From NCBI GenBank assembly GCA_048013815.1, contig CM106585.1, positions 8,246,001 through 8,310,000 on the forward strand: 64,000 bases of DNA, read 5' to 3'. Source of the DNA: Setoptus koraiensis (taxonomy: Eukaryota; Animalia; Arthropoda). A program made the position numbers and the translations under genes. Below the pieces are notes generated by a model that was given only the letters and a program-made list of their open reading frames with translations, was not told the DNA's origin and made no database searches. Of this stretch, positions 1 through 64,000 are shown piece after piece (the stretch's first letter is position 1; each line of letters begins with the position of its first letter).

Positions 1-2
1 AA

Positions 3-2037
3 CAACAGCAGCAGCAGGCAGCGGTCAATTTGAAACCGCACGCAACCGGAAATGGTAACCAGGCGCTGCCACTGGACATTAGCAAACCGGCCAGTCTGAT
101 TGTGGCCGCTGTTCAGCGTCGCCAGGACAATCTGCAAGCGCTCGCTTCGTCGGTGTTGCCCAGTCTCATGGATGGGGCCCATCATCACAATCACCATCAT
201 CACAATCACCATCATCATCATCATCAGCGCGATCAGCCAACGATGAGCCACAACCATTTGCAGATTGGCCGAACGGGCGCTCAACAATCGCGCCCATCGG
301 CCAATCTGTTGCACATGATGCAACAAAACATCCAGCCAACTGTGGGCGCCAATGTGATTCCGGCCGGCGCAAATCCGCAGCAGCGACAGTCGACCGGCCA
401 CGACACCTCCAGCAACAACAACTCCAACAGCAACTCCAACAACAACGACAATTTCAATGCAAACAACAATGCGACAGATAACAACGTCAACAGCAACAAC
501 AACAACAACAACAAGCAACAGGTGGACACGGCGCAAAAGTTGGCGCAGGCCGCCCAAGAGGCTCAAGATCTCAAAGACACCAGGGATAAGCTGCGCCTGA
601 ATCCGTTGTTGTGCTTTTGTGATAGAAGAACGACGTATTTAAATGGTATTAATATTTGCGAATTTGATGGCTTAATTGACATGTCTAAATGTGCCAAACA
701 GACCTCGGTGATATTCGGTTCAATGCCTCATTTTCATTTGAATGACCCGAGACTATTGAAGCAGGTTCACGGTCTCGAGCCAAACTCGTCAAAGCACACC
801 ACCTATTTGGACATAGAACCGGTAAGTGACACTTTGTATTCCAAGTTGCAATTTGCAACACACACGCAACTGGCTATTTGCATGTAATGTGTCTGCCAGT
901 GTCGCCACATCGAGCCAAACAACCTGCAACCCGCTACATGAGACAACTTGCCTCGGCTCAACAATTTGTCGTCGAGACAATAATCAATTAACGGCAGTGG
1001 TAAAATATTGTGTGACACAACATTGCATAACATTACGCAAAGTTATAATACATGTAATATAAAATATGTATAGCTGTGATATATACTGCAGTAGTTGTCT
1101 TTCTCTTATGGCTGTCACCACTGCAGACTGGAGAAAGGCAACAGTTTCCGATCCGCAACGACACATACAGCCGGCATGAGAAAAACAAACAAGAGATAAA
1201 CTATCCAATTAATATCCTATTGTTATCGCACACACTTGTGTCGTGTGATGCATCTCGCCATCTAATCTCTGACATGCCAGCCAATCTAGTGAGATTTGGC
1301 GAGATCTGGCGAGATCCGGCGAGATCTGGCGAGATCTAGTCAAACAACGACAATAATTAGTTCTCTTCTAACGATTGTTGTCTTTCTGTATTATTTTCAT
1401 TAGAATACTGGCCTGGTTTTGGGAGGAAAGCGAAGATTCCAATTGAACATAATGATAAAACACAATGTGGAGGTGGAGTAAGTTGCCCTTGCTCTCAAAT
1501 GCCAACTCTCTCTCTCTCTCTCTCTCTCAAATATGAATACTGACTCATTGATTACTACCTTGTTGGTTGCTCATTCAGGGGCTTCGAAAATATCGCCGAC
1601 ATGTTGGTGCCTGTGATGTGGATCGAGGAGTCGGCCCTGATTCCCGAGGAATCGGCCAAAAAATTCAAGACTCTCTACACGGACAGAATAAGAATGATAA
1701 ATATTGTTTTATTAAGTGCAATTATTGGCTCTATTGCGCTTGTTATCATAGACCTGAGATTTATGCTGTTCAAATCGGACAATGGCCTATCTAGGCTGTT
1801 TCGTTCATTTGCAACAATATCAACTCTTTCATCTAACAAACAAAATTTCTCCGTGGAAAAGGCCACTAGACGTCACTCGAGCCACCATCAGACTAGTTCA
1901 TCATCGTCGTCATCTGAATCTCTCTCATCTAGCCAATCTTCCTCTCACACATCAATATCAGCCTCATCTGATTCTATGGATGGCATTCATCCGGCAATGG
2001 AAAAAAGTAAAATGTTGTTGCATACTAACGACAATAC

Positions 2038-2082
<45 letters not shown>

Positions 2083-2191
2083 CGACGACGACGACGACAA
2101 CGACATAGTAATAGATAGACCATTGGATCATTCAGGCCAGAACCAGAAAACAGTCAATATGAATAATAGTGACTCAATTGTTTCCAATTGA
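3..2191 (+). CDS. CD36 / scavenger receptor class B family protein, 3' part (5' end lies outside the window); exons <3..821, 1404..1477, 1579..2191
   Basis: The spliced translation gives the CD36-family C-terminal signature: LCFC..C..DGLIDMSKC..SMPHFHLNDPRLLKQVHGLEPNSSKHTTYLDIEP|NTGLVLGGKRRFQLNIMIK..|..MLVPVMWIEESA, followed by a TM helix (INIVLLSAIIGSIALVII). Introns 822..1403 (GTAAGT..TAG) and 1478..1578 (GTAAGT..CAG) keep the frame. The orthologue (SCARB1/LIMP-2/croquemort-type) cannot be assigned by eye. Confidence 0.92.
1291..1337. repeat. 10-bp tandem repeat (GAGATCTGGC variants), about 5 copies, inside the CD36 intron
   Basis: gagatttggc gagatctggc gagatccggc gagatctggc gagatct, read directly. 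Confidence 0.9.
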
Positions 2192-4560
2192 GATTATAAT
2201 ATCTCACAAAAGAAAAAGAGATAATAATATTGTATTATTTAAATTAACAACCAGTTCCTGAGCAGTGTACATAGAGAGATAAATAAATGTCAGAAGTAAA
2301 AACAAACTATGTTTGACAACAAGAACAAATCAATTTGAACATTTGAATAATGACCGCGCCTATCTATCTATCTAGCTAGTTATGCACTAGTTGTTGTCGT
2401 TATTGTTGTTATTATCATTATTATTATTATTGTTTCCTGTCTTTATTGATGGGCGACATGTATTGCTGGCCTTGTGCCTTCGACCTAGATCGACGAAAAA
2501 TGGCATTACTGCCATTAATGATACAACGGTGGACAACCAGTGTCACGATTCATGGTGCAATCAGCTGACGATTGCCGTCTACTGTGGTGGCATAAATGGG
2601 AAGCGATGGTCAAGGCATATGCGACATGGTGTTACTTGGCTTCAATTGTTACCAATAACAATAATGTGCCATTTTAATTGGTCCCAGAGAGTTATCTGGT
2701 TGGCACACTGGCAAAAAGATGGCAATTTGATGGCGCGATAAAATGGCATCTTTTTGTCAGTTTGTACAATGCAAGTATTGCGAGTTTGGTATTGGTCGTT
2801 CATAATACAGACTTCAATCTGTTTCGCGAACAACAACAGAATTTTCAACTCATTTCAATCAGTTCTCTCGGCTTATTAGTCGACTGTTGGCGACTCGCAA
2901 AATTCATTTTTAGTCATTTATTTGTTGTTCTATCAACACATTTCAATCGCAATTTCGCATTTCCACAACGAGTTACGCTTACATTCTGCTCGCCCCAACT
3001 GTAATTTTTAACTATAATATCACAATTTAGATCTAGTGTAATCGAGCCGGGCAAGTGAGCAAACATTGATAGGTGGTGGTCACTTGGCGCCAGTGCTCCA
3101 TTGATCCAGCAACGAAGGCATCAAATATTGGCGAGCAAACAGAGAGGAAGAGAAAGAGAGAGAGAGAGAGAGAGAGCGAAGGTGCCATAAAGAACGGTGG
3201 ATGACGCAATAGAGAGCAATCAGAATGCTAATCGGCTGCTTCGAATGTGTTCGAAGCAGCGAGTTCGAAATTCGAGCGAACACAACAAAAAATGTTCGCT
3301 CGATTCGAAGCCTGAGCGAACAGCAAAACAACAATCAAATAATGCGTGCGCATCGCATTTGACAATGTGTGAGTATTATGGTGCGCAGCTTGAACAGAGA
3401 GCGGCGGAATGTGCGCCTGTGCCACTGTTCCTGTTGTCTTCCTCTTGCTGTTGTTGTTGTTGTTGTTGTTTGTTTCCTAAATAATAATTACATGTATACA
3501 TACCATAAGTTGAATAATCCATTGTATGTTCTCATTCTCTCAACTATTTTATATTATTATTACCACCACCACCACCACCACCACAACAACCATCACCATT
3601 ATTTTATATAGTCTGTCTCACTTGCTCCATACGAGAGAAAATACTGCCAGAGAAACTAAATCGCAATAGAATTCTCTCTTCCTCCTCCTCACCTCGTTGT
3701 TGTTCTTCTAAACCCAATTAAATTCACCACCATTTTGTTGTTGTTGTTGCTGTTGTTGTTGTTTATAATAATGCAGTTGTTGTTCATGTTCTCTCTGCCC
3801 CTTAACACTTATTCACACATATTAATTCAATTACCAGCGTCACAATGAACACTCACAACAAACAAACGAACCAAACAACCAGCCAACAAATTAACAACAA
3901 ATATGTTTTATTACAACAACTCGTTCAACTAGACAGCAGTATCATCAACCATCAACGCCACACTTATATATACTAATATATATTTATATCTATATATAAT
4001 TATATATATTTATATATATATATTTATACATTACATATTGGAGCGCATCACAGGCTAATGCTTGCATATAATCGTTCCAATCGACATTGGATATTTACAA
4101 ACGACACTATTGTAATCAGTCAGACACACAAGCGACATACTGACAGTTGTTGGCGTATGAATATCGCCAGGCAGAGTCGTTTACGAGATCATAATAGCAA
4201 AGTTATAGATAACCCACAATAAACACATTGTTGTGATGCTATCAACAACTTTGATATCGATCGCTCAATTGATCACCTGATAGTTTACAGCTCGCTATTC
4301 ATCTAACAATAATAACAATTATCAATATTGGATCTCCTGATTGTACGATTCGCAAATAAACAACAACCGCCTCATTGAATCGAACGTGCAACATGACTAA
4401 ATGTGCCACTGATACATGAACTACTACTGGCCCTCACCAATACCCATCACAATCAATGGGATTTTATTACTAAAGCACCAATAATTACAACACTACAGTA
4501 AATCATTAATATTATTACTATTGTTATTATTCACACATTTATCGAACACACAAAAAGGAC

Positions 4561-6483
4561 ATGGATAAGGAACGACAAGTCGACAGTTCCTCTTCTGACA
4601 TATCCAAAAGAACCACAAGAGGATCGATTCAATCAGCAAGCATATCATCGCCATCAGCAAATTTGACCTCAATTATCACAGATCACAAGGACACCGATTC
4701 TTCGAAGGTACCCAAAACAAGACCCATCGCCAATAATCAACAAAGCTTGGCCAGCCTAAGCCAGCTTGAACAGCGTAATATGTAAGTACATTTCATCTGA
4801 ACATATATATGTAACCATATGCACTCAAACAGCTGATATTGTCACCCATGAGATACTAATCTGGACATTAATTCCTCCACAATTCATCTCACCTTCTGAA
4901 ACAGCCTAAACACCATATCCAAGGCCTTGAAAAAGAGCCCGCCGGATCGCAGCGACCAAGATGAACAACTACTGACTGAGTGGAGCTGTCTCATACCCGA
5001 AATAGAGGCTCGCAAACAGCGCTCTGAACTACTGAAACAGAGATCTATTGAACAGGAGGAGCCATTTGAATCCATTGAGAAGAAGGCCACAATTTTGGCA
5101 CATTTGATTCGAACTCACAAATCTATAATCGTTTACACGGGAGCTGGCATCTCGACCTCTGCATGCATACCAGACTATCGCGGGCCCAATGGACTGTGGA
5201 CGCAATTGAAGAAAACAGGAGCCTTCTCCATAACCAAAATACTTAATTTGGCCGCTGCTGAACCCACTTATACTCATATGGCCATTGAGGAGTTATGTAG
5301 GCGAAAAATCATAGCCCATGTTGTTTCTCAAAATTGTGATGGTCTCCATTTACGCTCTGGTATACCTCAGACAAGCCTCTCTGAGATACATGGCAACATG
5401 TACATAGAAGTTTGCACAAATTGCAATAGGCTCTACTATCGTCTAGCTGATGTTACAGAGAAAACATCAAGATTCCATCATAAGACTGGCAGAAAATGCC
5501 ATGATTGTATTGAACCTAACAACAATCTCATAGATACTATCGTGCTTTATGGTGAAAGAAGCAAGTTAGACTGGCCCATGAATTGGACAACCGCTACTAA
5601 TGTGGCACGAAAAGCTGATCTTATCATATGTCTTGGCTCTAGTTTGAAAACTTTGAGGCGCTACGAGGCCCTGTGGCCAAAGAAAGCTGACCGAACATTT
5701 GCACAAGACACAAAACTAGTCATTATCAATCTTCAGTATACTTCAAAAGGTGCAGTAATCATAGCTAAAACTTTATCATAGTTTCTTATTATTACTACTT
5801 GAGATATCTTATATCACATACTGACTGCTATATTTCAAACTACCAATTTCTTTCATTTCACAGACAAAAATGCGTGTTTGAAAATCAATGGAAAATGTGA
5901 TGATGTCATGAAGCTGGTAATGCAAAAACTGAATATAAAGGTTCCCTCATACGATTGGTTTTCTGATCCTCTCCTCAGATTGCAGACGCCATTCTCCGAG
6001 GAAGAGAAAACACAATTGAAACGTGTTTTATTGTTCCAGGATCAATCTAGAGGCGAAAAGCTCTCACTTAGAGAATCTCCCAATTTAATATCCGAGATAT
6101 CTGACGACCCCGAGACGAAGCAAGTGAAGATGCGCATCAGGATTAATACGCATCCCAGTATGGTCAAACGAATCGATGAGGATACAAAACTACATGAAAA
6201 GGCTATAGATGTGAAACCGAACATTGATCTAAATGCCTCAATACCTGGTTGGTTGGGAAAAAGTCTCACAGGCGCAAAGAATCCTTCTTCGAAGAGAAAG
6301 AGGCATGGTAATAAGGGTAAGAAGCGAGGTAGTAAAAGAGCTGGGTTAATGTTAAATGAGGATGATGTTATATCTCATGAGAAAGACGAGACGCTAGAGA
6401 ACTCCTGTAGCACCACCGCTTCCATTGTTGACAAAATTTTTCCAAAAAACGAGATCACTATCAAGACTGAAAGTCTAAATTAA
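4561..6483 (+). CDS. SIRT7: NAD-dependent deacetylase sirtuin-7; exons 4561..4781, 4905..5749, 5864..6483 (561 aa)
   Basis: Motifs VYTGAGISTSACIPDYRGPNGLWT, VVSQNCDGLHLRSG, SEIHGNMYIEVC (catalytic His), Zn-binding CTNC/CHDC, DTIVLYGE, CLGSSLK and NLQYTSK|DKNACLKINGKCDDVM match SIRT7 better than SIRT6. GT-AG introns 4782..4904 and 5750..5863 are frame-consistent. Confidence 0.93.
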
Positions 6484-7217
6484 ATTTGGCATTCGATAAA
6501 AATAAACAAGGTGCAACCACCTTTCAGAGCACCCATAATGCACCCGCGACTCTTTTGTTCTTGTGGCCGCTACAGAGGCATTGGTTTCTCGTTCACAACA
6601 TCTGTCAAGGTATAATTGTTGTGGAACGTCGCAAACTGAAGTACATTGTTTTTATGCAAAATTTCCATGCTGTTGATATATCTAAAAGATTGCTTTACAT
6701 ACCATTGATACCAAGACGACAAGAAATATCTGCTGCGATATATTGGTTAACTCGGCTTAAGCTACGCTAGTGTGAGGCTAGACAATGAACCGCGCAGTAT
6801 CTCATTGCCTATCGCTGATTGACGACGGCCTTCCTATAGTATCAGCTGCAAAGCGTTGTCAATATAAATACGAGATCAATTTTTTATCTCGATCACACTA
6901 ACAAATATATATACATTATTTTATTATTTTTACTTACAGAAGATAGCTCAAGACCTATCAATGCGACACATTTTTACTGTTTGGTAACTCAATAGTTAGC
7001 GTCGACAAATGACATATTATCGACTTTGTCGTTGTCATCGTTCATGTTGTCCAATTATCACAACCGCTAAACGGACAATATATTGGCGCGTCTAGTGAAT
7101 TCATAAGGGACCCGGCGAATATTTTTCATTAACAATATTGTTGTAGTCGTCGTAAATAACTTCCGAATATAGAAGACATAGATCACGCCCAATCACAGAA
7201 GATCAGAGGTGGTGAGC

Positions 7218-9790
7218 ATGGCACCATCTATCACACACGACGGCTCAATTAAGGATGCCTCTCGGCGGTCCAAAGGACAGGATAATGATCACTCGGATGT
7301 TGATGAATTCACGTATGGCACCGATTGCGATTCATCAGCCGCAGAGGACTCTTATTTGTTGCATTACGATAGTCCCGAATGCGCCCTATTGGCATATGCC
7401 AGAACCAACAAATTAGATAAATTACGCAATCTTTTACAGGCCAGGCGAGCTAGACAAATAAATCTAGATCTTAATTTCAAGGGACGCCAAAAGCAAAATT
7501 TCAGCTGGTCTGCGTTACATCTGGCTAGTTACTTCGGCAATGTTGACATTGCTAAGGAATTGCTGAGATACTTCAGCACAGAAATAGATGTTAATATTCA
7601 AAATAATCTTGGAGACACTCCATTACACAAGGCCACATTAACACAACGAGAGGATATGGTACAATTATTATTAGAATACAATGCTGACATATTCATTAGA
7701 AACTCCGACGGATTAACTGCAAAGCAGCTCACTCAACACAATCGTATTGTTGATCTCATAGATGCAGCCGAAAGTGCCGATTATAATCGGCGTAAGCTAA
7801 CTCTATTAGATGCAATTATCAACAATAATCTAGAGTATGTCAAGAAAAGCATATCAATCTATGATTGTGCCTCACAGCATGTTGGCCCTACTACTACCGC
7901 AACTGGTCTATCATCAACTGATGCAAATACTCCATTCAACTCCAATTCAATTGAAAACCAACAAAAACAACTACTGAATACAAATCTAGATATACGTTAC
8001 ATCACAGATGACAGAGGAAACACCCCGCTACATTTGGCTGCGTTGAGAGGACACAAAGCTATGTGCGTTTTGTTACTCGAGAAAGGTCTAAAGCCTCATG
8101 TTAAAAATCATCGTGGGCAAACAGCAATAGAGGTGGCCACATTTCAGATTCGACAGCTCCTAATGAATGTCAAACCATCAGATACTCAAATTAATAGGAT
8201 AACTAAGCAGCACTCCGTCAGGAGATTCGAAGGTCAACTCATGAAGAAGGTGCGCTTCCTTGGCTGGAAACCGATCTATGCCGTCCTGGAGAATGGCGTC
8301 TTCTTAATATTCAACAATCGGAGTGATTCCATGAACAAATCTCGCCGTGGTTACAAGTATCTCGAATCTGCCACATGCGAACCGGACCCTGTCAATGTTG
8401 GTGTCTTCTGTATATGCTTTTCGGATCGTTCCAGAGTACTATTAATGATTCCATCAAACTCAGTCACAGCCACTAGTCCCTATTTGGCCAACGAATCTGA
8501 CCAATGCTCTAAACCTGTGATAATAACTTCTACTTCCACCACTAACGCAACTCAATCACCAAATAGAAATATAAAACTCGTAGAATTGGCCAGACAGAAA
8601 TGGACTGATGCAATAAATGACCATATACGTTATTCAACTGAATTCATCAAAAAAGGTTTGCGCTTGAACGAAGATGATGACGATGACTATTGCGACAATG
8701 GCGCCGTAGGTGGCCTGTCCAATTTGAATCAGCTACTTCCTATCGACACAATAACATCAATATTCCAGGAGGCCAGAGCCCATCAGAGCATTCTAGAGCG
8801 TCATGCAACCTCGTTGACCTCTCTCATTGAAAGTATACCTTCTATTAGTGCAATAGTTTTACAAGGGAAAACAAACGGCAGTGGGACTGATAATCAAAAT
8901 CAAAAAGCACAGGATTCCTCATATCGGCGCAATAGTTCTACTTCGCAACATACACAAGAACGGCCCCCCTCGGGTGGTATTTTTAGTCGAATGGCGTCAA
9001 GTTATCGCTCCGGGCGTAGTCAAACAATATCAGAAGTTCCCGGTGATAGTCACAAGAACCTCGCGGATAATGCACCAGATAGCAGTGGCTTCAACGAGAG
9101 TAGCGTGAATCACCCAAGTATGCCGGTAGCCTCGGAATTCCTCCAAGAAACCTGGCCTTCTGTTTTGTTTCATCTGAAATTGCTGATAGAAAGCTCTCAA
9201 CATACCAAGGCAACCTTGTCTCAGGCGTTGAGTTTGATGGAACACCAAGAACACATGAGACAGCAAAGAATTCAAGACCAAGAAGAAAGATGTCGAGTGC
9301 TTGAGGATTCTCTGCACATGTTAGCTCGGGATCATCACGAATTAGAAAAGTCTATATCTACAACTAGCCTATTGTACAATACTGCAATGGCTAGGACTGT
9401 ATCCATATCAACTGTCAACACGGATCTCAATGAGTATTTTGATGCTTTTGAAGATTTCGATGACGAAAAAACTGTCACCCCGAGTTCCATGCCCAGCGAT
9501 GATGAAATTGATTTCGAAGACATGCCACCTAATTTTTTAGGTAACAAAACAAAACAAAAAAGCAACATTAAAACATTGAATGAGGCCATTATGAGAGAAC
9601 GGTCACCAGCAAACAACGGCAAGCTTGTCAGTAACGAATCGCAATTAGCTAAAGTTAATGTGGAGTTAGAAGATGACGACGATACTAGAAGTGATTGTTC
9701 CGCTTTAACTGTGGAGAATAATAATGAACAATCCGAATTGGGAGTGGTGCATTTCGATGGAGTGATCACAAATCAGGGTCAAAAAAATAG
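7218..9790 (+). CDS. OSBPL1A: Oxysterol-binding protein-related protein (ORP1L type), exon 1: ankyrin repeats, PH domain, FFAT motif
   Basis: Ankyrin motifs WSALHLASYFG, GDTPLHKA and GNTPLHLAALRGH. PH domain FEGQLMKKVRFLGWKPIYAVLENGVF..RQKWTDAI. FFAT motif EYFDAFE. The exon ends AG|GTAAGC at 9790/9791 (phase 2). First ATG is 7218. Full spliced CDS 7218..9790, 12285..13510, 13594..13787 = 1330 aa. Confidence 0.9.
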
Positions 9791-12284
9791 GTAAGCAACT
9801 ACTACAATACATAGTTCTATGTCATGCATGTGTCAATTTGACTACGTATCGCTCGCCTTTGCCAATGAGTTTATGAGTAGAGTATCTATAGATCTTCGTT
9901 GAAATCTCTTCTCCTATTTCCTACTCAGTAAACCACCCGTTATTAGTGATGCTGAAACATCCGCTAGCGATAAGTGTGATCTAGCCGATCAATTAGTTGA
10001 AGCATCTTAGTAGGCTAGTACTCAATCGTTCTTCGGCTCGTTCAAAAAAAATAGGAGGAAATAAGGTCATATCCGAGTGGACACAAATTTGACTTTGAGA
10101 AACAATGATTATAACAGTGGTTATCGATTGATGATGATAAAGTGTACTTGTGCATGTCACCCAATTTTTTCAATACCAAGTAAATTCACTCAATAGATCG
10201 TCTAGATCTCAGCTGGTAGCAATTGTCATAAATATGCTACTGAACGTCTCTAAGCAAACACGATAGAGTTTGGCCAACGTCACCTCAGACACTTTCGTGT
10301 GATTAGAGGTAGTACATCAATTGCAATTGTAGACTAGTTTCAGTTGAAAATTATCAATAGAGATCGTACAAATCTAGCTAGCAATGTCACATGTTTCATG
10401 TCTATGGTAGTGAAGTCGAAATTGCGCATTTTCATTTTTTTGTTTGTTTCGCTGATAAAGTACGGTATACTAATATATCACAAGTAGTACTGTAATCTGT
10501 TATTGTTGTAGATGACAAATTGGTTGTGTCGCGTTAATCAAATCATTACATCCGTTCAGACTTCTTGTGAGATTATACTTTAAATCCATACATGTATCCA
10601 TCGAAATTGAAATGATCTTGATAAATTCGATTGAAACAGCGAACAAACAGACAAATTGTCTGACTGATTGACAGGCAACTTTGATGTTATCCGTTTTTCA
10701 AAAGGAATGTCGACAATTGATTTGGGTTATTATCGCGTAATATCAACATCATCTGATACGTTAATTTGAAACATGCACTTGCAATTTTAGAGATCTTTTG
10801 CGCCGTTTTCATACAACACTTTCAAGGGTTTTCCTGTGTTCGCGTCGAGCATGCGACATGTACTCGTCTGTGTGCAAATGTAAACAAATCTCTGCGTATA
10901 AATGTGTGTCCATTGTACAATTGTTAGTGGAAACATTCGCAACATTTATTCATTTCAAGATGAGCGTATTTGTTGAAACATCGTATGGTTTTATTTGATT
11001 GTTAGTCATGCCATCTTTTGTTTATATCACCGAATGAAGGGACCTCACCAACAATGGGACATGATGCATGCAATTGACTAGTGACAATTAGCATTAGAAT
11101 ATCCCCTCGTTATATCACACGAAAATAATTGACCTGGATCAAATCACATGACACCTGCCCGAGCAAACACACTTACCATATAGAATTACATTGTATCCTC
11201 GAAATCTGTCCAATATTGCAAGAAAATATAATCGTTGGATTTACGCCCGTCTGGATAATATTTGCATAATATATTACACATCCATAGATATACTATTAAT
11301 ATCAATAGTATATTAATACATAACCAACCTGCACCGATCACACGAGGACTCATGAGAAAATAAAATAGGGTTGCCGCTGATCCTCTATCCACTGATAGAA
11401 TTGCCGCTGGATTTGGGCAATTCATGATACATTCGGACTGGTGAATATTTACATTCTCCCACGGAACGTTTCTGTATCAGCAACAAACAAAGCTCAGTGG
11501 TGGCAGCAATTAATTTGAAAGCCTTTGTTGTTGACGGTCTGTTGATGTAGTAGTTGTAAATATAGGGATTCCCAAACAGAGAAACTAGTCAGTTTCGTGA
11601 ATCATATCCATTAACAACAGTGACACATACACCATACAGACAAACAACAGGCGACAACAATAGCTAGAAATAGCGACCATCATCGTATATTGTTGTCATA
11701 AAAAATATACTGTTTCGTTGTTATCATCGATATCGACAAACATCATCAGAACGACAAAACAGCCTTGTTGGTCGTGATGATCTTTCTCATGGTGTTGGAC
11801 CAAATTCTAGTTCGAAAGTAATCTTTTTCAGAGATACAAAAAAGTTCTCAAAGGCGAATTTACTGTGTAAAATATTCCAATAGTGTATGCATATTTGATG
11901 CTATTCACACAATACACTACCAACAACAATTTACCAAATTTATCATAATTTAAGACCACCACACACATAAATAATCGAGATCAATTATCACAGGTTATAT
12001 CAATATTAACTTGCCACCATGGGTGATTTTGCCACAGAGCAGAAACAGTCCAATGAAAGTCAATCAAAGTCACACAGGTACACAATACTATTGCATCATA
12101 TCAAGTATTGGCATTGTTGGTCAATCAATACTAAAAGTTACAACTACACTTCGCCATGATATATTCATGTGTGAACTAACAACTAATCAGCTAATGCATG
12201 AGCCGAGACACTCCTAACCATTTGTTATAATTCTTTTTATTTTTCGCTACTCTTGCCCCTACTAATTAACTAATTGATATGCAG

Positions 12285-13787
12285 AACACAATTACCATGT
12301 CCTATGGTGAACAGAGACCAGATTAGCATATGGAACATTCTAAAGAATTGCATCGGAAAGGATTTGTCTAGGATAACAATGCCCGTTGTTTTCAACGAAC
12401 CGTTGACTATGCTGCAAAGAGCCTGTGAAAGTATCCAATTCTCGAGGTATATACAGTTGGCTGATCAGAGCGATGATCCTATTGAACGAATGGAGTATAT
12501 TTGCGCATTCATCATTGCCGGTCTCTCGGCAAATTGCGAACGTATAATCAAGCCATTCAATCCGCTACTTTATGAAACCTACGAGATTGAGTATGAGCTC
12601 GATCAAGAGGCCAAGGTTCGTGCCATGGCTCAGCAAGTTTCCCATCATCCGCCTATTAGTGCCGCCTACAGTGAATCTGATCATTTTGTTTATTGTGGCA
12701 GCATCAATCCGAAAATTAAATTCTGGGGCAGATCCGTTGATGTGCAACCCGATGGTCAGTGTAGTATTATACTCAAGCGACATAATGAGAGATATACATT
12801 CAAGTCTGTGTCATGTACAGTCCACAATATTATAGTTGGAAAATTGTGGTTCGAACATCATGGTCCTCTAGAGGTTATCAATCATACAAACGACGTTCGT
12901 GCTCAGTTTGATTTCAAGCGTGCCGGATGGTTTGGTAAGGATCTGCATAGATTTGATGGATTCATAAGTACATGTGGCAAAAACAATAACAAAACCAAAA
13001 TTAATGAAACAAACAACAGCAAAGGGACAAGAGTGCGTTTCATTTACGGAAAATGGAGCGATTATATTAAATCAGTGGACGTAGCCGATTACGAAAGGTA
13101 CATGCAAGAGAATCCAAACAAACTATTCCGAATACCAGATAGGCCAAAAGAGGAGATGTCATTAATGAGCACGACTAATTTATTGTCGAAATTTAAATCA
13201 ACTAGCATAGGATCAACACAAGCAACAAATTCCAATCAACAAGACTTTTCGTGTAACAGTGACAACTATCCATCAACAGAATCTGACACTGGCCTACCCA
13301 AAGGTGAATCCATGGAGTCATTAGATATACCCAACTCAAGAATATTATGGCGACGCAGTTCAGATTATCATAGGGACTATTACAATTTTACAGACTTTAC
13401 CATGATACTCAACGAGCTTTCAGATAATATTGCATCTACGCTGCCTCGTTCAGACTCAAGATTTAGGCCGGATGTTCGAAGTTTTGAAGAGGGCGACTTG
13501 GATCAAGCAGGTAAGTGTGCACAGTAGTAATGATTTTTGGTCTGATTAATGCAAGATCCAGTCTAACCCATAAATTTCATCTTTATTTTGTAGCGAACGA
13601 AAAGCATAGACTGGAAGAGAAACAGAGAGAGGCCAGAAAGAAGGTAAAGAAAGGTACCGAGCCTCATGAAGAGTTGTTATGGTTTGAATCAGTAGTTGAT
13701 CCAGATACAAAAGAAAAAGTTTGGACTTATAAGGGTGGATATTGGGAGAGCAAAAACGACCCATCTAAATTTGCAAATATTTTCTAA
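12285..13787 (+). CDS. OSBPL1A: ORP1L-type protein, exons 2-3 (12285..13510, 13594..13787): OSBP-related ligand-binding domain (ORD)
   Basis: ISIWNILKNCIGKDLSRITMPVVFNEPLTMLQR, KPFNPLL.ETYE, QVSHHPP, GKLWFEHHG, SDSRFRPDVR and EKHRLEEKQR. The acceptor CAG at 12282-12284 matches the phase-2 donor; intron 13511..13593 is GTAAGT..TAG. Confidence 0.93.
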
Positions 13788-14829
13788 TATGATGATAATG
13801 CGAATCATATCGTTGCAAAGTTAAAATTACCTCAAGAAAAGGATGATTCTCCTAATGATCAGTAGTATATTCCTTTATTGCAATAGACAATCTTGGTGTA
13901 TTCTCAGATGTCAGATTGAAACAATCGTCAGTCAGTCATTAATAGGGAAAACAGAATGGAACAATAACAATCAAAAATGTGTATAATAAATTTAAAATTA
14001 TATAAAAGAAAAAAATTATTACATAACGAAGGATATGGACGGATCGGCCAAAGTTAGTTATTGTAGGTAGTAGTATAGTGCCAAAAGTTGTTATCCATGT
14101 GAGATCATGATCAATAAAAACTAACAAAATTGATTAGTTCCAAGTGAATTGAAATATTTCCAAATAATTGACCTATATATTTTGTGTCTATTTCGCAACT
14201 CTTTTATTCTAACACTTATCTAAAAGTTTGTAACATAGCTCATAATAATTCATGGTGACTTTCTCTAGTTGGCTCTAGTTGGCCAATTGTTATTTATGAC
14301 ACAGACAGCCCCAGGTTCTTCTTTCTCTATAGTCGATAATAATAACTAGTTCGTTAAAATTTAAATAGTATTAAAATTACAAAGTTTAGTTTGGATGAAC
14401 TCTTATATAATATAATGTGATACAACATGTATAATAATAGTAGAAGGTAGTAGAATCGATGATGTGTGACATAGCTGTGACATCGTGGAAGGGTGGTTGA
14501 CGTGTCTATTTTATAATTAATTAGGTAACAAATACAAGATAAACTGAACTGTGTTCACTGTTGATTACATAACCTGTTTGTCGTTGTTCAGTTTAGTCTG
14601 GCGACACGACACCCTCTCAAGTCGGTGTGTACCTGGCCGGTGTCAAAACCCGTATGTACACTGTGATGATGATTTATCAGAGGAGCAAGTTATGGGACTA
14701 ACTCCAATGACAACAACTGGAACTATGAGCAGAATGATGGCTGTTCAATTTGATCTTTGAATCATTATAATTAGTAGTCATTTGTCAATTAGTTGAAGTA
14801 TAACACGAAGTAGCGATTTCAATTCACAC

Positions 14830-15714
14830 TCAGGAATGTATTGTAATGACTTCACGGCCACTTCCCTGAACTAGCAGCACACGCTCTAAACCATCGGTGA
14901 GTACCTCAATGAATTCCATATCTGATCATTCATCGGATTTGTGACATTCATTGGTTTCATCGGATCGGTCGGATTTTCAGTTGGATATTCAGTTTATAAT
15001 GAGGGAGACATGAGTAGGTATGGGAGAGAAAGGTAAATAGTGAGTCAATCTTTAAATTTTGAATTTAAATTTTGTCACAAGTTACGAGTGCTAGCGCCAC
15101 TACTTACAGTTACTTTCGGCGCCCCTGGCAAGCGTCTTAGGTGCCCCTGGCATGTTGAGTATGACTAGTTTGGCTGCGCGACTCTTACTTAAGATGACCT
15201 CATTCAATCTAATGGCCGTGTGCATTCTTCTGACATTGGCCTCGTCGGGTTTCAGATTGAGTAAGTTGGCGCCAAGTTGATTAGATGCCGACGAGTTTGT
15301 TGCGACAGGTGGCACCGCCGATGATGACGCCGCTTGTGATTGGTTAGCCGTATTAGATCGATTTGTTGCGGACGACGACGATTGTTGTTCTTGGTTTGTT
15401 GCATTACTCTTTGTTGTTGCTTTATTAGTGTCTGTGGTTGTTTCTTTTAATGAAGAATCGTCCTCATTGAATTTATATCCTACCATCGGATAGGCGCTCG
15501 TCGCGGGCTGATGCGACGATGAATCGTCCGAATAAATGGTGTCCTCGTATTCGCTTGCCGATGGCTTTCTAATGGTGAATCTAATAACACGGCCATCCAC
15601 TTGTTCCAACAGAACAGATTGTTTTCTATTTTGATTGAGTCGTTTAATGATTTCGCTACGCTGCTCCATCATGAGAGTGCGCTCGTAAGCATAATCGGAT
15701 ATTTCCGAGTCGCC
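14830..15714 (-). CDS. kcc: K-Cl cotransporter (KCC, SLC12A4-7 type), last two exons: complement(15108..15714) and complement(14830..14921)
   Basis: [49 protein letters not shown], and terminal N|[30 protein letters not shown]. Intron 14922..15107 is GTAAGT..CAG (phase 1). Confidence 0.95.
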
Positions 15715-17859
15715 CTGATGACAGTGGTGAGATTGATTGATATATTGTGAATAGTGATAATCGGTTAGATTATATGTCAGATAGCATTATATTCTATGTT
15801 GGCTAAATGGGCACATCAAGTATGATGAGAGACGAACAAAAGAGAGACAGAGGCACCTCGTCACAAACAGCTGACCATGGTTAGATGGGTCACTTGACAA
15901 CTTATGAGGCCACTCATGAGAGCAGCCACTTATGGTGGTTGCTTGCAACAGTTATAACAGTCATAACAGTTATAACAGTGCCATACACAATAGTGTTATA
16001 ATTAGATCAGCTGACAACTGATGTAATGATAGCTCAGGTTGTTGATTACAATTGTTGTTGTTGTTGTGTCAATCATGGACACTCACGAGATGTAGCCAAG
16101 TGACAGTTTTTAAGTGTTAGTTTATATGACGTGTATTTATCAAGTGTTTTTGAGATCTTTCATCAAGTGTGTATGATGTAACGCATTATTAATTATAATG
16201 TTTACTCTACACTAGATATGCGAGTAGTTGGTTGGCTGCGTAGTGCGGTGTTCGGACAAAATGGAGTTAGTATAATTATAATTGACTTTGTCCAACTGAT
16301 TATGATGGACAATTGCGAGATTTATGGCCACTTGTGACAGAATCTGCGAACATTTCAATGGAGAGGGGCCCCATTTGCAGCAGAGGCCGCCGTTAGAGGA
16401 CAAGCAAAATTGGGGACAAATTATGGCGCAAACAATAATAGTTTTAGTGGAAAAAACATACACAAGTTGTTGTTGTTTGCAGGATTTAACACTGCACTGC
16501 AACAACAACAGCAACAACAACAGCAACAACAACAGCAACAACAGCAACAACAGCAACAACAACAACAACAGCTACATAGTTACACAGTTAACGAGTGTAT
16601 TTCTATATCACTACTCGACAGTGGCAAGTGATATAGAAATAAAATAAATAAATAAACTCATTTCTTTTTGCCCGTCAGTGTGCACTGTACACATTGTTAT
16701 CAAGCTTGCACTACAGTGGCTGTTTGTTGTTGTTCAATAATCAACTAAATGGCTGGCTGACCACGCGCTGGTCGCCAACAACAACCGAGCACAATTGTTG
16801 GCCTCATTTCATGTTACTAGTGGACACAAATGATGAACTGGCCCTTACTTGTCAGACTATATGTAACAGTGTACTTATGTAATACATAATGGTGCGTGTA
16901 TGGCCACTACTGTGTCCAAAAGTGTGTAAAACTAGCTGCTCACTGTCACTGTTATTTTGTCTAGTCAGTTGTTTGCCAGTCAGTCAGCCAGCCAGCCAGC
17001 CAGTACAAAATAATAATAATAATTTTCCATTATGTGCCTCCTGCTGACCGGAAGCCTGCGGAGCAAGGAGCGACGAGTGCACCGGAAATGATGATGTCTC
17101 TCTGGATGGTGCAGTGGTCAATCATTGGCGATCTTGCTGATGCCCTAACATGGTTGGCTCGCCAATGACAAGCTGCGTGAAGCGAGTGATTTTCGATCAC
17201 TCAACAACGGTTGCTCAACAACGGTTGCTCAACAATGTTGGTCATCGTGATTGATCAGCGAGGCCGTATATATATATATATTTTCATAGCATTGCATCAG
17301 CGTTGGCTTGCTCAGGGGTCAAGTGCACACGACAAACTAACCGGCTCGAAACGCGGCTCGAAACGCAGCTCGAAATGAGAGTTGATTGGCTAACAAGCTG
17401 ATTAATTCAGCGCGCCGATAATTATTATCAATTGTCAATGCACCATCAATTATTGGCATCAACTTTGTATCGCGATGTGGCAACAGAGAATTGATAATAA
17501 TTGTGGGCACTTTTGTACCCATACAAAATGAAGTGACCATTAATACAGACAGACACAGCAGTGATACAGTGCAATGATATAGGCAAGCTAGCCAAGAAAA
17601 GTGGCCAGCTTGTAAGAGTTTGTATAGTCGGCCAAGTTACTTTGTCGGCGGCTAGTGCTGGCGTTTTGCATTTTGCAACTTGGCCTGCTTTGGGTGCTAT
17701 TGTTGATTAATTATGTGTGTAACAATTATTGATGCTTCAACTGTTCAACTACAATATACAATATATAAAGACTAAAAAATAGTAAGCCAAGGCTAGCAGT
17801 AACTGGCTAGCTATTAACTATTAGAGCATGCAAAAACTAACTGAAAACTTGTCTATCTC

Positions 17860-17915
17860 ATATCTTGTATCGTCTATCGTATATCTTGTATCGTCTATCG
17901 TATATCTTGTATCGT
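17860..17915. repeat. 21-bp tandem repeat (ATATCTTGTATCGTCTATCGT), about 2.7 copies
   Basis: Read directly. Confidence 0.9.
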
Positions 17916-18827
17916 TCCTCGTCTCTCGTTACTCGTTACTGTTATGTAAGCGCATTATTTTGTCAATGTTGTCGCAGCAACAATGTTGAGATAGTGGCAA
18001 CGCTTGCGAGAGAGAGAGAGATGATATCTGCCCAAAAGATCCCTCAATGTGAGCATTATGTCAGCATTGAGCCGTCTCCTTTAAGTGTCACTTAAGTGCC
18101 TGTCTTAGGTGAGTGTGACAGCAGTTAAAATACAGCAGCCAGTTGAAAGTTTATATTAGAGCAGCAGCGGCAGTTGTCGCAGCGATGCGACGGGCCGGTG
18201 TCGAAAGAGAAAGTTGCACAACAACAACAATGGGCGCTCTCCTTTTCTTATCCAGTCGCTAATAAGCAGCGAATAATCAAAGAAGCCACTCTAAGAAGAA
18301 AAAAGAAGCCCTAAAGCTGCAAAGCTCTAAAAGTGTAAAACTCCGACGGAGTTTGCACGACTCGCTCAAGCGTTAACGTTAAGCTCGCCGATGAGTGAGT
18401 GTCGCCAAGTTTATCTGGCTACTCATTTCAACATGACACCGATGCGACAAGTGCACTGGACTTGTCGAGATGTGAGTGAGATGACGCAAGCCCTCAACGT
18501 CTAACACTGCACCAGTGGCAGTAGTGGCAGCAGCAGCGGCAGCAACCAATTAACTGGCTCATAATGATAATGGCTTGTGATAATATCACCAGCTACTACG
18601 CACAACATAATTAGCTTGCCAGAGGGATTATGCAGCAGACAGTGGTTGGCTGGCCGCTGAATGGAGCAATTGTGCAGCAGTGTGTTGGCACCAGTTTTAA
18701 CCATAATAGATCTATATGCTGCCATTATGTAACTGTCACTGTGACAAGTATACAAATTTAATGGTATTGGCCACTAATTGAGTGAGTGGCTCATCGTTAT
18801 TATTGATTCAGCCTGGCCTGGCCATAT

Positions 18828-18884
18828 CAACATTGAGCATACCAACATTGAGCATACCAACGTTGAGCATACCAACATTGAGCA
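18828..18884. repeat. 15-bp tandem repeat (CAACATTGAGCATAC), about 3.8 copies
   Basis: Read directly; one copy has A>G. Confidence 0.9.
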
Positions 18885-19100
18885 GCATATAGCTACAGGT
18901 AAACAATTATCCGCTATTATACAATCGCTCGAGAGTGGTCGTTGTCGCATCTTTGTTTGTGCGCTCACTGCATGAATGCTCACAAACCGTTACAATCAGT
19001 TGTTACAATGGATATATCGGCTATATCCATTGGTTATGACATACGGCACACAAATACGGTGATATATGGTGATCATATGCATATCTGACAGGCCACCCCC

Positions 19101-19180
19101 AGACACTAGCGATCACTAGACACTGGCGATCACTAGACACTGGCGATCACTAGACACTGGCGATCACTAGACACTGGCGA
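19101..19180. repeat. 17-bp tandem repeat (AGACACTGGCGATCACT), about 4.7 copies, just upstream of the nested gene promoter
   Basis: Read directly. Confidence 0.9.
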
Positions 19181-19271
19181 CGCCCCCGCCAGCCAGCAGC
19201 AGCGCCAGCAGTCAGCTGTGCTGGCAATTAGCGACAACCCAATTCATTTAGCCAATCATCGATTTATACGG

Positions 19272-19316
19272 TATAAAAAAAGCCGGCCCGTCGGACAGCA
19301 ATCACAGTCGTCAGTC
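19272..19316 (+). promoter_or_regulatory. Candidate core promoter (TATA + Inr) of the nested structural-protein gene
   Basis: TATAAAA at 19272-19278 with ATCACAGT/TCAGTC initiator-like motifs about 30-40 bp downstream, roughly 350 bp before ATG 19659. The spacing fits arthropod TATA-Inr promoters. Confidence 0.5.
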
Positions 19317-19658
19317 GGTTGTTGTCGCGTTCAATACACACAGCTCAGTGAGAAACAAACGGCCTACAACAAGCTCATCGACAACAGCGCCATCAACGCA
19401 ACACCGTCAACAACAACACCAACAACAACAACAGCAACCTGAAAACAGTCAACATTCGCCTCACAACGTTCGCCAAGCGCCTCCAAATACAATAATCAGT
19501 AAATAATTAAATATCCGCAGCTCGCACCACAAGCAGCCATGTCCCAGTGTCGACAGTTCAACAAACAGACAAATATGACAGATATGACAGATATGACAGA
19601 TAGGCAATTAAATAAACAGATCGCCATCAGAGTTGTGTCAAACTACAAACCCGTCAAC

Positions 19659-21744
19659 ATGGCCCGTCTTATATCGCTGCTGTCGCTGGCGTGCGCGCTC
19701 ATACTCATACTAAACTGCAACTTTATCCGGGCCGGAGGCAAGGGCAAAGGCGGCGAGGGAAACATAATCATTTCCACCGGCGGCGGCACCAAGTCCACCA
19801 TCAAATTCATGAAGGTAAGCCACTCCGCTCGCTCATTACCTGACCAATCAATCAACCTTGTTAATTAGCTTTAATGAACTTTGTCTCTAATTGATTTTCT
19901 CTCTATCTGCCATCCACACAATTGCTGTCACTTAATTTTCTGTGTCACTCAATTGCCCGCATTCCCGCCGAAAATTTGAAAATTTGAAAATTTGGAAATT
20001 CGAAAATTCGAAAATTCGAAAATTCGCCAACCGAAAATAACAACAACAGATACCCGTACCATACCCCGTGATCAAGCACGTCCCGTACCCGGTGCCAATA
20101 CCCGTGATCCAGAAGAAATACATTCCCGTCGAGAAGTACATACCCGTCTACCCGAAACACCATGAGCACGGCGGTCACTACGGTGGCGGCGGCGGCGGAA
20201 GTGGCTACGAAAGCCAACAGCACGAACAATACAACAGTCCCGGCATGATGGGCTCCCACGAACAGCCGCAACAAATGAGCGCGGCCTCAAATCAACAAAA
20301 TCAAGCCTCGTCAGAGAGCGGCGCTCAGCCAATGTCCGCCTACTCTAACGGTCAAATGGTGATGGCCAGCTCACAGTACGCCAACCCGATGGCCGCGGCA
20401 AGCTACGGCTCGTACGGCGGCTACGGTCAGGCCGAGGGCGGTTACGGGGCCGGATTTGGCTCGTACGGGGCCGGCGGGTACGGTGGCGGCTTCGGCGCCG
20501 GCTCATCCGGATACTCGTCGTACGGCGGTGCCGGCTACGGAGACGGCGGCTACGGTGCAAGCTACGGGGGCGGTTATGGTGGCTACGGGGGCGGCTCAGG
20601 CGGCAGCGGATACGGGTTTGCGGCATCGGCCAATTCGCCGTACGCTAGCGCACTAGAGGCCACCGGCGGCAGCTCAGGCGAGAGCGCCTCACAGTATGCC
20701 CAACAATACCAAGCGGCGGCCGCACAACAGTACCCAGGCTACCACGCCCAGAGTATATCGTCCATTTCCGGTTTGGACTCATCACCGCTGACAAGCGCGG
20801 CCTCTGGTGGCTCCTCCTCGAGCGGGGCCAAGGATTACAGTGGCGAGAGCTCGCATCGGTCGCCGTCGTCGTCGACAGCGCCCACCACTGGCGGCAACAG
20901 AAACGCCGGCGCGTACAGTCAGTATCACTCTTACCTGCCCCATTCTCACTCGTCGTCGGCCTCATCGGCGTCGCTGTCAACAACGCCAACCACGTCATCG
21001 GCCTCGTCATCATCGGCCTCGGGTAAAAGCGGCCGCTCGCTGGCCTCGCCATACGGATCGTCGGCATCGGGATCGCCGGCGTCGGTCTCGTCCAGCTACG
21101 ACAGCTACACCGGAAGCAGCGGCAGCTCAGGTAACTCAGGTAAAAGCAACAACAACGACAATTCCTGGTCAAACAATCGTTTCACCTTTGCTACGCCCAG
21201 CTCAAGCGCAAGCAGCTCAATAGCGACAACGTCGTCTTTGGCGAACCAAGGCGCCAAAATGGGCAAATCGTCGCAGAGCGGCCAACTCCAATCGTCAGCC
21301 GGTGCCTCGTCGTCACCTATCGGCGGTTCCTCAAAATCATCACAGCAACTGGCCAATGGCGAGCTAATGCAAGCAGTGTCATCCATGACAACGGCCTATC
21401 ATCAGAGTCCGTTCAGTGCGGCCGGCGCACAACAACAAATGTTTGTAAACCAACAACCACAACAACAACAAATGTATCAGATGCAGCAGCAGCAGCAGCA
21501 GCAGCAGAATAGCAGGCCGATTGCGCAACAACAAACTACAGTCTTACCACCAATTATCTCATTGATGTCGCCACCAGTGAGCCAACAGCAGCAGCAACAG
21601 CAGCAGCAACAGTCACTACAACAGCAAGCGCCCGCGATAGGAAATCAAATTATTCAACAGATCAGAAAGCTGACGACGCAACTGACCAACAGCACCCAAA
21701 CTGCCCTAAATAACGGAATTGTTGGTGGCTCGCAAAAGCAATAG
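19659..21744 (+). CDS. Nested secreted low-complexity structural (cuticle-like) protein; exons 19659..19814, 20050..21744 (616 aa)
   Basis: Signal-peptide-like MARLISLLSLACALILILNCNFIRA. AAG|GTAAGC donor and CAG| acceptor join in phase 0. The protein then runs IPVPYPVIKHVPYPVP (PV/PYPV), GGY/GYG repeats, a Ser-rich block and a Gln-rich tail over 1.7 kb of open frame. It lies antisense inside the KCC intron. Confidence 0.88.
19970..20026. repeat. 8-bp tandem repeat (GAAAATTT/GAAAATTC), about 7 copies, in the intron of the nested gene
   Basis: Read directly; units grade from ..TTT to ..TTC. Confidence 0.88.
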
Positions 21745-22044
21745 CTCAAAGGTATAATTAACAATAATAACGCGCGCTGGAGAAATGGCAACAGGTCGAT
21801 TTGAGCATCTCAATTATCGATTCGACTTCAGATTGACTCCGGACACACACACACACACACAATCTCTTTAAAATACCTTATACCTATATAAATATAAATA
21901 ACATAATTGGCAGTTGGTTTGGGTTTACTCGATAACAAACGAAGTGGTCTAATTGAGCGGGCGACACACACACACACACACTCTGAGAAGCTGCAAAGTT
22001 TTCATGACACACACACTATTAGGCACTTTCTTTAAATTGGACAA

Positions 22045-22098
22045 TCGACTCAAATCGATTCAAATCGACGCAAATCGACGCAAATCGAGTCAGATCGA
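22045..22098. repeat. Degenerate 10-bp tandem repeat (AAATCGACGC-like), about 5-6 copies
   Basis: atcgactcaa atcgattcaa atcgacgcaa atcgacgcaa atcgagtcag atcgac. Confidence 0.8.
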
Positions 22099-23164
22099 CA
22101 AGACATAGATGACTCTGATTGTAACGTCTGTGTTATGCTTAGCGACACGGATGCCAACGACCGACATCTATTTGCATCCATTGATGAATACACCTGTACT
22201 AATTGTATTGTAAACTACGACTATTCAACAACAACAGTTACGTAACTGCCACTACTACTACTACTATTGCTGCTGCTGATAGTGCTACTGGCACGGTCAC
22301 CACTGCAACTACTATTACTATTACTACTACTACTACTACTACTACTACCATTATCTTACACTGTATGTCTTATGTAAGCCCCATCATATATGACAGTGGT
22401 GACACAGTAACAGTATTAGCAGCAACAATAAAAACAATTTTTCGCTATTAGATAACATGATCGCTATTAGTTGTATACGCTTGTATCGTCAGTGATATTG
22501 GTCGGTTATTTACAGTTATTTACAGTTATGTCAGCGCTTTGTGTTTGTTGGCAGTTGTCACAATTGTCGCCATTGTCACTGTTGCCACTGTTGTCACTGA
22601 TGCTAATTGCTGTTTGCTCACTTTCGTCTGGCAACAATCGTATTGACGACAATGCTGTTAATTACGCAATTGGCTTCGTTTCTTCTGCTGCGCTCACTTG
22701 ATTCCTTTTCTCCTTTGGCTGGTCAACGCGCACGGCGGCTCAAAGTGACAATTAGCAACAGTCGACAACATATATATCTGTATATCGTATATATTGCACA
22801 TAGACACTGACTGCTGCTTATTGGTGCTTGTCGCTGGCGCTGTGTGTTTGTTCATCGAGCCGAATACAAACTTATTATCAGCATTGCGCAATGCTCACTG
22901 GACTCAGTGCTGGGCTGTCTGTTACTGTATTATGTAACTTGCGCAGTCTTACATAGTCACATAATACAGGTATCATGTATCAGACAGGTACGATATGTTG
23001 CAATCAATCAGTCACATCTAACAGGCTAAATATAGTTAGCTACACATGAGGATCCCATCTGTCAATTGACTGTCACACACACACAAACAGACGTAACTAG
23101 TATTGCGCAACAACTATTGCCCAGCTCAATCAACAAAGTCGCCGCTGCAAAGTCAACACTGCCA

Positions 23165-23207
23165 AACACTGTTATCATAACACAGTGTTATCATAACACA
23201 GTGTTAT
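23165..23207. repeat. Tandem array of palindromic 16-bp units (CATAACACAGTGTTAT)
   Basis: Two exact units at 23176-23191 and 23192-23207 plus a partial unit. Each unit contains ATAACAC-A-GTGTTAT, a 7-bp inverted repeat. Confidence 0.85.
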
Positions 23208-26157
23208 GTAATAACAGCACTCCACCCTTATACCCCATGTAACACTGACTGCAACTGGCTTGTGATAGGACAACACTGCTGATGCAATAATAAAGCCAAT
23301 CAGTTGCTGCACTAAGCTCGCACCTAGTGATGATGGCCGAAAACAACAGCACGCAGCTAGCGGTGAACGTGAGCTCACGTTTCCGTCCGCTTTCGATCAT
23401 CCAAACCAATCTGACACAAGTTGTTAATCTGGCCACCAGTCTTTCACGCTTGCACGCTGCACACGCCACGAAAGAATGTCAGCCCATTAGTGCTCGCATC
23501 CTCCAACGACAATCACTGCAATCAATACATCGATACATCAACACTGTGAGCCACGCAAGCCAATTGTAACAATTGTGGGCCTCATTAAGCACTTACGTAA
23601 CGTAACGTAACATTGCGTAACGTAATATTGCGTAGGTAATAACGGAATTGTGTCACTGTCTTGGCGGGCGCTCGATCAGCGTTGATAGATGACGATGATA
23701 ACGTGCGTGCGTACTCACTTGCTGTGCAGCACTCACCAACGCGCCGCTGGCACACGCTGCTGGTTGTGTCACGCACGATTGTGCTATGTAATCTGTGCAC
23801 ATAGCGACCTTGCGCGCGCGCGCGCGCGACCAAATCAAATCAACTGCTGACACCGCGATAACTGCTGACAGCGCGCCTAGTGTGCGCATGATTTTGGCAC
23901 ACGTTGGTTGCCTGCGCTCACATTGTTGACTTGTTGGCTCGGCAGCGCGATTTGCTGATTTTCGCTGGGGCCCGCGAGCTTGCTGTGCCCAAGCTTGCTG
24001 TGCCCAAGATTGCTGTGCCTGAGAGTGTGTGTGCCCATTTGTACGCATCGATTGTTTCGTGTCAGATCATAATTAGCATTTATAGCTGTCTGGCTTGGGG
24101 CCCCCGGAGCCCGCGACGCCGGCGCCTCTTGCAGTCACACGTGCAGCCGCATGAATGGGGCCCCGACAGCTCGCGCCAGCCGCGAATTGAATTCATTCAA
24201 TTTGGCATTGGGCAATTTTCACAATCATGGTGAGTGAGCCTATGGAATCGTTGGGTTAGTTTGGCAGTCGTGCAGTGTTTGCAAACATGGCACCTCGGCG
24301 CATCGTTGGACGAGCCAAGTCGACGGCTGAGGCGGCCGGCTCAGTTGGCTCGGGGCGATACAGAAACAGCGATAATAATAATAATAATAATCTTGTCTGC
24401 ACAACAACAAAACACCAGCGGCCCCAGTAGCCAGATATAGGTCACACACACACACACACACACAAATTGGCGACTTGGGCCAGCCGAAGCTCGCGAACTG
24501 GCACACGTCATCGAGTGGCCTCATTTTAACGCAATAATCTGTCCCTATCTGGTAAAGTGATAAAATTGGGTTCACGCATGCGTTTCACAGGCCAAACACT
24601 AATGGTACGACAGCCAGCAAGCGTGTAGCTAACCAGCGACAGTGTCCGCGAAGATACCGCGTCTACCTCAATCAACTGTCATACTACAAGCCGCTGGCAA
24701 GCTGCTGGCAAGCTAACTGTAACCGACACCAAGGCATCATCGACTCGGCCAACAGTTTCACTTACTCGCCAAGAATTGCCAAGCGCGTGCTGCCGTCGCT
24801 GGCCCCATTGTTGTGTACACCTGGCTGCTTGTATATCCGACGCAATGACCCAACGAGCTGCCTGGCTTGAGTGAATGGCCGCCAGGTGAATTCAATTTTA
24901 TCACTTCACCAAGCCAATCAGCTGAGTACTCTAACCGATCGCTGTCGTCCCGATCTAACTGATCGTGTCAGATGCTGATGTGTCAGTGATTTCCCTGGCT
25001 CTTGGTTCTAGTGCCGGGCAAGTCACTGGTAACCCAAACTGGTCACCAGTGTCCCAACCAAAAAGCCGCCTGCCTCATTTTGTAACAAGACAGCGCAATT
25101 ATTGATTCGAATTCAAAAATATAAAATAGACCCCGTCTCTCTCTATATGCAATACATTGCACAAATTTATCCGCTCCTTTTGTGTTTTTGCATGAATTAA
25201 TGCACTTGCACTCTCGCATTACCTAACGGCTGCGAGCGAACTATTTTTTGCACTAACATGGTGCTCGTTGAACCAGTGGCAAGCGAACACAATGCGCATA
25301 TTTTATGCAAATTTCTCATGGGAACCTTGCTTATATTATATTTTATAACCCGAATTTTATAACAAGCATAAATATGCCAAATATCCTATAGCGATTTATA
25401 TTTGTGATGGCAGCAAAAGGAGGCACACATCAGCTGGGCGATGGCTCGATCAAGATTGGTAATCATAATCGTATTCGTTTGGCACTAGATTTGAGCAACC
25501 AGTCACAGTTTAGTGGCGTCTCCATTAAATAGTGAATAATGTTTATTCATGTGCATGATACATTTATTCTGAATTATGATTACAACAACAAGTCATCGAA
25601 TCATAATTCAATTCAAATCCATCAATGGCACATCGAGAATTCGTCGCTGGTCGATCTGCCGGCCGATATAGGTCAGCACAAAATGCCAGTCTTATGTAAT
25701 ATTTGCTTGGTCTTTATGATGATATAAATTATATCACTCTAACTAGTCGCTCTGTTGTGCTGGAGTGGATATTTGACTCTTGCGAGCTTGCCCTATCATG
25801 ATCGACCGCATGCCTCTCATCTCAGGTGTGGCTTGCTTACGCTTACGATCATTAGGAGCTAATCAATTTTTCAGCTAGCCAGCCAAGCTATCTAGCCAAT
25901 AAAAACGAAACTCTATCTTGAGCACATTTGATTATCTTGCATTCTGATTACATTGACAACAAAACCTATTTTGCTGCCAGTTTATAATGGTGAGTTTCAA
26001 AAATTAATTGCCAATCAACACAATTACGGCCACAGAAAACCACACATGATATCGGCAAGCGAGGGCACAACGACCAAAATTGTTGCCAAAATGAAACCGT
26101 AAAAACGAAATGATGCATAGATAACTTGTTGTGATCGCACGAACCTCGAGAAACATC

Positions 26158-28245
26158 ATGATACTTCCGCTGGGAAAAATTGATAGATTGAATCCATTGA
26201 TTGGTAGTGTTGGTTGGACCATTGCAATTGTTGGGATGATAATAACGGCTGGTTTTAGTCGCGCTGCCAGCCCGTTGTCGACCAGCAAACCCTCGCCAGT
26301 GGCGGCTGTCGATCTGGTGAAGATGCCACAATCTTTGCAAAATCACAACAATACAACAACGATTAACGATCAGCTGGCCGACGACTTGGATTCATTTGGC
26401 ACCTTGAATGACGAGCATAAGAAAACTAACGAGTCTGATAGAGTATTAAATGGCTCGAATGATCCAGATAGTCATAATAATAAAACACATGTAACCAGCC
26501 CAGTGGAATCATTCAAAGCTAGACACAAATTCAAGCTGATTGGCGGCGCCACAAACAATGACACAATACAATTGAGTTTGCCAAGATGGTTCAATTATGA
26601 GCTGTACAAGAGTAAATACAACAAAAACTACGCTGCCATTTTGAATGGAAGCGATCGGATTGCCGATTCAAAGAGGAGTAAGATTTATTTGCAGACGGCG
26701 TTGAAAGTTCTCGATTATCGTGCCAGATTTCGAGCAAACAAAACAAGCTCGTTGGTGTTCATTAATGAGCTTTCCGACCTGGTAAGTGGCTGAGCAATTG
26801 ATACGGGTGCCATTTTGAGTGGCAACCACAACTTGAGCTATCACAATTCAATAAGAAACCAACAAAGTAAAAGGTGTTCAAATTTATATTTCGATTCCAT
26901 AGACAAGCGACGATGTTGTGGAAATCACCTCCGCCGACCGCTCGTCCATTCAAAATGACAGTTTGGCCAGAAGGGATAATTGTTGCTCCTACGACGAGGC
27001 CATTAAAAAAATAAAACTCTACTATCGATTGAGCGACGACCAGTTGCGACGAGCAATCATAGACGAGATTTCGGTAAGTTTATTCAATTTATTTGAGCCA
27101 CCTAACTCAGTAAAAATCACTATAAGTCGTGTGTGTAGGGCATTTTGTCATTTTGGGGCCACACACACGATGGAAACTGGACAGATAATCGATTAATTTG
27201 TGTCTATAATTGTTTTGTGGCGCAGGAAAAGCCCATGCCCGTCCGAGGCGGATTAGCGGGCAAGCAGCAACGAGGGCGAGCCAAGGGACGAGATGAGGCT
27301 CTCGATCAGCAACAATTTCCGTTCTCAAGATCCGTATATTACAGCAAATACAAACAAATTTATTATAACAAGGACAAAAATAAGCGCAACAACAGCAGTA
27401 CGCCAACGACACTGACAACAACAACAACAACAACAAGCACAACGACTTCTCCTGTGGACACTGCAAAATCGATTGTGGAGCCCACCACCAGGGGCCAGCC
27501 ACAACAAGCGAATGATGACGTGGGTGCGGGGCCCCGCGGAGCAAAACAAGCCCACAAGTCCAGTGATGGCGCCAGTGATTTGGCGAGGCTTGGCGATTTG
27601 AGAGTGGACCAAAAGTCCGGCGCCATTTCTATCGACAACAGCAGCGGCCCCGTAGCCAAGGTGAAACGGGAGCCCGCTACTATGATTTATGAGAATAAAA
27701 CACGCACTGCCAGCCAGAGGCAAGATAAAGATGTCAGTGCCGCGAATGAAGGAGATAAATTGAACAAAATTGACATTGATAAAGGCCCATGGGCACCAAA
27801 CAAAGGATTAGCTGGTGGCGATACCGAGCCGCTGGTTGTAAGCGAACTGGCTGAGCCACCGCAAACGGCAGCAACTGAGAGGGCAGTTGCAGTTGCATTA
27901 GGTAAAAATAATGGTTTATTAGAGACAGGTTTAGAGGACGATGCATCATCATACGGCGGCCATGATAATATTGGCGACAATAACGGGACAGCCGTGAGAG
28001 GCGACGCGGATTCGCTAGAGTCGAGCCGTATCCAACAGGCAATACAAGATCAAATTGTGGAACAGATGAAGTCGCAAATGGGCGAACAATTACGCTCGAC
28101 ATTCAGTCAACATTTTGGGAGGCCCGTCGCGGTGAGGCCAATGCAATTTTTTACCGCCACCACAACTCCCTTTCCCGAGGGCGTGCTGCCGCCATTCATA
28201 CACCAGCAGCAACAGCAACAACAACCGTCTCGCCAATCGATATAG
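26158..28245 (+). CDS. Nested secreted protein with a cathepsin propeptide inhibitor (I29-like) domain and long disordered tail; exons 26158..26781, 26903..27073, 27226..28245 (604 aa)
   Basis: Hydrophobic N-terminus LIGSVGWTIAIVGMIITAGFSRA. Spliced segment YELYKSKYNKNY..DSKRSKIYLQTALKVLDYR..SSLVFINELSDL|TSDDV aligns to the papain-family prodomain pattern (ERFNIN- and GNFD-like motifs). Two phase-0 GTAAGT..AG introns (26782..26902, 27074..27225) keep the frame. The gene model is more certain than the domain call. Confidence 0.8.
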
Positions 28246-29420
28246 TGCCCGTGCGGGCCGATATAGCCGGGCGCAAATAGCCGGGCGCAGATAGTCGGGC
28301 GCGGGTAGTCGGGCGCGGCCGGTCAACGAGCACTAATCATTGGGCGAGATCGCGCAGCGAGACAGATACGAGATAGAAAATGAATGATTGCGCAATAATG
28401 CCGCTGATAAGCACGAGCCGAGAATATAAATAGACGCTCGGAATATATATATAACATGTATGCTAGCAATATAGTGTAAGCCGGCCGATGCCGCCAGACA
28501 ATGTCTTTGCGAGATAATGTGTTACTTGGCGATAATCATTAGGGCGCCGGCTCGTGACGAAAGAAAAATGGGCCTACAAGCAATGGCGAGAATTTCACCG
28601 GGCCGAGCCTGAATCGGCCATGAATCATGCAATCATAAACACAGCAACCGCAACAACAACAACAAGCCTGGCATGTGTTAAAAAGATCATTAAGTCGGCC
28701 AGATATTGATAGCTGGGCCAGATGCTAGGTGAGATGAGGCTCCCCTGGCATTTGGCCAGTTAGCCAGTGGGCCAGTTGGCCAGCTAGCGGCCATGACACA
28801 CATTGCTCGCTCATTGGTTATTTATCATATATAGTGCTGCTGTTGAGATTTGCTCGTTAGCTGCAAGTCAGTGCAACTGCCAGTTAGCACTTGTCAGCCA
28901 CTAACGGGCCATAACGAGGCCCCCGAGAGCGCCGTTTGTCGTGCTGGTTACTCAGTGAGCCGACCGGCCCCCTGTCGAAGAAGCCCCAGTCTCAGCTTGA
29001 TTAGTGTAACTGACTGATTTGTTTGGCGGCCATGGTGCCCATTGAGCCAGCCAACAATCGGCACAATCCAATTAAATGCTCTCATCACTGTTTTGGCCTC
29101 GCTGTCGTGGGCGCCCGATTGGTCAGTTTGTGTCCGACACACTTATCATGCAGCAGTCATTGGGCAACATGACAAGACGAGATCCATCTGAATTTATTGG
29201 TCAAAACGATCTCGATTGTGTGCCCTCGACCATTTGGGGCCGGGGCCCGCGCCGTTGCCGCTGACCCAAATTCGATCAGATCGGCGCGATCGGATCGGAT
29301 TGGATTGGACGGATGGGGGGGGGGGATCAGAGCGCGAGTTAAATGAAACGAGTTTCAGTTGAATGCAGCGGGCCAATGTCACCATGTTCGCCTGAATAAA
29401 ATTATTACTGATCCCGCTGG

Positions 29421-29500
29421 CGACAACTAACAGCAACTAACAGCAACTGGCAGCAACTAACAGCAACTGGCAGCAACTGGCAGCAACTGGCAGCAACTGG
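29421..29500. repeat. 10-bp tandem repeat (CAGCAACTAA/CAGCAACTGG), 8 copies
   Basis: Read directly. Confidence 0.92.
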
Positions 29501-30840
29501 CGAGCGAAATTTGTTCTTTCTGGGGCGGCATGATGATATCGACGGAGATGGTGATCACGTCGTTGCCGTCGGCTGTTGCTGGTGTCGCTGTTGTTGTGGC
29601 GAGCAATCTGCAATAATCGATTCAGCGCTAACTACAGTTATCCGCCAGAGTTGTCGTGTGGTGACCTTTGTGACGACATTTGTGTGTCCCTAAACACTGT
29701 TCGTATGTTCGTATGTTCGTATGCTCGGATGTTTGTATGTTTGTATGAAAAACATTTGCCAATAAATAGTATCCGCTCGCTGCTGGCTGGCTGGCAGCTG
29801 GCCCCATCACCATAAATTGATGTCAAGTCACCCATTGCATCTGTTTATTTCGTGCGGCCATATTGCCCGTTCATCCAGCCAGCCGATAACGGCCGACAGT
29901 TTGTTGGTTTGACGAGCAATAGCGAGCAACGGTCAGCAGCAGCAGCTCACCTATTGTAACGGATTGACACTGGCTCGTGGCGGATTGGCATTGCGTGCCA
30001 GCGATTGGCCAGCAGCCGCAACAGTGGTTTGCATAAGTGCCACGCCAAGGCGACCTCAAGAAAGCCACGTCCAACAATGCAACGCTTGGCATAATTTAAT
30101 GATAGTCATGTCCATTGTACAAAGTTTATTGATGTTGTGTCCGCCAGTGGCCACACTGGCCCACCAGTGGACACAACAATGAGCAAGCGGCGCCGCCGCC
30201 GGCCAAGCAAATTGATGATCGCGGTTGACTGGCCAACTATGCAATTGATGCAACCATACATGGCCGTATATCGCCGCATATCCAGCTAGCAGATGACCAT
30301 TGGCCGTATATGTTATATTATGTATATACTGGCCGTATATGTGTATAGCAATATATTTAGATATGTTGGTATGGACGCCCCATATAGGACACTGTTTAGG
30401 TAGTTACCAGTTATGCTTACCAGTGAATGGCGGTGAGTTACTGGGGCGCAGATTACAGACCATTGCACCAAACAAAATCAGATAATTCATACACACGAGC
30501 CAGATTTCATCCCAGTTGCACAGAATCATTCTGCCAGAATGTGCCAGTGCATCGGTGTCCATCGGTGCCCATCGGTGTCCAGTGGAGCTTGGCCAGGTAT
30601 CGGCGACATTGAGTTAATATCGATCGGTCAACACCCGCTTCAGTCAGTGCGCCGCTGTCAATATCTGGCCAATGCCAGCATAGATGGTATCTCTATTGAG
30701 TGACACACAAAACAACAAATGACATCACCTGGCGCCAGCGGACACGCCAGAGCTGGCAAAGCCGCTCTCGGTGACAATGCTAAGAGCATTACGCAGGGCC
30801 AATTGAGCCATTTCATTGGCGGGCGCCTTCGCCGGCACAC

Positions 30841-30916
30841 AAAATGGGCGCTGGCATCGGATAAAATGGGCACCGGCGGATAAAACGGGCACCGGCTGAT
30901 AAAACGGGCGCCGGCG
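30841..30916. repeat. Imperfect 19-bp tandem repeat (GATAAAACGGGCACCGGCG-like), about 3-4 copies
   Basis: Read directly; each full unit begins GATAAAA. Confidence 0.8.
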
Positions 30917-31680
30917 ATGGCAAGCGTGCCGTGCTTTTAATTGAGGCAAACATAAGCGCAATAGCGACACTCAAACGATTGCCGGCCAAAGGAGCCGTTG
31001 CTTAAAATTGGCGACAATTTAAGACAGATATTAATGGCTTGTGCTTGGCGAGCGACGGGCCTTTATATCTGGGCCTCATTGACGGGTTTGGCGCTCGACG
31101 CAGGCGATTGGTATTCGCGCGCGTCGTCGTCGTCGTCGGCAGCCCCATATTGCACACCGTGGCGCAACGACAGTTCAATCAATCACCGCGCAGTCATCAG
31201 CGGCCATATACTCACAGTGGAGCGGCGATGACAATGTTTGTGTCATAGCGTCGCCGTGGGATTGCTATCGTGGTCGCTATATCCAGCGCCTCTCACTAGA
31301 GATTGTGATACACTTTTCGGGGCCCGTGTGCGATGCATCGAAGCGAGCCAGAGATCTAGCGATTACATAGGCGATACCAGCATATACGGCCCATATGTAG
31401 CGAGCCCAATGAGTGTGCGCGTGCCGCAGTGTATGTGTAATGTATACGTAACACGTATAACCATTGATCATATCGTTGTTGGCAAGCTAGCCGCGCCAAG
31501 CTAGCCAAGTGATGATTGCATAAGCAGTGATTTAATAAAAAGCACGACACACACACAGTATGATGATGGCTATCTTATCGAGTCATTAACTGGCTCATCT
31601 GGCCGGCCCATTATCTGTTATTGCTGGCATTAGGGGAGCACAGCGTGTGACGCTATCAGCGTCAGCGCCCCACTAAATCT

Positions 31681-31710
31681 GGCCTGGCCCGGCCCGGCCC
31701 GGCCCGGCCC
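31681..31710. repeat. (GGCCC)n pentanucleotide run, about 6 copies
   Basis: ggcctggcccggcccggcccggcccggccc. Confidence 0.9.
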
Positions 31711-32073
31711 GATATGGTCGCGATATAGCTGACACACATACACTGGCACAACATTGACAAAACTGACCACTAATGATGGTGGCCGTGGCCGTGATCGTTA
31801 ATGGGCGCCAGGCGCCCGGCGACACGCGCAAGCACACGCAGCGCAACAACATTTATGTTTGTTGTTGTCGCTTACGTAATCAAAACACGAGCATCTTTGT
31901 GTATGCGCAGTCAACTGGCAATTGTTTTACTCTGCCCAATGTTTGGCCGTTTGGTACCATTCTAGAGAGTTGTGAGTTATGGTGATTAGAGCCGCCAGCA
32001 ACGGGGCCGACATCGCTGTAAATAACAACAAGCGCGATATATTGTAGCATGCATACATAGATACAACACTCAC

Positions 32074-33962
32074 CATCTCCACTATGTCCACCTGGGCCTC
32101 AATGCGCAAATGATAGAGGAATTTCTTGAGATCGTCGCGCATCTGAATGCTGTTGTCCTCCGGCTGGGCCACTGTGAATACGCGCAATTGACAACTTTTC
32201 CATGTTCGATGCTGCTTCAATAGATGGGGCAACAACATCAACAAGCCGCCATCGTGCACTATCCACCAAATGTCTATGTAGCCGCCTAATTTATCGCACG
32301 ATTCCGGCCAAGAGTCTATGCCCTTCACCACTAACAGGGCATTCTGGGATGCCTGCACGGTGCGCATTGTTTCAATAAATTGATGGGCCCTGCTGGGCGG
32401 CTGTCCGCTGCCGGCACCGTGCTGCTGACCACCAAGCTTACCAACGGCCCCACCGCTCGCCAATGTGGACGAGGGCCGGGCTCGCCAACGCTGGGGCCAG
32501 CCCACAATGACCGTGTTGTGTTTTAGTCCGCCAAGGCCGGCGGTTTGCACTTGATAGGACACTCCGTCCATGATTGATGGTGCAACTAGTACATCGGCAA
32601 AGCCTTTCACTCGCTCTTGTTGCATCATTTCTTGCAAATTTGTTTTTGCTTGCACACCAACAGAGGCCAATCGCTTGAAGTCGCCCTCGATAATTGATGA
32701 GACCAATGTGAGCCCTTTGCCTGCTTTCAATTGGGCCGCAAATGTTAGTAATTTGGGATGTGCCACAACCAATGAATCGCCAATATTGATGAGTTGTGTA
32801 GTTGCTGTTGTTGTTTGGTGACCAGTTGTTTCACTGTTGTTTTGCTGTTTGTTGTCGCTGTTAGCTTGTTGTTGTTGATCAGCCACAGAGGCAATTGCAA
32901 TGCTAGGCACCATCATATGTCCGGGCGCTTGCTGCTGTTGTTGTTGGAGTTTTGATGACGGCGCATTCACTATGGAAGATGGTTTCAATTTGCAAAATAA
33001 CAATATCTGCGGGCGCCAATTCTTAATATGAGGCTCGCCAGTTTCAAGCCGCAACAGAGAATAACGGGCCGCCGACAGGGCCAGCCCGTGCAGTCCGTCG
33101 CCCCATTCCTTTTCGGCGCCGTGAAATTCAATGTATTTGTATATGATGCCGGCTAGTAGCATTGCAATGACTGTATAAATCCACGATGATACAAACATGA
33201 CAAATAGGCACAGGAAACAGCCTAACAATGATATCGACCAATGATAATGCCTGAATCTTGGCCGCCAATTTGGTGATTTGAGCAATGATTGTAATGTGCA
33301 AGCTAAATTTACAAATAAATAGCACATAACTAGTGACAATGTCAATATAGGCGCTATAAAATCTAAATTACCAATTAAGACGGCCCCCTCGGCTAATATT
33401 AATGATAATAAAATGGCGCGCGTTGGTTCGCCGCTAGGCGAACTTTTAGCAAAACAATTCAAACATGGAATAACTTGATCTTTGGCTATGGCCTGCAACA
33501 ATCTAGGTGCACCAACCAACGATTGCAAGGCAGCGCCCAATGTTGATAATAAGCCACCTATTAATATTACATATGGGTGGGGCCAGGCGATTTGTGTGAC
33601 AGCTAGTTGACCGCCAACAGATTCACCAAATTTGTCCCTAATAAATAGATTATTAAATGAGCTACCAAATAATACTATAGATGATAAATATATAAAACTT
33701 GTTGTTAGTTGAGCCGATATTGTTCCTAATGGTATTGACTTTTGAGCGTCGGCCAAATCGCCGCTACGATTTGAGCCGGCCAAAATGCCTGTACATGATG
33801 GAAAATATATTGCTATCAAAATGGTAAATGATGTTGTTATATCGACAAAAACATGATTGTAATCATTCTGGCTTGTGTTGATTCCCTCGTCATAGCTGAC
33901 AATTGTACGCTTATTCCTGAATCTGGGCATCAGGTTCTTCCACAGCACTCCGCTCGATATGC
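32074..33962 (-). CDS. kcc: K-Cl cotransporter, coding exon 2 (TM6-TM12 and start of the C-terminal domain)
   Basis: G|ISSGVLWKNL, IYFPSCTGILAGSNRSGDLADAQKSIPLGT, LQSLVGAPRLLQAIAKD, MCYLFVNLAC..PNWRPRFRHYHW, EKEWGDG, KNWRPQ, QLKAGKGL, GLGGLKHNTV, IDIWWIVHDGGLLMLLP. Acceptor TAG at 33965-33963; donor at 32073. Confidence 0.96.
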
Positions 33963-36900
33963 CTAGTTGGATGGATCGGGTTTGGATGGATGGGGCAGTT
34001 TTAATAGAAATTTAATTATTAGATATTTAATTTATTTGTCGCAATGTTGTGATTATGAAAGTCGATTATATCATGCTGTTTCATGTTATGCTGGCGTTGT
34101 TTTCCCTTTTTTTGCATTGAGTTCAAAAGTTGGCGCCAAAATGCGGTTAGCCAGTAGTGCCACCGGGGGGAGTGAAAAAAGAAAAAAATGATAACAAGAG
34201 CAACTGTTGGCCGGGGGAAGAGAGCGCCGTTTGATTGGCGTGTGTGCTCAAAGTTTGTGCATAGCGCAAGTTTTCCAGCGATGGGGAGCGCACTGAAATG
34301 GGCGACAGGCACGAAAGGGGTAGGAGGGGCGAAAAATGATTGATTGTGCAATCGGGAATATCATCACCGCAAATATCGGTATTATTGAAATTCAAATGTT
34401 TAACGCTCTCATTGTGCCATCCATTTTGCTGGAGTATATTTATTCGCAAGAATGCATTTTTGCATCACTCTCAAGCTAATGAATGCCGGCGCAGCCAACT
34501 GTAGATTGTCCCAATATTGACTGCCAACATTGAGAGCGGACAGGAGCCAGCTGGAAACCATTATTAGTATGCACGAGCGACAGCAACAAATTCCAGCCCG
34601 AATCTACATTTGAATTCGTGATCCATTAATTTCCATTGGATCGGGTGCTGACTTGTGAGCCATTGAATGCAAATATGCCCGTGCGCTCCAGCAGATCAGA
34701 TCGTCGAGACAAGCCAGCAAAATATCAAATAATATCAAATTGATTATAATAGTAGCAGGAGGAAAAACTTTTATCCCAACTGAACGAATTCATTATACGC
34801 TCGCTGAATCTGGACTTAACATTGGCACGAAACATGAAGTGTTAACACCATGAGCAATCTCAATCTATTGAATCTTCTCCTTTTGCGCTCTTTAGCACGC
34901 ACGCGGTAAGCGAGAAAAAAGTTGCATCACACTGGCTTACGCAACTTACGGCTGGCACGGGATGAAAATATGCACAAAAAGAAACAGTGTAGTGTTTGGG
35001 AATATCAGTAAACTATTGGCAGCAGTCTATCGATTTCCATCGCCAATGGATAATAGTAACGAGAGAAGCCTATGTTATCCCTGTCGAACGAGTGTGTTTG
35101 CCAAGCTAACACAGCCAAGGAAACTAGGAAGGCCTCGCTCTCAATTGATCATAATGGCACTAGAGACATATGTTGCAAACTGTACACTTCCATCCACTAT
35201 AAAGTAACTGCAAAGTAGCACACAGTGACATTGAACATTTGTTTCGATTTGTAAACCAACGCAAATAATTCACATAACAATATATAGGCAACATGGTTAA
35301 ACGATCCCCAGCTACACTTATCTTATTTTTTGAATTCTTTCCTTGGCGCACAGGCACTTATTACATGCAATAGGAAGCGTATAAGTGTGTGTGTTGCCTC
35401 TAGTATCGAATAGAAATGAATAGACCCGAGTCCGCCTCTAGCGAGCGTATCGAATGCAAAAATTAGCTCTTATACAATGAGAATGGTAACAAAAAAAGAA
35501 GAAAAAAACAAGTAGCTCACTAGCTACAGAAAGAACGAGAATCCAAACGAGACTAGATTAGATCATTCAAGTACGTTCTCTGCTAAGCTAAATCTGTGGT
35601 GTGCTGAACACGAAGCTAACAATGCTCGACGCAACACGAAATTTATTGCCAATTCCAAGGATGGAATCAGTGAAGCAAGCTATTTTAGTTCTCGTTGTGC
35701 TCGTTGTCGTTGTTAGTGTGCCCACATAAAAATGAAGCTAATGATTCAAAAGAACAAAAAGGCACGTTAATCAAACCTCACAACATTGACAATTAAATTC
35801 AAGCAACCAGTTTCATTTTGGATTGCTGATGGCGTGCACCCTTGAGCAGTGATCGCAGCAGAAATTGTCCCCTTCCTCGGAATGAGGCCCTTCCACATCC
35901 GGCCTGTATTTGTATCACAGTAGCATTTATATGTATACAATCTGAGATCACGCAAGTGATACGATACGCTCAAATAGTAGTCACGTTATTATATGGACTT
36001 ATCTGGATCCGTTCAGTTGTTGTTGACAGTTGATTCAGCTGAGTTAGCGTAACAATTCTTCAAAGATACAAGCTTATTTCAGTTGGTTTATTTCTGTCTG
36101 GCTAATTCAACTCAATCAAACAGAAATGCCGATGGCACGCTCCAAAAAGGAAGTGTGTCTTCCCTAGATACCTCATCGTCATGGTGGCCTCTGTTTTTTT
36201 CATCTCCATGCAACTGTGAAGATTTCCAGTTCTAAGGGCCCCAGTCCTTGGAATGTTGTAGCGCACAGCTTTGCTGAGCCAACTCTTGGCACCTTGTCAC
36301 GTCACGTCTGTGGACGTGCTAGTCATGAGAGGTCTAGTTAGCATCAGCCCGGGGATAAACGACAGCAAGTACCATTTACATAGGAACCTCTCCGACAGGG
36401 GGCTATGTCTCAACAAGACAGATAATCCTAGTGGTGGGAGTGTGCTTTTTTCATCAGTCCTGTGGCTCAAAAAGCAGGAGCTTATCAAACAAAGTGACCG
36501 AGGTAATTATTGGCGATCAGTTTCGTAAAGCCTCTGACTGGCTAGTATCGTGATGGCCAACAAAAGACATCACGCTAGCCGTTTGGGCATTGCATGTGGG
36601 ACCGTGCCAGCGTGCAAATGCCAAGCTATATTTAGATGTGGCCTTGCATGGCGCAGTGAATAGTTTGTAGAGTTATTGTGCCTGAGATGTGTTGATTTAA
36701 ACGTTGTGACGTCGAATCGTTCAATCTAGGAGCTTAATGGGCCCATCAACTTTAGCCTTTGGGCACATTTAGGCGAGCTGTATATATTGGAACCAAAATA
36801 TCGAGACAATATAATCGGCAAATAATCGATAAATAAATGTTGGGTAAACGGGTGTGGCCCGCCAACTATTATTGCAATGTTGATCACAACAGAAGCGTGT

Positions 36901-37426
36901 CCAGAGGTCAATGGAAATAAATGTTCAATCGCCTAAGAGGATTATGCTGACCAGAGAGATTGTAACTAGAATTTCTAGCGGTCATTTGGTCCCTCACAAT
37001 ATGGCCTTGTCAGCAGAAATAGTGGTGGTTAATCGAACAAAAATTATCACAAACCTACCAAACTGGTCTGGTCCAGGCGCAGATTATGTGCAGTGGTGGG
37101 CCCGCGGTGGTGGAACCCAAATGAATGTGGATGCACTCTAGTGAGGGGTCTATTCCACAAGGCGCCTCAAATGGCACGCAACAACAATCCCGAGAGCAGC
37201 AATTTCATTCATTTTATTTTTACAAGCTGACATTTAACTGAGCTGGTGGGCCGATGGTAAGCCGGCGATCACTCGCTAAATAGCGAGCATAGCGATATTC
37301 GCGAAATGGCCAACATAGCGACATTCGCGCAACTGCGAACATGGCGACATTCGAGCGGCAAGAAATAATGCAAATCAGTTATTGTATTTACACCACAAGC
37401 ACTAAGCTTGCGGCTTGGCGATAATG

Positions 37427-37429
<3 letters not shown>

Positions 37430-37517
<88 letters not shown>
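37430..37517. repeat. Long perfect (CA)n microsatellite, about 44 units
   Basis: Read directly. Confidence 0.95.
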
Positions 37518-37519
<2 letters not shown>

Positions 37520-40500
37520 TGTGCTAACATCACGTATCTACACACTGTTAATTTTGGATCAGAATGGTGATAGATTTCGCGAACTGTCTATCCAATGTTG
37601 GCTAGGTGAATGCGGATTACACAGACTGGAATATTCCGGAGCACAAGTATTAAACGACGACAATAAAATGATGAGGAAAGCAGTTGTTGAAGTGTAAAAA
37701 TGCCTTCATGGCAAATGCAACAACTATGTATCCGTATGCACAACTATGTATTAGCGATTGTGTGATTTTAACGGCAAGTATTTTGTGTTATTTTACATAT
37801 GGCACCAAACAACAAAACTTGCAATGATGCAGCGAGATAGTGAAAAGAAGGAATCGCGTGAATAATGAGTTGATCAGAACATTAGTAGAGAGGAACAATA
37901 CTCATATAATAGCGGTATTGTTATTATTATTGTCTGACACGATAGCGTCAATTGGCAAGCCAACTGACATTGTCGGATTGTCAATGCAATCATAATGGTA
38001 CCCAAATGGTGTCCAATTGTACGGATAGCGTCATTGCGTTATTGTTATTATTTCTAGTTTGAGAATGTGCCCGGGGCAAAAGGAGTGCAACTAATGGTGT
38101 CTAGACATCGCCAATATCATTTGCGAATGTCTCAAGGGAGACATTTCTATATTTCTACGAGAACGTATTGTGTATTGCGGCGGGTATTGCAGCGAATGTC
38201 CGCCAAACAGATACAATACAGATACGGGGCATGCTGAGGTGAATTTTGGTTAGTTACTCGTTAGTTTACTTTAAAACGATTTGAATTGCCAGTGAACGAC
38301 TGACGCACATTGATCCAATGCAGAGGCCTGGTGAAATGTGCATGCTCCAACAGTCAATCAATACTCATCTCGGCTAACAAGATTGTGAGATGACGAGAGG
38401 GAGAGAGAGAGAGAGAAAATAGAGGACGCTGAGCAAAACAGAGACAAAAGCGTCTTGTTGTGACACACACAGCCATCGTGTAGCTGTAACGAATGAGCTG
38501 GATTAAGAGCAGATATATGTAATATAATGGAACATGAGGTGCTCACTGATGGATTTGATGCAATCTCAACAGGCAAGATGATATCTGGTAAAGTTCATGG
38601 ATGATGATTGGATTATCCTATAAGCGAGCGCCCCCTTTAGTCAGGACAATTCACGGACAGACAGACTGATGTGACAGCGAGTGGTTGGAATTACCGTCAC
38701 AGTCAACATGGCCAAGTAGACAATACATATACATTTTGCATATTTTGCGAGCACAATTGGTGGCAAATGGGCCAAGAAAAATATTATGAGATTCATTAGA
38801 CGAAGCGCAATGATGAGTGCAACTTGAATTTAACTGCCGCCAGTGCGTTATGATCATCGAGTTTATGATTACAACATGATGAACACGATAAACTGTCCGC
38901 TGGGCGCTGCTGGGGCCGACACACCAAAACCCGTTGCGCTAAATTTGAATTGAAATTACCTCACTCGAGCCATAATAATTAGAGCAACTATTACTAAAAC
39001 TATTTGCACTTAAGCCACCATTTAATACACTGGCCAGCTAGTGCTTTAATATCAGTGTCTTGCATTATGTGAGCGCTTGCGAGTTGATAATGGTGCGAAA
39101 CTCAGCGACATGGCTGCAAGCTGCTTTGGCTGGCGACAAAGAGCTTTTATTGTCATTGCTCTAGCTGGCGAGCGCGGGCCCAAGATACAAGGCCGCCGCC
39201 GCGAGCATAATAACTGACGTGCTCAATCATACAACGACGTGGTCATTTTGCCACTTTGCACGTCGCGTTATAATTGCGCCGTTATAATTGCCACTATCGC
39301 CGCGTGCTGCTAGCTCGTGCTGAGTGCTGATGGGGTCAGTGTGACAATGGTGTTCATATTTATACTGTCGCCACGCTAGTTGCACCAGCGTTTACTTAGA
39401 CAACAACAGCGACAATACAGGATACTGTCGTTTGGCACTGCAATTGTGCGCACTCAAGTGACCATATCTCACTAGGGGCCCCGGTCCAGGAGGCCGCTGT
39501 CCAAGGACGGCATACAGTTGAAGTTGGTGCCAATCCGGATGGAGCCGAGCAAATGTTAACTCTTTGTAAGGAGTATGATTACAGTTTGAGTTGTTGCGAA
39601 AAATGGTGCCAGCAAACAGTTGGTAACAGTATCCCTTGTTGCAAGGGCGGATATTGTAACAATTATCGGTGCCTCTTTAGTGGCGCCACACAAATTCACT
39701 GGTTGAGCAACATTCAAACACTTGACTAATGGACACGAGCGAGCGATAGATAAAAAATGAGCGATGATGAGCGTCTTGCCGTTTTCACGCAAGTTACATA
39801 ATTATCATGATTGTGGCAGCAGCAGCCAGATTGACGATTTGATGCAGCCTGATTGGGCCCATTATCATTCATCTTTTCGACTGGGCCCATCATCGTTGGA
39901 GAGCCGCAAGCAAGCAAACAAACAAACAAACAAACAACCAACAAACAAACAATCAAACAGTCAAACAGACACACAGACAAAGCGAGCTCAGCAAACCCGA
40001 GACAACTGTCTCTTGTCTCTTGTTAGCAAGCGGGCCCCACAAGAGACAGCCAGACAATCAAATTAAAAGTGTGTGTTGTGCGCATTCATGTAACAAGGTC
40101 AAGATTTGCGGTAATGGTGCGGCGGCGGCGGGGCCCCGGCATGCAATTTGCAGCATGTTTGTGCAGTATGCGAGCAGTAAACAAACACAGATCAAGGTTA
40201 TACAAGCAGTTTAATGGTGGCCAGTGTAGTGCGCAATATAATAAAAGTGAGCCAGCCACAAAGTGAGGCCAAGTGATAAATAAACAGACTGAGTGACAAA
40301 CATTGGGCCCGATGTGGCGAGCTATCTCTTGTGGGACTCTCTCATAGGGCCCTTATGAGCCTTATGAGAGATTGCTCTCTCTCTCTCTGGATGCCATTAA
40401 ATGACCACTCTAGTTGTTGGCTGTTAGCGGGGCCTCATTTCTTGGCGCCACGACAAGCCAATGGCGGCGGCAAGCCAATGGCCAGTGACTGGCGGCTATG

Positions 40501-43500
40501 ATAAGCTGCCATTACTGCAATTTGCGCAATTGGGGCCCGGACCGATTTGACAAGAGCAATTTGTTGCTCTGGCGTGCATTGTTGCAGTTATAAATGCGCA
40601 AGTTGGCCGGCCTTGCAATAATTACTGCAGTAGCAGTAATGATGATTGCAATAACACAACGACGCCACTGGCCGCTGGCAAAATTGATAGCTGCCGAGCC
40701 GCCGAGCGGCGCCATAATTGATCCGGCCGATCAGTGATATATGCATCGGGGCCACTTGCATCATGCGAGTTGCATCATGCGAGTGGCGTGGGCCCGGCAA
40801 TGTCGACGATAATATCGACGGTAATATCGAGCCAACATCGACTGTATCCAGCACGTCGAGTGTGAACGTGCACTGGGCCAGCTCACGATAGTGGACGCGT
40901 TCGTCCAATAATAACAAACAATTCACCTTGAGGAGTGTCAATACGAGTTAATAAACTCGCTCGCCGCTGTCATTGTTATATAACCATTGCCGGCAACAAT
41001 GACAAGCCAAGACTCTTGGCGCAAGGGGCGCGTGCTCGTGCCGAGCAATTGCTCAGCAACTTGCACGAGCCTGAGCACGAGCTTGCACGAGCTTGCGCGA
41101 GCTGTCATCGCTGCTGTTATTATTGTTATTGCTATTATCAATATTATTGTGGCAACGCTGGCACCTGTTCCTGGCCAAAATCTCACTGTTCCGGTTTCGA
41201 CAGCCAGCGAGCAAGTTGCCAGTGTGCCGAGCTAAATTGCGTTTAAATTCAGTCGGTTGGTGTTGTTGTTGGCGTGCTGGTTTTGTCGGTGCCGCCTGCC
41301 AATTATAGGGCCAAGTGTCTGACAATGAAAGATTGAGATTGAGCTTTAAATGGGCCCCGGGACGAGCAAATGCAATTGCCGCGTCTGTCGGGGCCCCAAA
41401 AGTGCGAGCGAGCACTCGTCACAACTCGTGTTTATACACACTCGCTGACACACAACGTTGTTGGGGCGACACACACACACACACTGAAAACAAACAAACA
41501 AACTGGTTGCTCGGCTGTTTGCTCACTCATCTGGCTGGCGCAATGCCCGGCTGGCGCGATCTCTCGCGGGCGCGATCTCTGGCCCCGTTCGGACCGGGCA
41601 ACAGCAACGACAACGTCAACGACAACGGCGACACCGACAACAACAACAGCCTGTCGATTTATAGGTCGCAACGGGGCCTCGGTTACCTCGTCGGTGGCGG
41701 CGTGCCGCGCAACGGAACGAGTCCGCGAAGTGGCCCAAATATAACAAGTGAGACGACGACGACGAAGAACAAGTAAGAAGCGGAATAAACCGTCTGTCGT
41801 GCTGCTCGCCGTCGGCCGGCCAGACCGATTTGGGGCGACCGAGTGTTTACATTGGTAGCGGCGCCGTAGTTGGCGTTGGCACTAACTGGCCGCTCTGGCG
41901 TTCGTACAAAATCGAGCAAGTGATCAATATTTAATAAACTGGTTTGAGTAACACAGACAACACAACCCACCAATTGGGCATGCCGCGAATGGATAATGGG
42001 CGAGGCGATTGATCGGTTTTTAAGATGGGCAACTTGCTGCGCGCCGTGCGAGGGGCTGTGCGGCACAGCCTGCGCCAGTGGCGGGGCCCCAATTGGCCGG
42101 CCGGTGGCTCAATCGCCGTTGACCATGCTCAACGTTACACAACCGCGTGGTCAATACTACTACATGTTACGTAACTGAGAAATGTTATATACTAAGAAAT
42201 TGGAAATGGAGCTCATTGATGATGCTCGGCGCTGTGTGTTTGTGAGGCGCGCAATTGGATTGATTTGCTCGTTTGTACCTGGTCGCTGGGCAGCGTGCAA
42301 CGCCAATTACGTAAATAGCGCACACAGTTGAGCTGTTGCATGACCAGGATAACAAGTGGCCCCAAAGAGGCGGCTTACGGGCCCCATTAGCTTATGGGCG
42401 CGAAGTGGGCACTAGCTGCTGCCAATAACTGGCTGCTGGCAAGTTGCTAGCAACTTTCGGGTATTGCGGCCAATGTGCAAAACGCTGCTAGCGTATATTG
42501 GGCCCGCGTGCAGTGGGCCGGCGTATAATGGGCCGGTGGCCTTCGCTGGCCGTGCCTGTACCGGCGGCGCTGGCCAGGCGCTTCCGGCCGAGCTCGCCAA
42601 CGGCACGGACGTGCATGCGAGACCGCTGAAAGGCTGGCTCGCGGGCCTCTCGTGAGTGATAATTTGGCACGATTTTGTTTCCATAGTTACACGTTGTGAG
42701 GAGGCATGCGAAATGCCAATCCGCGAATCTGTCCGATATGTAGTATTTGTGCAGTGTGCGTGTGTGTGTGGAGGGCGCATTTGGGGCGAGATGTTGCCAG
42801 TTTAGCGAGGGGCCAGCTCGGGCCGGCAACATCTCACTATCTGATACAAGTTGGCCCTATTTTAACTGCTATCACTCGCTGTTGTGTAACTGTGTTATAA
42901 TAGCCTCAGGTGCCCCAGCGAACAAGTGAATCAAATCACCAGCGGGCCACATTATGATTTGACCGCCCGCTCGCCCGATCGATGCAATAGCCGCGCGCAA
43001 ACACATTTGATTAGCCGGCTGTTCCGGCTTGCGGGGCCCCAATTGTAAGCCGGCCCGAGAGGGCTTACAATTGGGCTGGCTTATTTTATAGGCCAATCGG
43101 CGGCCGGGCTTGGCAAAATTGGCGAGCCCGAGTGAGTGAGTGGGAGCAAATGAATTAGACGATGGCTTGCTCAGTTGCGCCAGTTATATGGGAACTCAAT
43201 CGACTATGCGATCAAATTGTGTTACCTGTTTGCCGGCTGGCGCGCGTAGGCCGCCTAATTGAGCCAAATGGCCCAGTACACAACAGACACAAACGCATTA
43301 TAACGCATTGTAACGCATTGAGAAACAGATGAGCTCGATGGGGGCCAAGAATAGAGGCCGGCGAGACCGCTGTGACTGTTCAATTGAGCCACCAGCCGTC
43401 CTTATGCACGCCTAATACCAGCTGATGCAGGCTTGTGAAAGTTGCTTGTATGCAGTCTTGGGGCCGCCAGCACACACAAGCAACTTTCATTTATCCCCAA

Positions 43501-44720
43501 TTTGTCCGTTCCGTTTATCCGTTCCGTTTATCCGTCGCGTTTATCCGTCGCACAGCCACAGCGCCGTGTTTATGTGCAAGTGTGTGTTGGTGTGCACTAA
43601 CGCACAATTGCAAATAATCTAGATTGCAAACTGCAAACTGCCAACTGCGCACTGTAAACTGCGAATCGTGAGCCATTGCCACGGATAAACTAACTGACAA
43701 TTCAAAAAGTGATGCTTGGGGGAGGAGTTAAAACTGTGTGTGTGTGTGTGTCCTTGTTGAGGTCAGGCTTGGCAAGACTTCAATTTGCAATTCATTTGAG
43801 GCCCCGGCGGTTCGACGTTGTGCTAACTTGCAAGTTACAAGTTGCTAGCTAGTGGGGCCCGTCGTTCCATTAGTTGGCTGTTCGATTATTACATTCTATC
43901 CGTTTAGAGCCTTTAGAGCCTTTAGACTGGAGTGGAGCTGCCTTGCGTTGGGCCCCTCTCGTCGGGGCCCCTTGCTCCGTTGAGCCGGCCAGAGCAAGAA
44001 TGGAAAGCCGGCGCAGCGAGACAATGAGAGACAGACAAATAGACAGCCAGCTCGCTTGCAACAAATCATGTGTAATTCGAGGCCCGATGTGCCTGTCCAA
44101 GTATAACACACGCACACGCACACCAAATATCCAGCACATCCATACTAACTGTCTATAGCTATTTATTATTGTTATTCCGAAACGATACACAGCCAGAAAC
44201 AGCCAGCCGCCACACAAGCAATGTGTAATGGGGCCCCATTGGCAGTGACCGCATTGGTGCAGGCACTGGTGCATGCATTGTAGTTGTAGTGGCAGTTGTA
44301 GTGGCAGTTGTAGTTGTATTTGTAGTTGGTGCAGCCAGCAACAACTGCCATAGGCTACAACCATTGGGTAATAAATAGCGCCAGTGGCACTTGTAGTGGC
44401 TGTAGTTGTAGTTGTTGTGTGGCTGTCGTTGCTGTTGTTGCTGTCGCTGCTTTTATCCAGCAACAACAGCAACAACGACAGCACTGTCCGGTTGTCTCTC
44501 GCACAGTATTTAGGCCATCAACAATGGCCGGCACAAACAGCCGAGGAGCAGAAAAAATGCATCACAGATCAGTGAGGCCTCATGCGGCCAGCGTGGGGCC
44601 AGATGCGTGGGGCTTGTGATGAACATTTGAGTGAGTAGCACCCAAACATTCAACTCAAACTCAAACTCGAACTCAACCGAAACTGGTTACTATGTTTATA
44701 AATAGCGGCAGCTTGATAAC

Positions 44721-45329
44721 ATGAGCATAAACAAATTAATTTATTGGCCATTACCAGTTACACTTGCCACACTCGACAATCAAATAAACAACCAACTAAG
44801 CAGCGTAACAGCACCAACCGACCATGAGTTTATACATGCTTTGAGAATTATATATTATTACAGCATTGTTACACTTCCTCTGGCTGCAACGGGCCCCACA
44901 ATCAGCGTTCAATTGGCCGCATACAACACATACGCTGGCGATTTCTCACTCAAAATAATCAGTGTCTCTCTCCAACTGACTGACAAAAGTTGTGAGTTGC
45001 ATCTGACGGCTCCAAGAGAGTTCGCGATTCACACAGTCACATTCAGTGATTGTTCGAATCACTGGGGCCTTCGAATCAAGCCAATTCGAAAGCTTATCCA
45101 ATTGGCTAGCATAGTAGAGACAGATGAACAATATTGCTCGGGCCTCCAGTATTCGCAACACGGCCAATTTCGATGTGAAACGAACAGATTAGAGCGACTT
45201 TGTCGACTTGCAATGCGCAACTTGCCTTATGTCACGAAAAACTTATATCCGAACCTTGATCATGAACAACATCTCAATGGTTCAGTATCTCTACCGCGAA
45301 ACACTGAGAACGAGATTCGCACAACTTGA
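44721..45329 (+). CDS. Orphan ORF (202 aa) antisense in the KCC intron, with a C-terminal SOCS/BC-box-like motif
   Basis: ATG-started 609-bp ORF of normal amino-acid complexity, ending RLERLCRLAMRNL..SLPRNTENEI. No other family motif recognised; expression unknown. Confidence 0.4.
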   Translation: MSINKLIYWPLPVTLATLDNQINNQLSSVTAPTDHEFIHALRIIYYYSIVTLPLAATGPTISVQLAAYNTYAGDFSLKIISVSLQLTDKSCELHLTAPREFAIHTVTFSDCSNHWGLRIKPIRKLIQLASIVETDEQYCSGLQYSQHGQFRCETNRLERLCRLAMRNLPYVTKNLYPNLDHEQHLNGSVSLPRNTENEIRTT

Positions 45330-45603
45330 GTATGAGTCAAACCATCATTGGGCCCATCGGCTCAATTTTATTCATTCTTTGCATTGTTCATTCATTACAA
45401 GGATATCCTTGTATTTCTACTATATGATGCAAATCTCCAAATGGAAACGGGTGTATCATTCAATTTGCCGACATTAAAAGCAATTATTATCACCTTGTCG
45501 TCAGTTAGACAAATCACTTTTCCGCTCCCTCCCCCCATAACCGATATCAACGTGTTTTCATTGTTTCGACCCAATCTGACAAGACGATATTCTAATCGTC
45601 ATG

Positions 45604-46125
45604 TTAGAATTGCAGTTTAGCCCAGGCTTGCGAGTCGAAGCTTGGGAACGGCCAGTTGTCAATTTTGCATGGATACTTCTTTGACTTATCTACTTTGAAG
45701 GTGACGTCAGTTTCACCCACTTCGGTGTCCATACAATAAATGTATACGTGACATAGCAATGCAGCAGAATATAGCTGCGCCGCAGGTTTATCTGAGTAAA
45801 CGATGAGTTTGTTGAATTCTTCATCTTCGGTCTCTTCCCGCTTCTTAATTTGCGAGACTATTTCCAGAATCTGTAAATAATCGAAATGCCCCTTAACTTT
45901 GGGCCTATACGGCACACACATTTTATATCGTTCGTCAATGAAAACCTTTTCTTTCTGGCGGCCAGTCTGATGCTTCGAAGTGTATTTTGTTGCAAGAAAT
46001 TTCTCAAGATTACTCACAAACTCTTGTTGCACTGACTCATCGTCCTTTTTCAAACCGTCAACAATACGGGCCACGCTCGCTCTATCAATTTCGCTCGATG
46101 ACGGAACTCCAGTAGCAACTTGCAA
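45604..46125 (-). CDS. Orphan ORF or exon (173 codons open; first ATG internal), convergent with the ORF at 44721
   Basis: Stop-free 522 bp with a protein-like K/E/D-rich, helical-looking composition and no microsatellite origin. It has no ATG at the 5' end and no clear acceptor, so it may be a pseudogene or TE remnant. Confidence 0.35.
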   Translation of the reverse strand: MQVATGVPSSSEIDRASVARIVDGLKKDDESVQQEFVSNLEKFLATKYTSKHQTGRQKEKVFIDERYKMCVPYRPKVKGHFDYLQILEIVSQIKKREETEDEEFNKLIVYSDKPAAQLYSAALLCHVYIYCMDTEVGETDVTFKVDKSKKYPCKIDNWPFPSFDSQAWAKLQF

Positions 46126-47686
46126 CGCGTCTCAAGGCTAGCATCACATGAGCAATGTTGCCAGGCCCCCCCCCCCCGTACTCGAAACACAGCGCATTTC
46201 GATTCGCAATTGACAGTTTTCGGAAGCGGCGCAACCAGCATACGAAGCTTTTGTGAGGAGCTTTTGGCAAATTATTCAAAAGCTTGCTTGCGAGCTGACT
46301 TTTCGAAAGGATATCAACGAACAGGCAATAGGGTCTTGGGTTGCGACACAGAGTAACAAGCTGACCGCTGAGGGATTTGGCTGACAATCTGTGAGCTCGA
46401 AACTTTTGAGTCGAAAGTGAGCCTCTTAACGACTGACAACTGAGTGAGATTGTCAGCCCGAGTCTGAAAATAAGCAGCTAATGAGATAGCTGCACATACA
46501 ATGGACTCGCCCGCTGATGATAAACTTATCAACTTTTATCTGATTTATCTCGCAATTGCAGCTTGCCTTTGTGAGGGCCTTTGTGACACAGTACAGGTAA
46601 ATCTACACTGTATATACTGTGTATACTGTATATACTGTGTATACTGTATGTACGCGGCAGGGGCCCGAGTGGCCCCTGTGCTCACTGAGTTATAACTGCA
46701 GTTAGTAACTGTTGTGAGTTGGTGGCGCGTTATCAATGATAAGACACAGATTATAGCGACTTTTGCGACTTGCAACTCGCGACTCGCGACTCGCGACTGG
46801 GACTGGGACCCCTGACAAAGTTGGGGCGACACGCTGCCGCACGCGTAACAGCGATAAACATTGTTAGTGTGTAATGGTAGTTGGTTGTGTGTTATATGTT
46901 TTGTTTGTCGGTTGAGTTACTTGGCTCACTTATCGTTGTTACCTGTCGTTTATTGGGGCCCCGTTGTTGCGTTGCCTTGTGTGTGTGCTATATTGTAATA
47001 CACCCCGGTGTTTGTATCACCCGTGTAACCGCTACTACCAACAATTGGCTGGCACGCACAACGCAAACTCATAAAAATGATGATAGTTGCAGTGGCACCA
47101 TTTTACAGCCAGCTCCATTAAAAAGCCGACCGGGCCCCAATTTACACTGCAGCTACACGACGCCGGCCAGTGTTGCCATTGCCCGAAACGGGGGCCCGCC
47201 TTGTATTGTCTAACCCTGCCCAACACAAGGCTGGCCAATCCAAGGCTGGCCAATATAAAGCAGCAGCAGCAACAACGACAGCGCGCCGCTAAAACTATTA
47301 GCCATTAGTGGAGAACGTGAACTCGTTACAGCGCTGGCAAGCTCGGCTTCGATTGTGATTGCATGAATTGCGCAATAGGCAGTTGGCGAGTTGGCCTTGC
47401 AGATTGCGGATTGCGGATTGGCCGACGAAAATTTTGGCCAGCTAGCGCTTGCTAGAGCTCGCTGCTGGCCGCCGTTAAGTTGCGACAGCTAGCGACAAAA
47501 CGGCCGGGCCCCAATGTGACCCAAATCGGTGTCGCGCCACTGGCCAGCATTATGTTGGCCGAAAATGTATCGCCGACTAACACAATTTGGCTCCTGTCAA
47601 GAGATATCCGTCGGCTCGTCTAACATCATCCATATTTATGCCTTATCCGCGGCTCGCCGACCATACCGACCTGTCTCGCGAGTCGC

Positions 47687-47779
47687 GACTCACTGCGAGA
47701 CTCACTGCGAGACTCACTGCAAGACTCACAGCAAGACTCTCACAGCAAGACTCTCACAGCAAGACTCTCACAGCAAGAC
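47687..47779. repeat. Graded tandem array: 12-bp GACTCACTGCGA evolving to 14-bp GACTCTCACAGCAA, 7 units
   Basis: Read directly. Confidence 0.9.
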
Positions 47780-49660
47780 GGGCCTCACTGGCCCAATTGT
47801 CGCAACTCCGACTGCCGGCCTGACAGTGTCCGGCTATTGTGTCGGCCGGCCGGCTAACTCAATGTTCGGTTCACATTGTACATTGTGTTTGTGCGTTCGT
47901 ATTAGCCTATCGCCCGACTGGCCGACTGGCGACACACAAATGCAATTATCTGCTCGAGGAAGTGGCCCGCGGGGCCCCTGCAACCCAACGCCAGCTCGCA
48001 AATTTATTCATGGCTCACTAGCTCGCCAGCTCGGATATAAATGTGCGACCATCTATATCCGACGGTTCGTCAGCACGGCGCTGCCAGTGCTCCGGCCAGA
48101 TCGCTGCCGAACGGCCAGCACAACAGGCCAAATTGGCAGCACCGAGCCAAACGGGCAACACCAAACCAAATTGGCAGCGCCCGACTGGCCAAAGACTCCA
48201 TTAACTGGCCGGCAGAGTGGGCCATTCGCCAGAATCTTGTATTATGCAATCAAATCAATTCGTACGTAATCATCTGGCACGCAGTTAGTAATCAATTGCG
48301 ACCTAGTGAATGTCGACGACATGACAGCATTACATGCCTCGTGTGCCTCATATCATATAAGCTAAATCATACAAGTTATGCATGTATCAATGAGTCGGAT
48401 ATCCGAACAAATTCGCACAGCGCACACGCTATGATTAATGGCGACCTCAAAGTGACACAACTGCTCGCTGGATTTTTATCCGGGCCGCGGGTTTTATCCG
48501 AGGCGCGGATTTGCTCATTTGCACCGGCTCGTTTGGCGCCGTTGGCGACAATCTATCTATAATGTATCATCTATATTAATATAATACAGATAATGTATTA
48601 ATTTCATCAAGGGTGCGCATTACAGCTGAGATGAGATGTTTGCCATTGCAAACATCATGTCAGCCGTGCATCGCTTACTAATTAGCGATTGCCATATGAC
48701 ACAATGGGCGCCCTCTCAATGTATACGCAGTGCCAATATCCTAATATGTCACTGCGTATACATTGACACATCACTGATGTGTAACATGAGTGTCGCATTA
48801 CAACAGCAGGCCGCTGAAAAACAATGGGCCCAATTGATAAACAATCTTGGCCACACTCACTGAAATCTGATTAACGAATGCATAATCCGTGATATAATTA
48901 TATAAATAGATACAACGACGTTACGTCATCGGATATTTAACAGGAGGGCGCATAATGGCTCACAAATTGTCAGTCACAATAGCTTGTGATGGCTCACAAT
49001 GGCGCTCATAATAGCAAACAGGTAGTGAAATTGGATCGATCGGTGCCCGACAGGTACTTGTGGCAGCGAAATAGCTAACAATTAAGCAGTGGCGTGAGCC
49101 ATTGTCAGGGCTCTTAGGCGCCCCTAATGAGCGCCTAAAGGTAATTGATGGCTCGTTGATGGTGCAGTAGCGGTGGATAACGCGAGCCGACACCGTGTAT
49201 AAAAGCACGTGTAAAAGCACGTGTAAAAGCGTGTACAAGAGCTGGCGACGACAAGTAGCTAGCTGCTGAGTGAGATTAATTGCGAGCTGCCTGACAGTGA
49301 TATGACACCGCGTTGCGATAGCACCAAAAACAAATGTATCATCGTGTGAGAGCTTGTCAATCGATGGGCCCCGTCGGCTCGTTCGCGCGCACGCCGGAAT
49401 ATCCGCACACCGGAATTTGTGCGCGCATTGGAATATCCGCTCGCCGGCTTGCACGTCACTTGGTGTCGTGGGCACTTGACGGTGTCGGCGCCAACAGACA
49501 ACAACTATTTGCGTCAATATTCCCGTTTGCCCGACAACGCGCGTATGCCCGGCGAGATAATGACAAAAACAACAACGTGTTGGCATTGTTTGTGGCGCCT
49601 GGCCAACGGGACACCGATAGGCACTCGGTGGGGCCGTCATTGGGGATCATTGGATCACTC

Positions 49661-49820
49661 GTCGCTGAAATGATAGTCGCCGAAATGAGTGTCGCTGAAA
49701 TGATAGTCGCCGAAATGAGTGTCGCCGAAATGAGTGTCGCCGAAATGAGCGTCGCCGAAATGAGCGTCGCCGAAATGAGAGTCGCCGAAGTGAGTGTCGC
49801 TGAAATGAGTGTCGCTGAAA
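49661..49820. repeat. 15-bp minisatellite (GTCGCCGAAATGAGT consensus), 10 full copies plus a partial copy
   Basis: Read directly; the first four units alternate in an A-B-A-B pattern. Confidence 0.95.
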
Positions 49821-51200
49821 CGGGTGCGAGTTTCGAGCGGCTGATACGGCGAGCTTATGAGATTAAATTGAAAACTCTGGCCGCTGTTTGCAAATTTCGA
49901 TGGCAAGATCGATGAAAGATGAGACCAACTGATTGCAGATTAGAGGGCCCACGATGACATGCTATACGTATACATGGCGCGTATAATAATATCCTCTGCC
50001 ACGTTGCCAAGCGCGCCAAATGCGCTGCCGTGCGGCCGGCGACCTCCAACGAAATGTTGTTGTCATTTTGATGGGGCCAACATGCGGAGAGCGGCATTTC
50101 GCGCCCGAGCGGCCCCATTATGGCCCGTGCGGCACTTCGGTGGCTGCCGACGCTAATTCTTGTGGATTAATAGTTAAAGACAAGACTCGAGTCAACTCAT
50201 TCAGAGTTCACAATGTGACACGCTGGCTGAGCCTATTTTTTGCAAACTGTCTCATTTCTAAACTAATCCAAGCGCTCACAAGACAGATTATGCGGCCCCA
50301 TATAAATATGTGTGCTGTTGTTGTTGTTGTTGTTTGGGCTGGATGGAGCGATAAAGACAAACGCCGAGCACGTTGGACTCCGACGGTTGGAGTGATGGGC
50401 CCAAATTCAGACAAAATATGATGGATAATGGCTGGATATCGGCGCGGATATTTATGCATAAACGCATATGTGCAAACATTATCGGGATGTATAAATATAA
50501 ATGCAAGAATTTGCGAATATGTATTTATATCTGCACCACAACACACACACGCACACACACTGGCGGCCACTATGGCTGATCTATGGCAGTGTGATGGTGC
50601 TCGCCAGGGGTCACGGGGGCGCCAGCGCGCGGGCAAACAGTGTTGCACTTGACTGCTGGCCGGTGCCAGCCCCCGCGCCCGATCCGATCTCGTCAGCCAG
50701 TCAGCTGACTGGTTCGCAAGGTCGCACGGATGGGGCCCGATAAGTGTAACGATTAATGTAATGATTATAACGAGGATAACGCCATTTTCAACGGCTGAAT
50801 ATTAATGATATTCATGGAAGGCGCTGCACGGACGGGTGCATTCGCCAGGGGCCAGTTGAGTTTGCGAGTTTGCGAGTTGGCCCCGCGCAAAGTTGTCGCA
50901 TTCGCTCTCTGTTTATCTGCTGCCAGCACTTATTTGCTGCCTCATATAAAGCCCATATAAAGCCCAAATAAAGCCCAAATAAAGCGGCCAGCGGGCCCCG
51001 CAACACGCACTCCGCGAGCTCACGAAATGATAAAATGGCTCGCCGGGCCCCTAACGGCAATTGAGCGGCCGAGTGGCGCCTGTCAGGTGCATTGTGCTAG
51101 TTAGTTATATTATGATTGCGGATGCGGCGAATTTGCCGATCCGATCGCGCCGGCCGAGCGGCCGAAACGGCAAGCCCAGCGACAGCGGGGCCTCACTTAC

Positions 51201-51319
51201 CTGGAACGGCCTTCTCGAGATGGATTCGGTGAGTGTTGGCACTGAAATAAGGATCACAAACTTCTGTATTGCCGCTGTCGTTGGTGAGCTGCTGCTGCCT
51301 GCTGATTTGCTCGTACAAG

Positions 51320-51376
<57 letters not shown>

Positions 51377-52836
51377 ATGTTGTCGTTGTTGTTGCGGTTG
51401 GCGGCAATTCGCGACGGCGCCTGGCAAAATATTTGGCGCAGCGATTCCGCGTTGCACAGGGCCCTCATTTTTCGCAGCGCCATCTCTGTGGGCGTGAGCG
51501 GCGTCTTGCTGGCGGCCGGTGCGCCCGAATTGGGCAGCTGGTACGACTGCTGGTTGGGCCCGTACTGATAGAACTGGTGCTGTTGTCCGCTAAGTGACCC
51601 GTGATCAGCCGGCAGCGACGGATCGGCCGGGCCCGTCTCGTTGTAGGGCAAATTTTTAACTGTGACCAGCCGGTCGCCCAGTACGCATATCATCAGGTCG
51701 GGCTTGCCCTCGTAATTGATGAAAATGCCCGTGTAAATGCACGCTATCGAGAACAATACGCAAAACAGCGCCACTGGGGCCAAACGTGACACAAACTTGA
51801 CCCCAATCAGCACCATACATCCAATTAATATTAGCAATAGGGTGCCGTATACGCGAATGTTGTTATACAAAACGCCAACATCGCGTTGAAAGTCGCCAAA
51901 CAAACCCAATTGGGGCGACATGTAATTGAGCATAATCTCAACGGCGCCCGTAGTGTACATGGCCCCGGCCACTGTTGTGCCCAAAAAGAAGAGCGTGCCC
52001 ACGGCGCCCCCGAATTCGGGCCCGAGCGAGCGCGAAATCATAAAGTAGCTGCCACCGGCGGGCACAATACCGTTTGTTGCAATAGCGGACAACGATATCG
52101 AGGTGCACAATGTTACGCAACAGCATATAAACACCAGAGTAAAGGCGGCAGGTACGCCCGCGGTGCCCACTATCCACACCATTCGTATAAACAATATGAC
52201 GCCAAATATGTTTTGAACGCACGGAAAATACACGCCGCTCAATGTGCCCAAATTTGCCTTGGCCCCCGTAGGCGCCCCAGTGTCGCCGCTAAGCGTATGC
52301 GTTGGCGTGGGCGGCGTCTGTAAATGGCGAGCCTTGCTGTTGTTTGTTGACGACTGATTATCCGGCTGATGATTGGCCGGCGTTGCGGATTCGCCCCTAT
52401 AGTCGATGGCCGCGTAGGGCGCCGCCTGCTGGTGATGCTGGTAGTAATCGTTGTTGTCAAATGTTTGCTGCTCATTTGATTGCAACTGGCTGTTGTTGTT
52501 GTTGTCCAAATTCACTATGGCCGACAACAGATTAGGTATGCGCCTATTCTCGGGCAAATCCTCGTGATACAAATACAAATGTGAACTGTCCGCGGCGGGC
52601 CGCGAAATTGTCGAGCCCGCCGACGGGGGCCGCTGAATGATGGGCTGATCGCTCATTTCGAGCGAGTGATGATTGTTTTTGCTTGATGGGGCCTGTCGGT
52701 TGTTGTTGCTGTTGTTGTCCATGCTAATGAGCTGGCGCGCTTCGTCGTTGTCTATTTCACTTATATCTGATATGTCCACTATGGAGGTGGTGCTCTGTTG
52801 CGCTTGTTGCTGGTGTCGCCGCTCACTGTCTGCCAT
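51201..52836 (-). CDS. kcc: K-Cl cotransporter, first visible coding exon (N-terminus, TM1-TM5, large extracellular loop)
   Basis: LGTLSGVYFPCVQNIFGVILFIRMVWIVGTAG, SAIATNGIVPAGGSYFMISRSLGPEFGGAVG, GTTVAGAMY, GVKFVSR; four loop cysteines. First ATG is 52836. The frame stays open to a CATCAG acceptor-like site at 52900, so an upstream exon is possible. Spliced CDS from ATG 52836 = 1407 aa. Confidence 0.93.
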
Positions 52837-55800
52837 CGCCCGATGATGACTGCTTCCGGTTATATCTCCCACTATGTCTAGTATCTGGCGTCTATGCGAC
52901 TGATGGCGCCGATATCGTAATCAATATCGTAATTAATTAATTAGTACGTTCACACGGACAAGCACGCGCGATAACTTGCTCGTGAGCGGATAATAACACA
53001 AACTCGATAAACTCAACAATAAAAACGCTTGACAATAAATGGACAATAAACGGTGATGGGCATAAATGAATACGGATACGGATGATGCAGCCAATATTAC
53101 AAATGATGCATGGGCGATATATTTGCGGTGTCGGTGTATAATTGGTGCAATATTTTGATTGGATTTCCAAATTGAAATTTTCAATTATTGTAGCCACTGT
53201 CAGGCGGCTGTCGGTGTTTTCAACGGGCTATTTTTGTCGCACTTGTCACTGGCGACCCGACGACATGGATTAATAGTTAAGTAACAGTAACGGTAACGGT
53301 AACGGTAACAGTGGCGCTGATATTGGGGCCAAAATTAACGGCAATGTCAAGGGTAACGGTAACGGTGAGCTGGTAACGGTAATAATAAACTCGCCAACTG
53401 ACGATGGCGATAACTAACAGTGATAACAACTAAACACTTGCGATAATTGTGTGCTCGACGATCACATGTTCATTGTTGTCGTAACGGGATATTGCACGTG
53501 ATATTGCACGGGTTACTTTGGTGTCATTGCTGGATACTTTGCTTGTCTCGTTGGTGCTCAACTCTCATTTTGCTCGTGTGTCCGGCCGGCCGGCCAATAA
53601 TAATAATAATACTGTCATGATGATGTCATGTCACTGTCGTCGTTGTCGTCGTTGTCGTTGCTGTTGTTGTTGCTGTTAATGCCAACAAAATTATTATTGC
53701 TGGCAAATGCGACTCGCAATCAGCTGGCCCGTTGACTCGGCGCAAACACTGACAAGTGCTCCTCGCTGGCTGTTAATTGGATGACTTGCCTAGTCTTGAT
53801 TAGTGCGCGCGGCGTGTGTGACCCAACGGCCGGCTGTCAAGTGGGGCCCGCGATGGTCGGACGCAAACAGATGGCAATGATTATCTAGTTCATTTGTGTG
53901 GCTGCTGCTGCTGGCTTATTTTGCTTTTATCCCTTGCTCACCTCTGTCGCCAGTCTACGACGAACAATTTTTCCCTTGGCTTCTCTTCTCGGCGTCGCTT
54001 CTTTTCTCGGCGTCGCTTCTTTTCTCTCTCGTCGTCTTCTTATTGCGACTTGCGTTATTATTCGACTGCTTGCTGCGATATTGTGAGCTGAGCTGACGCA
54101 TACGCAACGGCGCTATTGCGTAACAACTGCAACGTAACGGCACACAGGCATTGACGACGACGACGACGACAACAACAACAACAACAAGACGATAACACAC
54201 GCGCTACTATTATCGCTATACACAACGCCGATGACGCAACTGATGCGGCGAGCAGCCTCAGTAGCGATGTGCAAATGCCTCAACACACACACACACAATG
54301 TGAGCTACACACAAATACAGACAGCAAATATGCCCCCCAATCCGCGACCGTCTGTCCGGCTGTGCGTTCGCGCGCGCCCCATCGGGCCCCGGGTGCGTGC
54401 GTCCGTTTGTGCGTCGCGCTCCCTCCGAGCTGCTCATCCCGAGCTTAGGCCCACCGCTAATACTGGCATACGCGTTGTATGTGTGTGCGTTATAACAGTG
54501 CGGGCTGGCGCGAGATCCGCTGCGCGCGCAATCTCGCGCAATCGGGCGGCCCGCAGCGACTGCACAGCCCGCGCCGCGTATAGCGACTTTCGCGACTCGC
54601 GACTCGCCACTCGCCACTAGCTCGGCGCTCGCAAGTCGGCTAGTCGAAGCTCTGCCCACGAGCGACGCCAGCAGCAGCGCCACCGACGACAGCGCCAACA
54701 ACGGCGCCAGCAGCGCCACCAACGGCGGCCCCCACCGACGTATCGGCGGCCGCGTTTAGCCGCAACGCGGCCCGCTGCTCGTGTCAGCGGTGGCCCAATT
54801 CGATGCGCCCTCGGCCATGGCCGCCTGTCGATGCTGGCTGGCGGATCACATGCGCACTGGGCGCGCCCCCGGAGCGTCGCTTGGGCCGATTGGGGCCGCA
54901 CAATGGCGGCGCTTCGACGCCTCCTCTGGCGGTTCCGTTCGAAGCTCGCTTAGCGCGCGCGAGTGCGTGTATCGGGCCGTCGTTGCTGTTGTTGTTGTTG
55001 CTGCTGCTGCTGTTGTTGTTGTAACTGGCGCGGGAGCCGAGCAGCCAGACAACAATTGAGAACATCAGCAGCAACAACCGAACACGTAACACGTAACGCG
55101 CGCGCTGTCTTGGCGCCGCGAATCAAGAATCGGGAGCGCCGATTCTCATTTAGACTAACTTGTTTTGAGTGGCAACTTTTTTGCTTTTTCCACTCTCCCG
55201 CTCGCTCGCCGGCTATTTGGGCCATCCCATTTGGGCCCGATTTGATTGGTGCGCGGCGCGCCGGCTAACGGCTGCAGCGGGCACCGCAAGCGAGCGGCAA
55301 GCGAGCGGCAAGCGACCCGCGCCAGCTCCCATTGTGGGCCGGCCAATTGTGCGCCATTTGCTGGCTGCTTGGCTCTCGGTTCGCCAGTCGCGGAGTCTGT
55401 TGTTGTGGCTCGTTTAGCAGCAACAACAACAGCGACAACAACAGCAACAATCACATGATAATGAGTGGGGCCGAATAAAAGAATTCGCCCGCCCGCCCGC
55501 CCGCTCGCTCGCAACGCCAACACAATGGCTGACAGCGCCAAACAATTCGGGCAAGTCCGGCCCGGCCCGGCCCAATTGTCGCACAAGATTTGATAGGCAA
55601 GCAGAAATGACTTATAATGGCAGCAGGCCATACAAATACTTTTTGTCTGGCCCTCTCCTCTCTCAACTGGCCCAGCGGCTCGCTGACAGTCGCCACTGGC
55701 CCCACAGCGAGCCGTCAGAGGCCCGCCAGTGGCCCCGACAGCCGCGCAAAACTATCCGATCTGGCCCGTGCGGCTTGGCCTGAACCGTCTAGGCGAGCCG

Positions 55801-58571
55801 AGAGCAGCCAGCAGCCCGGCAGAGCGGGCCCCAGCGCAGCCGGCCGCGGCGAGCTTGGCCCGGTCGGCCGACAACTGGGAGGCGCGTCTTCGGCCCGCTG
55901 CTCGTGGCGGCGTGGCGCCACGTTGCCACGTCCAAGTTGGCCGCGTCGGCGAAGCGAAGCGCCCGACTGGCGCGCTAATATCAGTCATTGGTCGGATTAG
56001 GGGGGCGCTGGCAGCGAGCGCTCACCAACAAGCGAACTGGATGAAAGGCAACCGCACCAGCGCGGCCGGCACGAGCGCACCCGCACGCGCCAAAGATCGA
56101 CAGGCGGACCTTTGGGGCCACTAAAGTGGCATGAATTTTTATTTTATATACAGCACGGGCGATTTATCGCATATATTGGCGTGTTTGCACACAGTGGGGC
56201 CCCAAGTTGCGCCAGCGCTGCCAACGACCAGATTCCATAAAGACGTGATTTGTCGCTATGTGTCTACCAGTGACAACAACTGGATGTTGTATCTCTCTCT
56301 CTCTGGCTTGCTCGCTCACTGGATATTTGTGCAAAGTGGACCCATTTGCACAAATATCCAGCCAGAGAATATCTGCCAGCGAATTCGTAACGTCGGCCAT
56401 CGTCCAACTTGGACGCTCCAACTGACACTGACTGGTGCCGCTCGGGCATTGTTGTTCCATTTGCGGTATCGTGTGTCGCTCGCGCACACTGGGCCCCACA
56501 TTATGTATACACACACACACACACGCGATAAGGCGAGGGCGACACGACAATAATAATGCCGCGGATAAAATAAACTAAATGTTACGGCTACAACGTGTGC
56601 CGCTATTGTGCAAGTTTTCTCGACACCACACACGCGCTGTGTACGCGATATTGTGCCCATAAAATACCCGCGGGCCTCTTGCCTCGCCGGGGCGCTTCAT
56701 GTGCCGGGGCGCTTCGTCCGCCGAGGTGCTTCGTCCGGCCGGGTTTCTCGCTCGGCTTTTCAGCTAGCGCTTGCAGCGAGCGGGTATATCGGCTCATGGC
56801 TGCATCGTCCGCGGACAAATTCCGGGGGGCCGGGGCCGGTCAGCTCGGACGCTGCTCGCAACTCCCGACTCGCGGCCCGAAACATACAGACCAATTTGGT
56901 ATTACCAAAACCAAAATAAATCGACACGAGCCGAGATTGTTGTGGGCCGCGTTGCGTTACATGGTTGCTGCCATACGATGATGATGACAATAATAATAAT
57001 TGTTATAATATTGATAACAAATGACGTTTCTCTGACTAAAGCGCCCACAAGCGCGAATAAAGCGAACCAATGTCGCCCGGCATGCACACCGACCGATGTG
57101 GGCCAGTGGTCTTGGCAGAGTTGCAACAATGTTGCGGCAAGAATATTGCGACGAAACGGCCTCAAGATGACGTGATTGGCGCCCTCAGTGCCGACTGTCG
57201 GCTGCTGTGGCGGGCCGCCTCAACTGCTCACCGGTTTGATCGGCCGGCTGACGAGGTGCTCTCGTCGCCATCGATCGGGCGTCGACAGATAGACAGGCCA
57301 CGGTACAACATTCGCAAAGTTGCAATTGTAATACAACAATGTATTACAATTGCAACTTTGCGCCAGTTTTACACTGCTAGCTTGCCAATATTTTGGCATC
57401 GTACGTCGCACATATCGTGGGGCCGCCAGTAGAGCTAGTGCTGGTGCAATTGTGTCGGTAGATCCGGGCATGCACACAGCATACAAACGGGCCACCAAGC
57501 GGCAAAAACAAGGCTCCCTCAATGACGACTGGCCTCTTATCATAAGAGTCTCATGTCTGGTCTCGTCTGGCCTGGTCTGGTCTCGTCTCGTCTAGTCACT
57601 GTCTGGCTAGACACTGTCGAGTCGACAGTTCGAGACGCTTCGAAGGGGCCGGCCGCGTTTGGGGCCAGCGACGGGCCCCAAACGCGACAGCAGGCAGGCA
57701 CAGGCAATAAGAATGAATGGCATTAGTGCGACACAAAAACCGGGCCTAACCAGCGATCCAAACATGAAAGGATGATAACATTTTTCAGCAAAACAATTGC
57801 AGCGACAAGCACAGCCTTCGGAGTGCCAAGTTCTGACCTAAGCCACCGAATCGACAAAGGAGCCCATGGCTCGATATCAGTGAAAACTATTGGTCGACCA
57901 TTGTTTCTCGGGCGCCCGGTGGGCTCCTGTTTGTGAGATACAGACCGTGAATAGACTCATTCTAGCAAATATCTGATTCTTCTTGTCAATTAAAATATTT
58001 AATTTCAAGATATTCCTCATTTCTGCTGCATTTTAACCACATTCGCCCAAATTAAAGTTTCTTTTGCTTTGTTTTCAGTCGACGGCCCAAAAATTAGTTT
58101 CGCTCTAAATCGTTGGGCAAGCTGCAATTTGAAGCTTGGCCGAAAATCGCATCCTCATGTGCAACCGCACAATGCAACTGAGTATTTTTGAAGAAATTAA
58201 GAAGCTGGCCCAACCCGAATACTGTTTCATTAATCATTTCTGGCAGTGTATCTAACCGAAATGCTGCCGTCCATCGAGCGCCCCTCACTGGCTCAACCTG
58301 ACCTATATCTGCCCTGAGTCAAACAACAACAGCAACAACAACAACAACGATAACAACAACAACAACAACAAAAGCAACAACAATGCCGATACATCAGGTA
58401 GTTTCGCCTCTATTGAGGGCGCCACCCGCACTCATCGCAACTTGCCAGACAGCGCCCACGGTGGCTGGCAATGTATATGCATACATACCTCTATAGTTGG
58501 AATAATAATAATGTCGCCGTTGAAACGGGCCCACTCTGATGTCGAGCCGTCCAAACAACAAACAGACGGCT

Positions 58572-58625
58572 AGACGAAAGAATTACCTGAGACGAAAGAA
58601 TTACCTGAGACGAAAGAATTACCTG
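58572..58625. repeat. 18-bp perfect tandem repeat (AGACGAAAGAATTACCTG), 3 copies
   Basis: Read directly. Confidence 0.95.
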
Positions 58626-59760
58626 GCTGGCTATCTGGCCGGCCCGCCAGGTGAGCCAAGAAAGGCGGCCCAAGAAGCAGTGCATAACTCATGTTTCCTC
58701 ACACTGGGGGCTGTGACTTGGCCAAGCTCGCCATTATATTGACCATGTTGTCACAATGGCGTTTTGGCGCCACTTGAGCCAGACCAGCGAGCCGGCCCCA
58801 ACTAGAGACAACACCATTGGGCCTCCTTGATGAAGGCACCATAATCAGCTACAGTGAGCAACAAAAAATAAACACTAATGATATTCTGTCATGTCGCCAT
58901 CTTGCGCAACTGACTTGAGTGGTGAGTTTGCAAGTCGCCACGGGTTTGGGCCCCACAATATTGTCAGATAAGGTGTGGCTGAGGTGAGCCACTGGAGAGT
59001 GCGATAGCTCATCGTGTTTGCTTCACATCAGACCGATCGGCTGGCGCTTAGCGATAATAACTGGCCGACGCCGGCGCCATCTTCACCTGTCCAATGTGTT
59101 GGACATGTGATGGCCAAAATAGAACCAAATCGGCCCGCTTTGGCCCGGTGTGAGCAAAGCTGTTAGCCAGAGCTTGCGTGGGCCAGAAATTCTAGCCCAA
59201 AATAGTCTGGCTAGATGGGCGCGCGGACTAACAAGCTCGCTGGCGACGGACAAAGAGCCATTGTGACAATATCCGATCAGTATACTGGTTGTGTGCTGGT
59301 TGTTGTCCCATACTTGTGATCGCTTGTGCGCATCACAAACAAACCAACGAAAACAGCCATTGGTCACGCTGACAAGCCAGGGGCCCCTAATCTGTGTGAG
59401 TGGCTCACGAGAGATAATTCCGAGAAGAGCTTCCTTTGTCTGTGTGCGACGCGATAACGACTCTTGACTGTCGACTTTGCACTGCGAGTTGCACACTGTG
59501 AAACGCATTCGCAGTATAGAGAGACGTGCAAACGATTCAACAACGACACAATGGGCGATATCACGCGGCTAACAATAGCCAAATGAGACAATTGGCAAGC
59601 TAGCGAGCTAACGAAGACGCGGCGACGATTGTTCGGCGAGTTTTGTCTAGCGATATAACGCGTCGTTATGCGCGAAACAACAAGCTGAACAGTTTACACT
59701 AATAGACATTGTTGGCTTTAAAACGATCATTCACAACAGTGGCGATAATTTCGCACGCCA

Positions 59761-59829
59761 ACAGCTTCGAACAGTTTTGAACGGTTTCGAACGGTTTCGA
59801 ACAGCTTCGAACAGCTTCGAACAGTTTTG
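59761..59829. repeat. 10-bp tandem repeat (ACAGCTTCGA/ACGGTTTCGA variants), about 7 copies
   Basis: Read directly. Confidence 0.9.
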
Positions 59830-60609
59830 GACAATTGTCAATAGTTGCGCAACTAGAGCCACAACTGGAGCAAACACATTAATAATTGATTGTATTGTGC
59901 TGCAGCTCAGTCGGGCGCTTACCTGTCATCGTGGCGCCTCCATTGATATATGGCCCGTGTATGCACGCGCTTTAAACTGTCTGGCAGGCCCGCAAATGTC
60001 ATGCACTGTATCCAGAGCCACGTCTTACATAATCGGCCGACGCGTTACATAATCGGCCGGCGTGCTGTCGAGGCGGCTCGTCCGAGGGCTTTACTGTTTG
60101 TTTTTTGTGTCAAACGATACACGCATGTAAGTTGTTGTTGCCTATAATGGCCGAATAATAAACACAATGATGTCCTTGTCACACTTCGACAGATACACCG
60201 ACAGCCAAGAAGTGGCCGACGAGATAAAACACAAACCAACGGACACAAGTAAACTAACGGACAAGAGTAAACCTCTGGCCAGAGTGTTGTGCGGCCTGCA
60301 AGACGCAACAACGGTGCACTGCCCATTAGCAAATGTTGCGACTCGCAACTTGCCAGACTAAATCGCCTACAATGGCGAGCCCAGAGAGCCCACTTGACCA
60401 ACGTTGGGCTCGATATCGCCAAGGTCGCTTGCGCGGGCCTCTCGTACCGGCCACTCGCCAGCTTTTTGGCGCCAGTGTCACTTGAATTATCTGAATATTA
60501 TCAGAATAATTTTGCTTACCACGACACGCCGGCACCAGACAGTAAGTGAGCCCACCAGGGATTTATGCACAATAAAACGGCCACCAGGTAGTTACTTTGG
60601 TACAAGTTA

Positions 60610-60646
60610 TAGTCATGAGTGTGCCGGCGAGTGACACTCATGACTA
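60610..60646. repeat. Perfect 13-bp inverted repeat with an 11-nt spacer
   Basis: TAGTCATGAGTGT (60610-60622) and ACACTCATGACTA (60634-60646) are exact reverse complements. Confidence 0.9.
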
Positions 60647-62171
60647 AAATGGATAAAATGGCTAAAATGGCTAAAATAGTCGCTCGTTTTGTGTGTCTCA
60701 CAAAACGATCGACTTGCACAATTTCAAGCCGGTGCCGCCGGTTGCGCGTAGACGGTGCCAATTCGGCGTGCACGTTGCGCCTCGATGCAAACTATGCGAA
60801 TACCAGAGTCCGTATTTGAACATATTTGATCAAATGGCTTTTCGTTGTCTTGATGAAATTGCTCCAGTTTGTGCGCCTGTGTCGTCTCTGGGCACTCAGC
60901 GAGGTAGCTCTGGTTTGTGAGGCTCCAACAGAGGCCGTTGGTTTGGTGTGTGTGCTGTTTGTTTTCATTTGGGGCGCCTCGAGACAAATAATGGACACAC
61001 AGAGAATAAGGATAAGCCACCTAGAGGCAAAAAGGGGCGCCCCTTGAGACAGCTCGAACAAATTGATGCGATTGGCCCGAGTGTGGCAAACAGCACAATA
61101 TTTATACAAGTTTGAGCTATCATTGTTTTTCAATTGAGCCCCTGAAGAGAATAGAATGGGCTCCATGATACAAGTAGCACAGCGAAAAGAATAAAACAAC
61201 AACAACAACAAAAAATAGTCCTCTCGTCAAGTTGAGAGTCTCACAACCGAATACTATTACCATAGACTTGATGTGATCGTATGGTTTAAGTGCACAGGCG
61301 CGGCCAGATCAATCTCCTCGGCTAATATTCGGCTTAACTAGAGCCGGCAGTGAGAATAAGTGAGCCAAACCTGGTGAGAATAACCGAGCCGACTCTGGTG
61401 AAAATAATAATAGAGACTAACGAAAAACAACGAAGAGTTATTTAGATTCGCCTGGTGACATTGAGAAAACAAAACAGAACAACCAAACAATGGCAATATT
61501 ATATAATATCTGTATGCTGCAATTTGATGATTGATGACATGGGCCACCTTTGCCGCCAGCTAGAGAAATTATACTATTCGTGTAACTGGCGTTCAGTGTC
61601 ACGCAGTGAACGTCGAACGTGCCGGTACAGGTAAAGTTTGTCACCGTAATAGTGCCAAATTGTACACCAACTACATACCGATCAATTGTATTGTTTCATG
61701 AAATTTGGTTGTTGGCTCGCACAAGGTTAAATAGTGGCGCATTTGTTAGGGCTTCGCTATTTATTTGAGGCAACCTTGCAGATGCGCCCTATTCGGTGAC
61801 ATAGAGCGCGCCCAAACACGCCGGACTCTTTGGACTGTTTGATTATTCATCGCAAATTAACTATGCGTGGGAGTTTTTTGCAATGATCGCGAATCAATTG
61901 AACGATTCCAATTTGAACGATTCCGCCCAAAATCAGCGTCCAATATTCTCTGGATATTCGTGGCTTTTCAAATTTCCGTTCCGATTTTTCCCACCGAAAA
62001 GCAAATTCCTCGCTGTCTCTACAAATTGGGCACTGGTTTTAGACATTTGCATCACCACTAGAGGTACAATTAAGCCCAAAATAATGATGGAAGCACAAGA
62101 AAATGAATGCGAATTAGCATGCAAGAGTAAATGAAAAGTGGAGCGCTCTTGGCAAGCCATAATTTGAAAGA

Positions 62172-62186
62172 CGCCACCTGGTGGCG
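62172..62186. promoter_or_regulatory. Palindromic CTCF-like motif CGCCACC(T/A)GGTGGCG upstream of TMEM9
   Basis: The minus strand reads CCACCAGGTGGCG, matching the CTCF core consensus CCASYAGRKGGCR. It lies between the divergently oriented KCC and TMEM9 genes. Confidence 0.45.
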
Positions 62187-62628
62187 AGACCAGGAAAGTA
62201 GGACAGGTGACGCATTCCATGGCGCTGCCCGAACTTTTGTGTCCATGACACGCCCATTACGAGAAAAAACAACAACAACAACAATAATAATAACAAAAAT
62301 TCTCAAAATCACACCCATTTCTACTTGAGGTCCTCACTACATCAATCAAATATTTTATTTGGCATCATATTTTAAAACAAAATATTTGCATATCCCGAAT
62401 CTCTTACGTTCTGTAGACAGACGAGAATGGTGAGGAAACGCTCCCCAAATTATGCCTTCTTTTGATCACATCACCACAGAACATTGTGCGGATCTAGAAA
62501 AATATCCAACAAAACATTTTATTAATTTATTATCCCATGGTGATCAGATGCATCAGACTTATATGAAACTCAGATTGACAGCATACAAATCAAACATGGA
62601 CGGTATGCACAAACAACAGCAACAAAAA

Positions 62629-63280
62629 ATGAAGGTAAGATGACGAATTGGACCCAAAACCAAACTTGCCTCGCTCGCCGACGACATCCATCGCTAACCC
62701 ACCAATGTTTCGCTTCTCATATTTTACAACTAATACATCCGTTTAGGTCACAAATAACCTAACGGTTTTACTCACAAGCTCTACAGTGCTTCTTCTGGTG
62801 TGTGCCACTCTACCCCGAGCTGCTGGATTATCGCCATCAAATTTCTCCTCTTCACCTCAGTTGCCATCAAACACAATTTACAGAGACGACCAACACGATG
62901 ATGTTCGCTGTAAATGTGTCTGTCCCTCTCCGCAAGTGGTATTCAGGGATTCCAGTCCAACTCAAAGGAGATTGTATGTTGGAAACTCTTCGCCAGAACA
63001 ATGTAATTGTTACAACGTAGTCCAGCCTCATATAGATCCCAAGATGTTGTTACAGATCAAAGATTTTTGCGCTAGATGCGAATGCAAATACCAGAGTCGT
63101 AATACGGCCACCATTAGATGGTCGGTATTGTTCGTCGTATTTGTACTGTCAATTCTGTGTCTTTATATGCTAGCCTACAGTCTCTGGGAGAATTACAGAC
63201 TTCACGGAGCAAGAGGCTTTCCCATTCCTTCCTTTTTGAAGGGCTCTAGATTAGATAATGAGCCGTTATCACTTAATTAG
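62629..63280 (+). CDS. TMEM9: TMEM9 family protein; exons 62629..62634 (or from in-frame ATG 62452) and 62747..63280
   Basis: RCKCVCP..CNC..VV.P..FCARCECKYQSRNTATIR followed by a TM helix (WSVLFVVFVLSILCLYML) is the TMEM9 signature. ATGAAG|GTAAGA..TTTAG| (62635..62746, phase 0) yields signal-peptide-like MKVTNNLTVLLTSSTVLLLVCATLPRAAG (179 aa). The start codon is ambiguous. Confidence 0.9.
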
Positions 63281-64000
63281 TTAATTATTATTATTATACT
63301 ATTCACGCACGTTTAGTTATGACTTATGAGAAACAAACTATATACGCACCAAACACAACTATCGCCATAATAGATGAATAGTGCATGGTTTGATATTTTT
63401 GATTCGATTTTATTCAAAAAAGGTCACACAATAATTCTAAATCTAAACCTCTAGTCACATTTGCATCACCAATGCGTCCACCATTAATCCTTACCAGATA
63501 CCGGGATCTCAGTAGTTCAGAATTTCTACCGTTGCATCGACTTGATTGCATCGAGTTTACATCACCCTCTGCCTAGCTAGTAGATTATCCAATTTTAGAA
63601 ACATTATTCAAACTTCCCTCAAACTAGTTTTAGTAGCAGAGAGAATCGCTGGCCTGACATGTGAGCTGTCAGCCATATCAGATTTCAGGTTTCAGTTACA
63701 GATTGCACGACCGATTAATCACCGAGTATAGGAGGGGAAAAAAGGCCTGCTCTCGCCCATCTCGCTCGCACTCACTAAAAATCCGACTAGATCTTTTGTT
63801 TAGTCAACTATTCAGCTTTAGAAGGTCTACCTATATAAGTTCCCATGGAATCTCTTTTATTGAAGCACTGAGAGGGGAGTGCATAAATCATTGATGCGAT
63901 AATTGATTTACAATAATACTCAGTAATGTGAATATAACACCAATCTATTTAGAATCTATGTATCTTGTAGGTGTGATTAAACTCATTTGTGGAAACACAT

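Follow-up and report, generated by a model that had tools for sequence, protein, structure and literature searches.

Results

The 64,000-nucleotide stretch of Setoptus koraiensis DNA analyzed here (contig CM106585.1, positions 8246001-8310000), referred to below as the window, carries a three-exon, 604-codon gene on the plus strand at 26158-28245. Exon 1 (26158-26781; 208 codons), defined by its open reading frame and translation, contains the start codon, a hydrophobic N-terminal segment, a variable linker rich in N-glycosylation sites, and a domain resembling the I29 cathepsin propeptide. Exon 2 (26903-27073; 57 codons) and exon 3 (27226-28245; 339 codons plus TAG) were defined by translation; the former encodes a helix-3-like T-S-D-D-V-V-E-I stretch, a variable linker, and a conserved CC-S-Y-D helix ending in D-E-I-S, and the latter a low-complexity, Thr-rich, glycosylation-prone tail with conserved islands. 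Inspection of the sequence placed two plus-strand GT..AG introns, both in phase 0, at 26782-26902 (GTAAGT..TAG) and 27074-27225 (GTAAGT..GCAG). Intron 1 lies directly after the D-L of an N-x-[FL]-x-D-[LW] motif and is spanned by the DL|TS junction of the I29-like gene. The coordinates and gene model of the original prediction, with its DL|TS junction across intron 1, were found to be right.

The gene sits antisense within an intron of a KCC (SLC12) gene. This intron is bracketed by the large middle exon of KCC (31930-33948, minus strand), which matched Pfam AA_permease and SLC12 and had arachnid KCC/SLC12A4-7 proteins as its best named relatives, and by a C-terminal-region exon (15100-15672, minus strand) whose translation carries KCC C-terminal motifs. 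The predicted nesting in a KCC intron was confirmed by these minus-strand exons on both sides, with the nested gene on the opposite strand. Using tblastn, the same two exons were found to flank the I29-like gene in loci L001, L002, L041, and L042; sharing of the intron is stated for these four other lineages, whose contigs reach both KCC exons, and one of the two exons was seen on the cut-off contig of a fifth lineage. An upstream open reading frame at 20068-21741 was considered as a CUT_N/LET-653-like neighbor of the kind found at L002 and L043 and was rejected, as no similarity was detected.

Conservation of the gene was examined in related loci. L005, on a relative's contig, has the same three exons and splice junctions as the window gene, and the two orthologs share the start M-[IL]-L-P. 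The intron 1 position was found in L005, L001, L002, L041, and L043 and also in L040, a true multi-exon procathepsin, and in the paralogs L010 and L009 of this genome, while the intron 2 position, after D-E-[IL]-[SQL], was kept in L005, L001, L042, and L043. Amino acid identity to L005 was 58% for exon 2 and 39% for exon 3, the latter with near-identical islands. Global alignment of exon versus intron DNA was uninformative at this divergence, and codon-based dN/dS was used; values against L005 were lowest for the C-terminal block (0.13), followed by the I29 block (0.31) and exon 2 (0.37). The three runs holding the locus are DNA and gave colinear contigs without splice joints; inside the gene they differed only in intron 2 (at 27085, at 27134, and by a 17-nt insertion at 27159). 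The joints that had been reported at 28221-28645 lie within CAG/CAA repeats and were discarded as artifacts. Overall, the locus proved to be a genuine and conserved gene of three exons and not a procathepsin.

The family to which this gene belongs comprises 29 or more clusters at below 50% identity; with one exception, they are open reading frames without a name, taken from read or metagenome assemblies. A single named relative was found, KAG9511097.1 (P0024) of Fragariocoptes setiger, annotated as a "Cathepsin propeptide inhibitor domain-containing protein." Within its subfamily, the gene is present in a single copy and subject to purifying selection, and its synteny extends across deep lineages. 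A word search with exon 3 detected no relative of 186 to 593 amino acids, a result of little weight since full-length relatives are longer or are split open reading frames, and a search with residues 285-365 of P0020 returned only unnamed read-assembly open reading frames and no named full-length protein. The P0029 reading frame runs through intron 1 in frame and was not counted as a true protein.

No match to Peptidase_C1 (PF00112) was detected on either strand of the window, and the nearest one lies at contig position 8613403, about 300 kb away. At least 35 I29 matches in the genome exceed the cutoff, most of them beside a Peptidase_C1 match. In L002, the whole gene fits within 3.7 kb between two KCC exons; as such compact orthologous loci are filled by the gene, there is no room in them for a Peptidase_C1 exon. 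Furthermore, the stop codon comes after a C-terminal block that is conserved in the orthologs. The window gene is thus a stand-alone I29-like gene without a protease part, as had been proposed. Because intron 1 and an intron of a multi-exon procathepsin of this genome fall on the same codon boundary, the gene was shown, as judged from exon structure and homology, to have been derived from a procathepsin gene of which the propeptide (I29) exon and the intron position were kept and the peptidase part is absent.

The I29-like domain itself spans residues 139-208 (26572-26781, plus strand) and comprises an LPxWF motif, helix 1, a long helix 2, an extended strand, and N-E-L-S-D-L at the exon boundary. 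Domain searches were performed exon by exon and with a 79-amino-acid piece, the last 5 positions of the I29 profile lying across intron 1. Pfam Inhibitor_I29 (PF08246) matched exon 1 with 15.6 bits (E = 0.021) over profile positions 1-54 of 59 and residues 147-208 (26596-26781), and the 79-amino-acid piece with 18 bits (E = 0.0037); neither single sequence reached the gathering score of 24.4 bits. Crammer (2L95; E = 0.083) was the only match in a single-sequence search of the PDB. It was family-level (profile) tests that made the I29 match significant. Comparison of family profile A1 with 14 true procathepsin I29 domains of this genome by hhalign gave 98.6% (E = 1.2e-15). In its own genome the profile found true procathepsin propeptides at E values of 3e-12 to 1e-5, and in the PDB it found Crammer (E = 1.2e-4) and Tenebrio procathepsin L prodomains (E = 0.008 and 0.036). 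PF08246 was matched by 19 of 30 family members, with a best E value of 7.7e-12. In the HMMER comparison put forward as a check in the original prediction, the single sequence stayed below threshold; homology was established by the profile methods, and the papain-family prodomain pattern that had been described was real.

The canonical ERFNIN motif of helix 2 (E-x3-R-x3-F-x2-N-x3-I-x3-N) was not found in full. Its positions in the window protein, placed by HMMER alignment to Crammer, are occupied by A169/D170, R173, Y177, T180, V184, and R188, so that only R, an aromatic residue, and an aliphatic residue remain; in the family, the consensus at these positions reads E, H, Y, T, V, R. The region corresponding to GNFD (G-x-N-x-F-x-D) reads F201-I-N203-E-L205-S-D207, in which the N and D are retained and vary little or not at all across the family; the G and F are replaced. 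Ordinary propeptides showed far less conservation of helix 2 than this family, in which the arginines at positions 188 and 192 are invariant and family specific. On sequence grounds, residues 139-208 are a diverged I29 domain that is homologous to bona fide propeptides.

An AlphaFold model of the domain, built from an alignment that included true I29 sequences, had a pLDDT of 81.5, with predicted helices at positions 14-24 and 35-63 and an extended segment at 64-79, while a model from a family-only alignment had a pLDDT of 65.5 and retrieved nothing in Foldseek. With the confident model, the first 21 Foldseek rows were all papain-family proenzymes, propeptides, or Crammer, and unrelated chains appeared from rank 22; the best rows had TM scores of 0.58 to 0.65 and an rmsd of 1.7 to 2.5 Å over 62 columns. 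A VIA comparison gave a Z of 7.1 to the cathepsin K propeptide and pro-Der p 1 (rmsd of 1.9 Å over 58 residues), a Z near 7 being middling. The I29 fold, with a short helix 1, a long crossing helix 2, and an extended strand towards helix 3, was present in the predicted structure, and the proposed structural check therefore yielded a model resembling papain-family propeptides, given the true I29 sequences in its alignment. Complex prediction for the exon 1 domain and a single-exon cathepsin catalytic domain of this genome scored 0.00, with a poorly folded partner and with alignments not used, and this score weighs neither for nor against docking. Scores of 0.80 to 0.81 in an ESM Atlas feature search were noise.

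Hydropathy analysis located a hydrophobic segment at about residues 14-33 (26197-26256, plus strand), a candidate signal peptide or signal anchor. The 15-residue windows starting at residues 14-24, which together cover residues 14-38, averaged 1.35 to 2.07. An N-terminal hydrophobic segment was also present in 21 of 29 relatives, mostly within the first 25 residues, and the window protein has 14 N-x-S/T sequons, 8 of them in exon 1. These hydrophobic N termini and sequons suggested that the roughly 604-residue protein probably enters the secretory pathway. Of the signal peptide originally proposed, the hydrophobic segment and the secretory-type N terminus stood; the segment is, however, preceded by a rather long charged N-region and could instead be a signal anchor.

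The only cysteines of the protein, from a count per exon, are a vicinal Cys-Cys pair at residues 235-236 of the spliced model (26981-26986, plus strand). The surrounding CC-[ST]-Y-[DE] helix was present in all six of the other loci examined (L001, L002, L005, L041, L042, and L043). The pair lies about 27 to 30 residues after the D-L, away from the position taken by Cys72 in Crammer or Cys75 in CTLA-2. Among the same six loci, the stretch after helix 3 varied in length and sequence, and the start of exon 2 in the window (T-S-D-D-V-V-E-I-T-S-A-D-R-S-S) has no Gly. A conserved cleft-binding stretch after helix 3, as in Crammer (C72-G73), BCPI (L77-R80), or procathepsins (M-N-G-F), was found neither in the window protein nor among the six loci; P0024 alone retains such a motif (R-M-N-G).

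The 339-amino-acid tail is Thr/Gln/Asp-rich and of low complexity, and Pfam matches of exon 3 were low-complexity noise only. The tail had been described as about 340 disordered T/Q/D/E-rich residues, which agreed in length and composition but overlooked the conserved islands. A C-terminal block at 28012-28191 (plus strand), consisting of an amphipathic helix-like stretch followed by F-G-R-P-V-A-V-R-P, has 81% amino acid identity to L005, and FG-x-P-V-x-[VI]-R was found in L001, L002, and L041. The conservation of this block and of the CC helix, both missed previously, shows that the protein goes beyond a propeptide followed by a random tail. The order of parts is a hydrophobic signal or anchor, a variable glycosylated linker, the diverged I29 domain (helix 1, helix 2, strand, and helix 3), a variable linker, the CC helix, the long Thr-rich disordered tail, and the FGxPVxVR block.

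Discussion

Protease-free propeptide homologues are rare in arthropods, and a survey in 2017 counted only a handful (PMC5673224). The family described here is a large multimodule version of such a homologue, of which only one member has ever been annotated, and illustrates cleanly how a new gene can arise when only the regulatory exon of a zymogen is retained. Crammer of Drosophila melanogaster (2L95; MEROPS I29) was the best PDB sequence match of both the single domain and the family profile. Crammer is likewise a stand-alone propeptide homologue without a peptidase, and the two proteins share Y-K-S-K-[YF]-x-K-N-Y and I-N-x-L-x-D-L. However, Crammer has 79 amino acids, no tail, and a Cys72-Gly73 cleft motif directly after helix 3, whereas the mite protein has 604 amino acids, a Cys-Cys pair, and two extra conserved modules and is without the Cys72-Gly73 motif. 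Mouse CTLA-2alpha and Bombyx BCPI are also protease-free I29 domains that inhibit cathepsin-L-type enzymes, and both are small single-domain proteins; neither BCPI L77-R80 nor the CTLA-2 C75 position has a positional equivalent in the mite protein. All characterized protease-free propeptide homologues are, to our knowledge, small, and the unusual size noted in the original prediction was upheld, as 604 amino acids is much longer than Crammer, CTLA-2, or BCPI. Salarin of Atlantic salmon is a larger secreted protein of propeptide-like domains without a peptidase; it has four tandem I29 domains, unlike the mite protein, which has one I29 domain plus non-I29 modules. With the propeptides of cathepsin L/K/S zymogens (PF08246 plus PF00112), the mite family shares the predicted fold, the 98.6% profile match, and the phase-0 intron after N-x-F-x-D-[LW], but it has no peptidase domain and has its own L-P-x-W-F lead-in and invariant helix 2 arginines.

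The stand-alone I29 proteins characterized so far all inhibit cathepsin-L-type enzymes (PMC4089206). In procathepsins and in Crammer and BCPI, the stretch after helix 3 occupies the active-site cleft, and Crammer Gly73 and BCPI L77-R80, located in this stretch, are essential; in CTLA-2alpha, Cys75 forms a mixed disulfide with the catalytic cysteine of cathepsin L (PMC4089206). The best explanation for the mite gene, to which we assign a probability of about one-half, is a procathepsin-derived, secretory, protease-free I29 protein that would dock on and hold a papain-family peptidase. Like every characterized I29 module, the domain would dock on a papain-family (C1A) peptidase at its prosegment-binding surface; the target, probably one of the many cathepsin-L-like enzymes of the mite itself, would be held in an inhibited or stabilized state. 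As the canonical cleft-filling stretch is not conserved, any block of the active site would have to come from another element. The best candidate may be the invariant Cys-Cys pair on its flexible linker, for which the C75 disulfide of CTLA-2alpha is a possible parallel, and the tail and C-terminal block could tether or localize the protease complex. The protein would then be a candidate for regulating the cathepsin-L-like enzymes of these minute plant parasites, whose repertoire of them is unusually large, and the Cys-Cys pair offers a concrete idea of how a propeptide without a cleft-binding motif could still control a cysteine protease. The degenerate ERFNIN motif, the partial GNFD region, the variable, Gly-free stretch after helix 3, and the position of the CC pair are points against this explanation, as are the Pfam score of the single sequence, which falls short of the cutoff, and the dependence of the confident fold model on true I29 sequences in its alignment.

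The strong conservation of helix 2 could equally mean a different, fixed partner. A possible but less probable alternative is that the I29-like domain was co-opted for binding or assembly within a secreted mucin-like glycoprotein, such as one of the cuticle, gut lining, or saliva matrix, with the CC pair forming intermolecular disulfides and the C-terminal block binding another partner. Such a role would fit the loss of conservation in the cleft-binding stretch, the degenerate ERFNIN and GNFD motifs, a helix 2 with invariant Arg188 and Arg192 that is almost unchanged across lineages otherwise less than 50% identical, the two further modules not known in I29 inhibitors, and the Thr- and sequon-rich tail. 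Against it, the parts that dock outside the cleft (helices 1 to 3 and the strand) are exactly those conserved, the very large C1A repertoire of the genome needs regulators, and we know of no I29-fold protein with a nonprotease function. A protein that makes no contact with proteases would be the first case of an I29 fold used for another function.

Two further readings are unlikely. The first, raised in the original prediction as a secreted effector against host papain-like proteases, is a salivary effector that would be injected into plant cells, where its I29-like module would block defense-related papain-like cysteine proteases. Pathogens and nematodes commonly direct effectors at the papain-like proteases of plants, the mite probably belongs to the plant-feeding eriophyoids, the gall and rust mites, and the N terminus is of the secretory type. 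However, typical effector families evolve fast, in contrast to this single-copy, strictly syntenic gene under purifying selection, whose helix 2 changes slowly, and the cleft motif lacks conservation; the effector idea was thus left unsupported. The second, which is about as doubtful, is a lineage-wide tethered covalent regulator in which the I29 domain would dock on a papain-type protease, the Cys-Cys pair would form a mixed disulfide with the catalytic cysteine as a redox-switchable block, and the mucin-like tail would serve as an anchor, possibly as a core effector in the saliva of plant-feeding eriophyoid mites that targets defense proteases of the plant. An ordinary procathepsin with a missed peptidase exon, or a decaying pseudogene fragment of one, would share the procathepsin origin of the domain and the intron position but was rejected as highly improbable, as there is no Peptidase_C1 match on either strand of the window, at least five lineages have conserved the C-terminal block that closes the frame, the KCC intron of compact loci is filled by the gene, and the frames are intact with dN/dS values of 0.13 to 0.37.

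The named relative from the eriophyoid mite F. setiger, KAG9511097.1, resembles the window protein in its L-P-A-W-F-N-Y lead-in, I29 domain, absence of a peptidase, and a following helix and A-E-L-Q element that recall exon 2. It differs in having 219 amino acids, a canonical R-M-N-G cleft motif that is kept, and D-A instead of C-C, and no KCC exon was detected within 8 to 10 kb of its gene. KAG9511097.1 may be a paralog or a truncated model.

Results

HMMER comparison of the Pfam Inhibitor_I29 profile (PF08246) with exon 1 of the I29-like gene gave an E value of 0.021 (15.6 bits), and a 79-aa piece reached 0.0037 (18 bits), both below the cut-off of 24.4 bits; the match spanned profile positions 1 to 54 of 59 and ended at the exon boundary. 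The sole PDB match of the single window sequence was Drosophila Crammer, a small stand-alone I29 inhibitor (E = 0.083), and from this sequence alone an I29 assignment would be borderline. Each exon was used as a separate query in sequence searches, and an exhaustive HMMER search with exon 1 (E ≤ 1e-3) yielded 29 representatives, from which the family alignment A1 was derived. The match was limited to query residues from about 126 to 208 in 25 representatives and also reached upstream in the other four (ORFs P0001, P0006, P0012, and P0014). The A1 profile detected Crammer (E = 1.2e-4) and the prodomains of Tenebrio procathepsins L (E = 0.008 and 0.036) in the PDB and bona fide procathepsin propeptides in the S. 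koraiensis genome (E values of 3e-12 to 1e-5), while PF08246 was matched by 19 of 30 A1 members (best E, 7.7e-12). An hhalign comparison of A1 with 14 true I29 domains from the S. koraiensis genome (alignment A2) gave a probability of 98.6% and an E value of 1.2e-15. The Pfam match is therefore borderline for the single sequence, and A1 settles the homology at the family level.

A structure model produced from the family alignment alone had a pLDDT of 65.5, and a Foldseek search with it returned zero matches. Adding the true I29 domains of the genome to the alignment raised the pLDDT to 81.5, and rows 1 to 21 of the Foldseek output then held only Crammer and papain-family proenzymes and propeptides, unrelated chains following from rank 22. 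The best rows had TM values of 0.58 to 0.65 and an rmsd of 1.7 to 2.5 Å over 62 columns, and VIA-align gave a Z of 7.1 against both the cathepsin K propeptide and pro-Der p 1. Because the model depended on true I29 sequences and a Z near 7 is middling, it is consistent support for I29, weaker than the profile evidence, rather than independent proof.

The gene model comprised three open segments on the plus strand: exon 1 (26158 to 26781; 208 codons), exon 2 (26903 to 27073; 57 codons), and exon 3 (27226 to 28245; 339 codons plus TAG), which add up to the 604 codons originally predicted. Both introns were canonical GT..AG and phase 0. L005, a contig of a public read assembly that carries the orthologue, had the start M-[IL]-L-P and the three exons in common with the window gene, with donors GTGAGT and GTAAGT, CAG acceptors, and the same codon boundaries, and confirmed the predicted model. 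Identity between the two was 58% in exon 2 and 39% overall in exon 3, but the latter contained near-identical islands. Codon-based dN/dS values for this pair of 0.31 (I29-like block), 0.37 (exon 2), and 0.13 (C-terminal block) indicated purifying selection. The locus was present in three public runs, whose contigs were co-linear across both introns; these runs are therefore all DNA, and the three-exon transcript is a predicted one. The coding exons were identical in these runs, and all differences within the gene were in intron 2 (two substitutions and a 17-nt CA-rich insertion, at 27085, 27134, and 27159). A 14-nt G+C-rich unit (consensus, ATAGTCGGGCGCGG) is repeated four times in tandem, with 90% matches, at 28263 to 28318; the array begins 18 nt past the stop codon, in what is presumably the 3' UTR.

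The order of parts was identical in the six other loci examined (L001, L002, L005, L041, L042, and L043). An N-terminal hydrophobic segment (in 21 of 29 members) and a variable linker precede the I29 domain, which has a family-specific L-P-x-W-F lead-in and an almost invariant helix 2 (consensus R-I-Y-L-R-T-A-L-K-V-F-E-Q-R-A-L-Y-R-A-G-R), from which the window and L005 proteins diverge most among the members compared. Intron 1 is followed by a T-x-x-E-[LI] stretch resembling helix 3, a linker of varying length and sequence, and a conserved helix, CC-[ST]-Y-[DE]-x-[VA]-x-x-x-I, that closes with D-E-[LI]-[QSL]; after intron 2 come a low-complexity tail and a C-terminal block ending in F-G-x-P-V-x-[VI]-R. 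Both intron positions are conserved in the family, and the CC pair supplies the only cysteines of the window protein. The sole named member, from the eriophyoid Fragariocoptes setiger, keeps the canonical R-M-N-G motif and lacks the CC pair, and no KCC exon was found within 8 to 10 kb of its gene. In the G+C-rich relative L001 (1768 to 3123), the 84-nt intron 1 (V-S-S... to ...R-R-Q) is in frame and stop-free, so that the ORF caller gave a 451-aa read-through, P0029, which has the look of a full-length protein but differs from the spliced product.

Coding exons of the potassium-chloride transporter gene (KCC; SLC12) were located on the minus strand at 51196 to 52872, 31930 to 33948, and 15100 to 15672. 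The last two bracket the plus-strand I29-like gene, which hence lies antisense within a 16-kb KCC intron. With tblastn, the same two exons were found flanking the gene in L001, L002, L041, and L042, and the C-terminal KCC exon was seen in L043 before the contig end. Since KCC in these loci is only 65 to 70% identical to that of the window, the nesting is ancient. The best named KCC relatives, from scorpions, spiders, mites, and ticks (about 66 to 69% identity), were outscored by ORFs from read assemblies that share the large-exon structure. The same intron holds a Gly-, Ser-, and Gln-rich open frame of 558 codons (20068 to 21744, plus strand) with no Pfam match; the CUT_N/LET-653-like gene that precedes the I29-like gene in L002 and L043 was considered as its counterpart and proved unrelated on comparison. 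The upstream neighbours (4927 to 13527, plus strand) were an exon of the Sir2 family and, split over two large exons, an ankyrin/PH/oxysterol-binding-protein gene.

Intron 1 directly follows the D-[LW] of an N-x-[FL]-x-D-[LW] motif, and this phase-0 position was common to three more genes of the S. koraiensis genome. One (L040) is a true multi-exon procathepsin, with F-T-D-W followed by GTAAGC and Peptidase_C1 exons downstream; the others are protease-free I29-like genes of the L-P-x-W-F type. The second such gene, an L-P-Y-W-F-type A1 profile match (L010 901 to 1518, minus strand; G000:C2:18804900-18805517), has a long N-terminal region, an internal, signal-anchor-like hydrophobic segment, and F-S-D-W followed by GTAAGT. 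The third, an L-P-F-W-F-D-Y-type exon (L009 1014 to 1205, plus strand; G000:C2:20269513-20269704), was not among the PF08246 matches of the genome despite an A1 profile E value of 4e-12; it ends in Y-A-D-E, after which a V-S-coding donor-like site stands at the shared position. Given this shared position, the simplest reading is that an intron-bearing procathepsin gene was the ancestor and that its catalytic exons were lost.

Discussion

Stand-alone I29 proteins are already known but are small and rare in arthropods (PMC5673224), and Tetranychus urticae reportedly lacks small propeptide-like genes of the Bombyx BCPI type (PMC3407033). The I29-like gene is a large multi-module form and defines a family whose members are essentially unannotated and whose microsynteny is deep. 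We put the probability that its product is a protease regulator, either inhibitor or chaperone, at about one-half. To our knowledge, all I29 modules characterised so far bind a C1A peptidase; the S. koraiensis genome has a large C1A repertoire, and the conserved parts of the domain are those docking outside the cleft. Counting against regulation, ERFNIN and GNFD are degenerate, and the cleft-filling stretch, which is essential in Crammer (G73) and BCPI (L77-R80) (PMC4089206), is not conserved, the window protein being without the Gly. A different, fixed partner could also explain why helix 2 is so highly conserved, and co-option of the domain to another role is a possible, if less probable, explanation. 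For the conserved Cys-Cys pair, which sits on a flexible linker, a parallel is suggested to Cys75 of CTLA-2alpha, a residue that becomes disulfide-bonded to cathepsin L (PMC4089206), although the positions are not homologous. A role as a plant-directed effector seems improbable.

That the gene is a procathepsin or a pseudogene is very improbable. A procathepsin was rejected on three grounds: no Peptidase_C1 (PF00112) match was found within the 64-kb window, the frame stops after a C-terminal block that distant relatives also keep, and in compact loci, for example L002, the entire gene fits inside 3.7 kb between two KCC exons. The original protease-free description stands. The 48.8-Mb assembly, which is intron-poor and consists of two contigs (24.2 and 24.5 Mb), contained 59 PF00112 matches, the nearest about 300 kb from the window. 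About 13 tandem single-exon cathepsin-L-like genes, with open frames of 495 to 633 aa that each encode I29 plus Peptidase_C1, were observed at G000:C1:8613403-8648418, 300 to 340 kb past the window end.
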